A stretch of 64,000 nt of DNA, taken from the NCBI GenBank assembly GCA_964036045.1, contig OZ038378.1, positions 54,622,001 through 54,686,000 on the forward strand. The letters are read 5' to 3'. Below, piece after piece: positions 1-64,000 of this stretch. Each line of letters begins with the position of its first letter. The first letter of the stretch is position 1. Below the pieces are notes generated by a model. That model did no database searches. It had not been told where the DNA came from and saw only the letters and a program-made list of their open reading frames with translations. The translations under genes were made by a program, and so were the position numbers. This stretch comes from Eutreptiella sp. 'Long Island Sound 2002' (lineage: Eukaryota; Protista; Euglenida).

Positions 1-1750
1 CGAACACCTTTGGTAGGTGGGTCCACTGCGCGCGGGCTTGGAGGGTGTACACTACGCGGCGGAGTGCAAGGGGGGGGGCAGCTGAGTGGGTAGGCGCTGA
101 AGGTTCGCCAGTCATTGCCGGCGCGAGGTGTCCCATGGCATGCCGCGGGACGTCTCGGCCACGCGTCAGTCCCGCGCAGGCCGAGGCCTCCAGTGTGGGG
201 AGTTGGGGCGGCGCTGGTAAGGATGCGGGCTGAGTTGAGGGGGCACCCGACGCTGGTGCCGCGGCGCTCGGGGTGGTGTCTTGCTCCCCGCGCGACTTTT
301 TGTTCGCCTTCGATGCCGGTTGGCGAAAATGTCGCTTGTTTGTGGATTTCTCAGGGGGGTGGGGTTGTCGTTGCGATGGCGGTGTGGTCAAGGCCTTCTG
401 GGTGGCCACGGCGAAGGGCTCGTTGGTGGTCGCAGATTGCCAAACCACCGTGACGCTCTTCTCGGGCGCCACCACGCACTCGCGGTGAAGCACCGATTCG
501 CCCATGAAGATTTCCGCACACTTGGCCTCCGGTACCGCTGCGAACTCCAATCCTCGGCGGTGGTCCACGGCCGTGATGAAGATGGGCATGCCGAGTGCAT
601 GGGAGAGGACTAACGACAACTGAGTCGCGTCTACGCGGCCCCGCGAGATGCGCACCGCCCGCGTGGCGGGGCTACGGCTGAAGGGCTGGAGCCCCGTGGA
701 GGCCGGTGTGGCCACCCTGGTATCTGACGGGGACGGGCCGACGTGAGAGTGAGGGTAAGCGGGCAGGTGGTTGGTCGGCTGCAAGGGTCCGGCCAAGAAC
801 CACTCCACTACTGCGCGGTCGCAATTGCCAAGTCTCGACGCAGAGGAACCGCTTGAGTACCGCCAGTGCTTGACGCTGCTCGCCTGATGACACCAAGTGT
901 TGCTCCAATCCATGCCATAGGACTTGGCGTACACCACGGAGGTCTCGTACGGGCGCGAAGGAGTTGGTAAAGGTCACCGGTAGGTCCTTGTCTTTGAAGA
1001 AACCTATGGCTACCGCTCGCCACTCTGTGACACCATCCCGCTCGGCCGGAACTAGTAGCTGCTGGATATCCTTCAGCGTCTGCTGGTTGGCATCTAAGGC
1101 CCTCAACCTGGACCCAAAACAGCTCGCCACTGTGTGGGGGAATTCGGTAAGCTTCTGGCGCATGGCGGGGCGGTTAAAAGTGGGGCATGCAGCCCACGCG
1201 GACGTGGCAACCGGAGCCAGTGCGGTACCAGACACCGCGGACTATAGGGCCTAGAGCGGGTACCCGGGTCACCCCATGCGCATGGGAGCACAGCATGAGT
1301 CATGCATGGTCCACGGGCGCCTCCATTTGGTGCCCCCACCCCCTCAGCCTGGTGATCGGCATCACCCCGCGCCGAACCAATTGTCCCTCAGCCACCCACT
1401 ACCCCCCGAGAACCGCCGTCTGGAGTTTCCAATCCCCCCCCCCCTTGGCAACTGGTAGGTCTACAACCCCACAAGCTGCTCCCAATCCTTCACCTGCCCC
1501 CCACTTCCATATTGACAGCGCCGGGGAACGAATTGCTGAAGGCAGGGGTGCGCGCCCCCGCCTGCGTCTCCACATCCACCAGGCAGGTCGCCGCCACGAA
1601 TTCAATCCTAGCCCGGTTCCGGCCCGGAAGCTCGAGCCTCAAGGTGAACCGGGGCTTGACGCGCAGCATGCGCAGCACTGTGATGGGGGGGGCGGGCGTC
1701 GGGTAGGTAACCGATGGCCCTGGTCTGGGCGTTGGGCTGCGCACTGACCG
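1..1750 (-). pseudogene. Unidentified decayed coding region, probably from a mobile element
   Basis: Protein-like segments in alternating minus frames (672-1235 ORF; ...PIFITAVDHRRGLEFAAVPEAKCAEIFMGESVLHRECVVAP...; ...VLRMLRVKPRFTLRLELPGRNRARIEF...), broken by frameshifts. No diagnostic motif recognised. Confidence 0.25.
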
Positions 1751-1994
1751 CCATGTTCGAAGGTGATGAAGCAGTTTGGGCAGCCTGGGAGGCGGAGACA
1801 TCCGGAGCGGTGCAGAGGAGAATGTCCTCTGGGGGAGGAGGAAAGTGGACACGACCCTCTGCCGCACTGGGCCCCAGGGCAGGGCCACTGGGCCCTAGGG
1901 CAGGGCCAATTTGGGGCTGTGTACAGCGCAACGCACGGGGGTCACGATCCCAGCAATTCCACGTCTCCTACACCGATGAGGAAAGACGAAATGG

Positions 1995-4398
1995 AACTGT
2001 GAAATCCAAAAATCGCGAAAAAATGCGCCATTTTCGCAAGAAAGAAGCAAGTTGCGAGCCCACTGCGCAGCGCCCTCGGATGGCACAATCGCGTGAAAAT
2101 CACGCGAATTTCGGGTCCGGCAACACACATTTCGTTTGCATGCCTGGCATTTGCAGGGACATCGGATGCTCCATCCCCCTTTCTTCACCTACGTGTGGAT
2201 GCGGAACGGCGGCGAGGCGTTCAGCAGTTGCCGGGTACTTGTTGGCCGTGCAGGCGGCAATAAGCCGCCAATTGCCAAGTGCACCACGGCATCACCGTCC
2301 GTCTGCTAGGCCTTGGCCAGCTCGAGCTGGTTTACGGCGCCCAATCTCCCAGCCATGGACCGGCACGGGGTGGAGATCCGCCGCCGAGCGGGTGACGAAG
2401 CTGGGGTGGCGGGTGGACACGGGGGGGGGGGGGGGCTGCTTCACCCGGGGCTGTGGGGGGGGGGTTGAAAACATCATCCCGAGGGTCCTCCATAGCCAGC
2501 CTCAAACGGGCCTGCAAGCCCCCCCCACACAAAAAGCAGATGGCCATACGTAGGGACTGCTTGTTGATGAAGGGTCCCCAAAAGTTTCTTGAGCAACGGC
2601 TTGGTGAGGGGGTTGAGGTGGGTGGTGTTGGGCAGCACGTTGACATGCTTTTTGTCGGGGGACCAGTGCGTGAATAGGGCCCCTTGCATGTCTTGTTGGG
2701 GGTGGAAGACAATGGTGGCGGGCAGTGCTAGCCATGACGAGAACCTCCCCTGTGGTTAAGGAGGACCCCCCCCCACCTCTCCACCTCGGCCTCTGCCGAG
2801 GCCGTTCCCGCCTAAATGCACAAGCAGTGCTTGGAGGAGAGAGCAAGAAACGTGGAAAGGCGGGAGTCTAACTTTGACCAGTCGGCGGGGGGGGGGGGGC
2901 GTGGGGGGCGCTGCAGGTGTCCGTGTGGGCCCGCTGATCGTTGGACTCCAGACCGGACGCAATGACGGAACCGGGGGGCATGGGGTAAACAGACTCGAAG
3001 GGGTCAAGCAAGCTCTCCCTCAGGTTGGCAACAAGCTTTTTGAAAACGCTACCAACCAGCTGATTTGTGTCACCCAGTGTGGAGTGGCAGCGCTCGGGCA
3101 GGGAGGCATTGGTCCAGTGTTTTTCCACTTTTTGTATGTGGAACATAACATCGAAAAATTGTGGAACTTTATCCCCCCCCCCTGCCCAAGACTTTCTCGA
3201 CCTGTTACCAAGCCGCGTTGTAGTCGGCCGAAGTGAGGGCGTCTCCTGTCACCGTATACACAAGCCCATCAACAAAGTTGCTGGGCATGGGAGGTGCGGG
3301 ACAGGCGGGGTGGAGGACGGGGTTAGGGGTTGTATAGGTGAGGGGTTCCAGCAAGGGGGCGGTTCGCAAAGGGGGTTCGGGGGTAATGAAGGTGGGGGGG
3401 TTGGCCAATTCCCGATACCAACTCAACCCACATATGTGATGAAGCATGGGAAGAGTGATGTCGGGGATGTGGTGGAGGGGGGGCACCTCGGGCTGGGCGG
3501 GGAAGAGCCCCAAGTCATCCCACCACTGAGCACTCGCGGTCTGCCACCAAAAGGCGAAAGAAGAATGGTCCCTCTGCGGATCACCTGCACGGAAGTACTC
3601 ATTCAACGCAATCATGTCCATGTGGCAGGGGCAATGAAGGAGGTTAGTGGTGGGGTAGACGGTGGAAACCCCCGCTTTCAACTTCCCCGCCCTTTGTTGC
3701 GACATGACCCCCAGGAGGCAATCAACCGTTTTGGAGACAGGGATAAGGTTGACGGCCCTCAACTCGGGGAGGGCCGCCTGCAGCTGGTGCCACATGTCCG
3801 TGGTCCACCCCTTGCGGAGAGCACCTGCACGCGCGGGTGCCCTCGTCAATGTGGATGAGGGTGGAGGAGGGGTCCAAACCCTTTGCCCACTCAACCACCT
3901 CCCCCACCAGCAGGCCCCCCGTGTATGTGGCCTCCTCCAGCGTGTGCGGGCGGCAGGGGAGGGCCAAGAAGTCGGCGTGGGTGTCGGCGGCTTGGTCCAG
4001 GAGGTTACCATGTTGCGAGAGAGCCATTGGAAGAGAAATGAGAGCTGCACAGGAAAACAAAAGCATGGAAAGGAGCAGAACTTGAAAAAGCTTGGACATA
4101 TTCGCGCGATGTTCGCGCGATTTTCACGCGAAAATCGCGTGAATGGAAATTACATGTGAATGCGATCAGGACATGCGAACGAGACATGCGAATAGGCACG
4201 CGAATTTAACAAATTTTTGCGCATCCAAGCGATGTTAGCTACCACTCGGGCTACATTTTGCGTGCCCCTACCTTTCTTTAGATTTTGGGCGAAGTAAGCA
4301 CGGCAAACGGGCAAATGGGCACGGAATAACAAGCAAAACGGGCCAAAAGTTAGTAACGTGCGCATGTTCATTCAAAAGAGTGGTTCCCGAAGGGTATA
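1995..4398 (-). mobile_element. Partial DNA element around the dioxygenase-like gene; only one TIR seen
   Basis: TCACGCGAA/TCGCGTGAA motif clusters at about 2010-2110 and 4100-4205. GGTTCCCGAAGGGTA at 4382-4396 matches the TIR of the MITE at 26435-27210. No left TIR found. Confidence 0.4.
2600..4030 (-). pseudogene. Decayed gene with a C-terminal 2OG-Fe(II) dioxygenase-like domain, probably transposon cargo
   Basis: Joined minus frames give SVIASGLESNDQRAHTD (HxD at about 2919-2927), then HVSCSL, then GEVLVMASTARHH (distal His at about 2712-2720). This is the HxD...H iron-binding arrangement. The N-terminal part (3205-4050 ORF) is unassigned. Confidence 0.5.
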
Positions 4399-4417
4399 AA
4401 GGGGTATAGGCGCACAC

Positions 4418-4679
4418 GATGAATATTGGGAGGGTGTACACCCCTTCAATATTCATCGCGCGGGGTATATACACCAGCATAGGAGGTATACGGGCATGCG
4501 ATGAACATTGGCGCGGTATACACCCCTCCAATATTCATCGCGAGGGGAAAAGACCCCTGGACGGGGGGTATAAGGGCACGGGATGAATATTAGGAGGGTG
4601 TACACCCCTCCAACATTTAGTGTGCGGGGTACGGACCCCTCGACAGGGGGTATCGGGGCACATGATGAAAATTGCGAGG

Positions 4680-4680
<1 letters not shown>
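4418..4680. repeat. Short repeat built from GAATATTG-GAGGGTGTACACCCC-CAATATTC hairpin units
   Basis: Near-perfect palindrome of about 35 bp at 4421-4455, with degenerate copies at about 4505-4540 and 4583-4620. Confidence 0.7.

Positions 4681-4684
<4 letters not shown>

Positions 4685-4710
<26 letters not shown>
4685..4710. repeat. (TG)13 microsatellite
   Basis: Read directly from the sequence. Confidence 0.95.
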
Positions 4711-4711
<1 letters not shown>

Positions 4712-5257
4712 TTGTGTGGGAGCACATATGCCTATACATGCGCCAAATCTGTTGGTTTGTTGTGCAATGGTGTCTGATGGCCCGGTAGGGTTGCTATAAC
4801 CAGTCTTCTTACACAATGACATCACAATGGCAGAAGTATATGTTTCACAAGGGTGTGCAAATGATGCATATAGTAGCCCATTAGCAGTAAAATTAATAAG
4901 CAAAGCATACATACATGATAAGTACCTTGACCACAAAAAGAAGGGGTATGGGGAATTTCCATATTTTCCGGTGGGGCTATAGGAAAGCACTCATGAGGGG
5001 GGGGGGGAAGGACATAAGGAAGGGCCAACGGGGGGGGGCGACCATTGTTGGGAGGGGGGGGGGCACCTTCCATTGGAGATGTCGAATGTAGGTTGTAGAG
5101 GAGGGGAGGCGTCTAATGTACTGCATCATGAGGGGGGTTAGGGGAGGTGGGTTTATGGTTGCGTAATGGCGGTCCATAAAAGTCGGACGTCTGATGTCGG
5201 ATGGCCAACTTGGTCACTGTACACAATCCCGGTCAAGCAAAAGCCGCATGGGGTCAG

Positions 5258-5582
5258 GATCACATCACATGACCTCCCACAACATCACATCACATTACAT
5301 CACAACTCAACAGAATACTCGTTGTCACATGAGATCAAATCAAAATCGTATTGCATATAAGCACATCACATCGCGTCACGTAACCTCACCTCACCTCACA
5401 TCACATTACATCGCATCACATCACATCACATCACATCACATCACATCACATCACATCACGTCACATCACATCACATCACATCACATGACATCACATCACA
5501 TCACATCACATAACACACGTCACATCACACCACGTCACATCCCGTTACATTATTTCATGCCAAAGCCGATCACATCACATCG
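5258..5582. repeat. (CACAT)n pentanucleotide simple repeat
   Basis: Degenerate tandem TCACA units with a purer core at about 5415-5510. It explains the HITS-rich ORF at 5194-5769. Confidence 0.95.
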
Positions 5583-7829
5583 CATTGTTACACTTGGAGA
5601 AATTACCTTCGTTTTCTTGCATTTTTGGAAGTTTGGAAGGTTTAGCAATGTTTTAACCACCTTTCAACCAGCCTCCACAATTTTTGGGCCAAACATTGCA
5701 CACGGGTCTCTGCGTCGATTTCAAGCATTTGGTTTTGCGTTTAGACAACTGCCTTCAAATAAAACCTGAGCAAATGACCTTCGCTTGTGGCGTTTGGTGC
5801 TGGTCTCTAGATTGCTCCTTCCAAATAAAACCTCCGAAAATGTCCTTTGTTTGTTGCATTTGGTGCCGCCTTGTAGATGGACGGTAAGTTTCGGCGTCTT
5901 TTTCCACATCGAATGCAATGAAACTCGGTTGTAAATGTAACCGTGAACACATGAATGGGTGTGCTAGGCTTCGTTGATCAGGGGTGTGTCCCTGTTCGAC
6001 CAAGCCAACCATGTGGGTGGATAGCCACGCTGAGGTTGGTGCATGTTTTTTGTACTGTTGTTTCTGTTTTGTTTGCTGCATTTGTACTGTAAGTGGGTTG
6101 CAAGCTCTGGGAGCATGCTGTTTCTTGTGCCCCATCCTAGACCGCCGCCTTCTACCCCTCGTTCAATCTCCCTCCATCAAGCAGACCCGGCATGGTGCCA
6201 ACGAGGTACAAGGGCTCCCGGAGGTCATGAAGCAGATGTCATACTAAATAACATAGATGTCCAATGCACCGCAAACAAAGTAAAAAAGCCAAGAAAATGT
6301 CGGGCATATTGCTTGTGAGTTGGAAAGGGGGGGGCGAACTTATGCTTCGCAAATGGGACTTGTATCGCAAGTTGGATATGAGAGATCGGCACCACATTTT
6401 ACTCCGATGTACCTAGGTCCAATTGGCCAGAAAAACCAGAAAAAATTCCTCGCGATATCCGGTGCGGTTGGAGACCGGTCTGGCCGCCAAAACTTCCAGG
6501 CAACGATCCAATTGATTTAGAAAACTTCCAACTACACTCCCATCAATGCTCCATACATAGAGGTATGTAGATCTTCCTACCCAAATGCCTCATCTTAAGA
6601 AAGAAACACGCAAAAAAAAGAAAAGAATACCTTGTCCCTGCATTGGACTTGTGAATGTCACACTCTCGTTCGCTATGAACTATGGGCCTATGTCACCACT
6701 TTGCTTACCGCATTGGTGAAATACGATGTTGCTCACTCAACCCCCCATGACCTTGAGAAAAAGCGGCACTATCCTCGGCGTCCGAGCCAAACAAAACAGC
6801 AAAAAATGCTTGGGTCCAAGCCCATGATTTGGGGATGCCCCCCCACCGAACAGCCCTCTTCCCTTTTCACTTGTCCTTCCCCGCTTTACGCCGTGGTTTC
6901 CACCTCAAGTGGTAAACACTAAAGTACACCACCTTTGGGCCATAGGTGCACATAACTTTCAGCCCTTGCACCTTGAAAGAGGAATTTACCAAATTGGTTG
7001 CTACATGTGTGCATAAAGTGTAGCTGCCTCCTTCTTGAGAACTTCTCAAGTGCTCCAATAATCCTCGAAAAACTAACTACCACATTGCACGGGCAACAAC
7101 GAAGGGCCAACCACGATAGACCCACGAAGACAAAGGGTGTTTTCACACGGAGTTGTGCCTCGGCGGTACCCTATACTACCCAAGGACAAAGTGCTACGGA
7201 GGTGTTTGCACCAAAAAAATGCAATACCCATGTTAACGGCGGGAGAAGGCAATGACACGGTAACCCTGAGTAACCATGAAACAACCAATGGGTGCAGTGC
7301 TGCAGCATGTGCATTGTGGGTCGCGACCTCCATTCCAACACGGTTGGGACGCAAGGAGTGAAAAATAGATGCGCGGCTACTATCCATTTCTAAAACATGT
7401 ACTGCCAACACACATGAAAACACCTGCCATCTACCATCTGCTCAACTGCATCCAGAGTGTGGCATTGACTGAATTGAAAAACCCCAAGGTCGGAAAAAGT
7501 GGCAAAAAGATGTTTTGGAGGAGGATGAGGGCTGGCGCATCTGAGACCAGGCCCCCCCCCCAAAGGAACTGCAGTAGGCGATACCCCCCCTCTCCGCGAG
7601 AGAGAGGTATCCACGACCAACAAGCAGCCGACATAACACCTCCATGGGGCCCTATGAAGTATTAGTACCTCCGCTAATGTCATAGTGCGCATTGGGTGGT
7701 TGTTGCCATGCGCTTTGAGAGCACCCAGGTCGCGTGGCAGACGAAGCGTCACCTAACCAGTAAGCGACAGCGGGGCACGCGCGAGAAGCCTAATGTGCCC
7801 CCCCCCCCCCCCGCCCACCCGATTCCTAT

Positions 7830-8970
7830 CACTGGAGCCTTTTTCATTGAAAGTTGTGTTGTCTAACACCAAAACCCTTTTTCATTGAAATTGCCGTTGT
7901 CAACTCAGAGCACTGGACCGCCAAAATGCGCTGGTGTATCCTCCCTATAACATGCACCCACTTCCTCATATTTCTAAAAGTGAGGATTCGATGTGAAGCC
8001 CCAATAACTAGCTCTCATTGCAAACTTTTTCTACTGAGATTCGTATTGTGTGCTCAAAGCAGTGGACCAATAAAGTGCAGTTAACTCTGTGGCCCAGAAT
8101 ATGGGCCCAAAGCTTCAGTTTGTAACAAGTAGGGATTTAATCTGAAGAATCAAGTACGAGCTCACACTAGAACCCTTTTTGCATTGAAACCGGTGTTTCT
8201 TACTCAGTGCAATTGACCGCCAAAGTGCACCCAACGGTCCGCCTGAAAACACGGGACAACTGTTTCAATCTTTAACCAATGCGAGTTCCACATGGGGCCC
8301 CAAATACTAGCTCTCCCCCGAACCGTTTGACATCAACAGTAGACCTCCCAATTGTGCGCGACCATGCGCCCCGAAACAGGGGCTCATAACTTCATATTAT
8401 AACAAGTAGGGGATCTAGGTGAAGCCCCGAATATTAGGTCTTAGCGAAAGTTTTGTGCATTGAGATTCTTGTTGTCTACACATAGCACTAGATCTTCAAA
8501 AACAGCTCGAGTATTGGCCCCAGAACAGGGGCCCACTGTTTCAGTTTTTGACAAGTAGGGGTTCCATGTGAAGCCTCTGGTACTAGCTCTCGCCAAAATT
8601 CTTTTGCATTAACATTCCAATGGTCTATCAAATGCACTCAACCTCCGAATTGCGCTGCACCTTCCCACCGAAAATAGGGGCCCATGGTTTCAGCTTTTAA
8701 CAAGTATAGGATTTCCATTTAAAGCCCCAAGCACTAGCAGCCACCGAAGACTTTTGTCATTGAAAATTGTGTTATCTGCTTAGAGCATTCGACCTCCAAA
8801 GAGTGCTCAACTATGCACCCAAGAATAAAGGTCGGCTAATTCAGTTGTTAAACAACTCGCAGTTCCATGTGAAGCTCCAATTACTACCTCTCACCAAAAC
8901 TTTTTTCTATTAAAAGTCTTGTTGTCTACTGAGAGCCCTAAACTTGCAAAGTGCGCTCCACAATCAGCCC
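7830..8970. repeat. Degenerate tandem satellite of about 150 bp, 7-8 units
   Basis: Anchor ATGTGAAGCC or a variant at 7991, 8141, 8292, 8417, 8566, 8717 and 8867 (spacings 150, 151, 125, 149, 151, 150), typically followed by a variant of ACTAGCTCTC...TTTT.CATTGA. The region has almost no ORFs. Confidence 0.85.
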
Positions 8971-11900
8971 CAAGACATACATTGACACCCATTGCTAACA
9001 TTGTGCTAATTATGAGTTAATGCTTTGTCTTTTGGGGGTACGTCAGGACTCCAATGTGGGGAGATAAGTAAAACAATTTCACCCGCGCATCGACTCCATT
9101 TGTCCGACACGGAGAATGAAGCCACCCAATTCTACGGGCGTTTGCCGTTGCCCCAAATACGGTGCAAAATATTTGTGATTGATGTTGCTACCGTAATGGG
9201 TAGGCTTGCATGATTGCCTCATGCCCCACTCCATTGTGAGTGGGGGCTCACAGTCCACTTGTGTCATGTGCTTCATGGCCCCCTACGCCCAAGAAACACG
9301 GGCGGAGCTTGATGTAGGGTCCAAACAGGGACGGAGATGTGGTCTTAGGGGGGGACAGGGCCATTTGAACTTTGAATTTGGTGCAACAAAAAAAAAAGGA
9401 GGGGGGCTAAATGGATGGAACCTTTGAGTGGGACAAGTGCCACGCTTGTGGCAATCTCCAACGTCTCCTCCCGGACTTGTGGCGCCGAACCAATGACAGT
9501 CCTCGGCCGCTGCTGGGTATGTGGATTGTGCAATCATTGCACAATGCTATCAAAAACTTCACGGCATTGGTGATAGGACGTTAAAAAATACTTCAAGTGC
9601 GGGGCGTTGAACAACTCCTCCACTGGGCAATTGAAGCAAGCAACCATTATTATTACACCAACCGCCATATATAGTTAGTTGCTCTCCAAAGATGGAGGCC
9701 TGTTGCAGGTTCACTCGGACCACCAATTGTTGGACCTGGGCCTCACGTGAGGCACAGGTGGCTGTGCCTGTCAAGTTAAACACATCGACCCTGCTTTAGT
9801 GGCAAACACCACGCCGTGCATATCCTCCTTCCCCGAGCTTGTGATTGGCAAATGCTCACAGAGCGGCAGGGAGTCGAATCATCATTGGCAACACGGCCTT
9901 CAGGGGATGCCGCTTCTAAGTAGTCTCCCAAAGGCCATTCTTTCTCCAAGCACGGCGAGTGCCTTTTGTGCTATGCACAATGGCACTGTTGCGATGCCTC
10001 CTCTCCATATTCCTAAGGGCCGAGGTCTGCTTCTTGCCCCCACGGTCCTCGCACACCCTCTCCCCGCCAGCCTCCAGCTTCCCTTGCAAAACCTTTACCG
10101 TCTCTCCTCGCGTTGTGAAGTGCCGTGTCATCTATTGCCGAACCCACTCATTGACTGTAAAAGATTGCACACAATCACACTTTTCTTTGCAACGACCGCT
10201 TGGGGCACGGGCTCAATGAAGGGGGGTTGGGGGTGGGGCGCAACACGAGGCCTCTCGTGCCTACCCACATGTTGCTTGCTGTTGGGTGCACCTTCAAGTG
10301 GCAGGTGACGCGGGGGAGCGGGGGTTGAAGCGCATGGCAGCAAGAACCAAGTAGGCGCTTTTTAGGGAGCATGAGTGCAAATAACATTGTAGTGGTGGTG
10401 TTGCCACTTCAGAGCACTATGCAGCGGCATGCAACCTCACGGGGCGTCTTTTGACGGGGCTTCAACGTGTGGAGCTTATGATTCTGCCACCTCTTGTACT
10501 ATACTTGCAACCCCAATTGAATCCGCAGTGCTCACAGGTTGTCACGCACGGCATGGCCTGCAGCCTGCAGTAGCGGCGGACGGCAAGGACATTGAATTAC
10601 GGAGGCGAGAGCTTGAAGCAAAAAGCTAACCTAACCTCGAAACATGCAAATACCATAACACCAAAATGGTACCAAGCATCCATACTAGCGTTCCTTCGTC
10701 ACATGTGCTCCTAGCACTATGCAGCATTGGTAGGGTAGGGTTCTGCAGCGGCACTTCGTCATTGGGATGGTCGAATATTTGGGAAAGCAGCAGTCGCAGC
10801 CTCTTTGCAGCAGTCGAAGGCGTGGAGGATGTTGTTGTCACTTGGGGGAGGCAGGCAAGTCGTCGGCTCATTGCCTGTGACACACCATTCTTTACCACCC
10901 GTGCACCGAACGCACCCTGCTAGCGTGTCCTCGCTATGTTTGCAGCCGCTTCATCCCCATGTTTCCATGCATATGGCCAAAAATGTTGAGCGAAACGACA
11001 TAGTAGCCCCCCCCTTTGTAGGCAGCAAGCATGGTTATCTGAAAATGTCTGAGTGAATTTTTGGTCAGCAACAAACATATGGAGCATACCTAGTAATCGT
11101 TTAGATTGCACACAGGTGTGGTACGTACTGCAGTAGTGAAACACAACTGAAGTTTGGCACCAGAAGTAGTTCAATGAATATGTCAAGCGGTGGTGAGGCC
11201 TTCAAGTCATTGTACCGCATTACCACTCACCCTGACATTAGCTATCCAAACGGGCAAGCATACTCTAAGCATACTCCTCACTATGAATTGCTCCACATGT
11301 TCCTTAGTGCCAACATCCCCACAATAATAGGGTTCGAGAAATTGTACAGACGTGGCAAATCGTCTCAGCCGCATTTCCAAGAGCATGAAGAAGAATGGTG
11401 CCTATCACTCTGCAGACACTCTTGTGCCTTACCACTAGACTAATCCCCACGCCCATTCCAATTGCACTCTCTAACAAAGGTGCCAAAGGGCAGTAGCATA
11501 GGGCACTATGAAAAAACAAAAGGGCCCATAGTGCATGTAAAACCGCTCTAGCTAAAACATGTCCGGCCAGTGTCCCAAAATACTGTATGTGTGTGTCTAC
11601 GTGGCCCTGTATGTGCTTTGCCGCAAATACCAATCCCAGTACACTCTTCCGCATGCACTAGTGTTGGTGGACTGCACATGCTGTCACCCACAACCAAAGC
11701 ATTGTGAACTCGTTCCGCTACCTTCAACAATGGATAAAAAAACGTGTAAACAGTTGTAGCATGGTACTTGTAGCAGTGCCATACTCCATACACAAAGAGT
11801 GGTAGCAGCAACGGCTGTCACTGGCAAAGTACTGGCCAGAACCCCCCGACTTGCCCTTGACGCTCCTTGGTAGCCCCGCCCTTGATACCTTTTGCCCTCC

Positions 11901-14900
11901 TCTTGGCGCCCCCTTGCCTCCACAAAGAGCAGGGGACACCCCACAACGCGCCCAACAGCCCAAAGCAGCCTAGAAAAACGTGGGAGACATACAACAAGGT
12001 AAATACCCTGCGAAAAGCCCTAAAAACGCCCTCACATTGGCCTAATACGGCCCGGAACCACGCAACTTGCCCTTGACACCCCTCCGTGCCCCTTGTAGCC
12101 GAAACCTGGAGAACTTTTGCCTTCCTATTGCTGCCCCCTTGCCCCCACAAAGAACACTACACACCCCACGACCCGCCCAACAGCCCACAACAGCAGGCAA
12201 AAGCGTGGATGGGATACAAACCCCAAGACAAACATCCCCGTAAAAAACCCTAAATATGCCATCAAAATGGCCTACTACGGCCTGGAACCCCCCAAGCTTG
12301 AGATGAAATTGGGACTTCTCACTCTCATACGCGGATGGGGGTACAAGTTCACAAACCCTAATTGGTAAGAAAATGCCGTGTTTTTACTCAAAAAAGGGCA
12401 CCCAAGACAACGTTTTTTCAATAAATAAGCTTGAATCAGCCAATGACTGAATTATGAATTATGAATGAATCATCCTTGAAGGGCTCGTCCTCAGCTGCTG
12501 AAGGAACCCGGCCATTTGGTCTAACACCATGAAATCTCCGAGAACGACCTCCAAGCAATGGACCCACAAACCAAAAACTGCCATTCTTGGCCTCAATGGC
12601 AAACCGTCGACCAAAAAAACTAGGGGTCACCGAAGTTAGAAGTGAAAATCTAACGCCGTTTCCCCTCAGTAATTTGGAAAACACCTCACTTCATTGAATA
12701 GCAGGGTTCAGTTACAATCAGCTTGCCACAGGCCAAAAAGGCCAAACTGGCGGGCCTACCAGCTCGAGCTTTAACAAACCAAAATCTAAATAGGGGCGGG
12801 TGTTGATGCAACACCATTATGAGGTCAAAATGTCAACGTCTTGCAGCCAGAACACCCAAATCGGCGATCGTTACTGCAGACCTCGGATTTGTGCTGTTTC
12901 GCGGAAAAGCTATTTTATAGCGTATTTAGGCTTTTGAAACCCTACAAATTGGTAGTCTCAAATCGGATTTTTGTCAACTCTAGCTAAGTCCTGATTTGGA
13001 CAGACAAAGTCAAAAATTGGCAATGTTACTTTGGCAGAAGAGCACACGCGCACCACAGAAATCAACATTTTCAACAGCTAAAACAGATCTTCAAAAATCC
13101 TATTGCCTTCGGCAGTGCACCTCGAGGAGAGGCTGACGGTCGCCAATCAGTCAATTAGTCAGGCAAGCAGTCAAACAGACAGTCAAGACAGTCAGTCGGG
13201 CAAGCAGGCAGGCAGACAGAAACACACAGTTTGCATTTTGTCATACTCGCCTACAAGCAGTGGGGAGAGCAGCAACTGTCAGAACAAGCAATGGTCGAAA
13301 GGTTATGCAGCCGACCACAGACATGTAGATCAGCGGTTCAATTCCTGGCCGGCCGACCGCCGGCGGCGCCGGGCAACCTGTCAGCTCTGCCTAATCTGAC
13401 CCTCGTTCAAACCCTTCCGAGCACAAACTTTTGACCCCCCCATCCCACCCCCACCCCCACCCTCCCAAAAAAAGTGATATCCAGTTTCAGGGGATAGAGG
13501 CCTCAGAATCAAAAAATCCATTGGGGGATCGTCTTATTGGGCAAAATACTGATGTTATAAGGGGATGGACATCAAATATCATGCCTTGGGGTATGCTACG
13601 TGAATGGCCCCCAAAAAGGGGGGTATACGACGCCCGCGCCTGCGGTTGATCTAACAACCTCTCTTCGAGGTGATTTATGCAGTGGTAAAGTGATAGCACT
13701 TTTACTGAAGCTAATTTGCGCATCTTCGAATCCGGGCAGAAGGATCCCTAGTCAGCACCAGTCAGCACTAGCAGAGCGCCATTCCCATAGCATAACCAGA
13801 GGGGGTCAGCTTCAGGTTCCTAGGCAGCAGTTGGACCCCTCCCTGACTGCCGGAAAATTGCGTCTGGGCAGGGACCCTCAAGCAAAACAACAAAAAACTT
13901 TGGGGGGGGCATGGCACTGGCCGCATGCGCCTAGCAGCCACTACGTGGGCCCCCATAGGAGCTACAATACCCATATTCTCAGCAAATGACAACCCAAACT
14001 CGTTCCACAACCCAAAGAAGGAGTTTGGAAGAAGTCCAAACTTCAAGAACTTTCAAGGTATTACGTCGTTTGCTGTGCCCTGTTCTCTGGGCAATCAAGA
14101 ATGGAACTGAAACCCTGGTCTCACCAACAATTTTGCCGAATACAGGGTAAAACTGAATCCCATACCCAGTGCATGACTGTCTGACACGTAAGCGCACCTG
14201 TGCATGGGTTAGAAATACCTGTATAGTCAGCTCCATGGAAGCTGTCAGTTGGCCTTCTTGATTGAAGCCATGCGTGGCCAGATGCGGCATCGCAATCTTT
14301 TGCACTTGGCAGTACTGCTGTAATATTCTTGAAGGATCATCTAGACAGGAGAGTGTACCATGCATGCTGGATACCAATATTTGTTGCTGCTCTTAAATGT
14401 GCGCAGCTGTCGCGTTGTTTCAGTGAACGCACTGAACGCAGAGAACGCACGCAGATGTGTGCTGACATTCGCTGTTATCCATTTTCATGAGCTATCCGCG
14501 AACCTTGTTTACCCGTGCACACAAGCATGGCGGTCTGTAGTCTGTAGACACTGTCTGCTAATTGTAGACAGTGTCGGCATGATGTCGAAGTGATATACAC
14601 AAATTTCGACCCCTTCCCTAAAAAGGGGCTGCTAACGCCGTTTAGCCCCGCACAAATTAACACTTTTAAGACGCGAAGCACTGTTGAGCGAGGCACCCAA
14701 GGTGCTGATATGGGTTCTGGGCCCCTGGTGGTGTGGTGTGTGTGTGGGGGGGGGGGGGGGCTCTGATGGGGGCGGTGTATATGAGAATATAATATGGAAT
14801 ATGATAATGGGCTTGAAAACTTTCCAGACCGTGGAGCTTGGAGGGTGCTCACCATCAGCGATGATGTGGGAAATGTGGCACATAGCCCTTGTGCGTGAGA

Positions 14901-16399
14901 AATGCAGGAGGGCAATCAGAAACCGCAGAACATGGTCCTACTGATGTGTGCCCGCTCATTTCTTGGCCATTGCCAATTCTGGATTGTCACCTGCTCCCTT
15001 CAGCACACCTGCCCCTCCATAGACGACTGGTAAATGTGGCAGCACTTCTCCCAAAGAACTGAAGATGCGTCCCTCGCCGGTGACAAAGTGTGGCGTAGTG
15101 AGGCCGGCCACTGTGGCTGTACGCTTGGGGCATGCCAACAATGGCGACTTGCTCATCCCCTTGACGCAGTCATATATTGCCTAGGGTGTGGTTTGAGAAC
15201 AGGGCAAGGAAACATGTATATCAGCCAGACTCGCTGCTGTCAGAAATAAGAGGCAACAAAGTGCACTGAAACTACACCAGAAGCACATGCACCAGCCACA
15301 TACAGCACAAAGAGCCACATGCTGAAACCACATAAAATGTGAGCATGGTTCGTGTGTCTGGTGGTAGTGCTTTTTTTGTTTGTGGTTGCTGAATGTGGCT
15401 TTTGTATGTCATCACCAAACCACCAAACCCAACCACTCAGCACCACGTGCAAAAACTATGCAGCAAACATCCACACACCAACAACAAACACACCACAATC
15501 CATTTTGTGTCTCACACGCAGTGGACCCCAGCCTGGCCATGGATTTCTAATGATGACACAGGGTCCGAACGAAATGTATTTCCCAAATCTGGCCCGCACC
15601 CACCTGAGGATTGTCAAAGGTCGCCTAACAATCGCATTTTTTCAGCGAATCCATGCTCGCCTGAAAATGGCAATACTCAATGCTGTGCATCCAGGGGGCA
15701 GGGGGGGAGCAGGGGGCTGAACAGAGGCAGCTGAAGGTGTGACCCAGTACCCCCACCATTGGCTAGAGCGTCTATTTTGAAGAACAAAGTTGAATGGGAC
15801 ATGGGTCCAGACATACCAGGCATATTGACTGCAATGGGCCAGCCAGGTTTTGTCTGCCATGTTAGTAAAATACCCCAAATCAAGCTCATTCAAAGGCCAA
15901 TGAGCAAGCCAAACCAAACAGCAGTACTTTGCAAAAGGGAGTGGAGCTTCATCCTTAGACTTTGCTGATGAAAATGTTTTCAGTGATCCATTGGGGAGAA
16001 AGTCTGAAAAACAAAGCAAAAACAACCTAATTCTATGAGCAATGGAATGTTGCACTTGGCTTGAGAGCGGCCCAATTGGTGCCATATGTGGATTTGCATT
16101 TGCCCGCAACATCATACTGACTGAAGCTTGGCCAAAGGCTCCCCAGGAGTCGTTGCGAGTCGCCCAAGAAGGTCAATTTTTCAGCCAACCCATGCTGGCC
16201 TGAAAGGGGAAAGTCCACCAGTGCAGCCCCAGAGGGAGGTGAATCAGGGGTTATCCAGAGAAACAAATTGGGGCCATAATGATTGATTAAGGGGATCCAC
16301 ATAGAGTAAATAAGCTGAACGCAGTCTAGATTTGGCTTGAAGCATAGAGGCTGCAATTGGTCAACCAAGTGTGGTCCACCAACCTCCCCCCAGCCTCCC

Positions 16400-17700
16400 C
16401 AACCTCCTCACTTAAAAATGGATTTCAAGCCCGGGGCACGGGGCGCGTTAGGGTCCTACATCAAAAAAGCTGGGGGGGGGGGGATACAGTTGTTGTGCAA
16501 CAGCCTTTTACAAAAAAAAACATGATCTCAAACACACTTTCAAAGCTCATGATCTTTGTTCCAGACAGTTCCCCTTTTTTGTGACCACTGAGCAAAAACC
16601 TCCTCATCATGGTCTTTCCCATTGTTTGACTTCTTGAGTACATTTTCTTTCCCGTTGCTGCTCCCACTACACTACGATGAATGATGATCCCATGACCCGT
16701 ATTTGCAAATTGTTACGTGGGTCTCAATGGCCACTTGGTGCTTTTTGAAGCCCAAATGACCTTGGACAGTGCTCTTTGTTGTGTGGCTCACGGGTCATCC
16801 ACACCCATCACACCATAGTACTTCAATACCAAGCTTGTTGGTGTGGACACTCAGCGCATGACAAAGGAGCCGTTCCTTCCGCTTCCAAGGGCTCATTGTG
16901 CAAAAGTTTGTACTAGCAGCACCTTTCCCTTTACCACGTACACTGCGCCGGGGCAAGGTGTTGTTTCCATCATCAGTGTTGGCCTCGCAAGGAGGTGCAG
17001 GGGGCATAGAATCTGCCATGTCTATTGAAAAGGGAAGAATGCAAGCAATGAAATGGCATGAAAGTGGCAGTGTTGGGTAGATATGCAAACAATAACTTAC
17101 TAAAGGACTGCATGTTAGTTCAAGTGCAAGGTTTTGCTAAAATGTTTCCTCTTAAACATCACACGAAAAGAATGCGAAAAAAATGCAAAAAATGTGGAAA
17201 ATTGCGGATCACATTGCAACCCCCTAATTCTGAGCACCATATGTCATGAAATATTCTTCATGGATATCCTTGAAATGGAGTGCCTCTAGTTTATATTGTT
17301 GAGACCCAGAGATTGGAACCATCACATCCGGTGGTCTCTCCCAATCGCCACAAAGCAATGACTCAACACGCAGCAAGGTGGGGGACAAAGCACACGGGGA
17401 GGAGGTGGTAGCCTGAGCATCGGAGGCTACGTGATTGTGGAGCTCATCATGAACTACTAAAAGCGTAGGATGCAAGATCTTGCCACCTTGGACCTTCGAA
17501 TCCCACTTGTGCGAAACCCACCGCAACTCATCTCTCTCTTTAAAATTGCAAGTGAGGCACTCCTCACCTTCTGAACAATGAATGCACCCGTAGCAATGGA
17601 CACACCATAAGAAAACTGCTAGAAGGCATTGGCAATGAGTAAAGTGGTAGAGGTGCATCAAAATGCCACTTCTTGTTCCCATGGTCCGCGTTTGGCTTCA
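16400..17700 (-). pseudogene. Possible Sola-like DNA transposase remnant
   Basis: The 17224-17682 ORF has a Cys-rich segment followed by LCGDWERPPDVMVP...KLEALHFKDIHEEY, loosely like the GD-x-MP...LP...Y segment remembered from Sola transposases. No catalytic motif could be traced. Confidence 0.2.
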
Positions 17701-18393
17701 CACGGGGGGGGGGGGGGGCAAGGGGCTCACCGTCACAGCTACAATCTCATGGTGAATCGGAATCATAATCTGAGTGTCACACTTCTTGGTTTTCTTTTTG
17801 GCGGGTTTCGTTTTCCAGGGGCCTTTTTCTTACTTCAAAGTACGCACATGAGGCACTTCAACCTGGGTGATAATAGCACGTCTCACACAAGCGTACTTAA
17901 AGGGCCAAGAACCAAGAAACTTCTCGCAGTAGCGCACAAGGACTTTGAAGCTGGGTACCTTAACAAGAAACCACTACACAATGCCCTCACAGACTCCTAA
18001 TGTACAATAGGTGGCAAATGTACAAGTCTCTATTGTAACACAGTAAACCTTTCAAAAATGTGCAACTTGGGCCCATGTGACGTGAACTTAGTTAGAGGTG
18101 GTGGCCAAGATGTCCTTCCTTCGGGACACTTGCATGCCATCATGGCAAGGTACTCCCAAACAAGATTGCCATTTGCACCCCTCCTTTGTAATGCAACCTC
18201 TTCATGGAAGAACATTGCATCTCCATCAAAGACAAATATTGCATCATGAGGCCCTGTTGCCACATCCAAGGAGCAGGCTACATGGCTCCACCCCCCAACT
18301 ATTCATGCCTTGGAGACCATTGTTCACCTATGTGAGGCACAACATCTTGCATAAACTCACACAATTTGTGGCGAACCAGAATTGTCACGCAAA

Positions 18394-18686
18394 CCCAAGA
18401 GGACCGCATGAAAAGTAATATTGGTAAATTCTAATTCTAAATATATGGAAGAGTTCATACATTAACCATCCAAAAAATGACACGTTAACCCAAGTGGATG
18501 AATTCCAACGAATTGGGCACAAGCATATCGTGGGCACCACGGGTTGTTGGTTGTTAGAATAGCGCACAATGGGATGTACAAGAGGTTGCAATGCCGTTGA
18601 GTGAGGGAACCAAACCCTTACCCCCCTCTCCGGGGCCCACACCCGACTCACCGGCACCCTTTTCCCTTGTGTAGCTCTTAATATGC

Positions 18687-18761
<75 letters not shown>

Positions 18762-19169
18762 ACACCCTTCTCGAGCTAAGGTCTAGTGTTTAAGTGAGCC
18801 CGAGAGTCTACAGGACGCTTTGGTCTAACAAGCCGTCGGCGAGTAGGTGCCCTCATCCCCTTTCGCCAAGGCTGTTGGTACCGAGGTAGCCCAACTGCCC
18901 CACATTCGTAATAACGAAACAAAGGCCGTGAGGCAATAGGCCTCTGTCCCCTTTCATGTGCCCGACTTGATCAGACTCTTTACGGACATGAACATCCCCA
19001 AAGGCGCGTGTGCGAGTACATCAGTCACCGAGGTGGCACGTAACAGGCTTCCCATTCTCTCGGCCCATCCCCGCTTAGCCATAATTTAGGGACACCTGGA
19101 AGAATATGGCCAAGCCCCGTGGATTGAGGCCGCCCATGTCTTTTGATGATCCCCCTGCAACCCTTGGTA
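18394..19169 (+). mobile_element. 5' fragment of RAG1/Transib-like element, subfamily A, heavily decayed
   Basis: Translates as MPLS...DTLLEL...PESLQDALV*QAVGE*VPSSPFAKAVGTEVAQLPHIRN...DMNIPKG...TGFPFSRPIP...TWKNMAKP...DDPP, collinear with the 54713-55474 ORF. Degenerate terminus CCCAAGAGGACC at 18394. It is cut at 19170 by a later insertion. Confidence 0.75.
18686..18759. repeat. (TC)n microsatellite inside transposase codons 2-4
   Basis: The sequence reads ATG CCT CTC TCT, then the expanded repeat, then GAC ACC CTT CTC. The sister copy reads ATG CCT CTC TCT CGT GAC ATC CTT CTC. Confidence 0.9.
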
Positions 19170-19499
19170 CACGCTAGAAGACCCAATCTCGTTCTAGCCT
19201 AGATGGCGCTAGAAGGCTAAAACGGAAAAAAGAGTTGGTTACCCCCCCGCCCCGTGGGGTGTGTGTGGGGACTTTGAGGGTTGTAACCTGGACCCCCCTA
19301 TCCGTACTCGAGCGCCCATGGTTGTTTTTCACAATTTCACTCTTATCATCGGAATGTGGAGTCCAAATTTTTTTCGTTGTAGCGACGTTCTAGCGAGCGC
19401 CGCTAGAACGTCGCTAGAACTTCGCTAGAACGTCGCTGCAACAATATATATGAATGCTCCGCCACTCCTCAAAGAGAAGCTACCCCGGCTACCATGGCT

Positions 19500-22400
19500 A
19501 GCCGTGGCCAATCACAAGGTGGCGATGCTCGACCCGACTCATGGAGCGCCGGGTTCCCCCCCTCCCACCCCCCGGTTAGCCCGGTTAGCCTCCCCCCCCA
19601 CCCCATAGGTCACTTGGAAGTTCATTTGCCGGCCGGCGCCGGGTCACTTGATGGTGGGTTAGCCCGATTCGCCCGGTTAGCCCCCCTGCCCCCCATGCCC
19701 CCTTTCGCGAGTCGCGACATGCAAGCTACCCCTCCTGCTTGGGGGGGGGGGGGTTGGCGGAACGCATCCTTGCTCCTGGCACCCCCCTTCTCGGCCCCCG
19801 TGTCCCCTTCCTTCTCACCCCTCTTGTCACCCCCCACCTCACCTCCCTTGTCACCCCCCTCCCACTTGTCGTCACCCTCGTCCCCCTCATCCTCCCCGTC
19901 GTCCCCGTCGTCCCCGTTGTCCCGCTCCTCCAAGGCCGCCCGGAGGTGGGCGTCCGCCTCCTCCGCGGTGCGGAAGAGGAGCTCCCCCGGCACCCGGAAG
20001 GTGCCCCCCTCCTTCTCCCGCTTCCTCTTCTTCCCCTTCTTCCCCTTCTCCCCCCCCTCCCCGGTGGACCCTTGTGATACCACCCACCAGTCCCCCGGGT
20101 CCAACTCCTCATCCCGGTCCCCCAACACTGTCACTTGGCTGACGGTCCCCCCATTGCCCCCCTCTGCCCAAGGGACATACTGGGTGTCCCCCACACCCGG
20201 CACCTTCCCATAGGGGTCCCGGCCCCTATTCTCCAACGGGGGGGCCTGAGGTTTTGGGGGGGGGGGGGGGCTTGGCCTTGCCCTTGGCCTTGGGCTTGGC
20301 CTTGGCCTGGGCCTCGAAGTGGCGGGGCTTCCGGGGTTTCTTGGGGGCCTGGGGGAGGGGGGGTTGGGTTTGGGGGTTTTGGCGGGGGGTGTCCTCTCCC
20401 CGCTGTCGATGCTGCTGCTGCTGCTCCGCCTACTGCTGCTGCTCTCCCCTCCCTCTTCCCCCACCCTCAGCCAACCCCTGCGCTGCGGGTCCCTGCCCCT
20501 CCTGCTCCAGAGTGCCTCCCACCTACCCAACCCGTGTAGCACCAAGAGGGCAATGTTGGGGTCATTCCCCAACATCCGGCCCAACTTGGTGACCCCCAGG
20601 AGGTGCGTGCAGCCTCCCCCATCGCGCCACTCCACCTGCACCCCGTGTGGGTCGGCTCCAAACGTCTGCAGGCTCACAACCTAAGAAGGGAAACAAGAGG
20701 CAGGAGTGTTCTAGCGGCGTTCTAGCGAACTGTTCTAGCGACGTTCTACTGGCGTTCTAGCGGCGGCGGTGGCGGTCTGGCTAGATCAAAGCTAGAACGC
20801 TTCCGTAGATCAACGCTAGAACGCATTCAGCATACCGTGCCTTGCCTATCGAGGGCGGGGGAGATTGCCCCCGAGGCCTTGGTGAAGGCATTCCGGGGGT
20901 TGGGGGGGTGCGGCTACGGGGTAGACCCGGTTGCGGGGGTTGTGGGGGGCTTGGGCTTGGGCTTGGGATGGGAGGCGATGCCGTGCACCAATCCGGCATA
21001 CGCCCCCCGGTTGGCGGCCGACGGGTCGAACTCCCGATACCCATGATCTCTGACCACGTCGGCGTCCACATCAACGTCCTCCCAACACACTCCATACCCC
21101 TAGTCCCATCGCCTGCCAGCAGTGGGCGATGAAACGCCAGTGCCCCGCCCCCCCCTTGTCGCCTTGTCGGCCCAAATTTCAGCCACCACAAAGCGAGGGT
21201 GCAGGCCGTGGGCTGGTCCCCCTTGGGGACCAGGAAACAGGGGAGCAGGCCTTTTGCTGCCCCCCCCCCCCAACAGAAATGGGGCCGAAAGCAGGCCCAG
21301 CACAGCCCCCCCCCCCCAGCATGCCCTCGCACCCCCGCACCCTCACTGCAGGCCGTCACATGGTGATCAAGGTCCCTCCCCTCACGGACAGGGAGCGGAC
21401 GCCGAACGATGGGTATGTTGGGATCTGGGACCCGCATGGTAACCCAGCAGGTGGTCCTCCTCTCCCAAACAAGTGAGCAGGTAGACCCAACCACCACTAC
21501 CCCCCCCCCCCAGCCTGCCCCCCGACGGGAGAGGTGCACGGAGTCGGCACCCTCAGGGCCTAAAAAGTGGAGGCTGTGAAGGGCTCGCAGATTGACTGCT
21601 GTGGGTATCCCTTGAGCGGCCTGCCTAGGGAACCTCCAGGTGTGCGCGTGCCCCTCCAACTTCATCACAGACGCCTAGGCCAGCACAGCCCCGTGCACTC
21701 CAGTTCAGTTGTGGGCGACCCCTGGAGGCCAGACAGCCACCTGCCGACCCCTGCCCCCCCCTCCCCCTTCCAAACGGAGCGGTCACTCGGGTGGTGTGCC
21801 CTCTGGGCCCCCCCGTTTGCGCGGGCAGTAGCACCGCCACCCAGGCCCCGAGCCCGGGCAGGCTCCAGGGCAGGGCAGCGCTCAGCGCGCCCTGGAGCCC
21901 CTCCTCCTGCCGTCCCTCAGCGCCGTGGGCGGATGGTCCAGTCCACGACAACACCACCAGTGCCTAGAGCAGTCAGGAGGTGTGGACCCCCCCAGTCGAG
22001 CGCCCAGGGAGCGCGCCCCCGTGCCTCATGCAGTCGTGGGGCCGCTGGCAGCATGTCAATGACCGGGAGGCGGCGTGTCCAGTCCGAACACTCCCCCGGC
22101 GGGCTCAGCGTCAGGCTCCCATGGCCTCCCTGCCGGGGCCTGGAGCACCAGGCATCACACAACCCCCCACACGCCCCCCCCCCCCCGACGCGCCTCCACC
22201 ACAAGCAGCCAGGGCCCGGTGGTGGCGGACCCTGGTTCACACCCGACGACCACACGAACAGCCGGGACGCCACTACAAGCGGCGACACGGACGGACCAAG
22301 CCGCAGCGGGGGAAACCAGAAACACTGGAGCGGCACCGGCGCCAGCGGGCAGGGCCAGGCGCGGCGCAGCCGTGTGACCCGTCATGCCCTGCGAGCGCCA

Positions 22401-23563
22401 CCAGCATGCACGCCCCGCCCTCCTGCCCCGCGCGCGCCACACACACAGGCACGGCGGCATCTCCCTCCCGTGTGTGCCACCACGGGGTACGGGGGCGGTC
22501 AACAGTCCGGCAGGCCTTGGGACCGGACAACCGCGATTCGCCTAGCCCAGTCGTGTCGGCACAAAGGCGAGTGCTGACCATGGGCCAGGGCGTCCGGCAC
22601 AGGCCTTGACCCAAACCAAACCAAACCCCCCCTTGTCGGGCGTGAAGACGTTGATTTGCGCCAACTCAAACATCTTCACCCCCTTTTCGGAGCGGGGGGG
22701 GGGGGGGCGCTTCCCCCCTCTTCCTCCCGGGCAACTCCACCACTAGGCCCCTGCAAACCCCCCACCCGCAGGGGTTTGTCCTCGTGGACCCCCCCCTCGT
22801 CCGCCCACAACCACCTGCCCTGCCCGAAAATTTTGTGATGCAAACGATGCATCAAAAAACAGAGAGTCCAAATCGGAGTCTCCGGGGGGACGAGGAGGGG
22901 GTGGACGAGGTTTGGGGAGTGGGGGGCGTCCAAGACGGCAGGGTCCCACGGCAGGTCCTGGATGGACCCCGCCTCCCTGTCCCCTCAAAAAAACCCTCAG
23001 CCCCTGCCCCGTCCGCACCGCCTTCTCCGCCACCACCTTCTCCTTCACCTTCTCCTCCACCGTCTCCTCCACGTCCACCTCCACCACCTCATCCACCACC
23101 TCCTCCTTCACCTTTGCCTCCTTTGCCACGATCTCCTCCATCCTGCTGCCGCTCCTCTCCAGCCGTCAGATGTGGTCCACCTTCTCCCTCACCTTTTGCC
23201 TCGCCTTCTCGAGGAGCGCGGCGGCCCAAGCCTCACACTCCTCCCCCGCCGCGCGTCCACCTTGGCCTCCCACACCACCACCTTGGCCTGTGCCCTAGCC
23301 TTCACCCCCCGGTGCGCCCCGAGGGAAGTGGAGACACTTTGCAACTACCCACACATTGACTCCACCTCGTCCTCCACGTCCTTCTCCACCATGGCCTCCG
23401 GTTTGACCGCCTCGGCCGATTTCTTGGCGGCCAAGGGCTGATGGAATGGCAACGGAGGAGGGGGATGCTGGGCTTGGGCTTGGGGCTTGGGGTTGGCCAT
23501 GGGTTTTGCCTTGGGCTTGGCCTCATCCTCTGCCGCCCGCTGGGACATCACCTGGGCCAGCAA
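19500..23563 (-). pseudogene. Spliced partner gene of RAG1-like transposon, with Pro/Lys/Glu-rich linkers and two Tudor/royal-family-like domains
   Basis: GT-AG introns at 23564-23704 and 20681-20835. Segments RQAAQG, EFDPSAANRGAYAGLVHG, VQVEWRDGGGCTHLLGVTKLGRMLGNDPNIALLVLHGL and VGDTQYVPWAEGGNGGTVSQV...FRVPGELLFRTAEEADAHL each have a counterpart in the 49.9-54.3 kb copies. Confidence 0.65.
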
Positions 23564-23704
23564 CTGTGCAGTCTTGCGTTGCGAAAAAAAATCGCAGCAG
23601 CGTTCTAGCGGCGTTCTAGGCAACTGTTCTAGCAACCGATCGTGCTGCCTAGATCAACACTAAGACGCCTCCCTAGATCATTGCTAGAACACACGATAAA
23701 ATAC

Positions 23705-25440
23705 GTGTTCCAAAATCCGCTCGATCAAGTCCTGCTCGGCGGACATGTTGCTGATGCTGAAGAGTCTGTCCGAGGGAAGCCTGCATGTGGCGCTGCCCCC
23801 TCCTCACCTTATCGCATCCCTGCCCCGGCATGGAACTTGCCACCGGGGCGCCCCGTGCACAACCCACGACACGTCGAAGTATGCAAATAGCCATGTCATG
23901 CATTGTGCTTGCACACCGCCCTCCCTATGGATGGCCGACCAATTACGCCCTGACACCTCGTCCAACCCCTCCACCTGACAGCCACCCCCCCCCCCCCCGA
24001 TTGTTGTGCTGGTTATGACCATGTTTCAGAAAGTGGTTGATGCTTCCTAAAATGTCACCCAGCACATGGCCAACCCAAATGGCCAAATGTTCTGCAACAT
24101 GGCATCTACATCATGCTCCAAGCTCAGTAGATACCATGATGCTGTACCAACAGTAAGTACAGTGCCGGCGGAAATCCTTTGCCACGGCGGCACAGTTCAA
24201 TGGGTTAGGGCCCTGATATGTACAATGGAGGGCGTGCAGAAGGTCCCACAGGTCCGCAATGGCCTTGTACTTGGCTGTCCTCGGCCTAATGCCGAGGCAC
24301 CTAGCAATGTCCGGCCATGCCTAAAAAAAATTGGCCGTTTCTTCCCCGTCCGCAAAGGCGACCCATAAACGCACCAACCTGCACGCCTCTCCGACAGGAG
24401 AACTTGTAGGTCTTGACGGAGCGAAGGGGTGACCGCCCTAGCCTCCCGGTCGACAAACTCCCCCAACAAGCGGCCCATGGCCATTGTCAAGTGCAAAATG
24501 CACAAGACGACCCAGGCGACTGGCAATCGCACAATTTGCTACGCACTGCAACCAGCGGCTTGCAAAGAAGGCGTCCCAAGGAAGAAGGCCGTGTAGTGGG
24601 CCTCATCACCCTCCATGGTCCGCGGGATAGCACTACCCTCCCACGTCTTCGTTTGGGCATTCCATATCCCCTCGTTGAACATGCAGCCCTGTTGGGGGCA
24701 TGTGGACACCCCGATCACCCTTCGTGTCCGCGGTTGATCCCCCCCTAAACTCCTCGCCTAGGTCACCATACCCAATTGGCTCAAAATTAGCCCCGCAGCC
24801 CACCTTCAATGCAGCTCAAGCGCCAACACCCTCGAACATGTGTGTGTTGTGGAACAAGCGTTGTTTGCAGGGCAATCCCACTCACACACGACTGTATGTT
24901 TGATTTTTAGGGGCCTTCCTACGTGACTTATTTGCCAAAATGGCAAAAATAGAGGCTCCTGGAGGAGCCATAGGAAACAGGCGACAATTAGGGTATGGTA
25001 GTTTTGGCAAGCAAACCCCTCAACCCGGTCTTTGAACAAACTAGCTCTGCGGCCCTAACGCACCTCAATCTCCTTGCGCATGCGTAAAGGGTGTGATTTT
25101 GCACCGCCTAATACGTCATGGAACTAGAGCGCTCACCAATCCCCGGGTGGTGCCAACAACGGCGCCAAGGTAGGGTGGTGCTCTTCACACCAATGTGGCA
25201 AGCGACCCCCCCCCTAGGCGGCCTGTCAACAATCTTTCTCACCAAGGCACACACGAGGAGGCAGTGATTGCAGCGCAAATGACCAGGATGGCTACCGCCT
25301 TTGCTAAGGCCCCCAACGCCAAGCCCTAGCAACTCTGCCATGTGCAACCCCCGCAACGGCTCCAACCCATTCCACTAACGCTGTTCGGGCACCAAAAGGC
25401 CTCAACAAACTTTGGCACGGGAATAGGGTACCTGCAACCC
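23705..25440 (-). pseudogene. RAG1/Transib-like DDE transposase, subfamily A-prime, 5'-truncated
   Basis: Motifs in order: GGDQPRTRRVIGVSTCPQQGC (second Asp at 24737-24739), WVVLCILHLTMAMGRLL, DGEETANFF, ASWYLLSLEHDV, GDILGSINHFLKHGHNQHNNRGGG (Glu position reads GGA) and QCMTWLFAYFDV. The order parallels RAG1 GYDEK, CxxC, DALHCDIG, NGNFARKL, TNYFHKTLAHV, GNESGNKLFRR and KHHWLYTS. Confidence 0.75.
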
Positions 25441-25637
25441 CATAGGCCACGGCAAATGTCGGAGGCATTCTTGTGTTTCCTAGGATGTAAAATTGGAGCG
25501 TGATTGTGAACAACACGAGGTTAATATTCAATTTTTTCTACGCGCTGCAAATATTACAAATCACAGATCAATATTCACGCGAAAATAAAAAAAACGCAGT
25601 CGTAAAAATTACCTTGTGTCTTGCGGCTCCCTTTTAG

Positions 25638-27460
25638 GTAATGGATGTTCTTGTTAATGACACTACCTGTGCCATGTCCAAGACATTGCGCCATGTCGAC
25701 GGCACCCAAGCCTTGTTCTTGGGGACCCTAGACCGTCGTGTGCCCCACTATTTGACCGTAGACTTCCCGAAGTTTCTAGGGCTCCGTGATTGCGAGGCCG
25801 TTGGAGTTTGCTTGGAGGTTTGGGTGGCCTTCAAGCATGATAGGCCAAGGGAACAGGCAGATATTGTCGAAGGCGAGGTTGACAAGGGCACGGAATAAGG
25901 AGTTGTGGAGAAGGATGAGAGAGGAGGTGGGAAGGTTTGAGAAACTAAGAGGAGGGGGGTACGGAAGAGGAGAGTGGCAAATGCCTAAACCCCTTGCCCC
26001 CCCCTCTTGGGTGCAAGAAGGAGACGGCCAGGGGGTGATGGGCCGCCTAAAGGATTTGTGGGGCGACTTAATGCAAGCCTCACAAGACATCCCTCAAGCG
26101 GAGTGTGTGGCCTTGCGTCCGACAAAGAAGGACACCTTTGACCTAACTTCCGCGCATGTCTTTCTAGATGACACACAATACCAACAAAGAGTAGTTGACC
26201 TACACAAAGAATACTACCCCAATCGTAAGGCCCCGAATGGGGCAATAAAGGTGTACACCGTAGTGCACACCATGTTGGTTGCCCTAACCCACCTTCACAC
26301 CTTGTGGACGAGAAAGGTCTATCTTTCAGATGTTGAGGTTGAGGAAGCCGAAAGATGGGCCAAAAAATTGGGGCACCGTTGGAAGTTGATGGGGTGGAAG
26401 GCAACGGTATGGGTGCATTGGACAGTGTGCTATATGTACCCTTCGTGAACGGGGGTTAAGTGGCCGTTTGAATCCGAGATTCACGGCCGTGAATTTCACG
26501 CGAATTTGACCCACTTTTGGTGTTTTTTTTTAGAAAACACTACATTTTAGCTTCAATATGACGCATTAGAGGGGGCAAAAGTCAAGTTTCATTTTCAGTC
26601 CCCATGATTCAATGAAGGTCCCATCCCAAACGGACCCATCAGGCCCAAACGGCGCCCAACAAAAATCCGGGAATTCCGTCCCCGGCCCTTTGGGCCTGAA
26701 TTTGAGGAATTCGCACCAATTACGTACGAATTTCGTTCGAATTTCGTACGAATTTGTAGGAAATTCGTACGAAATTCGTGCGAATTCGGCAGATTGGTAC
26801 GAAATTCGTGCGAATGTCGCGCGCGCTTTCTGCGAATTTCACCAGAATCTCCAGATTCGTACGAAATTCGCACGAAATTCGTACGAAATTCGTACGAATG
26901 TCGTACGAATTTCCGAAATTTCCAAATCTCAGCGAAAAATTGCCCAAATTCACGTGAAATTCACGCAAATTCACGCATGCGTGAATTTGGTAAATTCTCG
27001 TTGCGTTCACGGTGATTGAGCCCAACATTATCAAGCTACCAACAAGGTTAAGCATCAAATTTCAAGACATTTCTAAGGACAACGTTTTGGCGAAGGTGGC
27101 ACAAGAAACGCAAACGATGGCGCCAAGTTACGAGCAAAACAAAGCAAAAATTGGTGAAATTCACGGTACGGTGAATCTCGGATTCAAACGGCCGGTTCAC
27201 GAAGGGTACATAGTGGATGGTTTGAGAGCAAGTATCGCACAATGTATTTCTTTACTGCAGTGCCGATCCAGAGGAGGAACTCATCCTATAAAGTGCACAT
27301 TCAAAATAGTTTCCGCGGGTGGTCGGTGAAGATTCAACGTGTCTCTGTGAGGGGCGTGCGGCATTTGCTCAACATCTATGGATTGGATGCTGGGCTAAAA
27401 CTCTTTGGGAGACCATCCACCGTGACAGGGAGAGGGCAAAAGAGCAACAGGCGTGAATAA
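25638..27460 (+). pseudogene. RAG1/Transib-like transposase, C-terminal half, subfamily B, split by a MITE
   Basis: VPCPRHCAMS, then the 25786-26448 ORF ending ...GWKATVWVHWTVC, then the MITE, then (H/Y)SGWFESKYRTMYFFTAVPIQRRNSSYK. This gives an H-x4-H zinc motif and an E-x-x-N-like motif reading QRRN. An AT-rich intron-like tract ending CCCTTTTAG precedes it. Confidence 0.6.
26435..27210. mobile_element. MITE of 776 bp with TGTACCCTTCGTGAAC termini, TA-flanked, and internal TTCGTACGAA palindrome repeats
   Basis: Long imperfect terminal inverted repeats (26435-26505 versus 27156-27210). TA at 26433-26434 and 27211-27212. Removing the element and one TA restores the frame TVC-Y-SGW. The palindrome array spans about 26720-26910. 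Confidence 0.85.
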
Positions 27461-28269
27461 CATGGCCTTGGGGAAGTGTCTTTTATTGCGCCACTTGTGC
27501 ATGTTCAAGTTCGGAAAGAGGCTCCGAGAAGTCATTTTGTGAAGTGGTTCGCGATCAGAAATTAGGCCCAGAAGTCACTTTGAGAAGGGGTTCCCAATCG
27601 GAAACTGCCTGTGGGAACCCCGCGGGAAGGTCTGAGAAGGCAAATACAAAAACGGCCCATTTGGGCTCTTTGGACCGGGACCGAAAATTTTCCACATGTA
27701 GGCACCCAAGAGGCTGTGAAAACACCCCCCGTCCAATTGGACCATCTACATGTGTTTGGTTTGGAGTCGGGGTCAACTCAATCCAAAAAAGGGGGGGGTT
27801 CCCGCTACCCCCTTCTCGGTGTCACCACATTGCTTGCCTCACATGTAGTTTTGGGGGAGGAGGCGGTGTTGACATATTGGACGGCCTTATTGAATCGCCG
27901 CATTGCCAAGTGGCAGTATAATGCCCACACAGCCAAGTAGTGGCCCACCTGGTCATCCTCGACGTTGGTAGCCCCAGTCAAGTCCCGTAGTGCCTTAGAT
28001 ATTAAGAAAGGGTCCTCCCCGGTTGAGGATGGTACATGAGGGGGAGTGGACACACGTTTCATTGGAACGAAATATCAAAACTACAAGGGTGAGAGAGGGG
28101 GACAAGGAAGAATGCACCATAGACAGTACAAAGGATGAACAACACTGTAATGCACAAAATGGCACTTCCGGGTACAAAGTGTATCATTCTAGTATTGATC
28201 AATGTAGCATAGAATGCCGGCACGACATCGTCCTAGGCTAGAACAAAATTGGGTCTTCTAGGGTGTGCC

Positions 28270-31200
28270 TAGGGACTATGTGCTCTGAGCGCTCTTGTGG
28301 AAGCCTCCACGTGGGTGAGCCCGCAAAGTTTCACCGACCGTCCCCTAGTGGCGGTCCTAGTGGGCGTGCCGGGTGTGATAGTCTCCCCTTTTCTCCTTTT
28401 GGTATGCGTTGCGGTGGCGCGCGGGGAACTCTTCCAGACCCTAACACGGGCTGTGGCGCCGGGATGGGGACCGTTCCACGCGGTGGGGACGGCTATTGCG
28501 TCGCGGGTGCTCGGGTTCCGGCTTGTCATGCACTACGTGAAGCGAGTTCAAGTCGCCGTCAGCGTCACTATCGAGTACCCTCCACGGCTCTTTTGTCCAC
28601 GCCCACCGCGGTGTGTCTTGCAGCTAGTGTGCTCTCTTTCCTGGCCCGGGGTCCATGGTGTGTAGGTCTGCTTTTTGGACTTCGCCCACAAGATTGTACA
28701 CCCCCTTGGTGTGTGCGGTCATAGTCCGCGGGCTGGACCCCCACGATGGTGAAACTCGTCGAATGGTTCAAGTGGGCGTATGAGATGGACGAGAGCCCTA
28801 CCCCGAACTTGATCAGAAAAGTAATGCTTAGCAACCCGGTGTCCACGGCCATTGCCGGCGGGTTGTCCACATTTGGCCACCATACCGAGAGGACTTACAA
28901 AAACGCCTTGGGGTCCATGTTTTGCGGTGTGTGCGGCCACTTTGTGCGGCCCCCAATGCCTTGTTGGCGGCCCTCGCCTCGTCTCGGCCGCGGACAGAGT
29001 CCCCAGTAACGTGCTAGATATACGTGGGGGTTAGCCATGAAGTCCTGCGGTACTTCAGTGAAACCCAGCGGGGTGGACAAGCGGGTATGGAGCCACTCCC
29101 ATTCGCCGCGGATGGTAGAGTGGGGTAAAGAACAAGCACGTGCACCACATTGCTTGAAGATTTTTAGATATAGGGCATGGGCCACGTTGTCCACACATCC
29201 CTGCTCTATGGTGGGGGTCCAACCTAGTAGGTCCGCCAACCTAGCATCCTCGGTTGTGGTAGGTGAGGCGCCTCTGGCGCTCTCGGGGGGGGGCAACCGC
29301 ACGTGGGCCACAGGCCACTGAGAGAGGGATCGCAAAGAACATGCTAGGGGATGTGGGGGACCGTGCTCCATATGTGATGGCCATCCTAAGCAGACTTCTC
29401 AGGGCTTCAAGGTCATGCGCTTGGGAGGAAAGCAGAATGGCGGCAACCAAGATGAGCAGGCCGAGTGCCAAGAATTGTGCGATTGGACACTGGAAGCTCG
29501 AATGTAGCAGGCACCCAATGGCGGACGCGGGTCGCAAATTGGTCGGGGATGCTACCCACAAAGGCGGGTGGAGTTCAACGGCATGTGCCTCAGCGATCGG
29601 ACCAAGTGGCCTAGCTTTGCCGGTTCTACGTGGCGTTGCGCTACCGCCATGTGTTGCAGCTATGCTAAGGCCCCTTCCCGTTGATCTCGGTTGAGGCTGA
29701 CGTCGCGTTGCAGGGATTCAACACGCGTGGTATGGCGCTCCGGTTGTAGCGCCCCGTGGCCGTCCGAGAGCCTCGCGTTGTCCTCAGTGCACCCGGCTAC
29801 GTCCACCTCCGAGATAACTCGTGGCTTGAAAAGACATCCGGGCACGAGGGAGCGGATTGGAAGGAGGGGATGGGCAAGTTTGGGTGTTATGGTGCCACAG
29901 TCGCTGGTGCTACCTTGGAAGGGGGTTCCGGGATGGAGAAAAGGCAGCATGGGGTCTTCAATAGAAGGGGGTAGTGGCTGGGGAGGCCGCAGCCTCATCT
30001 GTCCCATACAAGACTGACAATGGCCTGACGTCCCAAGTGGCGAACAACGTGCTCACCGGACTTGGAACTTTCCGGCCTTGGGTGAGGAAGCGCGCCTAGC
30101 TAGGGGTGGGCGAGGCAAGGCACATGGCAATGTCTAGCACCCTAGCCTACGAGAGGACAATTGTGATCGCAATCGCCCAAGAGTTATCCCCTGCTTGACC
30201 TATTCAATGCAGCAGCTTCGCGGTGTTGCCACGGATGATGCAATACCGTTTTAGGGGCCGGAGCTGTACAGGGGATGCTCGTTGGTTCGCCAAGGGGGTT
30301 TTGCTATTGTAGATGCGGTGAGTTGGCCAGAGAGGTAGACAGACGCCCTGCAAGCCAACAAGCCCAACTTCAGAGGAATTAGTTGTGCAGGGGGTAAATT
30401 TTTCATGCAGCGTGTACGTCGTTCGGCAACGACCTCAAAAAAAACGGCCCTCACGTCATGCACCTGGACACGGCCCCACGTGGGTTGGAGGTGGGCCGAG
30501 AACATGACTATTCGGTTTTAAAGCAGCTTGTGGGTGACTTACGGATTCTGCATCTCGGGGGCTGCCTCCGCTTTGGGGGATGGGGCTTTCTCACTTGGCC
30601 GTGTGTGTGGCCTGAAATCTGGCTTGGCGAAGGCACATCGGAGAGATTGGGGCGTGCCACGGAATCTACAGTGTGTGTAGCGGCGCCATTGTGGTGCTTG
30701 GGTCCCGGGAGATTTATTCGAGAAGGGGGCCTGCCGTCGTCGAGCGCAGGAGGGACATGTTCCAAGGTCTGCACGCCGGACATAGGAGGGGCTACCGTGA
30801 CTATTGCCTTCAATAAAATCCCCCTGGGGGTCCAAGCTCCAGTGATCCCGGTGATGGTTTGTATTTTACGTTCCGCGACTACCCGCCGCAGCGCGTCGCA
30901 GAAGTCCGATCCCACAAACCGGGGCATGGGCGGCAGTGCCGGCCGCCTCCAACGCCGCATCGTGTTTCAATAGGTCCGTGTCAACGGGCAGGCGGTCATC
31001 GTCGGCAGATGGCGCAATGTCCATGAGCAACTTGGGGAAGGGGCTGCGGCGCAGGGAGGCCCCGCTAGTTGCGCCGGGGGAAGCAGGGGGTGAGTCTTGA
31101 GACAGAGATGACCATCATTTTGACATGTTAGTTTGTGACGGGGAGGAGGTGAGCCGGGCACTGCTAGGAGGCAGCCGTTTCCGCCTTTACACTTGGCACG

Positions 31201-31870
31201 CTGCCACCACGAGGAGCGGAGGTGGAGAAGAGAGTCACATGTTCAGCACGCCATCAGTGGGGCCATTGTGCATGTTACATGAATGGAACGGAATCAGCAC
31301 AAGGAAGTGAGGGGCACCCGGCGGGCGCGCACCTCCGTTTGGGGTCCCAGGACTCGGGGGAGGGGGGCGTTGTGGGTAGCAAGTCGCCAGTCCGTGGGGC
31401 TACAACCCTATTTGGCCGCGCTTGGTGACGGGACATCGGGCCTGGTAGTCTGGGAAGAAAATGAGTGCGGTGGAACGATTCACGATAACCTTGCACAAGG
31501 CACCGCAAAGACGTGGCGGGACGCCAAATGCAGTCCACACTGCAACCCTTCGCCCAGCGGCTTCGAATGGCGCGGTCAATGCGTTGGCCACAACAAAGAC
31601 AGTCCAACGCGCCCACTATAGAGAGGCAGGGGTTGCGCAAGGCAGAGGGACGCACCAAAGATGGGGCTCTCAGCCCTTGGAAACACGGCTTCAAGAAGGA
31701 GTGTAATGGAAGCAAAGCAACATGAGGGTGTGACAGTGAGCACGAGCGTTGCCCACGCTGGGCCAAAGCGAAGTCATGTGCCAAGACTACCAACACGATG
31801 TATCACCACTCGTTGTCACCAACCGCTGCGTGGGAGTGCGTGTGGGCCAATTGTCCCACAGCTACCATTC
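28270..31870 (+). mobile_element. Heavily decayed DIRS/Ngaro-like retroelement, tentative
   Basis: Vestigial RT-like segments GGFAIVD...SFGN...LVGDLRIL (about 30290-30550) and RNase H-like SDPTNRGMGG (about 30905-30935). An upstream segment contains CGVCGH. Many stops; no clear tyrosine recombinase motif. Confidence 0.3.
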
Positions 31871-32589
31871 TAAGGGTTTTTAGACTAGTGCTTGGCCACT
31901 AGCGGAGGGGAAGGGATGATAGCAGGGAGGAGGGCGTGGAGCACGATGGGCAGGCCCGAAAGAAACTTCAAGGGAGTTAACGAGGTCATGGAACGCAACA
32001 CTCCATGAGTCAATCGCGCAAACGTGGACTTGTGATAGGCCCCGCGGCGGCCTTTGTAGCCGGGGCAGCCCCCCCGCCCCCGCCTTTTTTGAACGCATTC
32101 AGTCCGAGGCTGTTCACATAATCATAAAACACATTCAGCAAAGTTGAATAGGTTATCGCTCCCTTGTATATCCCATTGTTTATCACGCGCAGAACGGAAT
32201 CAACGTTTTTTGTTCGTCAAAAATGAATCCATAAAATTTTGGGATTCCGGGGGGGGCTTCGCACATACCGACCGTCGTGGAAGCATCCGTTTTGTTCATT
32301 TCCACTATTTTCCATGTGAGAAGTGTATCATGCCGTTGCCTCTACCGTGCCTTTCGTGCTTCGTGTGCCGCGCGTGGTCCGCGTTTTACGGGTTCTAAGC
32401 GTTCCACTTACCGTCGGCCTCTGCATACTCAAAAGTAGTTATCGCATATCCGTGCACCATGTGTTTCACATACCACGCGTATCAAAGAATTGCTTCTTTT
32501 TCTGCTTCTGGATTCCGGACCCACGTATGGCGCGAGCTACACATCCTCCTGTGCCACAGTCCTTTATTTTTGCCCGCACCCCTCTTCCC

Positions 32590-34450
32590 GGACAGCCACA
32601 AGCAGTGGGTTGCCAAGGTGGGCTACTTGGGGAGCTGGGGGAACGCGGCCATGCTCAGACACAACGCGTTCATTGTGTTTCAGATCAAGCAACAGACATG
32701 TATGTGATTATTAAACGGGCTGGAGAGGGGGTGTTGTGCCTTTTGGTACCTCCCGTCTCGACTTCGTTCGTGTCTCAATTTCGTTTGTTTTTGTGCCTCC
32801 GGGGCTCTGCCACGTGTTTGTTCACATTGGTTGGCACGTTGCCTGGGTCAATCGCAAGATGCTCGGTAGCAAGGGATGCCGAGAAGATGAGATGTACCTC
32901 ATCAACGTGACCGCATACCAAGTATCCATGTTTGACACGTGCCATGTTGTTTTGTATCTTTGCACCGTCCCTGTGCCGATTGAGCCGCCCATGCACCCCA
33001 ACCTTGTTGCCTGCAGGTGAAGACCAAGAAGGGCAGACCGCGCGATCCCGCAAAAGTCCAAAGCTGCCATGCCAAGCCAAGTGGATTGTTGGAGTATACC
33101 AAGGTTGTATCGCGCTAGTTGCGTGTTGCATCTAGTAGTGATTTTGCCCTGTGTCACACGTGTTTTGGGCGTGTTGCAAGCGAAGCTGGTTCCGTTGACG
33201 TGCCTCTCGTTCCGCCTCTAGGGATGCATTTACCGTGCTACACGTGCTGCGCGTTTCGCATATTCAACAGAAACGATTGTGGACGTAGATGGAGAGAAAA
33301 GAGGAAGAGAGTGGGGAGGACGAGGAGGAGGACAACTAGCCAGGCGTGGACGACGGAGAGAGGAAGAGGAAAAAGAGAGTGAGAAGGAGGAGAAGGAGGA
33401 GGCAACCCACAGCAAGAAGCAGGCGAAAGTCGCACCGAAGAAGCGAATACGAGAGGAGGAGCATTCCCACGACGCCCCAAATGACAACCCCGTTTTGGCG
33501 GAGAAAGGGTTCTCCGCGAAGGGAGCACAGTCCACCATGGTGGAAGTGAAGCAGGAGCCACAAGCAATAGCAGACAAGAAGAAGCGGAAGGCAGAGGAGC
33601 ACAGGCCGCCCAATGTGCCACCACAGAAGTCCGACGTGGAGGGGGGTACGACTGTGATTTGGAGACAATGCAAAGAATCATGGAGACGGAATGCAACGTA
33701 ACGTTGGGCAGATTGGTGAAGCACTACCAGCATTGGTTGTCGGAGGAACCAAAGTGGAGGCAACGGGTCGGTTTGGCCGTTTTGTTGCACACCAACATCC
33801 ATGCCCTGAGCATGCAAAGCGTGTTGAGATGAGGAACCAAGAACACCCGGTCGGCCGCAGAAGCCCGTGAGAATTTTGAGAAACAATATCCCTCGAGTAG
33901 CACGCAGCAAGTGGCGGAGCGCTTGTTGAAGGGACTTTCAGTTTGTACGGGCTGCACCGCCACACGCAGTGGCAGGTGAACCTTAGCCCGCCATCGGAGG
34001 GTATGTCTTTGTCAAAGCTAAAGATGGAGGGCCTGCGAAGTGGTGATGGTGGCGGCGGGGTCATTGTGTCAGAGCAATGGGGATTGAAGACATCGTTGAC
34101 ATGGAAACCGATGTCTTGCACGGGTTGCGCACAACCTCTGCTAAGCTTCTGTGTGGTCGTCGTGTGTGTTTTGCGCTTTCTATGCGTCCGCTTCTAGCCT
34201 GCCCGTGGAGGACAAACCACGCTTGGCGCGTTCTGCAGGACAAGTTGGTCCGTTACGTTTTAAATTGGGCAGTCTGATGGCCTACGAGTTGGAAGAAGAA
34301 CGGTGCATGGAACTCCCGGGAAGTAGAGCATGGTTCGTAGTGCGCACTTGAAAGCTAGCGGCAAAGGAACAGCGGGTATATGCGTGCTTTGTGGTCAAGG
34401 GGTTCTGCGGAATGTTGCCTCCGCTCTGCCTTTGGAGGTCGGTTGTCGCG
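32590..34450 (+). pseudogene. Multi-exon pseudogene: two AP2-like segments, a charged linker and an HhH-GPD (endonuclease III-like) glycosylase-like domain
   Basis: KQWVAKVGYLGSWGNAA and GWHVAWVNRKMLGSKG each end near a GT donor (32700, 32922), with an acceptor CCTGCAG at 33016 and a K/E-rich linker at 33279-33700. Then come LAVLLHTN, LHGLRTTSAKLL (HhH-like), PV.(T)NHAWRVL and a vestigial SAECCLRSA (Fe-S-like). Confidence 0.4.
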
Positions 34451-34611
34451 TAAAGCGCGTTTTACGTGTGTTGCACGTATAATACCACATTCGCTTCTGG
34501 AGGAGGTTTGCCACGCTACATGTTGTGCAAATTGCCGATTGGGATGGGGAGCCCCGTCAAACGAGCCAGTACTAATACCCACACCTCCCCCCCCCCCCCC
34601 CCCGCCAACAC

Positions 34612-34904
34612 GAGAAGGTCTCGTAGTTCAGCGGTCATGCACGTGACGCCTGAACTAAAGGTGCTCGGTTCGAATCCCGGTGGAGGCCGATCGCAGTATC
34701 CTAGGCGCTAGGGTGTCGGTGACCCCGCGAGCCGGAAGGGAAGCTGCGTCGGTTCGAACCCCGGTGGGGGCGGAACGCAGTGTCCTAGGCGCTAGGGTGT
34801 CGGTGACCCCGCGAGCCGGAAGGGATGCTGCGAGGGACAGGTAGGGATCACTGATACGCTGGAGTTCGGAGATCGCCCGAGCAACTTACCTTACCTTACC
34901 TTAC
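34612..34904 (+). mobile_element. Full-length tRNA-derived SINE with 11-bp TSD, internal 84-bp duplication and (CTTAC)4 tail
   Basis: A box TAGTTCAGCGG (34624), B box GGTTCGAATCC (about 34668) and a second B box GGTTCGAACCC (34751). TSD CCCGCCAACAC at 34601-34611 and 34905-34915. Tail at 34885-34904. Confidence 0.9.
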
Positions 34905-34999
34905 CCCGCCAACACAATACCTGCCCCTTCATGCCCACTGTCCGCCTCAGCAGCCACTCCCGCACAACCCGCAGTGGCCCCCCTATCCGCCGCTGCTGC

Positions 35000-36960
35000 G
35001 CTCCCCCCACCCCTTCCTCCGTATGGCCCGCCGTCCGGCGCAACATCTGAGGACATGCCGCCAGAGATTCAACCCAAGGCGCTGCTCGGCCCGTTCACCG
35101 AAGTGGCACACATCAAGAAGGTGTGTGGGAGGTTCCGGAACCAACCGGATCGTACGTCCTCCGTTGCGGCTTTCAATGTGTGGTTGGTACGGAGCTGTGA
35201 GTCACATGTCGGGCTTTCTCGGCATTTGTTCGCTGTTTTATCACCACAACTGCCCCCTCCCCGTGTTTTGTGATTGCTGTGCGCGTCCGGAGGACGCACA
35301 TGTGCTCCATGCCTCCCTCTATCATCAACGTGCGCAACCTTGTCGCAAAGAGCCTACACTAGCGCTCCCATGAATTTGGGGAGTAACGTTTCCGCCTCTC
35401 CGAATTCCTCCCCCAATGACAAGACCTCCGCCCCCGAGCATTGATGTATGGTGTCATGGATCATTGCTCTCAAATTGCAAAATGACATAAAGTCATCGAT
35501 TGTTTCCATAGTCCCACAAAGCGGGCACGTTGTTGTGCTGGTGAATATATCATAGCGGGAGTTGACTAGCAACTGTCCCCGGAGTACCATTTGAATGAAG
35601 CTCTTGGAGGATAGGGGGGCTCCTAGTTCGTGCCAAACCCGCCACACCGCCCCCGCTTGCCTCGGCGGCTCTTTTGTGTCATGGGCTATCTGTATGAGCA
35701 TCGCCCCCACCCCCCAGTGCATTAACCATCCCCACCGTGTGGAGCGCCTCACTCCGTACCGAGATATACTCATACCCCCACCACGCTCGCCGTACCGGGG
35801 ACCGGTATGTGAGGGCAACCATTTTCATGTTCCGGTTGTATTCAAAGGTGAAGCCTCCCCACGTGGTAACGCCTTTCGGAATGAGGGATGGCGAAAAATA
35901 AGTTAGCCCCCTCCCATTTCCCGGGACGAATGAGCGCCAGATCTGCAGCGGCTCGAGCGGATACGACGACCCTGTCACCATTACATAATGGCGCGCCATC
36001 GAGAAGGCCTCAGCTGCCAGCACAATGAAACGCATGGACTTCCACGGTACCACGCCAAGTTGAAAATACCGTAGGGTTGCAGAGCTTACGACCACCACGT
36101 ACTATCGGGACCACAACTGGTAGTCTTGCACCGCTTTAGGGGGCAATTTGTGCTGGTTGCGTAAATAGAACAGAAATGACAAGATCGCCATTTGCAACAA
36201 ATAGGTCGCTGGGGGGCACATGCGGAGCCGCCCCCGGTCTTCCGGCTAACTAAATATGGGGGGTTTGGGGCACCACGAGGTCAGGACCAACACCGTTTTG
36301 TATATCGTTCCCAGATGGGACACTACCCCTGTGGTCGGAAGATATGCCCTTGCCCCCCCCGCTACAACTGGCAGTCTGTACACTTTCAGCATCTTTACCT
36401 TTTCCCGCAATGTTATCCTCAACACTGCAATCAGTTTGGCCCGCCGCAGTGCCTCCGCCAACCACCCGGCCATGGCACCCTGCGGGCTGCTATCCCCTAT
36501 GCCGATCACCAAGTATCGCACATGGGCCTTCCGTGGTATATCATACACCGCAAGGAGTTCCTGCACTTGGTCGCGGTTTGGTCCCTTGTACAGCGCGTGG
36601 CACTTGGATGTGTTTAACTTTTTTCCTGAAAAATGCCCAAACCGCTTTACCACCTCCATGACACCCTCGAGCGCCGTTCTAAGAGCATCTCCTTCTAAAA
36701 GCAGTATTAGATCATCAGCATAGAGCATGACTAATACCTGCAGGTTCCCTTTGGACATATTCGGCACGAGTAGTGCCACTATATTTGCATACAGGACTGG
36801 GGACAGTGGGTCTCCCTGTCAGATTCCTGCCTAGGGCTTGTGTGTCACCTCCGGCACATACCCCCACCTCACCCCATATGTCAAGGGGAACTTTGGCATC
36901 GCGAGAATTGACCTAATCATGAAGGAGGGTACCACACATGTCTCCCGGATAGCTTATGTT
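35000..36960 (-). mobile_element. Non-LTR retrotransposon (LINE) 3' part: RT and C-terminal zinc knuckle, decayed
   Basis: GI*QGDPLSPVLY, VMLYADDLILL, FSGKKLNTSKC and RYLVIGI in or just upstream of the 36246-36779 ORF; CPLCGTMETIDDFMSFC knuckle in the 35354-35818 ORF. Confidence 0.9.
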
Positions 36961-37649
36961 AAGTTGTGCAACATAGTGGGGTAGTCGTTTAAAAAATGTA
37001 AACTCAGCATCAAGCACTTGTCCGAGGGAGGGGGGGGGGGGCAAAGTGCCGACAAGCAGGGGAGGGGGAAGCGGACGAAGAGGTGGGAAAGAGGTACCGC
37101 AACGGTGATCGTCTCCGGACCGCATAGGCACGGAGAACAGCCCAGAGTGCGTGTCTCCGACAAGAGGTAAAGAGCTGTAAATAGGGGGCAAAGGCTCCTT
37201 GGCGCAAACTGACCGGGGCGCCGAAGGGGGGGGGGGGCACAACCAGCAAGTGCCCCCCCCCCCCCCCCGGTGCTGTTCTATGCTCGTCTCCCCACCTCTT
37301 GTGTCGTTCCCTTGCATGCGTGGGTAACCGCCAGTCCCTTGGCGCCAAACACGGCATCTCGTCTTAGACGACGCCATCCGGGAGGAGGGGCGCCGACCTC
37401 CCCTCGTCCCCTATTACGCTGGAGGGGCTGCACAACAGGCAGTCGTAGCGAACCCCCCGCAGATCCTGCTTGCTGCTGCATAGGCGGGCATGCTACCGCC
37501 CATAAAAGCCTTGGTTGAAGGGGTATCCCTGGAATCTCACACGCCGCTTGCGAGAATTCGACGGACATCAGGGCAGCATCCGACACCCGATGTCTGCCCC
37601 GCACTATGCACCACCCGGGGTGTAGTGCCGGCATAGTGTTTCGGGCTGT

Positions 37650-38330
37650 GTGTAACCTTTCCAGTCTAACACTCTAACAGTCTTTTGGGCCCCAGTAAAG
37701 GCAGGCGGGAGGTAGCCACCTCCGAATTGGTTCCCGTTTGTTCGGACCCCCTGAGAATGCAGGGGTGGCGTAGCATTTCCGCCCTCTTTTGGGCCCCCCA
37801 AAAAGGCAGGGTTGAGGCGGCGAATTCGCATTTTCTGCCCGCGCGTAGCGTTGCTGATCCCTGAGAACGCAGGGGTGACATAGCAACTTCGCCCTTTTTT
37901 GGGTTCACGAGAAGGCAGAGGTGAGGCAGCCACTTCTGATTTTGTTCCCCTTTTTTGTGGACCACTTCTTATTTTGTTCCCCTTTGTTAGGGATCCCGGA
38001 GAATGCAACGGTGACATTGCACATCTGCCCTCTTTTGGGCCCCCACAAGGCAGTGGGGAGGCAACCACTTTTGCTTTTGCTCCCCGCACCTAGCGTTGAT
38101 GATCCCCGAGAACGCAGGGGTGACATAGCATTTGCGCCCTCTTTTGGGCCCCCGAGTGGGCAGGGTTGAGGGAGCTTTCGCTTTGCACGTTGAGCCGGGG
38201 CCGTACTCTCTCACTTTGAAGAGAGCGATGGTGTCAACAGATCAACCTGCCCGGATTTTTTTTGTTCAGGTGTATATTTCCTAGGCAGCGTACACTAAAG
38301 CTAATTACCCTTTCCTTGCGGCGGCCGCGG
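37650..38330 (-). repeat. Satellite-like element with units of about 103/141 bp; same family as 62150-63440
   Basis: On the minus strand, units of GTGGCTGCCTCACCC...GGGCCCAAAAAGAGGGCGGAAATGCTA...CACCCCTGCATTCTC, and a shared head TTGACACCATCGCTCTCTTCAAAGTGAGAGAGTACGGCCCCGGCTCAAC. Confidence 0.85.
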
Positions 38331-38519
38331 CACGCCCGTGGCGTTCCAAGGGTTGAGGCAGCGAATTCTGATTGTGGTCCCGTCACCTTAGGTTTGATGG
38401 TGTGAGCACACCATTGGAATTCGCGTTGAAGCGCCTAAGGTGCGTACTCTAAGTCACAAGGAGGCGTCAACGACATCACGACACGGTTGCATACACAAGA
38501 GAAGTTCGGATGCCAAGCT

Positions 38520-39200
38520 TGGTTAAACAAAGTCAACGAGTGGTTCACCATCTAGCGAGTCACATCCCATCCCTCAACAGCACGGTTGACCTAGATGCAG
38601 AGATATTTGACGACTATCAAGACAAAAGCCTCGATTCTTGCCACGATTGGCGTCACGTCCACGTAGATGATAGTGACACAAGAAGGCTGTCGCACGTACT
38701 CGGCACCTTGAGCCAACCCACTCATCCTAGCGCAAGAAGTACAACATGGCATGGTATTTAGAGACCAGATATTTGAGTTGCGGCGACACGTCCCGGCATC
38801 TGTAGCCCTGGCGCAAGTCACCGCTCACCCGGTGCACGCAACCAGGGCCGAGTGGTAAGTACCGCCAGTTGATGCGTGGGACGCCTCTTGGGCAGAACAA
38901 ATAAAGGTGTTACTAGCGGCGGCAGAGGACCCTATGGCATCCCACGTGATTAAATCCACTAGCAACCGCGGAAGTGACGCAATAAGACCAATGTCTGAGC
39001 TAGCATTGGGGGCATGCAGTAATGGCTGTGCAACGTGCGTTGGATCTTGCCCAACTGCGTATCTCTTTCTAGAAAGGCCTAGGGTCTCATGTGGAAATAT
39101 CCCGTGCGGGAATTAGCAAGTTCAAAATTAGTGCCTTGTATAGCAGAGGGCAAAGCAGCTGTACTCGCTAGCCACCTCATCGTAACACCAACCGCCGATC
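38520..39200 (-). pseudogene. DIRS-type reverse transcriptase remnant
   Basis: AIQGTNFEL, VTPLFVLPKRR, NTMPCC and EYVRQPSCVTIIYVD appear in the order expected for DIRS RT (PLFVVPK ... LPFG ... YLDD). Confidence 0.45.
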
Positions 39201-39599
39201 ACCCGTTTTGGGCTACCTTCGCTAGCTCCCCATTTACGCTGTGGTTTCCATTTGGAGCTGTGGGCAAAAAAGTTACGAAAGGGGAAGGGCACCGTAATCT
39301 CGTCCAAGGCGGCTCGGGTGGATGCGTCAATGTGGAGGGCATGGTTCCAACTATGCGGCTAAGCAAAGCTCTGCAGTCTTCAGATGGGGTGCAGCAGATA
39401 GCAGCCGCCTGGCAAACTGGTAAAGTGTTGGTTCCATCCCCAGTGCCCATGGACCTGAAATTTTTTGCCACTTTTTACCACACACAACGGGAATTTTTGC
39501 TGTTTTTTGACTGCATTCTCCGTCAAGGTTGCGGACCCACCCACCCACCCACCCATCCCCCCCCCCCTCGGGGGGGGGGGGGGGAGGCACTTTGGGCCA

Positions 39600-40200
39600 A
39601 ATTGCCCAGAAGCAAAGTAATCCGTCTCCCCACGAGCGCAATAGGCCCTGGGTAAAGTCCCACTAGGCTCCTCTCTATAGTTGCGTGTGGTTGTTGGCCA
39701 CTTCGGAGGAGATATGAACCTGCACAAAGGAGGGGCACAAACCGAGCGAGGACAAACAGTGTGCCCATGGTCCAAGTTGCATGCCGATAAGCAGTGCCCA
39801 TGGGATCATCCTTCCCAGGGGCTAAAGGCGTCCCCAAACCACTCAAGCTGCACATGCGAGACCAAGCGCAGAAAGCATAAGCGAAGCTGATGTACGAAGA
39901 AAAGATGCCCGATGTCAAGCCCAACTTGTTCGATGTTTGTTGTCGCAACAAATATCAACTTTCACTATCCTCCATCCGAGGTACCCACTGCAAGCTCCAA
40001 TCCCAGGGCATGCGACGGTGCCAGGGTGCCGTTGAAGAGGCCTTGAATCCGGAAATAGCGATTTCCAGTGCGCCCGGGTCCGCAGCCAATAGCGCAAACA
40101 CAATCGGCTGATTGCCACAAGACGCTGGGGAGCAGCGACCTCCCAATGGCCACTGCAGCAAAGTGGGCCGTCACTTAGGCCACGCTAACTGCCCACCACC
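39600..40200 (-). pseudogene. DIRS-type RNase H and possible methyltransferase-like remnant
   Basis: ALEIAISG...LQWVPRMEDSES*YLLR resembles the WIPREENxxADxLSR RNase H end. It is followed by a weak PG...W segment. Confidence 0.35.
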
Positions 40201-40789
40201 CTACCCACAGGCTGGACTCCGCGGGGCCATACTGTACTCCCCCCCCAAAAAACAGGGTATGAATTGTGCACCTAGGGGGCCCCTTGCACCTGGTAGGAAA
40301 AAATGAGCATTTCTATTTATCTAAAATGCTATTCTCATGTAACGACACCCCGGTTGTCAAAACACAATAAGCATGTATGCAAACTGGAAAAGCAGAGGAA
40401 GAAAGAAGGTTTCTGGAATACAACAAACATTTCCAGTGTTACACACAAATGTATCATCCACCGAGGCGATGCAGTGCAAGAAGTACGGTAGCACACACTT
40501 GGCAAAGATTGATGCACCATGTGTGTGCCCAATAATTGTCAATTCACAGTCACTGAAATTCATGCATAATCGAGGTCTCTATTTGCCATTGTTGAGACCT
40601 CTAGGCGAAATTTCTTTCAGCTTTACAAAAATTTAAAAACCAACCGTGTATTCCGCAAAATACTACCACCGGCACACCGCGGGCTCGGGGTTTGGCGGCT
40701 AGTTTTGGAGCATTACCACCGGCTGTGTAGATACTCTGGTATCGTGCACTTCGATGCGTAGGATCAACATTGGAGCATTTCTGACTCTA

Positions 40790-42520
40790 TGCATTCAGAA
40801 AATCCTCCACACCATTGGGAATTTTAGTCTGCGCAATCAGACACCGTAGGCTATGCCCAACGAGGCTCCAAAATTGCTGCTCTGTAACCCTTGTACGCGA
40901 CAACACTCCGGGAAAGTGCATGCGGGGGGCTTCATCAAGACGTTTGACCACATACTTATCCTCTTCCAGAACAACAATGGGAAACCATGCATGTGATATG
41001 TTGTGAATAAACAAGCGCAAGTGCTTTGTGTACTTGTCCACCGACTTCTGCGTGAGGACAACCTGGCATTTTTTCTCTCCTGGAAGTGTGGGGGGGAAGG
41101 TTAAAAAAATATCGGTTGTCTGCTGCACTGACTGGGCATTATCAACCTCCTCCGACCTCATGAGTAGGCGACAAAGCATTGCTTCGCCGTAGTCTTCAGA
41201 AAAATGGCAACCAAGTGCCCGGGTGTGCAACTCGGACCATAAAAGCAGTGCTACAGTATTGGTACGCCGGTATTCAGTGCTCTGCCACTTTTCAAAAGGT
41301 ATTATATTCATGATCAACACGGTACTCATTCCAATACATTCTTTTGCAGCAGCAGTAGAATGCAGAGAGCGACCCTTCCAGTTACATTCACGCACAGGAA
41401 CCCCTAGTGCCAGAAGTGCTGGACAGTACGAATATAACAAGGCCTTCACGGCTAACAGGCATCTCAGACCATGTCTTTGGGCATTAGACAACTCTGCAAG
41501 ATTGCTCAAAAGGACCTGGGTGGTACCATCAAGCCGTGCTTTGTGAGCAGCTGTAGCTAGGAACAAACCAACTATGGGGTTTTCCATGTGACGCGGTTTG
41601 ACTTTCATGGGCACCACAGCTCCTGCCTTCAGGTCCCAACCCTGCTCAAGAAATCTAATGATAGGCGCAAATGCCTTATTTGTTATTTCCACCAAATACT
41701 TATATGGGTGCCAGACACAATAAAGCAACTGGTGTCCCAACAAAAACTGGTCTACGTGCCGGGGGGCATAGCCTGATCAAAACAACATTTTCCGGATTGA
41801 ATAAAAGATCTTCATGCCAGTCAGAAATGGCACGGTCTGTCTCGTCTTCACTTGCAAGCAACCTAGATCCTGACAAACTCCAATAATTCAACATGACTTC
41901 GGGATTTCAGGTGTGATATCGGAAAGGGCCTCCAGTTGAGGGATACCACAACATTGCGAGCATAGTCCACAGGTGCACGAACCCAGGCCCGCAAAATAGG
42001 TCCATCTGGGACTGTATAAGAACTTCATTCCAGAATGCCGACTTCAAGACTTGATTCCCCACGGGTCGGAACCTACTCCCGGACCATGCGTTTTGACAAT
42101 CGTGATACAACGATCCTCCATGCCAATGTCCAAGGCCATGGCCTTGCCTAGCACGATCTCGTAGATCCAAGAGACCTCGCCATCAGTGAAGTGCTCGATC
42201 GATAGCGTGATGCATACACATGACCCCACCGGCAGTCCACCGTCTTTCCTTGCGCAGAGGTACAATGGCGAAGGAACCTCGCGCTAACATGACCCTCGAA
42301 TGCCGGCGAGAGGGCCGTTTCGTAGTGAATGCCAACGATGGTGCCCAACGCCCATGCCACTCCGGCACCTATGTCTTCTTGGTTGGCAGCCACGGAGAGT
42401 CCATACTTGGGCGACTCCCGTAGGCCGTCTGCATGGTTCCACATGAGAGCACCTTTCGTGGTGATGCGCTCAAAGTTGACTCCGTCGTTGGTCACTTGCG
42501 CCTGCTTCACACCTTCTGCA
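40790..42520 (-). pseudogene. Unclassified DDE/RNase H-like transposase, C-terminal part (DUF6589-like, tentative)
   Basis: 318-aa ORF with YCVWHPYKYLVE, LLAVKALLYSYCPAL and FSEDYGEAMLCRL; upstream FAIVPLRKERR...RGLLDL. Flanked by GGCGAAATTTC-type repeats at about 40604 and 42700-43010. Confidence 0.45.
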
Positions 42521-43089
42521 CCTGTGATCCCTTGATGCTTAGGCCACGCTAACTACCTGCCCCATACGACCCAAACATGTGCACTTTGTCGCCCTTTTTG
42601 CGTCTTGCTTTTGTGTGTATGTTTTGCATGTCTCGCCTGTACTGTAATAGGTGGTGAAGAATAATTATACATTTATTGCCTGTCCTATGCATACACACTT
42701 TGAAACTCAAATTCACTGTCTCTATTTGCGAATTTTCCCATACCCGGGCAAAATTTCCCCAGCCCCCCCGGATAGCAAAATGGTATACATATTTCGATGT
42801 CTTGATGACCCTGGGTGAAATTTCCCCAGCTCCGTCTCTTCTGCAAAATGTATACGTCAAAAACACCAATTACAGATTCCGGGCGAAATTTCTTCGAGCC
42901 TCCCTCCTGTTGTTTCTTTGCTTATCTTGTGCCTGATACGTTGCCCTTCGCCTCACTGTCACTTAGGCCCACCAGTCAATAAAGTTGAACTTGGGCGAAA
43001 TTTCTTCCAGCTTGCCTTTACACCCTTGTACCTATGGGGTGGTACCTGTGTTGGGTTCTGTTCACTAACTCTTAGGGGTGCTTCTGCCA

Positions 43090-43790
43090 ATGTTGCTGTG
43101 CGACATGATTCATGTGCGCTTTCTTCAAACAGCCGTTGGGGTTACTCGCATTCGCACTCCGAAGGCTGTGATTTGGGTGGCATTGAACAAAGGGAGGACG
43201 CTCCCGTTGCTGTAGCTGGCACTGGATTTGGGTCACAATAGAAAGACTAGACGTAATGTTGGGCATGTGCGGGCTGCTGGGGATCTAGTCGTCCACCAAA
43301 GTGGTTGTTGGTCCTGCAGAAGCAAGTTTTCTCACTGTATAACGTTGTGCGAGTGCTCACATATCCCTGTGCTGAGAGGGCCACTGGAGCCTCATATGGC
43401 GGTACAATGACCCAGTCCATCCACCGTCAGCTGGCAATGGCAGGACAATGCACTATCAATGCTCCTACTATCTCGGCCCAGGCCAGTGTCCAAGCTTCCT
43501 ACCTACGGAATTCATTTGACAGACAGCGAATCACACTGTGGTTCGACACTTACCGTCGCTACATCAATGGGATGGACCCCCATAGCCCTGATAAGACTTT
43601 GAATGTGACTGCTGTCGGTGTGTTGCACACTACTGAGCTGCCCCAGTACCACGGTCTGCCCGGTCCGGATGCTGTTGCACAACGCAAACCCGGGGTTGTT
43701 GACTACCTTGTGCGTTGTATTGGGTTGCTATTGCAAAGAAGTACATGCTTGTGGGAGCAAAGAGCTAGGGAGGTGTGCAGAGGATGACTA
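43090..43790 (+). pseudogene. N-terminal part of the same or a related unclassified transposase family
   Basis: RITLWFDTYRRYINGMDPHSPDKTLNVTAVGVLHTTELPQYHGLP, a WxDN...LNxTA-type first-Asp region remembered from the same family as the 40.8-42.5 kb ORF. Confidence 0.4.
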
Positions 43791-44034
43791 CTCTAGCATT
43801 CTGGCACTCCACGGGCCGGATTCATTCGCCACCGACGATCCTCGAGTTGAGGAGGCATTGACTACAGTCATGCGAGAAGCACTAGATGACCCAAAATTGA
43901 GGGCTGCCTTGGGAAAGCCGGGAGACACGGTGCTAACGCAAAAAGAGGTGGATGTGGTTTTTGCGTCTCAACATGGCTTCCGTGGTAGGGTGGGGTAAGC
44001 AGTGGGCACAAAGGAGCAGCCCCGGCATGTACCA

Positions 44035-45540
44035 GCCCTAGAGACCTACGTTAAATCCAATATGTTAAATTTTCAATTTAGATTTTTGAAAAGTGTTAAA
44101 TGTTAACCCGATAAATTTTAACGTGTTAAACAAGATTACCTAGTTTTTTTCTAGATTTTAAAGGATTTGTGCCGTTGATTGCATGCGTATGCTAGGGTCT
44201 TGAGGCGGTTTATTGTGGTACAATGTTGCCCAATGGGTTTGTACAGATGTTGGATTGCCTAAGGGTTGGGTTTCCAACCCTTAGTCCTCTTCTTTGTGCC
44301 CACCGCCAACGCCACTCCATACCGCCAGTTCTCTTGTGTAGCACTTGTTATGCCTTTCCCTTGAGACACTATTCTCGAGCTTAGCATGACGCTGGTGCGT
44401 TGGAGGTGAGCCAAGAGTTTGGGGGCCCTTTTGGGGTCCCAACTCCTTGGTGAGTGGGTGGCTGCATCTCCCTTGGCCCGGGCCCGATGGTCCGAGCCCA
44501 CGGACGATGGCAACACCTTCCTTTTTCGTACTAAGCAAGTGGAGGCGTTGAAACAATACGCCTCCTTCCTTTTTCCCGCGTGCGATTTTATTGGGCTCCT
44601 CATCGACCTCAATGTCACAAAGACGGGGTTACGCCACCTCTCCGCGGCGGCCCGTCACGGATATCAGTTAACGGGTCGGAGCTTGGATAATGGGGGGTGC
44701 ATAGCAGAACCGCACATCGTGGTTGACCGCTATTGGGTTTTTATATGCATCCTCCATTGTTGCATGGCCATTGGACAGTTGCAGGTCGCTTTTGTTGAGG
44801 CGCGCTTGAGTCACTCCCCAAGGAGAATGCCGAGGCCGTGCAACGCTTGTTGTACCGGGCACGCAAGGGGGTGAAGCTGGGTGCCACCGCCGCACCGGAT
44901 GGGGAGGACGGAAGGGCTCTCTTCCTTGCATGGGAGGAGATGGGCCCACTATTGGGCTACGCGCCGGAGGACCCCGAATGACAAGCCGTTGTTGCCATGA
45001 GGGATCTCCTTCGGGACTTGTACTACGACGAGCCCCCTCTCAATGACCTCGGGGCATCTGCTGTTGCGCGGAAGTACCGTGCACATTGCTGCAAAGCCGC
45101 CTACCAGTCCAACTACCTCCTCTACCAGGAGTAGCATGTGACCACGGCGGTGGCTAATGCGGCACGTTTGGGGGTGGGTTTGAGGGCGGTTTGTGCGGAT
45201 GTGGTAGAAAGCCTAAATGCAATTTTAAAACGTGCCTACAACAATCGCACGGCCAGCGGGGGGGGGGGGGGGGGATGCCGGGGACCACATCTCGAGAAAG
45301 GGAGGCGGAGGTAGTTTTGCGAGTATGGCAATGGTGGCTTGTGAAATTTGATCTTCCCCTTAGGACCCAAGGAATCCCCCATGTGGTCCCATGTACAATG
45401 GCCACACTCATGTCTAACCATAGCCCCCCAACCATGTCCCTTTCGCTTGCACCCCCAGCTCTTGTTAGCCCTATCCACTTAGGCGTCACAAGTTGCCCGC
45501 CCCCCACCTGGCGCTATGGCCCACGGAAGTCCATGTTGTA
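44035..45540 (+). mobile_element. RAG1/Transib-like element, subfamily A, internally deleted; left TIR present
   Basis: TIR GCCCTAGAGACCTAC at 44035. N-terminus collinear with the 54713 ORF, with a deletion near 44670. Then FICILHCCMAIG, DGEDGRALF, QSNYLLYQE*HV, ADVVESLNAILKRAYNN (Glu at 45207-45209) and VVLRVWQWWLVKFD. Confidence 0.8.
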
Positions 45541-45899
45541 GTGAGGAGAAAAGTATGTGAAAAGGGGTGTTTTTTTGGGGGTATCTATCCCCCCCCGGTG
45601 GCAATAGGCAAAATGAAGGTATGTATGTGAAATATATGCCGTTATTTCTATTTCTAGCTACACAAAAATTTTCGAATAAAGATACCAAATCACAAAAATA
45701 TGGTGGTATTTTACATTTAGACCATTGCATTCCTTTAGTAGGGGGGGGGTCTATCTATTATTACTTTTACCCCTTGGTTCCAAGGTTACCGCAAAACCCA
45801 CGTATACAGCACAAGTAAAAGAACAGCAAAAATATGGGTCATTGAAAAACAAATAAAAATACCCCCAAAGCATATACGTGTATTTCCTTTTTTTATGAA

Positions 45900-47606
45900 C
45901 ATGGCCCAAATTTCGGCCAGTTTGTGCCAAAACAATCAAAACACATGGTGTTATTCACCAGACAGGCCCAAGCTGGCCGAATTTCGGCGAGGTCCTTCAA
46001 AACTTGAAATAACGCCACGGAAATGGATGCCTTTGAGCTTTTTCGGAAGCTGACCGAAATTGAGGCCTGCTTTTCCATTGGTTCCATTGGAAACATGCAT
46101 GTGTATATACACCTTTTAACGCGTGTGGCCGAAATTTGAAACCACTGTTCAAAATTGGGTTGCCGAGAAGCTGGCTGAAATTTCGGCCAGAAATGTGTGT
46201 CGTTTGTAATCAGGGGTCCACATAAGGCAACTTTGGCCGAAATTTCGGCCAGCAAAATGCAAAACAGAGAATGTACACACAAAACAGTGGCAATGCGTGG
46301 CACACCCCATACGAGCATGACAGTTATAGTAATACCAGAAGACATTAACGCTGTGAGAAGAAAGCAGCTTTATAGGAGTGTACGGTGTAATATTCATTCA
46401 CAACAAGAATCGCAAGTTGGCAAAAATTTCGGCCGGATGTTTTGGATGGGAAAACAATTGCTAATATGCGCAGAAATGGGACACCCTGGCCGAAATTTCG
46501 GCCACACCGGGAAAAAAGCGGGATACGAGTGTATGAAAGGTCATTAGACCAGAGAGCTGGGAGAAATTTCGGCCAGCCCTTAAAAAAATGAAAATGAGTA
46601 TAGTCATTCAACACTAAACCAGAAGCGTTAAAAGGTGTATATACACATGCATGTTTCCAATGGAACCAATGGAAAAGCTGGCCTCAATTTCGGCCAACTT
46701 CCAAAAAAGCTCAAAGGTATCCATTTCCGTGACGTTATTTCAAGTTTTGAAGGACCTGGCCGAAATTTCGGCCAGCTTGGGCCTGTCCGGTGAATACTAC
46801 CATGTGTTTTGATTTTTTTGACACACACTGGCAAAAAAGCCGAATATGAGCGTATGAAAGGTGATTAGACCAGAGAGCTGGGAGAAATTTCGGCCAGCCC
46901 TGAAAACAATGAAAATGAGTATAGTCATTCAACGTTAAACCCAAAAGCTTGCCGAAATTTTGGCCAGAAGCGTTAAAAAGTGGATATACACATGCATGTT
47001 TCCAATAGAACCAATGGAAAAGCTGGCCTCAATTTCGGCCAACTTCCAAAAAACCTGAAAGGTATCCATTTCTGTGACGTTATTTAAAGTTTTGAAGGAC
47101 CTGGCCGAAATTCGGCCAGCTTGGGCCTGTCCGGTGAATAAGAACATGTGTTTTGATGTTCTTGGAAAAGCTGGCCGAAATTTCGGCCAGGTTAAGTAAA
47201 TTGGGAAATACACGTATATCCTTTGGGGGTAGTTTTGTTTGCTGTTCAATGAACCGTATCTTTGCTGTTCTTTCACTTGTGGTGTATAGGTCGGTTTTGT
47301 GGAACCCCTGGAACCAAGAAGAATGTGTTGGATGGGAACACAATTGCTGATATGCGGAGAAAGAGGAAATGCTGGCCAAAATTTCGGCCACACCAACAAA
47401 AAAAAGCCCAGTATAAGTGTATGAATGGTGATTAGACCAGAGAGCTGGGAGATATTTCGGCGAGGCCTTAAAAAAATGAAAATGAGTATAGTCATTCAAC
47501 ATTAAACCAAAAAGCTGGCCGAAATTTCAGCCAGAAGCGTTAAAAGGTGTATATACACATGGATGTTTCCAATGGAGCCCAAAAGCTGGCCTCAATTTCG
47601 GCCAGC
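45900..47606. repeat. Array of about 20 copies of the 20-bp palindrome CTGGCCGAAATTTCGGCCAG, about 70 bp apart, with higher-order and inverted duplication
   Basis: Copies include 45976, 46170, 46234, 46487, 46757, 47101, 47171, 47371 and 47515. The segment 45910-46125 is an inverted copy of about 46627-46830. Spacers recur between units. Confidence 0.9.
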
Positions 47607-48049
47607 TTCAAAAACACCTCAAACATGATACACTAGATGAAGCGAATACCTAAGGCTAACACATCACCACCTATTTCAATGGATGTCACACAACGCTGGT
47701 ACCAACATTGCTCACATATGTCAAATAGCATACTCAAACTAGAAATGTAGAATATTCTCACATCGTGCGTATATGGGGTCCTAGAGGGCGGGCAACTTGT
47801 GACGCCTAAGATCCATGGACCAGGCCGCTATGGAGGCTTTGATGGAGAAGATGTTCGAGAAGATGAGCGACGAAGTGGTATGTTCTTGCGTGTGCGTGTG
47901 TTTGCTTGCATATGAAGCGAATTTGTAGACAATAGTTTTCGATTAAAATTTAATGGGGGCGTCGCTGTTTTTCTTTTAATTCTAACACCGGCGGTCGCTT
48001 AACATTTAAAATGTAAGCTAAAAATGAAGTGTTAAAAACTAAACCAAGA

Positions 48050-48740
48050 ATAAGGCAAGTCCACAGACTCGAGTGTGACATAGCTGACATCTGGGAAAAG
48101 ATCACGGTAACACGGAGTACTTCCATCAAAGACTTGTGGAAAAGGGTAGCGACGGACGCTGACTTGCGGTGGGAGGCCATAAGGGGTGCCTTGGCGGTCG
48201 AGGCTTACTGCCCCACGGGCCTATGGTGTGTAGGGCTGCATGACAAAGCGAGTACGGTGATATCTGAGGCGTCGGAAGTGCTGAAGGAGGGGCGGGAATA
48301 TTGGGACAAGGTGTACGCAGAGAAACGTGTGCACTTGCCAAAGTGTTTAGCAAACTCGTGTGGTGCCACAAAGTGGCGGGATGTGCGGCGGACTGGGAGG
48401 ACGTCCTATAGTACACTATCCAAGACTTAGACGAGGCGGTCAAGTCAGCCATCGCCGACGACAAGGCTCCGGGGTCTAACCATATCACCGCGCGACTCAT
48501 CCTAGCTTTCCCGAGGCCGCTCCAGCACATGCTTGCTTTGCCCACCGGGCCATTCTCAGGGGCACGTCTCCCCTGGAGTCATGGTTGGAGGTGCTGGTAT
48601 GGCTTCAGGCAAAGGGTACCGTGACGCATGTCGCCCAATTTCGTTGGTACAGCAGCACATGCGCATGCTGATGACCCCGCTCATGAAATGCTTCATTGGG
48701 GTCCTCCACAAGAAGGGTTGGTCGTGTGAATGGCTGTACG
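48050..48740 (+). pseudogene. LINE linker and RT N-terminal remnant
   Basis: EYWDKVY, DKAPGSNHIT (KAPGPDG-like), CRPISLV (YRPISL-like) and WLYGS (QYGF-like), in the expected order. Confidence 0.75.
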
Positions 48741-48749
48741 GATCTCCCT

Positions 48750-49490
48750 CCAGTTTGTATACAGTTCACACCTGGAACTTGCAACGATCGCGGCTAGTGG
48801 TCGTTCCCATTTGTCACAGAGCAATGACTCAACTTCTTGCAATTGGGCTCTAGGGCTGCTTTGGCCATCAGTTAGGGCATGGCACACTACGTCCAAGATG
48901 TCAAATCCACAAACTTGTTGCGTATCAACTGTTCCAGTCTATGATGGCTGCGTGGTATTAGAGCATGGGGGTGGAGGCACGTCCCATTCCTCCACGGCTA
49001 GAGGGGGGGCTAGCAGCAGAGGCATTTGGGGACGCAGTCGCAGGGAGGCCGCTATTACCATGTAGGTGTGGCGAGGTGGGGGGCACAACACACGGGGAGG
49101 AGGGAGTATTTGCGGCATGGGATTTTGTGTGATGCAGAGTTTTTCAAACCTCAACCTCCTTCCACTTTTGCAAGACCCATCGCGACTCATCACTTCTCAC
49201 CTTCAAAACACCACATGCATCCCTCGCAATAGAGGCATCATAAGAAAAATTTCCGATGGCACTGCCCACAAGTAAAGGGAGGGGGTATGGCTGCATCGAG
49301 CGCCACCGCTTGCACCCGTGGTCCAGTTCCCGCTTCACAAGGGATGCAAGGGCAAAGGACCCAGTGTCAGGGATACCGTCCGATGAGGAAACACAATGAC
49401 AATCCTAATCGGAGTGTAACTATTCTTGGCTCTTTTGGGCGGCTTTCTTTTTATTACAACGGAGGACATCACTTGCTCCCCCCCTGGCGC
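48750..49490 (-). pseudogene. Possible AP endonuclease remnant of a LINE
   Basis: Weak motifs AIIDWNS (GDWN-like) and SRDRCKF (SRIDR-like). It continues on the same strand as the Ulp1-like segment across the 49494-55769 insertion. Confidence 0.3.
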
Positions 49491-49989
49491 AAAGCCCTAG
49501 AGACCTATGTCAAACCCAATATGTTTAATATTTAGGGCAAAAGTTGATGTGTTAACCCAAAGTTGACCCTTTATTTTTGGGGAAGGGGGCGGACGGGAGA
49601 AACTCTACCCCCGCGGGGTGCCTTACGGGATCCGGTGTAATTTTCACGTGCGGGTTAGGGGGGGGGGGCTCACCTCATTGCATGGAAAAAAAATATCAAA
49701 ATGGTCCTTGGGTTGAATGTTTGAGTTTAATTTTTCGCTTAATGTTTGAAAATTAAAATTAAATCAAATTGAAAATCTAAGCGTCGCCGACGATAATATT
49801 AACCTGTCAAATATTAACCCAATTTTCGAACAATTAACCCTGTCTGACAATCCTTACGCGGACACCAGAACACACCAAAAACCTTCTCAATGACATCCAG
49901 TATTGATTACCGGCTCCAATGCCAGCATTGCACCTGTACCACAGGTGGTCCCACCTGTACGTTACACCTTTTGAGACCCCGTTTCCGGG

Positions 49990-51930
49990 TCCCACTATTG
50001 CTAGGTTGGATCAGAGGTGGGGTTAGCAGTGGGTTTGTTTTGTCCCTTGGGGTTACTCGGGGGGTTCATTTTGGGGTTTGTCGGGGTGTTAGTCTTCGGG
50101 CCAAGTTGCCCCAAGGCTGGGGCGGGGCGGGGCGGGGGTGCCTTTCCCCTTGCCATTGCGAACACATTCCAAGTGTTCTCGGGCACCTTGGGGGGTGGGG
50201 AAAAGGAGGCCACGGGCCACCTCGTAGAGCTTGGGGTGGTATGGGTATTCCACCTAGACCACCCCCGCTTTCCTCCGGTGGACACCGGTGACGGTGCCCA
50301 CCTCCACACCCGTGCGTTACGGGACGTGGACTTTGGTGCCGACGGGGGGGTTGTCGGCACCATCCCCCCTCCCCTTGGGGGGGAGGTTGTCTTGTGGCCT
50401 TTGTGGCCGGGGAGCGCTTGGGGGGGGTGGGGGGCGTTTCCCTTTGGGGGGGGGGGGGGGTGGCTCCACCAGATGAGTCATTGGACTCAAAATGCCATCT
50501 GGAGCTTTTCTTGTCACCATTTTTGGTGGCTGAGGGTTTGGGGTGTGGTGGTTTGGCCTTGGGGGGCGGGGGGGGCAAGAATCCTCTTTCATGGCTTCGT
50601 CAGCCTCCCAATCGCCCCCCATCATCCTTGCCCATATCCCCTCATCCTCCGCCCCCGTGTACCCCATCTGACCTAACGTGGCCCACTCCCCAGCCCTGTA
50701 CCTCCCTGCACCCAACCACACCTCCGAGCAGAGGCTCCCCCTGAAACCCCTCAAGATGGCCGACCCCAAGGGCGGGTCGGCCGTGACGAGGCGGTGCAGG
50801 TGCCCAAATGGCACCTCATGTGCCGCATCGCACTCCGGCCAGGACACAACCACGGGCCGCCTGTCCGTGGCGTTGATCACTATGTCCGCAATGAAACAGG
50901 CAAAACAACAGTTAATTTGTGTGACAATTTTTTTCATGTTTCGCAGTTAACGATAACTCTCAATAGTAATTTTTGCGACCACGACCAAAAAATGAAACGT
51001 TAACCTACAAAAACTAAGCCAAGGCGAAATATTAACTAGCAAACAAACATACATAGCCAAAATCCGTCGGCGCTCCTTGCGCCTGGGCCGCGGCGGGGTC
51101 ATATACGGCGCGCAGGGGGGCCAGTATAGGAGTCCACTAGGCCGCAAAAGGGACCCCCTTCCCCTACCGCCACTGGCGGCACCATCCGAGCGTGACCTAA
51201 TGCTGGAGGGCCACGTGGAAACGGGCGGTCCACAACCGCAGACCTCTCGGGTCGCCGCACAAGGTGAGCGAGCTCAGCTACCCGACGCCGTTGCCCTCCG
51301 GTATTGGGCTGAGCAACTCGCCGGGGAGGGGGCGCCAGGTCCACGCGGCCCCCTCGCTAACTTCTTGCCGCCAGGTGCCTTTGTATTCGCCTTGCCGGCA
51401 AATGACACACTCAAGGGCCATATACACGTGCGACACGCCCGCAAACAAGGGTTGATCCCTTGCGCAGCCCTCTTGGATGGCCCGTGCCGACCACGGCACC
51501 AGTGCGGCCTTGCCGGTGGCCGGGAAACCGGGCCCTACAGCTGTTAGGAAAAGCTGGGGGAGGGTTAGTTTCCTCGGGGTGTCGGAGGGGGGTTGGCCTC
51601 CACCACATCCCCCTCCCCCCCCTTCAAACACCCCATCCCCCCCCCGTCTACCACCACCTCCCTAGTTTCCCCCGCCTTGATCCCCCCGCCCCTGGCCTAG
51701 CTGTCACCCGGGCTCTCTCATTTTCTCTTCTTTTCCCTCTTCTTCTCCTTGTTCCTCTCCTTTCGCTCCCGCTGCGAGTGAGAGGAGTCGTCCCTTGAAT
51801 CCTCTCCCCCTTGACTCGCCGGGGGGGCTCTCGCTGGTGGTGGTGGTGGTGTTGGTGGTGGAGTTAGAGCCGCTGCTGCTGCTAGAGCTGCCACAGCTTG
51901 CAAGCGTTGCGCCATGTGGGTCATCCGCAG
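49990..51930 (-). pseudogene. Partner gene copy 1 with Tudor/royal-family-like domains
   Basis: AQRLQAVAA, then an Arg/Lys/Glu run, AVYDPAAAQAQGAPTDFGY, an intron (donor at 51052), VVVSWPECDAAHEVPFGHLHRLVTADPPLGSAILRGF and VGTKVHVP..GVEVGTVTGV..VEYPYHPKLYEVARGLLFPTPQGAREHL. Confidence 0.7.
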
Positions 51931-52206
51931 AGAAAAAACAAAGCAAAATTTCGCATTGAGAAATAATACTTGCGAGGTTCATACTGAAGCACCTAATATT
52001 AACTAATATATCAGACATTAAAAGTCGCCGGCGTTAACATCAACCTCTCAAATATTCACCCAATTTTCGAACCTTTTCGAAACCCTGTCTAAAAATCCCT
52101 ACAAGCACACAAGAACACACCAAATACGTTCTCAATGAGTTCAAGCATTGATTACCGGCTACAATGCCGGTATTGCACCCGTACCACAGGTGGTACCACC
52201 TGTACG

Positions 52207-54275
52207 TTACACCTTTTGAGACCCCGTTTCGGGGTCAAATAATTGTTGGGTTGGGTCGGGGGTGGGGTTAGGAGTGCGGTCTTTTTGTGCCTTGGGGTTA
52301 CTCGGGGGGTTAGTTTTGGGGTTTGTCGGGGGGGTTAGTCTTCGGGCCAGGCTGCCTCCAGGCTGGGGGGTGGTGGTGGTGCCTTTCCCCTTGCCGTTGC
52401 GAACACAATCCAAGTGTTCTTGGGCACCTTGGGGGGTGAGGAATCGGAGGCCATGGGCCACCTCGTAGAGCTTGGGGTCGTCTGGGTATTCCACCTAGAC
52501 CACCCCCGCTTTCCTCCGATAGACACCGGTGACGGTGCCCACCTCCACGCCCGTGGGGTACGGGAAGTGGACTTTGGTGCCGACGAGGGGGTTGTCGGCG
52601 GCATCCCTAACCTGGTGTTGTTTTGGGGGCGGGGGTGGCCTTTGTGGCCGGGGAGCGCTTGCGCAGGGGGGGGGGGGGTTTCTTGTTGGGGGGGGGATGG
52701 CTCCATCCGATGAGTCATCGGACTCGAAATGCCATCTGGAGCTTTTCTTGTCAGGCGTTTTGGTGGCTGGGGGTTTGGGATGTGGTGGTTTGGCCTTGAG
52801 GGGGGGGGGGGGGGCAAGAATCCTCTTTCACGGCTTCCTCACCCTCCCAATCACGCCCCATCATCCTTGCCCATATCCCCTCATCCTCCGCCCCCGTGTA
52901 CCCCATGTGTCCTAACCTAGCCCACTCCCCAGCCTTGTACCTCCTTGCACCCCCCGACACCTCCGAGCGGGCCCTCCCCTGCTCCCCATCCCTCAACCCT
53001 CTCAAGATGGCCGACCCCAAGGGGTCGGTCGTGACGAGGCGGTGCAGGTGCCCGGGTGGCACCTCATGTGCCACATCGGGGTCCCGCCAGTACACAAGCA
53101 CGGGCCGCGCGTCCGTGGCGTTGATGACCACAGCCGCAATGAAACAGGCAAAACAACAGTTAATTTCTATGACAATTTTTTTCATGCTTCGCAATTAATG
53201 TTAACTCTCAATTTTGTGACACCGATCGAAAAATGAAACGCTAACCTACAAAAACTAAGCTAGGTCGAAATATTAACTAGCAAACAAGCACACATAGCCA
53301 AAACCAGTCCGCGCTCCTTGCGCCCAGACAGCTGCCATCGCTGTACGAAAGGGTGGAGGACGGCCACATTAGCGAACGAAGTGGGGGTGTTCCGCGTACC
53401 ACCTCCCCCCGACACCTCATACTGGTGCTGCGCGGTGGGGTCATATACGGCGCGCGGGGGGGCCAGTACAGGAGTCAACTTGACCGCAAAATGGACCCCC
53501 TTCCCCTAGCACGACTAGCGGCACCATCCCAGCGTGAGGTAATGTTGGAGGGCCACGTGGAACCGTGCGGTCCACAACCGCACACCTCACGGGTCGCCAC
53601 ACAAATTGAGAGAGATCAGCGACCTGATGCCAATGCCCTCCGGTATTGGGCTGAGCAGCTCGCCGGGGAGAAGGCGCCAGGTCCACGCGCCCCCCTCGCT
53701 TGCTGTCTCACTGTCCCCCCGCAAGGTGGCTTTGTTTTCGCCTTGCCGGTGAATTTGGCACCGCACGAGGTGGCAAAAGACCCACTCAAGGGTCATATGC
53801 GCGTGCGACGCGCCCGCGAACAAGATTGATCCCTTGTGCAGCCCTCTTGGATGCAGACCACGGACAGCCGCGGAAGTGGGCACCAAGCCTTTTGGGAAAT
53901 ATTGGGGGAGGGTTAGTTTGGTGGGGGTGTCGGGGGGGTTTGGCCTCCACCACATCCCACGCCCCCCCCTCAAACACCCCATCCCCCCCCTCGTCTACCA
54001 ACACCTCCGTAGCTTCCTCTAGCTTGACCTCGTCGTGGGCTAGCTGTCCGCTGGCTCTCTTTCCTTCTCTTCTTCTCCGTCTTCTTCTCCTTCTTCCTTT
54101 CCTTTCGCTCCCGTTGCCGGTGAGAGGAGTCGTCGCTTGACTCCTCTCCCCCTTGACTGGGTGGGGGAGCTCTCGCTGGTGGTGGTGGTGGTGGTGGTGG
54201 TGGTGGTGGAGCTGGACGTGCTGCAGCTGCTGGAGCTGCCACAACTTGCAGGCGGTGCTCCATGCGGGACATCCA
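52207..54275 (-). pseudogene. Partner gene copy 2, a tandem duplicate
   Basis: Collinear with copy 1 over about 2.3 kb, including the 3' region (49860-49990 versus 52100-52230). The copies differ by independent indels, such as extra sequence near 53340-53430. Confidence 0.7.
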
Positions 54276-54452
54276 CTCGCATTTTTCGTATTCAAGAATA
54301 ATATTGGCGATTTTAATATTTAACCACCTAATATTAACTAATAAACCAAATATTAAAAGTTGATGGCGTTAATATTAACCTACAAAAACTAATCGAAACT
54401 GCCTAAAATTTACCGAACACAAAAAGCAAACAACAAGCAAAACAACCGCAAC

Positions 54453-55474
54453 CTTGTCCCACACACCCATCTTGTAAATCGAGCCCACCATGGGTGATAT
54501 GGAGACGCCAATGAGGCTTCTCACGAAGGGTTGGTCACCCCAGACGACCAACTAAGAGGGCACCCAATTGAAGTTCTTGCAGTCGAGGACCGTTTGCAAC
54601 ACCTACGAACAAACGGGAAACAATATTTGAATTAATTTTTCAGGATTAGTATTAGATTAAGTTTTCCGTCAGCGTTAATTTTTGCGAAATCGTAAGTATT
54701 AACCTCGAGAAATTACCGCAAAAACGAAAGCGGAACAAAACGACCCTCTACCTGTAGGTTCTTGGACCATATTGTTGCTGGTGCGGCCATGTCGTTATCC
54801 CCGCATACGGCCATACCAATCACCCATACATAGGCGGGTATTCGGCCCCATGCACCGTGGTTGAGGAGCCCAATGGAAAGTTGGGTCCAACTTCCACTTG
54901 CGCAAGGGTAGGCATCCCAACGGAGGAGGAAAGTGAGCGGCCGATTCCAATCGATGGTGTCCAGAAGGGGTGGACGCGATTGGATGTAGCAAGCCCCCCA
55001 TTCTACCGGCCAAGAGCGGCCGTTTGTGGGGGGATCCGCCACGAACACGGGTCGATGTAGCGCAAGCGGCTTGACGAACTCCTTCCATGTGCCCATGAGG
55101 CGGTCACGTGAAGGGATGGGACGGGAGACTGGGAGGCCTGTTGCGGCGGTGTACATGGCCCCCCAGGCGGTCATGAACTTTGACGCACGCTGAAAGCTGC
55201 CCTTGGGGACATTCAAGTCAATAAGTAACCCGATCCATTCGGGTGCGAGGTAGAGGACCGAGGCATATTGCTTCAGGGCCTCTATTTGCTTGTTGCGGAT
55301 GACGGGGAGTTGGGCAACCTCGGTGGCCTCGTACCACTGGGCCTTGGCCAAAGGGGATGAGGCCACCAACTCACCAAGAAGTTGGAATACCAAAGGGTCC
55401 CGCAAACTCTTGGCCCCACTCAAACGCGTGAGCGTCATACTAAGCCTGAGAAGGATGTCACGAGAGAGAGGCAT
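54453..55474 (-). pseudogene. RAG1/Transib-like transposase exons 1-2, with first and second catalytic Asp; 3' half deleted
   Basis: The ORF runs MPLSRD...LTFLLRWDAYP (Asp at 54914-54916)...KNLQ. A phase-0 GT-AG intron follows at 54603-54751, then VLQTVLDCKNFNWVPS*LVVWGDQPFVRSLIGV (Asp at 54534-54536). Confidence 0.8.
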
Positions 55475-55769
55475 AACAAGAGGTACACAAGAGAAAAGAG
55501 TGGTTGCGAGTACGGTGAGTCTGGGGACCGGAAAGGGATGAGTGGGGCTAAATAACCACCAATAGGACTATGGAACCCCCGTTGCAACCCGTTGGGCACC
55601 CTTTGACCACCCAAAAACTTCAAGTGGGCATGGTACGCACACAAGCAAAGCAGGGCAAATGTGCCAAAATCGGGTTAACGTGTTAACATTTGGAAGGTGA
55701 ATTTCTACCCCCTTACATACATTAAAAATCAAAATTAACAATTTTGGTTTTAGTGTAGGTCTCTAGGGC

Positions 55770-56500
55770 GAACAACGCCGCCAACGCCTTCCTCACTCTA
55801 CCATTAAGCGGGATGCCCACATACGTTTCGCTTTTTACCGCCTGGGCCTCAGCTTTGGGCAAGTACACGAGTATGTGTTGTTGTATGTGGGAGGCCGGCT
55901 GAGTGGTCACGAGGGTGATCCGGCCAGTAGAGCATGTGGAGGAGCGCAACATCACGTTGTATAGGGTGTGGACGGCGCATGCTCCGCAGATTGTGGAGTC
56001 GTCTACGGGTTGCCGGACCCATGCTTTGGAGACCAGCGTTACTATGTCAGTGCTGCTAGGGTGGTCTTGGGTGCCATCTACGGACACCAGCACTAGGACT
56101 CCCTGGGCGACTCTTTTTGGGTCACAATACGGATCCGCGTTGACGTTCCCTTGTTCCTCTTGGAGACACCTCGCATGCAGTATCTAGCGAGACCCAGCAT
56201 CATTCTGCAAGTGGTGTAGTTCAGTGCCTCCTTCTTCCACGAACACTGGTGCTTGCTCCTTGGGGTTCCTCTGCCTGGCCCTCTGTGGCTCGGAAAATAG
56301 AAGAGCACACGGGGCAACGGCGTGTCGAGGAGAAGTTGGATAGCCTCGTTAGACATCCACTTGCCGGCAGCCGCCCTTTTCATAGGGCCGAGGTGGGTAA
56401 CGTCACGTTCGAGGAAGCCATGACATCCGTTGCAATGAATACTCCGTGTTCGTGTTGAACTAGGGTTGCATTGTGCGCCACCATCCTTAGGGTGCGCAGA
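55770..56500 (-). pseudogene. Ulp1/C48 cysteine protease-like remnant
   Basis: GKWMSNEAIQLLL (WLNDEVIN-like) and VRQPVDDSTICGACAV (Q...CG catalytic Cys motif). The His motif is unclear. Confidence 0.55.
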
Positions 56501-57249
56501 GACAGGAGCGTTGCCGAGACAACCAACTGAGCAGTGTAGGTGAGCAGAGTATGGTATTCTTTGCAGCGGCATCCTATACCTCACTGGCCCATTTTACTGT
56601 GGCCAGGAGAATGTAATCAGTTAACATGCCCGGTGAGATTTGGACTCTAATGCTATTCTTCTCTCCTTTTTTTTCGTGAATTATTGTGCCTGGTCCAGCC
56701 CTCCAAACCCATCCACATTGTGCAGCGCTCGCCGCGACCGGCCCGTAAATGACAATCGTCGTCGTCCAAGGCATTTCCGAAGCTGGCACTTACCATCCCT
56801 CACAATTCCCTTTCAATTGCGTTGCGTGCATGCCAAACATGATCAATGTCCATTCCACCACATGGTAGGGCGGGCTAACATGGGGAAGCAGCTTAAGTGG
56901 GCACACCTTGCCCTATTTATGCAGTCCACATTCCATGTATACATTGGCCGTTCTCCTTCCACAGCAAGACCGGAATCCGCACTCGGGCCAAATTTGCTGG
57001 TTCGTGGAATTGTACAAAGAGGCTTCCTCCACGGGCTTTGCCGAGCCAGGTGCCCGTGGTCTCTTGTTGAAGGTCCGGGGATACACCTGTCGCTACTTTC
57101 CAAGTATGAGGCATGTTGAGTGAGAGAGCCCAAGGTTGGACAGTGACCTCTTGTAGCCCGAGGGAGGCAGCTTGACTCACGGGCCGCGGCAAAGCACTTC
57201 TTGTATAGATGCCCACCACTCGCCCCATGTCTTTCATGCCACTAGGGAA

Positions 57250-57750
57250 TTATCCGGTAGGACCGCAAGGAGTAGAAATTTGCGCTGCCATGAGCCGCAC
57301 CGTACTCCCCCTGGCCTGGCATACCATAGGTGGGCCTGGGGGGAAAGCTACTCTCAAGTTGTCAATTACCATCTCATTCACAATGGCAAGTGGTGTGATC
57401 CATATTGATTTCCCTCCAGGTGAGGCCATTGCCCAGTGGAAGCGTCCACAAATCTCCGACGCGTGACTTACTCCAGTGAGACCCGTTTTCTGAGCTTGAT
57501 TCAGCGCCGTCACCACCACTTTGTTTGCCGATTCACGCTGGCATAGTTTGATGATCCCATCAGGCTCCGGCATTGTCACGATCGCTCGGAGATCACATTT
57601 TTCACTGTTCCTCAAGCCCTGGATATCGTGTGGGAACCTGCATGACGTTGCTCTTTTACATGACCCCCTGGGCCAGTATTTGCACAGCTCTACTTTGCCT
57701 GTCAGCTGTCGCGCCGGAGCGGAACTCGCTATCCATGATATTCTAGGCAT
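57250..57750 (-). pseudogene. ORF with a CCCH zinc finger
   Basis: KVELCKYWPRGSCKRATSCRFPHD is C-x7-C-x5-C-x3-H, at 57628-57684. Confidence 0.8.
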
Positions 57751-57799
57751 ACCACATGTGTACCTTTGGATCTGAATCTCGTGCGCAGGTGGTGTTCGG

Positions 57800-59630
57800 T
57801 CTTCACCGCGTATCCTTTTGGGACGTCACATTAGCAATTGATGTTAATGTGAGCTGCTGGGAGGCGCAACTTGCCATGCAAAACTAGAATGACCGCGAAA
57901 TCCCCTACCTCCGGACAGCAAATCGGCTTCGGCCTTCTGTAGGTATCCCCCTTGAGCACCACCATCGCCAGGTGCTTGTTCCCAATCGGGGTTGCCGGGT
58001 ACCCTTTCTCTTGTGCCGGCTCATCCAACTGTTTTGGAACGTCATCAAGCATCTGCCCCTCATCAATGGGCAAGCGGTTCCCACTACCCCTTTCCGGAGG
58101 CGGCTGAATCGTTTGGCCCGACCGCATTTCCCGTATCGCCTCTCGTGATCCTACATGCCCGGATCTTGGCATTAGTCGCGCTTCATGCCCTGGTGGGAGC
58201 ATCTAGTAGTTCCCCACGACGTAATCAAAAATGGATCGTGGTGTACTGAGCGATGGCATTGGGAGTTGGAATGCTCTAAGTGTGGTGTCGTGCGTGCTTT
58301 TGATCGGTTTGTTAGGGTCCTTTTCGTGAGCATTTTCAAGCTTCTCATTCGAGGCACCGAGAGGTACAGCATCCCCATGCACCTCAGCCGAGTCTCCTTG
58401 TGACCGCCTTCTCGGGGGTTGGTCCTTCCTCGCAAGTTCCTCTCGTGCACGGGCACCCTCTGATGCCTCCTTTGGGGAAGTTGAAGCTTGTCCTCCTCCA
58501 CTGCATTTGCCGTCATCGTGCCTATCATGAGGGGCCTGTGGTTCTTCGCCAATAATCGCTCCCTCTGTGTCGCGGGCTGTGTGGGTCATTGTGCCACCAT
58601 CTACCTCGCTGTCCTGCGTCGGGGTTAGACTCGATGAACTGTCGCCACGGACACCCTCTACTGCCATCATGTCCGCGTCTGCACCGTCCTTGACGACGTT
58701 GAAACGGGATATGCGGATTTGAAGTGGGTGATGCCTGTAGTTCGTTCAAGTCACCCGTTATTGACTTGGCAATTACGCCGTGTTGTTGTGACCTTGTCAT
58801 TTCTGCTGCCGACCCGCTTGGTCCTCTTGGCCGTTCTTCGTTTTTCCGCGCCTCTGTGGGGGTTTCACGCTGAAGCATGTCGCCCTTGGGGCGTTGACTC
58901 AAACCTGGGTCTTGATATGTAGCGGGGTGAGACATGCCCCCCCACCGGTGTTGGTAACTCCTTCCGGGTGGAAAGTTGTGCTTTCCCGGTTGCGGTACAT
59001 GTGGATGCCATGGGTAGTGGAGGAACGGGTGCGGACACGCAGCACGTGCTTGGAGGATCGGGTTCCGAAGTCCAGCCATAACGTCATGGCGTGTGTGGAC
59101 TGGGTACCACCGCAGGTGGGATACTTGTACGGATGAAGCGCTTACCCGCTACTGCCAAAGCGGTTGTTGCCATGGTTGATGCATTTATGGAGCCGGGTGG
59201 CGTAGACTCAGGCCTTTCCTGGGAGCTTCTTCCATGGACGTGTCGGAAATGTAGGTGCGGACCAACGTGAAGTGGCTTGGAGTTGGTGCCCACATTTTTG
59301 CGTGGTAGTGCCCCCATGGAGTGAGGCAAGCATTCGATCCTGGCGTTTGCTGTGGCCGCAAGATCATGTGCATTTCCTGCTCTAGGGCCTCATTGAACAT
59401 CTCATGCACCTATTGGCACCATCTTGCATGTTTGTTGGGTTCGTACTACTGGATCGCATGGAAGAGATCTTCGTATAAGAATGTGTGCATGGACTTGAGT
59501 ATGCTCTCTAGCCGCCTCGCTCTTGTGCGTTCTACATGGACAGCCGCCATTGTGTGCGTGCCTGCCCGGTGCATTGGCAGGGGTCACGGGGGGGGGGCGA
59601 CCCCTGGGATCTGGACGCCTACTAACCCCC
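57800..59630 (-). pseudogene. Decayed ORF1-like or unknown coding region upstream of the CCCH and Ulp1-like segments
   Basis: A chain of minus-strand ORF fragments (59402-59632, 59185-59409, 58899-59087, 58203-58670, 57831-58202) on the same strand as the CCCH and Ulp1-like segments. No diagnostic motif. Confidence 0.3.
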
Positions 59631-59656
59631 AACTAACTGTTGGCCGGAGGCCCCTT

Positions 59657-59690
<34 letters not shown>

Positions 59691-59794
59691 TCTAAGGGGG
59701 AGTTCAGGGAGGGCGAATGGGGGGGGTATAGGGGGGGCGGGGGGGGGCTCCGGGAGGGTCGGTTGGGGGGGGGGGGGCTCCAAGTGGGGCAATT

Positions 59795-59994
59795 NNNNNN
59801 NNNNNNNNNNNNNNNNNNNNNNNNNNNNNNNNNNNNNNNNNNNNNNNNNNNNNNNNNNNNNNNNNNNNNNNNNNNNNNNNNNNNNNNNNNNNNNNNNNNN
59901 NNNNNNNNNNNNNNNNNNNNNNNNNNNNNNNNNNNNNNNNNNNNNNNNNNNNNNNNNNNNNNNNNNNNNNNNNNNNNNNNNNNNNNNNNNNNNN
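59795..59994. other. Assembly gap of 200 N
   Basis: A run of N, preceded by long G tracts. Confidence 1.
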
Positions 59995-60255
59995 AACCAT
60001 ACCATCACCAAAAACCTAACCCTAACCTTTGCAGCGAGTGGGCTTGGCCATGCTAGCCATGTTGATTGGGCTGAACAAGATCCCCCAAATTTCGTCCATG
60101 GCTGCTTTTGCCACATCATTGCTCTCCATTTTGGACCCCAACACTCACTCTGACCCTAGCCTAGGGTGCGAGCCAAGGCTAGGGTTAGGGCTAGGGTCAC
60201 CGAGCTGGTGGAACCAGTCTTGGTTTTATAACCCTTTTTAGGGTCTAGGGTGGAC
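59995..60255. repeat. Degenerate interstitial TTAGGG/CCCTAA-like repeats
   Basis: AACCTAACCCTAACC at about 60014 and GCTAGGGTTAGGGCTAGGGTC at about 60178. Further variants lie at 61446-61515. Confidence 0.5.
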
Positions 60256-60275
60256 CTACCAGGTTTAGCAGCAAC

Positions 60276-60306
<31 letters not shown>

Positions 60307-61247
60307 GCACGCGCGAAATGAGGAAAAAATTAGAATTCCGTCGTGGTGCTTCAGATTCGGGTGAAATTTTGGTGCATGATACCTATGGGTGTGAAGTACA
60401 ATCACACAAAGTTTGAGCAAGAAACTCAACGGTGGCGGCCGGGAACGGGATTCGCAAGTGGCGGACCCCAGTTTCAAAAGCTGCAGTTTAGGGCCAAAAA
60501 CGGCCATTTTTGGGCCAAAAAAGCCCTGCATCACATTCAAAACGGCCAAACAAAGGGAAAGGGTGGGTACACTGCACGTGCGCCTTGACTTTCCCGTGCC
60601 AACGAGCCCTTTGCGGCCCTCTAACTCCATGATATGTCCCGGAAATGGCCCAAAAAGGCCCCAAGAAGCTCCAAATGCCGACAGCCACAAACCAACAATA
60701 GGCCATATCTTTGGCTACATGGCTCAAAATGTGAGTCCGAGGGCACCTAGTCCACCCGCAACCCCCCACTTTTTGTGGTTTCCACCCCTCAGAATTGCCC
60801 AAACGGACACCTAGACCCCAATACCTAGGCCCACTAGGCTGCGGCAAGCTGCAAGCTCAAGCCCAACCAGGTTGGTGCCGAAATGGGCCAACAGGGTCCA
60901 GTAGGGGCAAAAAGATGACTGTTCCCAAAAATGATCGTAGACCATATGCGACGCTAAAACAAGTGTTTTTGGACCGTTTTGAGCTTGTGGTGGCCCATTT
61001 TGGTCCTCCGAAAATCCCAAAATGCCTTGAAAATGGGCTGTTTTGGGACCCAAAATGGGTCAAAAATGCATTTTTCCGAACCTCATCCTAGACCGTTTGG
61101 GGTGCACAAACGGGTGAAATGAGCCCATTTTGAGCCCATTTTGCGGCATTTTGGCCCCTCAGAAGTCCAAAGAGCGTTGAAAGTGGGCCTCGTGGCGTGG
61201 TGATGGGGCTCACTTGCAAGCTGATTTCACTTTGTCAAGAGCCATCA

Positions 61248-61450
61248 ATGTGTGAATCAGTCTTGATGTCCCTCACCAGTCATAGCTGATGTTCCCTCCC
61301 CCACCAGCTCGGTCCCAATATTCAGTCTTGATAGGGTCACCGAGCTGTCTATCAGCGGCCTTGAATGTGTGACTCATTCGTGTCCCTCACCATTCATAGC
61401 TGATGTTCCCTCCCCCACCAGCTCGGCCCCAATATTGAGTCTTGATTAGG
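61248..61450. repeat. Direct duplication of about 85 bp, period about 117 bp
   Basis: GTCCCTCACCA.TCATAGCTGATGTTCCCTCCCCACCAGCTCGG.CCCAATATT.AGTCTTGAT occurs at about 61269 and about 61383. Confidence 0.85.
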
Positions 61451-62149
61451 GTTAGGTGTAGGGATAGGAGTAGGCTGAGGGTTGGGGGTGGGTGTTAGAG
61501 TCAAGGTTGGGTTTAAGGATAGTGTTGTGGTGCAAATTGGACAAAAATTTCCTTAGGGAACCTTTGGTGTTCATATAGCATCGGGCGCCTTAGGCGCCCA
61601 TGGAGGCTTGAGGGCGACACCTTTGGCAACTAACTGTTGGCCGAAGGCCCCTGGAGGGGAGGGGGGGGGGGGGCAGGGGTAGTTGGCGTCCCAGGACCCG
61701 CGGAGTCGCCCCCCCCCGTGGCAGGGGTTGGCAGGTGGTACTTTAGGTGCGTGTATTGCGCCCCCCTCCCCGTGACCCTTTGGGGGTTGTGGGGGGGTGC
61801 TTTTAGCCTCTGCCTTTTGTGTCTCTTTCTCTGTTGCTTTGGACGGGCATAGAACGCCACAGACCTGCACTGTGGCATACCTGACTTTTTGAGACTGAGT
61901 TTACCATGTGACATGCACTCCTTGCATTTTTTTTTGGACCAAGGTGTGTCGGGAGTGTGGGACATGCACAGACTAGCACTGCGAAGCACAAAATTATACC
62001 TTTTCACCCTTTCCAGTGCCATACTTTTGATTCCCCCTGATACCTTGTTGTATGAGACACGCACTTCATGCGTCTTTTCGCTGACCATGGCTTGTTGGGG
62101 GCGGAGGGCGCGCACATAGTAACCAGGCGAAGCACATAACTGCAATACC

Positions 62150-63440
62150 TCAGCTCTTGGTCCGGTTTCACCGTTATTTTTCAGCGTTCATCTATTGACA
62201 TCTTTGCTCTCTACAAAGTGAGAGACCACGGCTCCGTCTCAACGAGCAAAGCGAAAGCTGCCTCAACCCTGCCTTCTCGAGGATCACCAACGCTAAGTGC
62301 GGGGAGCAAAAGCAGAAGTGGCTGCCTTTCCCTTGCCTTCTTGGGGGCTCAAAAGAGGGCGGAGATGCTATGTCACCCTTGCATTCTCGGGGATCCCTAA
62401 CAAAGGGGAACAAAGAAAGAAGTGGTCCCCAAAAAAGGGGAACAAAATCACAGGTGGCTCCCTCACCCCTGCCATCTCGGGGGCCCAAAAGTGGGTGGGA
62501 ATGCTATGCGTTCTCGGGGATCACCAACGCTACACGCAAGGAGAAAAATCAGAAATGGCCGCCTCATCCATACCTTCTCGGGGGCCCAAAAGAGGGCGGA
62601 AATGCTACGCCACCCCTGCATTCTTGGGTGTCCCCAACAAACGGGAACAAAACTAGAAGTGGCTGCCTCACCCCTGCCTTCTCGCGGGCCCAAGAGAGGG
62701 CAGAAATGCTATGTCACCCTTGCATTTTCGGGGAACCCCAACGCCAAGCGGGGGGAGCAAAATCGGAAGTGCCCCCCCAAAAAGGGGAACAAAATGAGAA
62801 GTGGCTGCCTCACCCGTGCCTTCTCGGGGCCCAAAAAATGGGCGGAAATGCTACATAACGCCTGCATTCCCACGTATCCCCAATGCCAAGCGCGGGGAGC
62901 AAAATCGGAAGTGGCCCCCTAAAAGGGGGAACAAAATGAGAAGTGGATGCCTCACCCTTGCCTTCTCGGGGGCCCAAAAATGGGCGGATATGCTACGTAA
63001 CCCCTACATTGCCGGGCATCCCCAACGCCAAGCGCGTTGAGCAAAATAAGAAGTGCCCCAAGCAAGGGGGAAAAAATTAAAAGTGGCTGCCTTACCCTTG
63101 CCTTCTCGGGGGCCCAAAAGAGGACGGAAATGCTACGTAACCCTGCGTTCTCGGGGGTCCCCGAACAGGGGTTCAAAAAGGGCCCTCACCAGGCCAATGG
63201 AAACAAAGCCCATCACACAGGTCCTAGATAGTTTAGGGCAACCCTACAACCACCTTTCCTTAAGAGAGGGAAAAAAAAGAGGGTCTTAGGCAACGTCTTG
63301 GAGGGGCCCCTAAAGCTCCACAGTGGGGGGACAAAATCAAAAGTGGCCCACAAGTGGGCCCAGTGGCTCCATAACCCCTGCCGTCTAGGGGGGTCTCCGA
63401 TTGCTTCAGAGCGGGGGACAAGATCAGAAGTGGCCAACAA
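62150..63440 (+). repeat. Satellite-like element with units of about 103 and 141 bp
   Basis: The GTGGCTGCC anchor or a variant occurs at about 62317, 62453, 62555, 62658, 62800, 62942 and 63082. The head is shared with 38175-38245 (inverted) and 63740-63810. Confidence 0.9.
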
Positions 63441-63449
63441 GTAACCTGA

Positions 63450-63700
63450 AAGTTCTAAAGCCTAGTTATTTGTTTGGAGGTTCTGAAACCTAGTAAAGAC
63501 TGAAAAAATTTATTGGATTCTGAAACCTAGCAAAAACAAACACTTCTTGTTACTAGGTTTCACAACCTAGCAATTTTTTTTGGTTTTTACTAGGGTCTGA
63601 AACCTAGTAAAAAAGACTTTTTTTAATTAGGTTCCCGATACCTAGTAAAAACTAGTGAGCCTAGTAAACGGTTACCTCGCAAAAAAAAATTCAAAAATTT
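63450..63700. repeat. Cluster of GAAACCTAG(T)AAA motifs in both orientations, like subterminal repeats
   Basis: About 10 CCTAG/CTAGG motif copies in AT-rich sequence. Confidence 0.75.
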
Positions 63701-64000
63701 TTTACTATGTTTTACTACAGACCCGTTTATCAAGACGCATGTTGACCTGTTGACACCATCGCTCCATCAATGTGAAGACTACGGCCCCGGCTCAACATGC
63801 AAAGCGTGGTAGGGAAGTCTCACCGTTCTACTGTGGTTCAAGAGGAGGGGCGTTACTCCCTCGGCAAGAAGCAGCACAGCCCCAATACTGCCTCCGCCGC
63901 ATACCCCTTTGAAGCAAACCGACTATTCGCCCTTGAATGGATATCTTAACCGCCCATACAAACATATTGGCGGCTGTCAGAAGCGTTCCCAAGCCCACAG

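Follow-up and report, generated by a model that had tools for sequence, protein, structure and literature searches.

The textbook example of a transposase unable to work without a chromatin-reading partner is RAG1 with RAG2. To our knowledge, the origin of this pairing has been argued from very few natural examples (ProtoRAG and TransibSU). A 64,000-nucleotide stretch of DNA from Eutreptiella sp. 'Long Island Sound 2002' (contig OZ038378.1, positions 54,622,001 to 54,686,000), analysed here in full and called the window, raises the question of whether a comparable pair exists in a protist alga. An initial annotation of the window had proposed that two elements with divergent RAG1/Transib-like transposases each carry, downstream on the same strand, a spliced partner gene with Tudor-like domains. 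Here we examined the elements, both of their genes and their relatives at about ten loci of the genome (named in the style L001-L010).

Results

Element boundaries and copy number

As shown in Table 1, the window holds one TIR-bounded element (B), one truncated element of a divergent subfamily (A), a cut-off third copy (C) and smaller remains. Element B was confirmed as a discrete minus-strand unit: the 13-mer CCCTAGAGACCTA begins both of its ends (49495 on the plus strand, 55768 on the minus strand) as well as the truncated copy at 44036, and B is colinear over its whole length with L002 9841-14960, an independent copy. Ends of the CCCTAGAGACCTA... type were found in B, C, L001, L002 and L007, and ends of the CCCTTGGTACCTG... 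type in L005. The results showed a family of cut-and-paste DNA transposons of 4.5-5.1 kb, with CCCT(A/T)(G/T)G... terminal inverted repeats (TIRs) of about 30 bp and two predicted genes per full copy, both on one strand. The family is present in hundreds of copies in the Eutreptiella genome, and L002 is a young copy, its TIRs being identical over at least 31 nt. At least 294 homologues of the B transposase exon 1 were found, all in ENA assemblies and none with a Pfam domain, and exon 2 was matched by 632 clusters (50% identity); in the representative search, the best 150 matches were all close relatives.

The termini of the family read CCCTAG...CTAGGG, as against the RSS-heptamer-like CAC...GTG of Transib. 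No 5-bp target site duplication flanks L002, L005 or B, a weak result given only three copies. Duplications of 2, 3, 4 and 5 bp were checked on three complete copies with nothing consistent, and a 2-bp duplication (TG/TG) is compatible with L005 only. A piggyBac-like reading of the CCCTAG ends was considered and dropped, because there is no TTAA flank and the sensitive searches all led to RAG1.

Table 1 Coordinates of element features in the window (ex, exon; mid3 and pA, conserved modules of the partner gene)
Feature	Position	Strand	Description
Decayed exon-1-like fragment	18605-19174	+	strand opposite to A
Element A	19216-24757	-	5'-truncated, decayed copy of a divergent subfamily, with nested repeat
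A array of subfamily CGCTAGAAC motif	19375-19443		
A partner last exon	19622-20680	-	splice acceptor just upstream of 20680; pA-like 20513-20656
A Tudor-like	19943-20200	-	carries a Lys-rich insert
Further CGCTAGAAC-motif arrays	20707-20824; 23594-23633		first lies in the intron before the pA exon
A nested repeat	21143-22627	-	unrelated, very high-copy; contains block 1 (AAQG) of the initial annotation
A exon-2-like	23982-24748	-	GGDQP..., CILH..., E-motif region; ~27-35% identical to L002 type; stops split it into four segments
Partner-like remains, low-depth DNA	25004-25871	+	weak mid3-like 25004-25069 (E 0.54)
pA exon of the plus-strand remains	25638-25871	+	with splice acceptor
Copy C	44036-45478	+	B-type family; 5' TIR, exon 1, exon 2 (stops); cut off at ~45.48 kb
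Element B	49494-55769	-	TIR-bounded non-autonomous copy of the CCCTAG-ended RAG1-fold family; 13-mer at both ends
B 3' TIR, read inward	49495-49530	+	
B partner tandem copy 1	49836-51926	-	ATG 51924, mid3 51203-51358, pA 50653-50892
B partner copy 1, Tudor-like	50167-50313	-	two in-frame stops
B partner tandem copy 2	52081-54274	-	ATG 54272, mid3 53545-53700, pA 52892-53140
B partner copy 2, Tudor-like	52411-52596	-	one in-frame stop
B transposase exon 2 remnant	54435-54593	-	second Asp (GDQPFVR); ex2 HMM positions 18-56 only
B transposase intron	54594-54751	-	TTAAT-type motifs; starts GT; acceptor CAG mutated to CAA
B transposase exon 1	54713-55474	-	253-aa ORF; profile match 54734-55537, HMM E 2e-149; first catalytic Asp region (RWDAYP)
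B 5' TIR	55735-55768	-	CCCTAGAGACCTAC...

Both window elements read as dead relics. In B, about 960 bp of exon 2, the Glu motif included, is deleted (L002 11191-12340 corresponds to window 54446-54262), and the entire partner gene is tandemly duplicated with 85-91% identity; B appears to be a derivative that has lost internal sequence and whose partner gene is both duplicated and interrupted by stops. Element A had been drawn from 19.5 to 25.4 kb as the second element with a divergent transposase, and while B kept its extent of 49.5-55.8 kb, A did not. The left limit of A lies at 19216, where an 81% DNA match to L009 3428-4683 stops, and the right limit at 24.8 kb, where the depth of DNA runs falls from ~55,000 to ~27. 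Profile search found no exon 1 in A, and the segment at 24.8-25.4 kb was rejected as such an exon on depth and profile evidence. The matches are ordered exon-2-like (24748-23982), pA-like (20656-20513) and Tudor-like (20200-19943), and the nested repeat also interrupts another partner gene, at L009 5983-7296. Judged from its sequence, A is a truncated mosaic of a stop-ridden exon 2, the nested repeat and a partner last exon. Minus-strand A may be nested in an older plus-strand element, represented by the exon-1-like fragment at 18.6-19.2 kb and the partner-like remains at 25.0-25.9 kb.

The transposase gene and its predicted RAG1-like fold

The first gene of the family is split into two exons by a predicted GT-AG intron of roughly 160 nt. 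In L002 this intron runs GT..CAG, and exons 1 and 2 are continuous in P0377, which spans the intron position. The protein has a DDE layout, with an Asp (GDGxP), about 90 residues, a second Asp (GGDxPW), about 230 mostly helical residues and a Glu (D..ES.N..LK). The Glu motif had been taken by eye for a MULE/IS256-like one, a guess dropped when the sensitive searches all led to RAG1.

A Pfam hmmscan covering every ORF of the window and the loci returned nothing meaningful for the transposase or the partner, and single-sequence phmmer against the PDB gave no match. The sole real Pfam family match was a reverse-transcriptase fragment within an unrelated insertion in L010. When a profile of 17 sequences was compared with the PDB, the top match was amphioxus RAG1L (E 0.046), and the C.LH histidine and the catalytic glutamate aligned with their RAG1L counterparts. 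The closest ESM-Atlas feature clusters, found by a language model, were RAG1_RNase_H (score 0.94). In the structure search, RAG1, RAGL and HzTransib ranked at the top in both Foldseek (E 0.03) and VIA-align, where they took the first 18 ranks with Z 7.2-9.0; the query was a poor AlphaFold model of exon 2 alone (pLDDT 48), which served as a weak probe of the fold, and the Z of 9 is for a helical region, for which values under 13 may lack specificity. Model residues 92-264 map to RAG1 700-965.

These three weak, agreeing lines (PDB profile, language-model features and fold search) support a RAG1/Transib-like transposase at the level of predicted fold and profile. The hallmarks of Transib/CMCT elements, namely CA..TG ends, a 5-bp duplication (looked for in three copies) and the zinc motifs, were not found. 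In the 17-sequence alignment, no conserved Cys pair or His pair occurs at the stretches corresponding to the zinc motifs; C(2)C and H(3-4)H are replaced by GSIYNMGVWD and NYLLYLEED, and the profile pairs Y-L-l-l-L-e-e-D with Y-L-H-K-V-I-E-H of RAG1L. The transposase is outside Transib in the strict sense.

A partner gene shared across subfamilies

In the second gene, the partner, one or more conserved introns are predicted. Its N-terminal part is low-complexity or coiled-coil and is followed by a conserved middle block (mid3) and a last exon, which encodes a conserved pA module of ~85 aa, a linker rich in proline, a Tudor/chromo-barrel that has a helix on its C-terminal side, and a peptide conserved at the C terminus. 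Profile matches were ordered exon 1, exon 2, mid3, pA and Tudor in B, L002, L005 and L007. The same gene order was found with L008 unit 1 and L009 added, and a pA-like match also lies downstream in L004, the transposase-to-Tudor-like order being seen in at least five subfamilies. At L006, a divergent transposase locus, no partner was detectable by profiles. The proposal of a same-strand partner downstream of a transposase-like gene was borne out by profile order in both B and A.

The initial annotation had listed four blocks shared by A and B in the same order, and the last two of them, corresponding to pA (block 3) and the Tudor-like domain (block 4), survived. Iterated profiles matched A with B at E 0.0023 for block 3 and 0.016 for block 4 (against 5767 six-frame segments), both matches lying in a single ORF in the expected order, and hhalign of A-type against B-type Tudor profiles gave P 9.5e-6 with a probability of 83%. 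A narrow Tudor HMM made from L002-type copies only missed A (E 0.15), and iteration and hhalign were required. Homology found no support for block 1 of A (AAQG, 21620), which sits in the far more abundant nested repeat, or for block 2 of A (FDP, 21030), the mid3 profile being matchless on the A minus strand. Blocks 3 and 4 lie within one exon, as is shown by the intact 334-aa ORF P0263, which contains both. The intron proposed ahead of block 3 was also recovered: a polypyrimidine tract and AG stand directly ahead of the same Val codon in six lineages, namely L002, L005, L008 (both units), the 25.6-kb copy and A. RNA reads on A gave contigs on the nested repeat only, and no splice joints in the partner; element B was found in no RNA run.

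These data bear on whether a conserved partner gene exists at all. Its blocks might be chance matches in GC-rich, proline-rich, low-complexity sequence; blocks 1 and 2 in A are indeed spurious, and a six-frame tblastn comparison of the window with itself (SEG and composition correction) gave no A-to-B partner match at E <1e-6. Such an origin is nonetheless extremely improbable, as it is refuted for blocks 3 and 4 by the profile and hhalign statistics and by the splice acceptor at the same codon. The same domain order at many loci, the confident fold of block 4 and a second A-type partner copy (L009 3641-3934; 71% protein identity by tblastn, 84% by MAFFT over the same stretch) likewise speak against it.

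We also compared the divergence of the two genes. Transposase identity to L002 was ~66-69% in B, 53-57% in L005, 39-49% in L008 unit 1 and 27% in A. Tudor-like identity to L002 dropped from 53% to 45% and then to profile-only detection in L008 unit 1; for A, the pairwise match is a 26-residue fragment only (50%), and hhalign gave 30% over 71 columns. The partner thus evolves faster than the transposase, and it appears to diverge in step with it. Between subfamilies, dN/dS was ~0.3-0.6 with dS saturated, and between the B1/B2 duplicates it was ~1 or more (1.2-1.9), all on 28-83 codons. The between-subfamily ratios showed what reads as purifying selection on the partner. Together with synteny across subfamilies and co-divergence, they favour the view that the partner is a selected component and no chance capture.

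A selected gene might still be cargo rather than transposition machinery and help the element in an indirect way, for instance by opposing silencing by the host or by placing marks on chromatin. TET/JBP genes in fungal CMCT and KDZ transposons provide a precedent (PMC12730594), and the faster evolution of the partner would suit this role; however, synteny, conserved intron position and selection fit an essential accessory subunit equally well, and nothing enzymatic was found in the partner by Pfam. We consider cargo unlikely.

Another question is whether the two genes are one. Constitutive or alternative splicing might join the partner exons to the transposase, whose C terminus would then carry the barrel as a targeting domain, much as chromoviral integrases carry a chromodomain. 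The genes share a strand and are closely spaced, and in L002 a polypyrimidine tract and AG abut the first ATG of the partner and could serve as a cis-splice acceptor. This AG, however, also resembles a trans-splice site in a spliced-leader organism, which we take the host alga to be. Exon 2 ORFs moreover end in stops in many copies, with conservation fading ahead of the stops, and the partner start Met-x-x-x-x-Q/H-R-L is retained in L002, B1 and B2. A single fused gene is, in our judgement, less probable still than cargo.

Predicted domains of the partner

Both of the last two blocks had been expected to form small SH3-like/Tudor barrels, and the models agreed for block 4 only. In P0263, residues 200-265 were predicted to form four strands (206-210, 215-224, 230-234 and 241-245) and a helix (253-264) with pLDDT 90-96. 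Royal-family domains are SH3-like beta-barrels of some 55 residues in four to five strands, to which chromo-barrels add a C-terminal helix. The model resembles the Tudor domains of PHF1, PHF20, SMN and TDRD3 (rmsd 1.6-2.5 A) and matches the chromo-barrels of MRG701, MRG15 and MSL3 over 68-74 residues (Z 7-8), supporting a predicted Tudor/chromo-barrel fold; Pfam gave no curated match for the barrel in P0263 or the window ORFs. For block 3, short strands and a helical hairpin were predicted, with no barrel and no structural or family match, and an Atlas search using the pA module yielded no lead. Only the helical hairpin and one barrel are confident in the partner model, which contains no kelch propeller and no PHD, and therefore the partner is not a RAG2 homologue.

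The predicted barrel invites a more specific proposal. The partner would be an obligatory, independently evolved regulatory subunit whose barrel reads a chromatin or protein-methylation mark and thereby sets the site or the timing of transposition, making it a convergent functional counterpart, in a protist, of the RAG2 PHD finger. Examined by eye in the alignments, three of the four positions expected for an aromatic cage are aromatic in L002-type sequences, and A-type sequences have fewer; the cage positions are incomplete and differ between subfamilies. We regard this proposal as tentative and about as doubtful as the cargo reading. In a variant of it, the pA module may recognise the subfamily-specific short-motif arrays that fill element introns and ends.

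Discussion

Our preferred reading is that the family with CCCT(A/T)(G/T)G TIRs pairs a RAG1-fold transposase with a partner acting as an accessory factor needed for its spread, the copies in the window being dead relics; we give it a probability of roughly 0.6. Transposase and partner appear to have descended jointly through subfamilies that are deeply diverged, and we infer that the partner is an element-encoded factor without which the family would not spread. Most likely its barrel would tether the transposase complex to chromatin or another macromolecule, by analogy with the way in which the second ORF of Harbinger or RAG2 serves its catalytic subunit.

The family is large and recently active, and its RAG1-fold transposase is paired with an unrelated reader-type barrel. 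Such a pairing would offer an independent natural experiment on why transposases of this kind recruit reader-type partners. It would also bring DNA transposons, next to LTR retrotransposons, into the set of mobile elements with royal-family domains, the first such retrotransposon having been claimed only in 2025 within the searchable papers (PMC12477816). In addition, the family departs from all hallmarks by which Transib and CMCT elements are classified (ends, duplication and zinc motifs), a point of relevance both to how transposons are classified and to how very repeat-rich algal genomes are annotated.

Among known systems, Transib/RAG1 (Helicoverpa zea Transib, amphioxus ProtoRAG RAG1L and vertebrate RAG1) came closest in sequence profile, language-model features and structure. 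Shared features are the Asp-Asp-Glu spacing (~90/230, with 108/254 in RAG1), a purely helical insertion that separates the second Asp from the Glu, a conserved His where RAG1L has its 'ATH' motif, and a Glu motif of the E-x-x-N-K/R type. Unlike Transib/RAG1, it has no Pfam RAG1 match, other ends, replaced zinc motifs, an intron-bearing gene, a protist alga as host and no 5-bp duplication in three complete copies. As in ProtoRAG and TransibSU, one pair of TIRs encloses a catalytic gene of RAG1 fold together with another conserved gene, and this other gene has at its end a small domain of histone-reader type, a PHD in RAG2 and a Tudor/chromo-barrel, by predicted fold, in our family. The differences are that the partner here is without kelch propeller and PHD and that the genes are on the same strand, whereas in ProtoRAG RAG1L and RAG2L face each other in convergent orientation.

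The CMCT lineages (ESTA, Plavaka, EnSpm with TET/JBP) are likewise multi-gene DNA transposons with divergent RAG1-similar transposases that need sensitive methods to be recognised. They keep C(2)C/H(3-4)H, mostly CA..TG termini and duplications of 2-5 bp (Kojima 2025, PMC12730594), and their cargo is a dioxygenase, while a reader-type barrel is found here. PIF/Harbinger, with its transposase and Myb-like ORF2, and other two-ORF DNA transposons share the working model of a second, non-catalytic protein that the element encodes and the transposase needs; this is an analogy only, and both the transposase superfamily and the accessory protein of PIF/Harbinger are unrelated to those described here. 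Finally, in chromoviruses and in Gypsy-10_Ec32 of Ectocarpus a royal-family barrel has been recruited by a mobile element, presumably for target choice, and the Gypsy element has been called the first reported transposable element with a Tudor domain (PMC12477816). Those elements are LTR retrotransposons with a chromodomain or Tudor domain fused to the integrase, whereas the Eutreptiella family is a DNA transposon that probably carries its barrel in a separate gene.

An abundant two-gene transposon in a repeat-rich window

Element B belongs to a real and abundant two-gene DNA transposon lineage, in which a transposase of RAG1 fold is accompanied by a co-inherited, predicted spliced partner with a terminal Tudor/chromo-barrel. 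The window is GC-rich eukaryotic DNA, dense in repeats, and the 13-mer CCCTAGAGACCTA occurs in it exactly three times, at 49495 (+), 55768 (-) and 44036 (+), the first two being both ends of the interval delimited in the initial annotation. The 253-aa ORF in this interval has at least 294 homologues (E <=0.001) in a large protein collection, with ENA assemblies as the sole source and a Pfam domain in none of them. By fetching two of these homologues we obtained the loci L001 and L002. L002 9841-14960 was colinear with window 55769-49490 from inverted repeat to inverted repeat, and from this end-to-end colinearity 49494-55769 is a minus-strand representative (B) of a cut-and-paste element with a high copy number, which upholds the earlier delimitation.

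Exon 2 of the B transposase has just ~39 profile positions left, with ~960 bp including the Glu motif missing. The entire partner gene is present in tandem duplicate (B1 and B2, 85-91% identical), and both barrels contain in-frame stops. None of the copies in the window can be autonomous.

Coordinates of transposon parts, motif arrays and other repeats
Feature	Locus	Position	Strand	Remark
Transposase exon 1 of B	window	54713-55474	-	253-aa ORF, kept
Partner copy B1	window	49836-51926	-	
Partner copy B2	window	52081-54274	-	
Copy C	window	44036-45478	+	cut off past exon 2
Partner's last exon in A	window	20680-19625	-	ORF; pA and Tudor profiles, MAFFT, L009 copy, hhalign
Motif arrays	element A (window)	19375-19443, 20707-20824, 23594-23633		CGCTAGAAC
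Motif arrays	L004	1286-1379, 3020-3340, 5432-5577		CGCTATAAC
Motif arrays	L005	6968-7063, 7816-7948, 9080-9201, 9960-10017, 11148-11271		TTATGAAC
Motif array	L002	10889-11020		TTAAT/ATTAAC, as in B
~142-bp repeat arrays	window	37640-38250, 62190-63220		inverted to each other, 24 kb apart
Nested inverted and direct repeats	window	45760-47620		1.8-kb block
ATCAC-type microsatellite	window	5260-5600		

The transposase has RAG1 likeness

Downstream of the first ORF, L002 contains a second one (11026-12162), for which 182 homologues were found in the first protein collection; a 16-sequence profile of this second ORF, searched against another library, matched 632 representative clusters. In one relative, P0377, both ORFs form a single uninterrupted reading frame, and in L002 the two are separated by a frame-preserving GT...CAG intron of ~168 nt. 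The joined transposase contains three acidic motifs, GDGxP with the first Asp, GGDxPW with the second Asp ~90 residues further on, and D..ES.N..LK with the Glu ~230 residues past GGDxPW. The acidic residues of RAG1 are D600, D708 and E962, whose spacing resembles that of the Eutreptiella Asp/Asp/Glu.

The transposase gave no match in Pfam or in single-sequence PDB searches. With a 17-sequence profile, the best PDB sequence was amphioxus RAG1L (6b40, E 0.046), in which the conserved His and the catalytic Glu were in register. The nearest ESM-Atlas neighbours of P0377 by features were RAG1_RNase_H clusters (score 0.94, 180 features in common), and Foldseek, run with a poor exon 2 model (pLDDT 48), placed mouse RAG1 and HzTransib at the top. 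VIA-align of the exon 2 model showed RAG1, RAGL and HzTransib in the first 18 rows at Z 7.2-9.0, a range in which helical matches may be unspecific (Z below 13), and laid model residues 92-264 on RAG1 700-965, the stretch from second Asp to Glu. Every single score was weak, and the assignment was made because the four sensitive methods agreed; on these models the transposase of the B-type family is predicted to have the RAG1 fold, in line with the RAG1/Transib-like identity first proposed for it.

Relatives of the transposase, with exon 2 33-35% identical, were also present in L003 and L004 (ENA ERZ27267784 and ERZ27267786), both of which are short contigs named in the k141 style. Since they were assembled from other samples, the transposase lineage extends beyond one genome.

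The partner gene accompanies the transposase

Profiles for transposase exons 1 and 2 and for the Tudor-like partner block were made from database matches, and those for the partner blocks mid3 and pA were iterated from L002 seeds. The order exon 1, exon 2, mid3, pA, Tudor-like on a single strand was found in L002, L005, L007, L008 unit 1, L009 and element B, where exon 2 of L005 was 53% and that of L008 unit 1 39% identical to L002, the partner of the latter being seen by profile only. In L004, an environmental contig whose exon 2 is 35% identical, a pA-like exon follows downstream before the end of the contig is reached; at L006, one divergent transposase locus, no partner was found by profile search.

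A single exon encodes the pA block, a proline-rich linker and the Tudor-like block, as seen in the intact 334-aa ORF P0263, which contains all three; the exon runs in one frame with stops in B1 and B2 and is frameshifted in L002. Its start falls on an identical Val codon in six lineages, element A among them, and in all six a polypyrimidine tract and AG abut this codon on its 5' side, as expected from the intron that had been annotated there. No RNA run was found to contain element B, and on element A the RNA contigs covered the nested repeat only, with no splice joints in the partner.

The partner diverges more quickly than the transposase, yet in parallel with it. In small samples of 28-83 codons, dN/dS was ~0.3-0.6 between subfamilies, with dS saturated, and 1.2-1.9 between the local duplicates B1 and B2, a pattern that would be expected if selection acts on the gene in the lineage that transposes, while dead copies decay. 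The values between subfamilies and the constant domain order in several of them support the initial view of the partner as a selected component.

Several further features of the partner were observed. A long polypyrimidine tract and TTAG (L002 12300-12332) lie immediately 5' of its first ATG, a candidate spliced-leader or cis-splice acceptor that suits either role; in the first case the partner would be a separate mRNA, in the second it would be spliced to the transposase. At the C-termini of P0241-P0287 a peptide is conserved; proteins of the L002 type end in ...PPSGPAKMWDPTTGSHEV-stop and B2 in ...LFDPETGSQKV-stop (window ~52207-52250, -), and this peptide is possibly a short docking motif. 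In a partner gene at L010, mid3 and pA are separated by a reverse-transcriptase fragment (RVT_1, 5402-5959, E 4e-5), probably a retroelement insertion into the partner's intron.

The partner region is prone to duplication, in tandem in B (49836-54274), in the A type (19401-20748), where DNA-run contigs connect 20748 back to 19401/19411, 1338-1348 backwards, and in L008 (4069-8005), where two very different partner units follow each other, possibly from two abutting elements. Each subfamily also has its own short motif (TGGAAC in L008 unit 1) in arrays through introns, intergenic spacers and subterminal regions, and within its TIR. The arrays are probably protein-binding sites co-varying with the family.

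One of the two predicted barrels is Tudor-like

The P0263 model was built on an alignment of 29 rows. Residues ~200-265 were modelled at pLDDT 90-96 as four strands and a C-terminal helix, and Foldseek and VIA-align returned royal-family domains nearly exclusively (Z 7-8), with rmsd 1.6-2.5 A over 50-58 residues for the Tudor domains of PHF1, PHF20, SMN, TDRD3 and 53BP1, and 68-74 residues, helix included, for the chromo-barrels of MRG701, MRG15 and MSL3. Because the structural matches are nearly all royal-family, this last block is predicted to be a Tudor/chromo-barrel fold. By eye, its aromatic-cage positions are partly aromatic only and variable between subfamilies. The pA block was predicted as short strands and a helical hairpin (pLDDT 72-89, residues 20-50), with no Pfam match and no Atlas neighbour. 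Thus, of the two barrels initially suggested, the last was borne out but pA was not.

Element A is a decayed, divergent relative

Element A was first thought to reach 25.4 kb. DNA-run depth falls from ~55,000 to ~27 at 24.8 kb, so the repeat ends there. Exon-2-like sequence at 24748-23982 (-) shares 27-35% identity with the L002 type and is interrupted by stops, and a profile search found no exon 1 upstream of it. The last partner exon matched the pA (E 0.0023) and Tudor (E 0.016) profiles in correct order (5767 segments), was alignable by MAFFT across both partner domains, and has a second A-type copy in L009, 71% identical at the protein level; when the A-type pair was compared with twelve B-type barrels by hhalign, P was 9.5e-6. 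Among the four blocks described as shared by A and B, the last two are therefore retained, but homology of the first two is not supported in A, its block 1 lying inside a separate, far commoner repeat at 21143-22627 that also splits another partner gene (L009 5983-7296). This repeat is very high in copy (summed depth up to 140,000) and is the sole part of A with near-identical contigs in estuary metatranscriptomes and the RNA run of 'organism A'.

Beyond element A, window 24800-26450 (+), at depth ~27-35 in the sampled 24800-25399, contains a partner-like pA exon (25638-25871) with an intact splice acceptor and a weak mid3-like match (25004-25069); a Tudor-like block was not found there. This stretch could represent an ancient solo copy; alternatively, it and the exon 1-like piece at 18605-19174 could both be left over from one older plus-strand element.

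Comparison with known systems

We found no paper tying Transib-like elements to Tudor domains and no description of Transib in euglenids or dinoflagellates, and the lineage is apparently undescribed so far. A Gypsy element of Ectocarpus has been described as the first transposable element reported with a Tudor domain (PMC12477816, 2025). Transib and the wider CMCT clade are marked by CA..TG termini, a 5-bp target duplication and C(2)C and H(3-4)H zinc motifs (PMC12730594). The Eutreptiella family differs in all three: it ends in CCCTAG..., no 5-bp duplication was found at the three complete copies looked at, and the zinc motifs were absent from the transposase in both the 17-sequence and the RAG1L profile alignments. 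A RAG2-like arrangement, in which a chromatin reader would steer the recombinase, would be an attractive analogy, supported as far as the fold.
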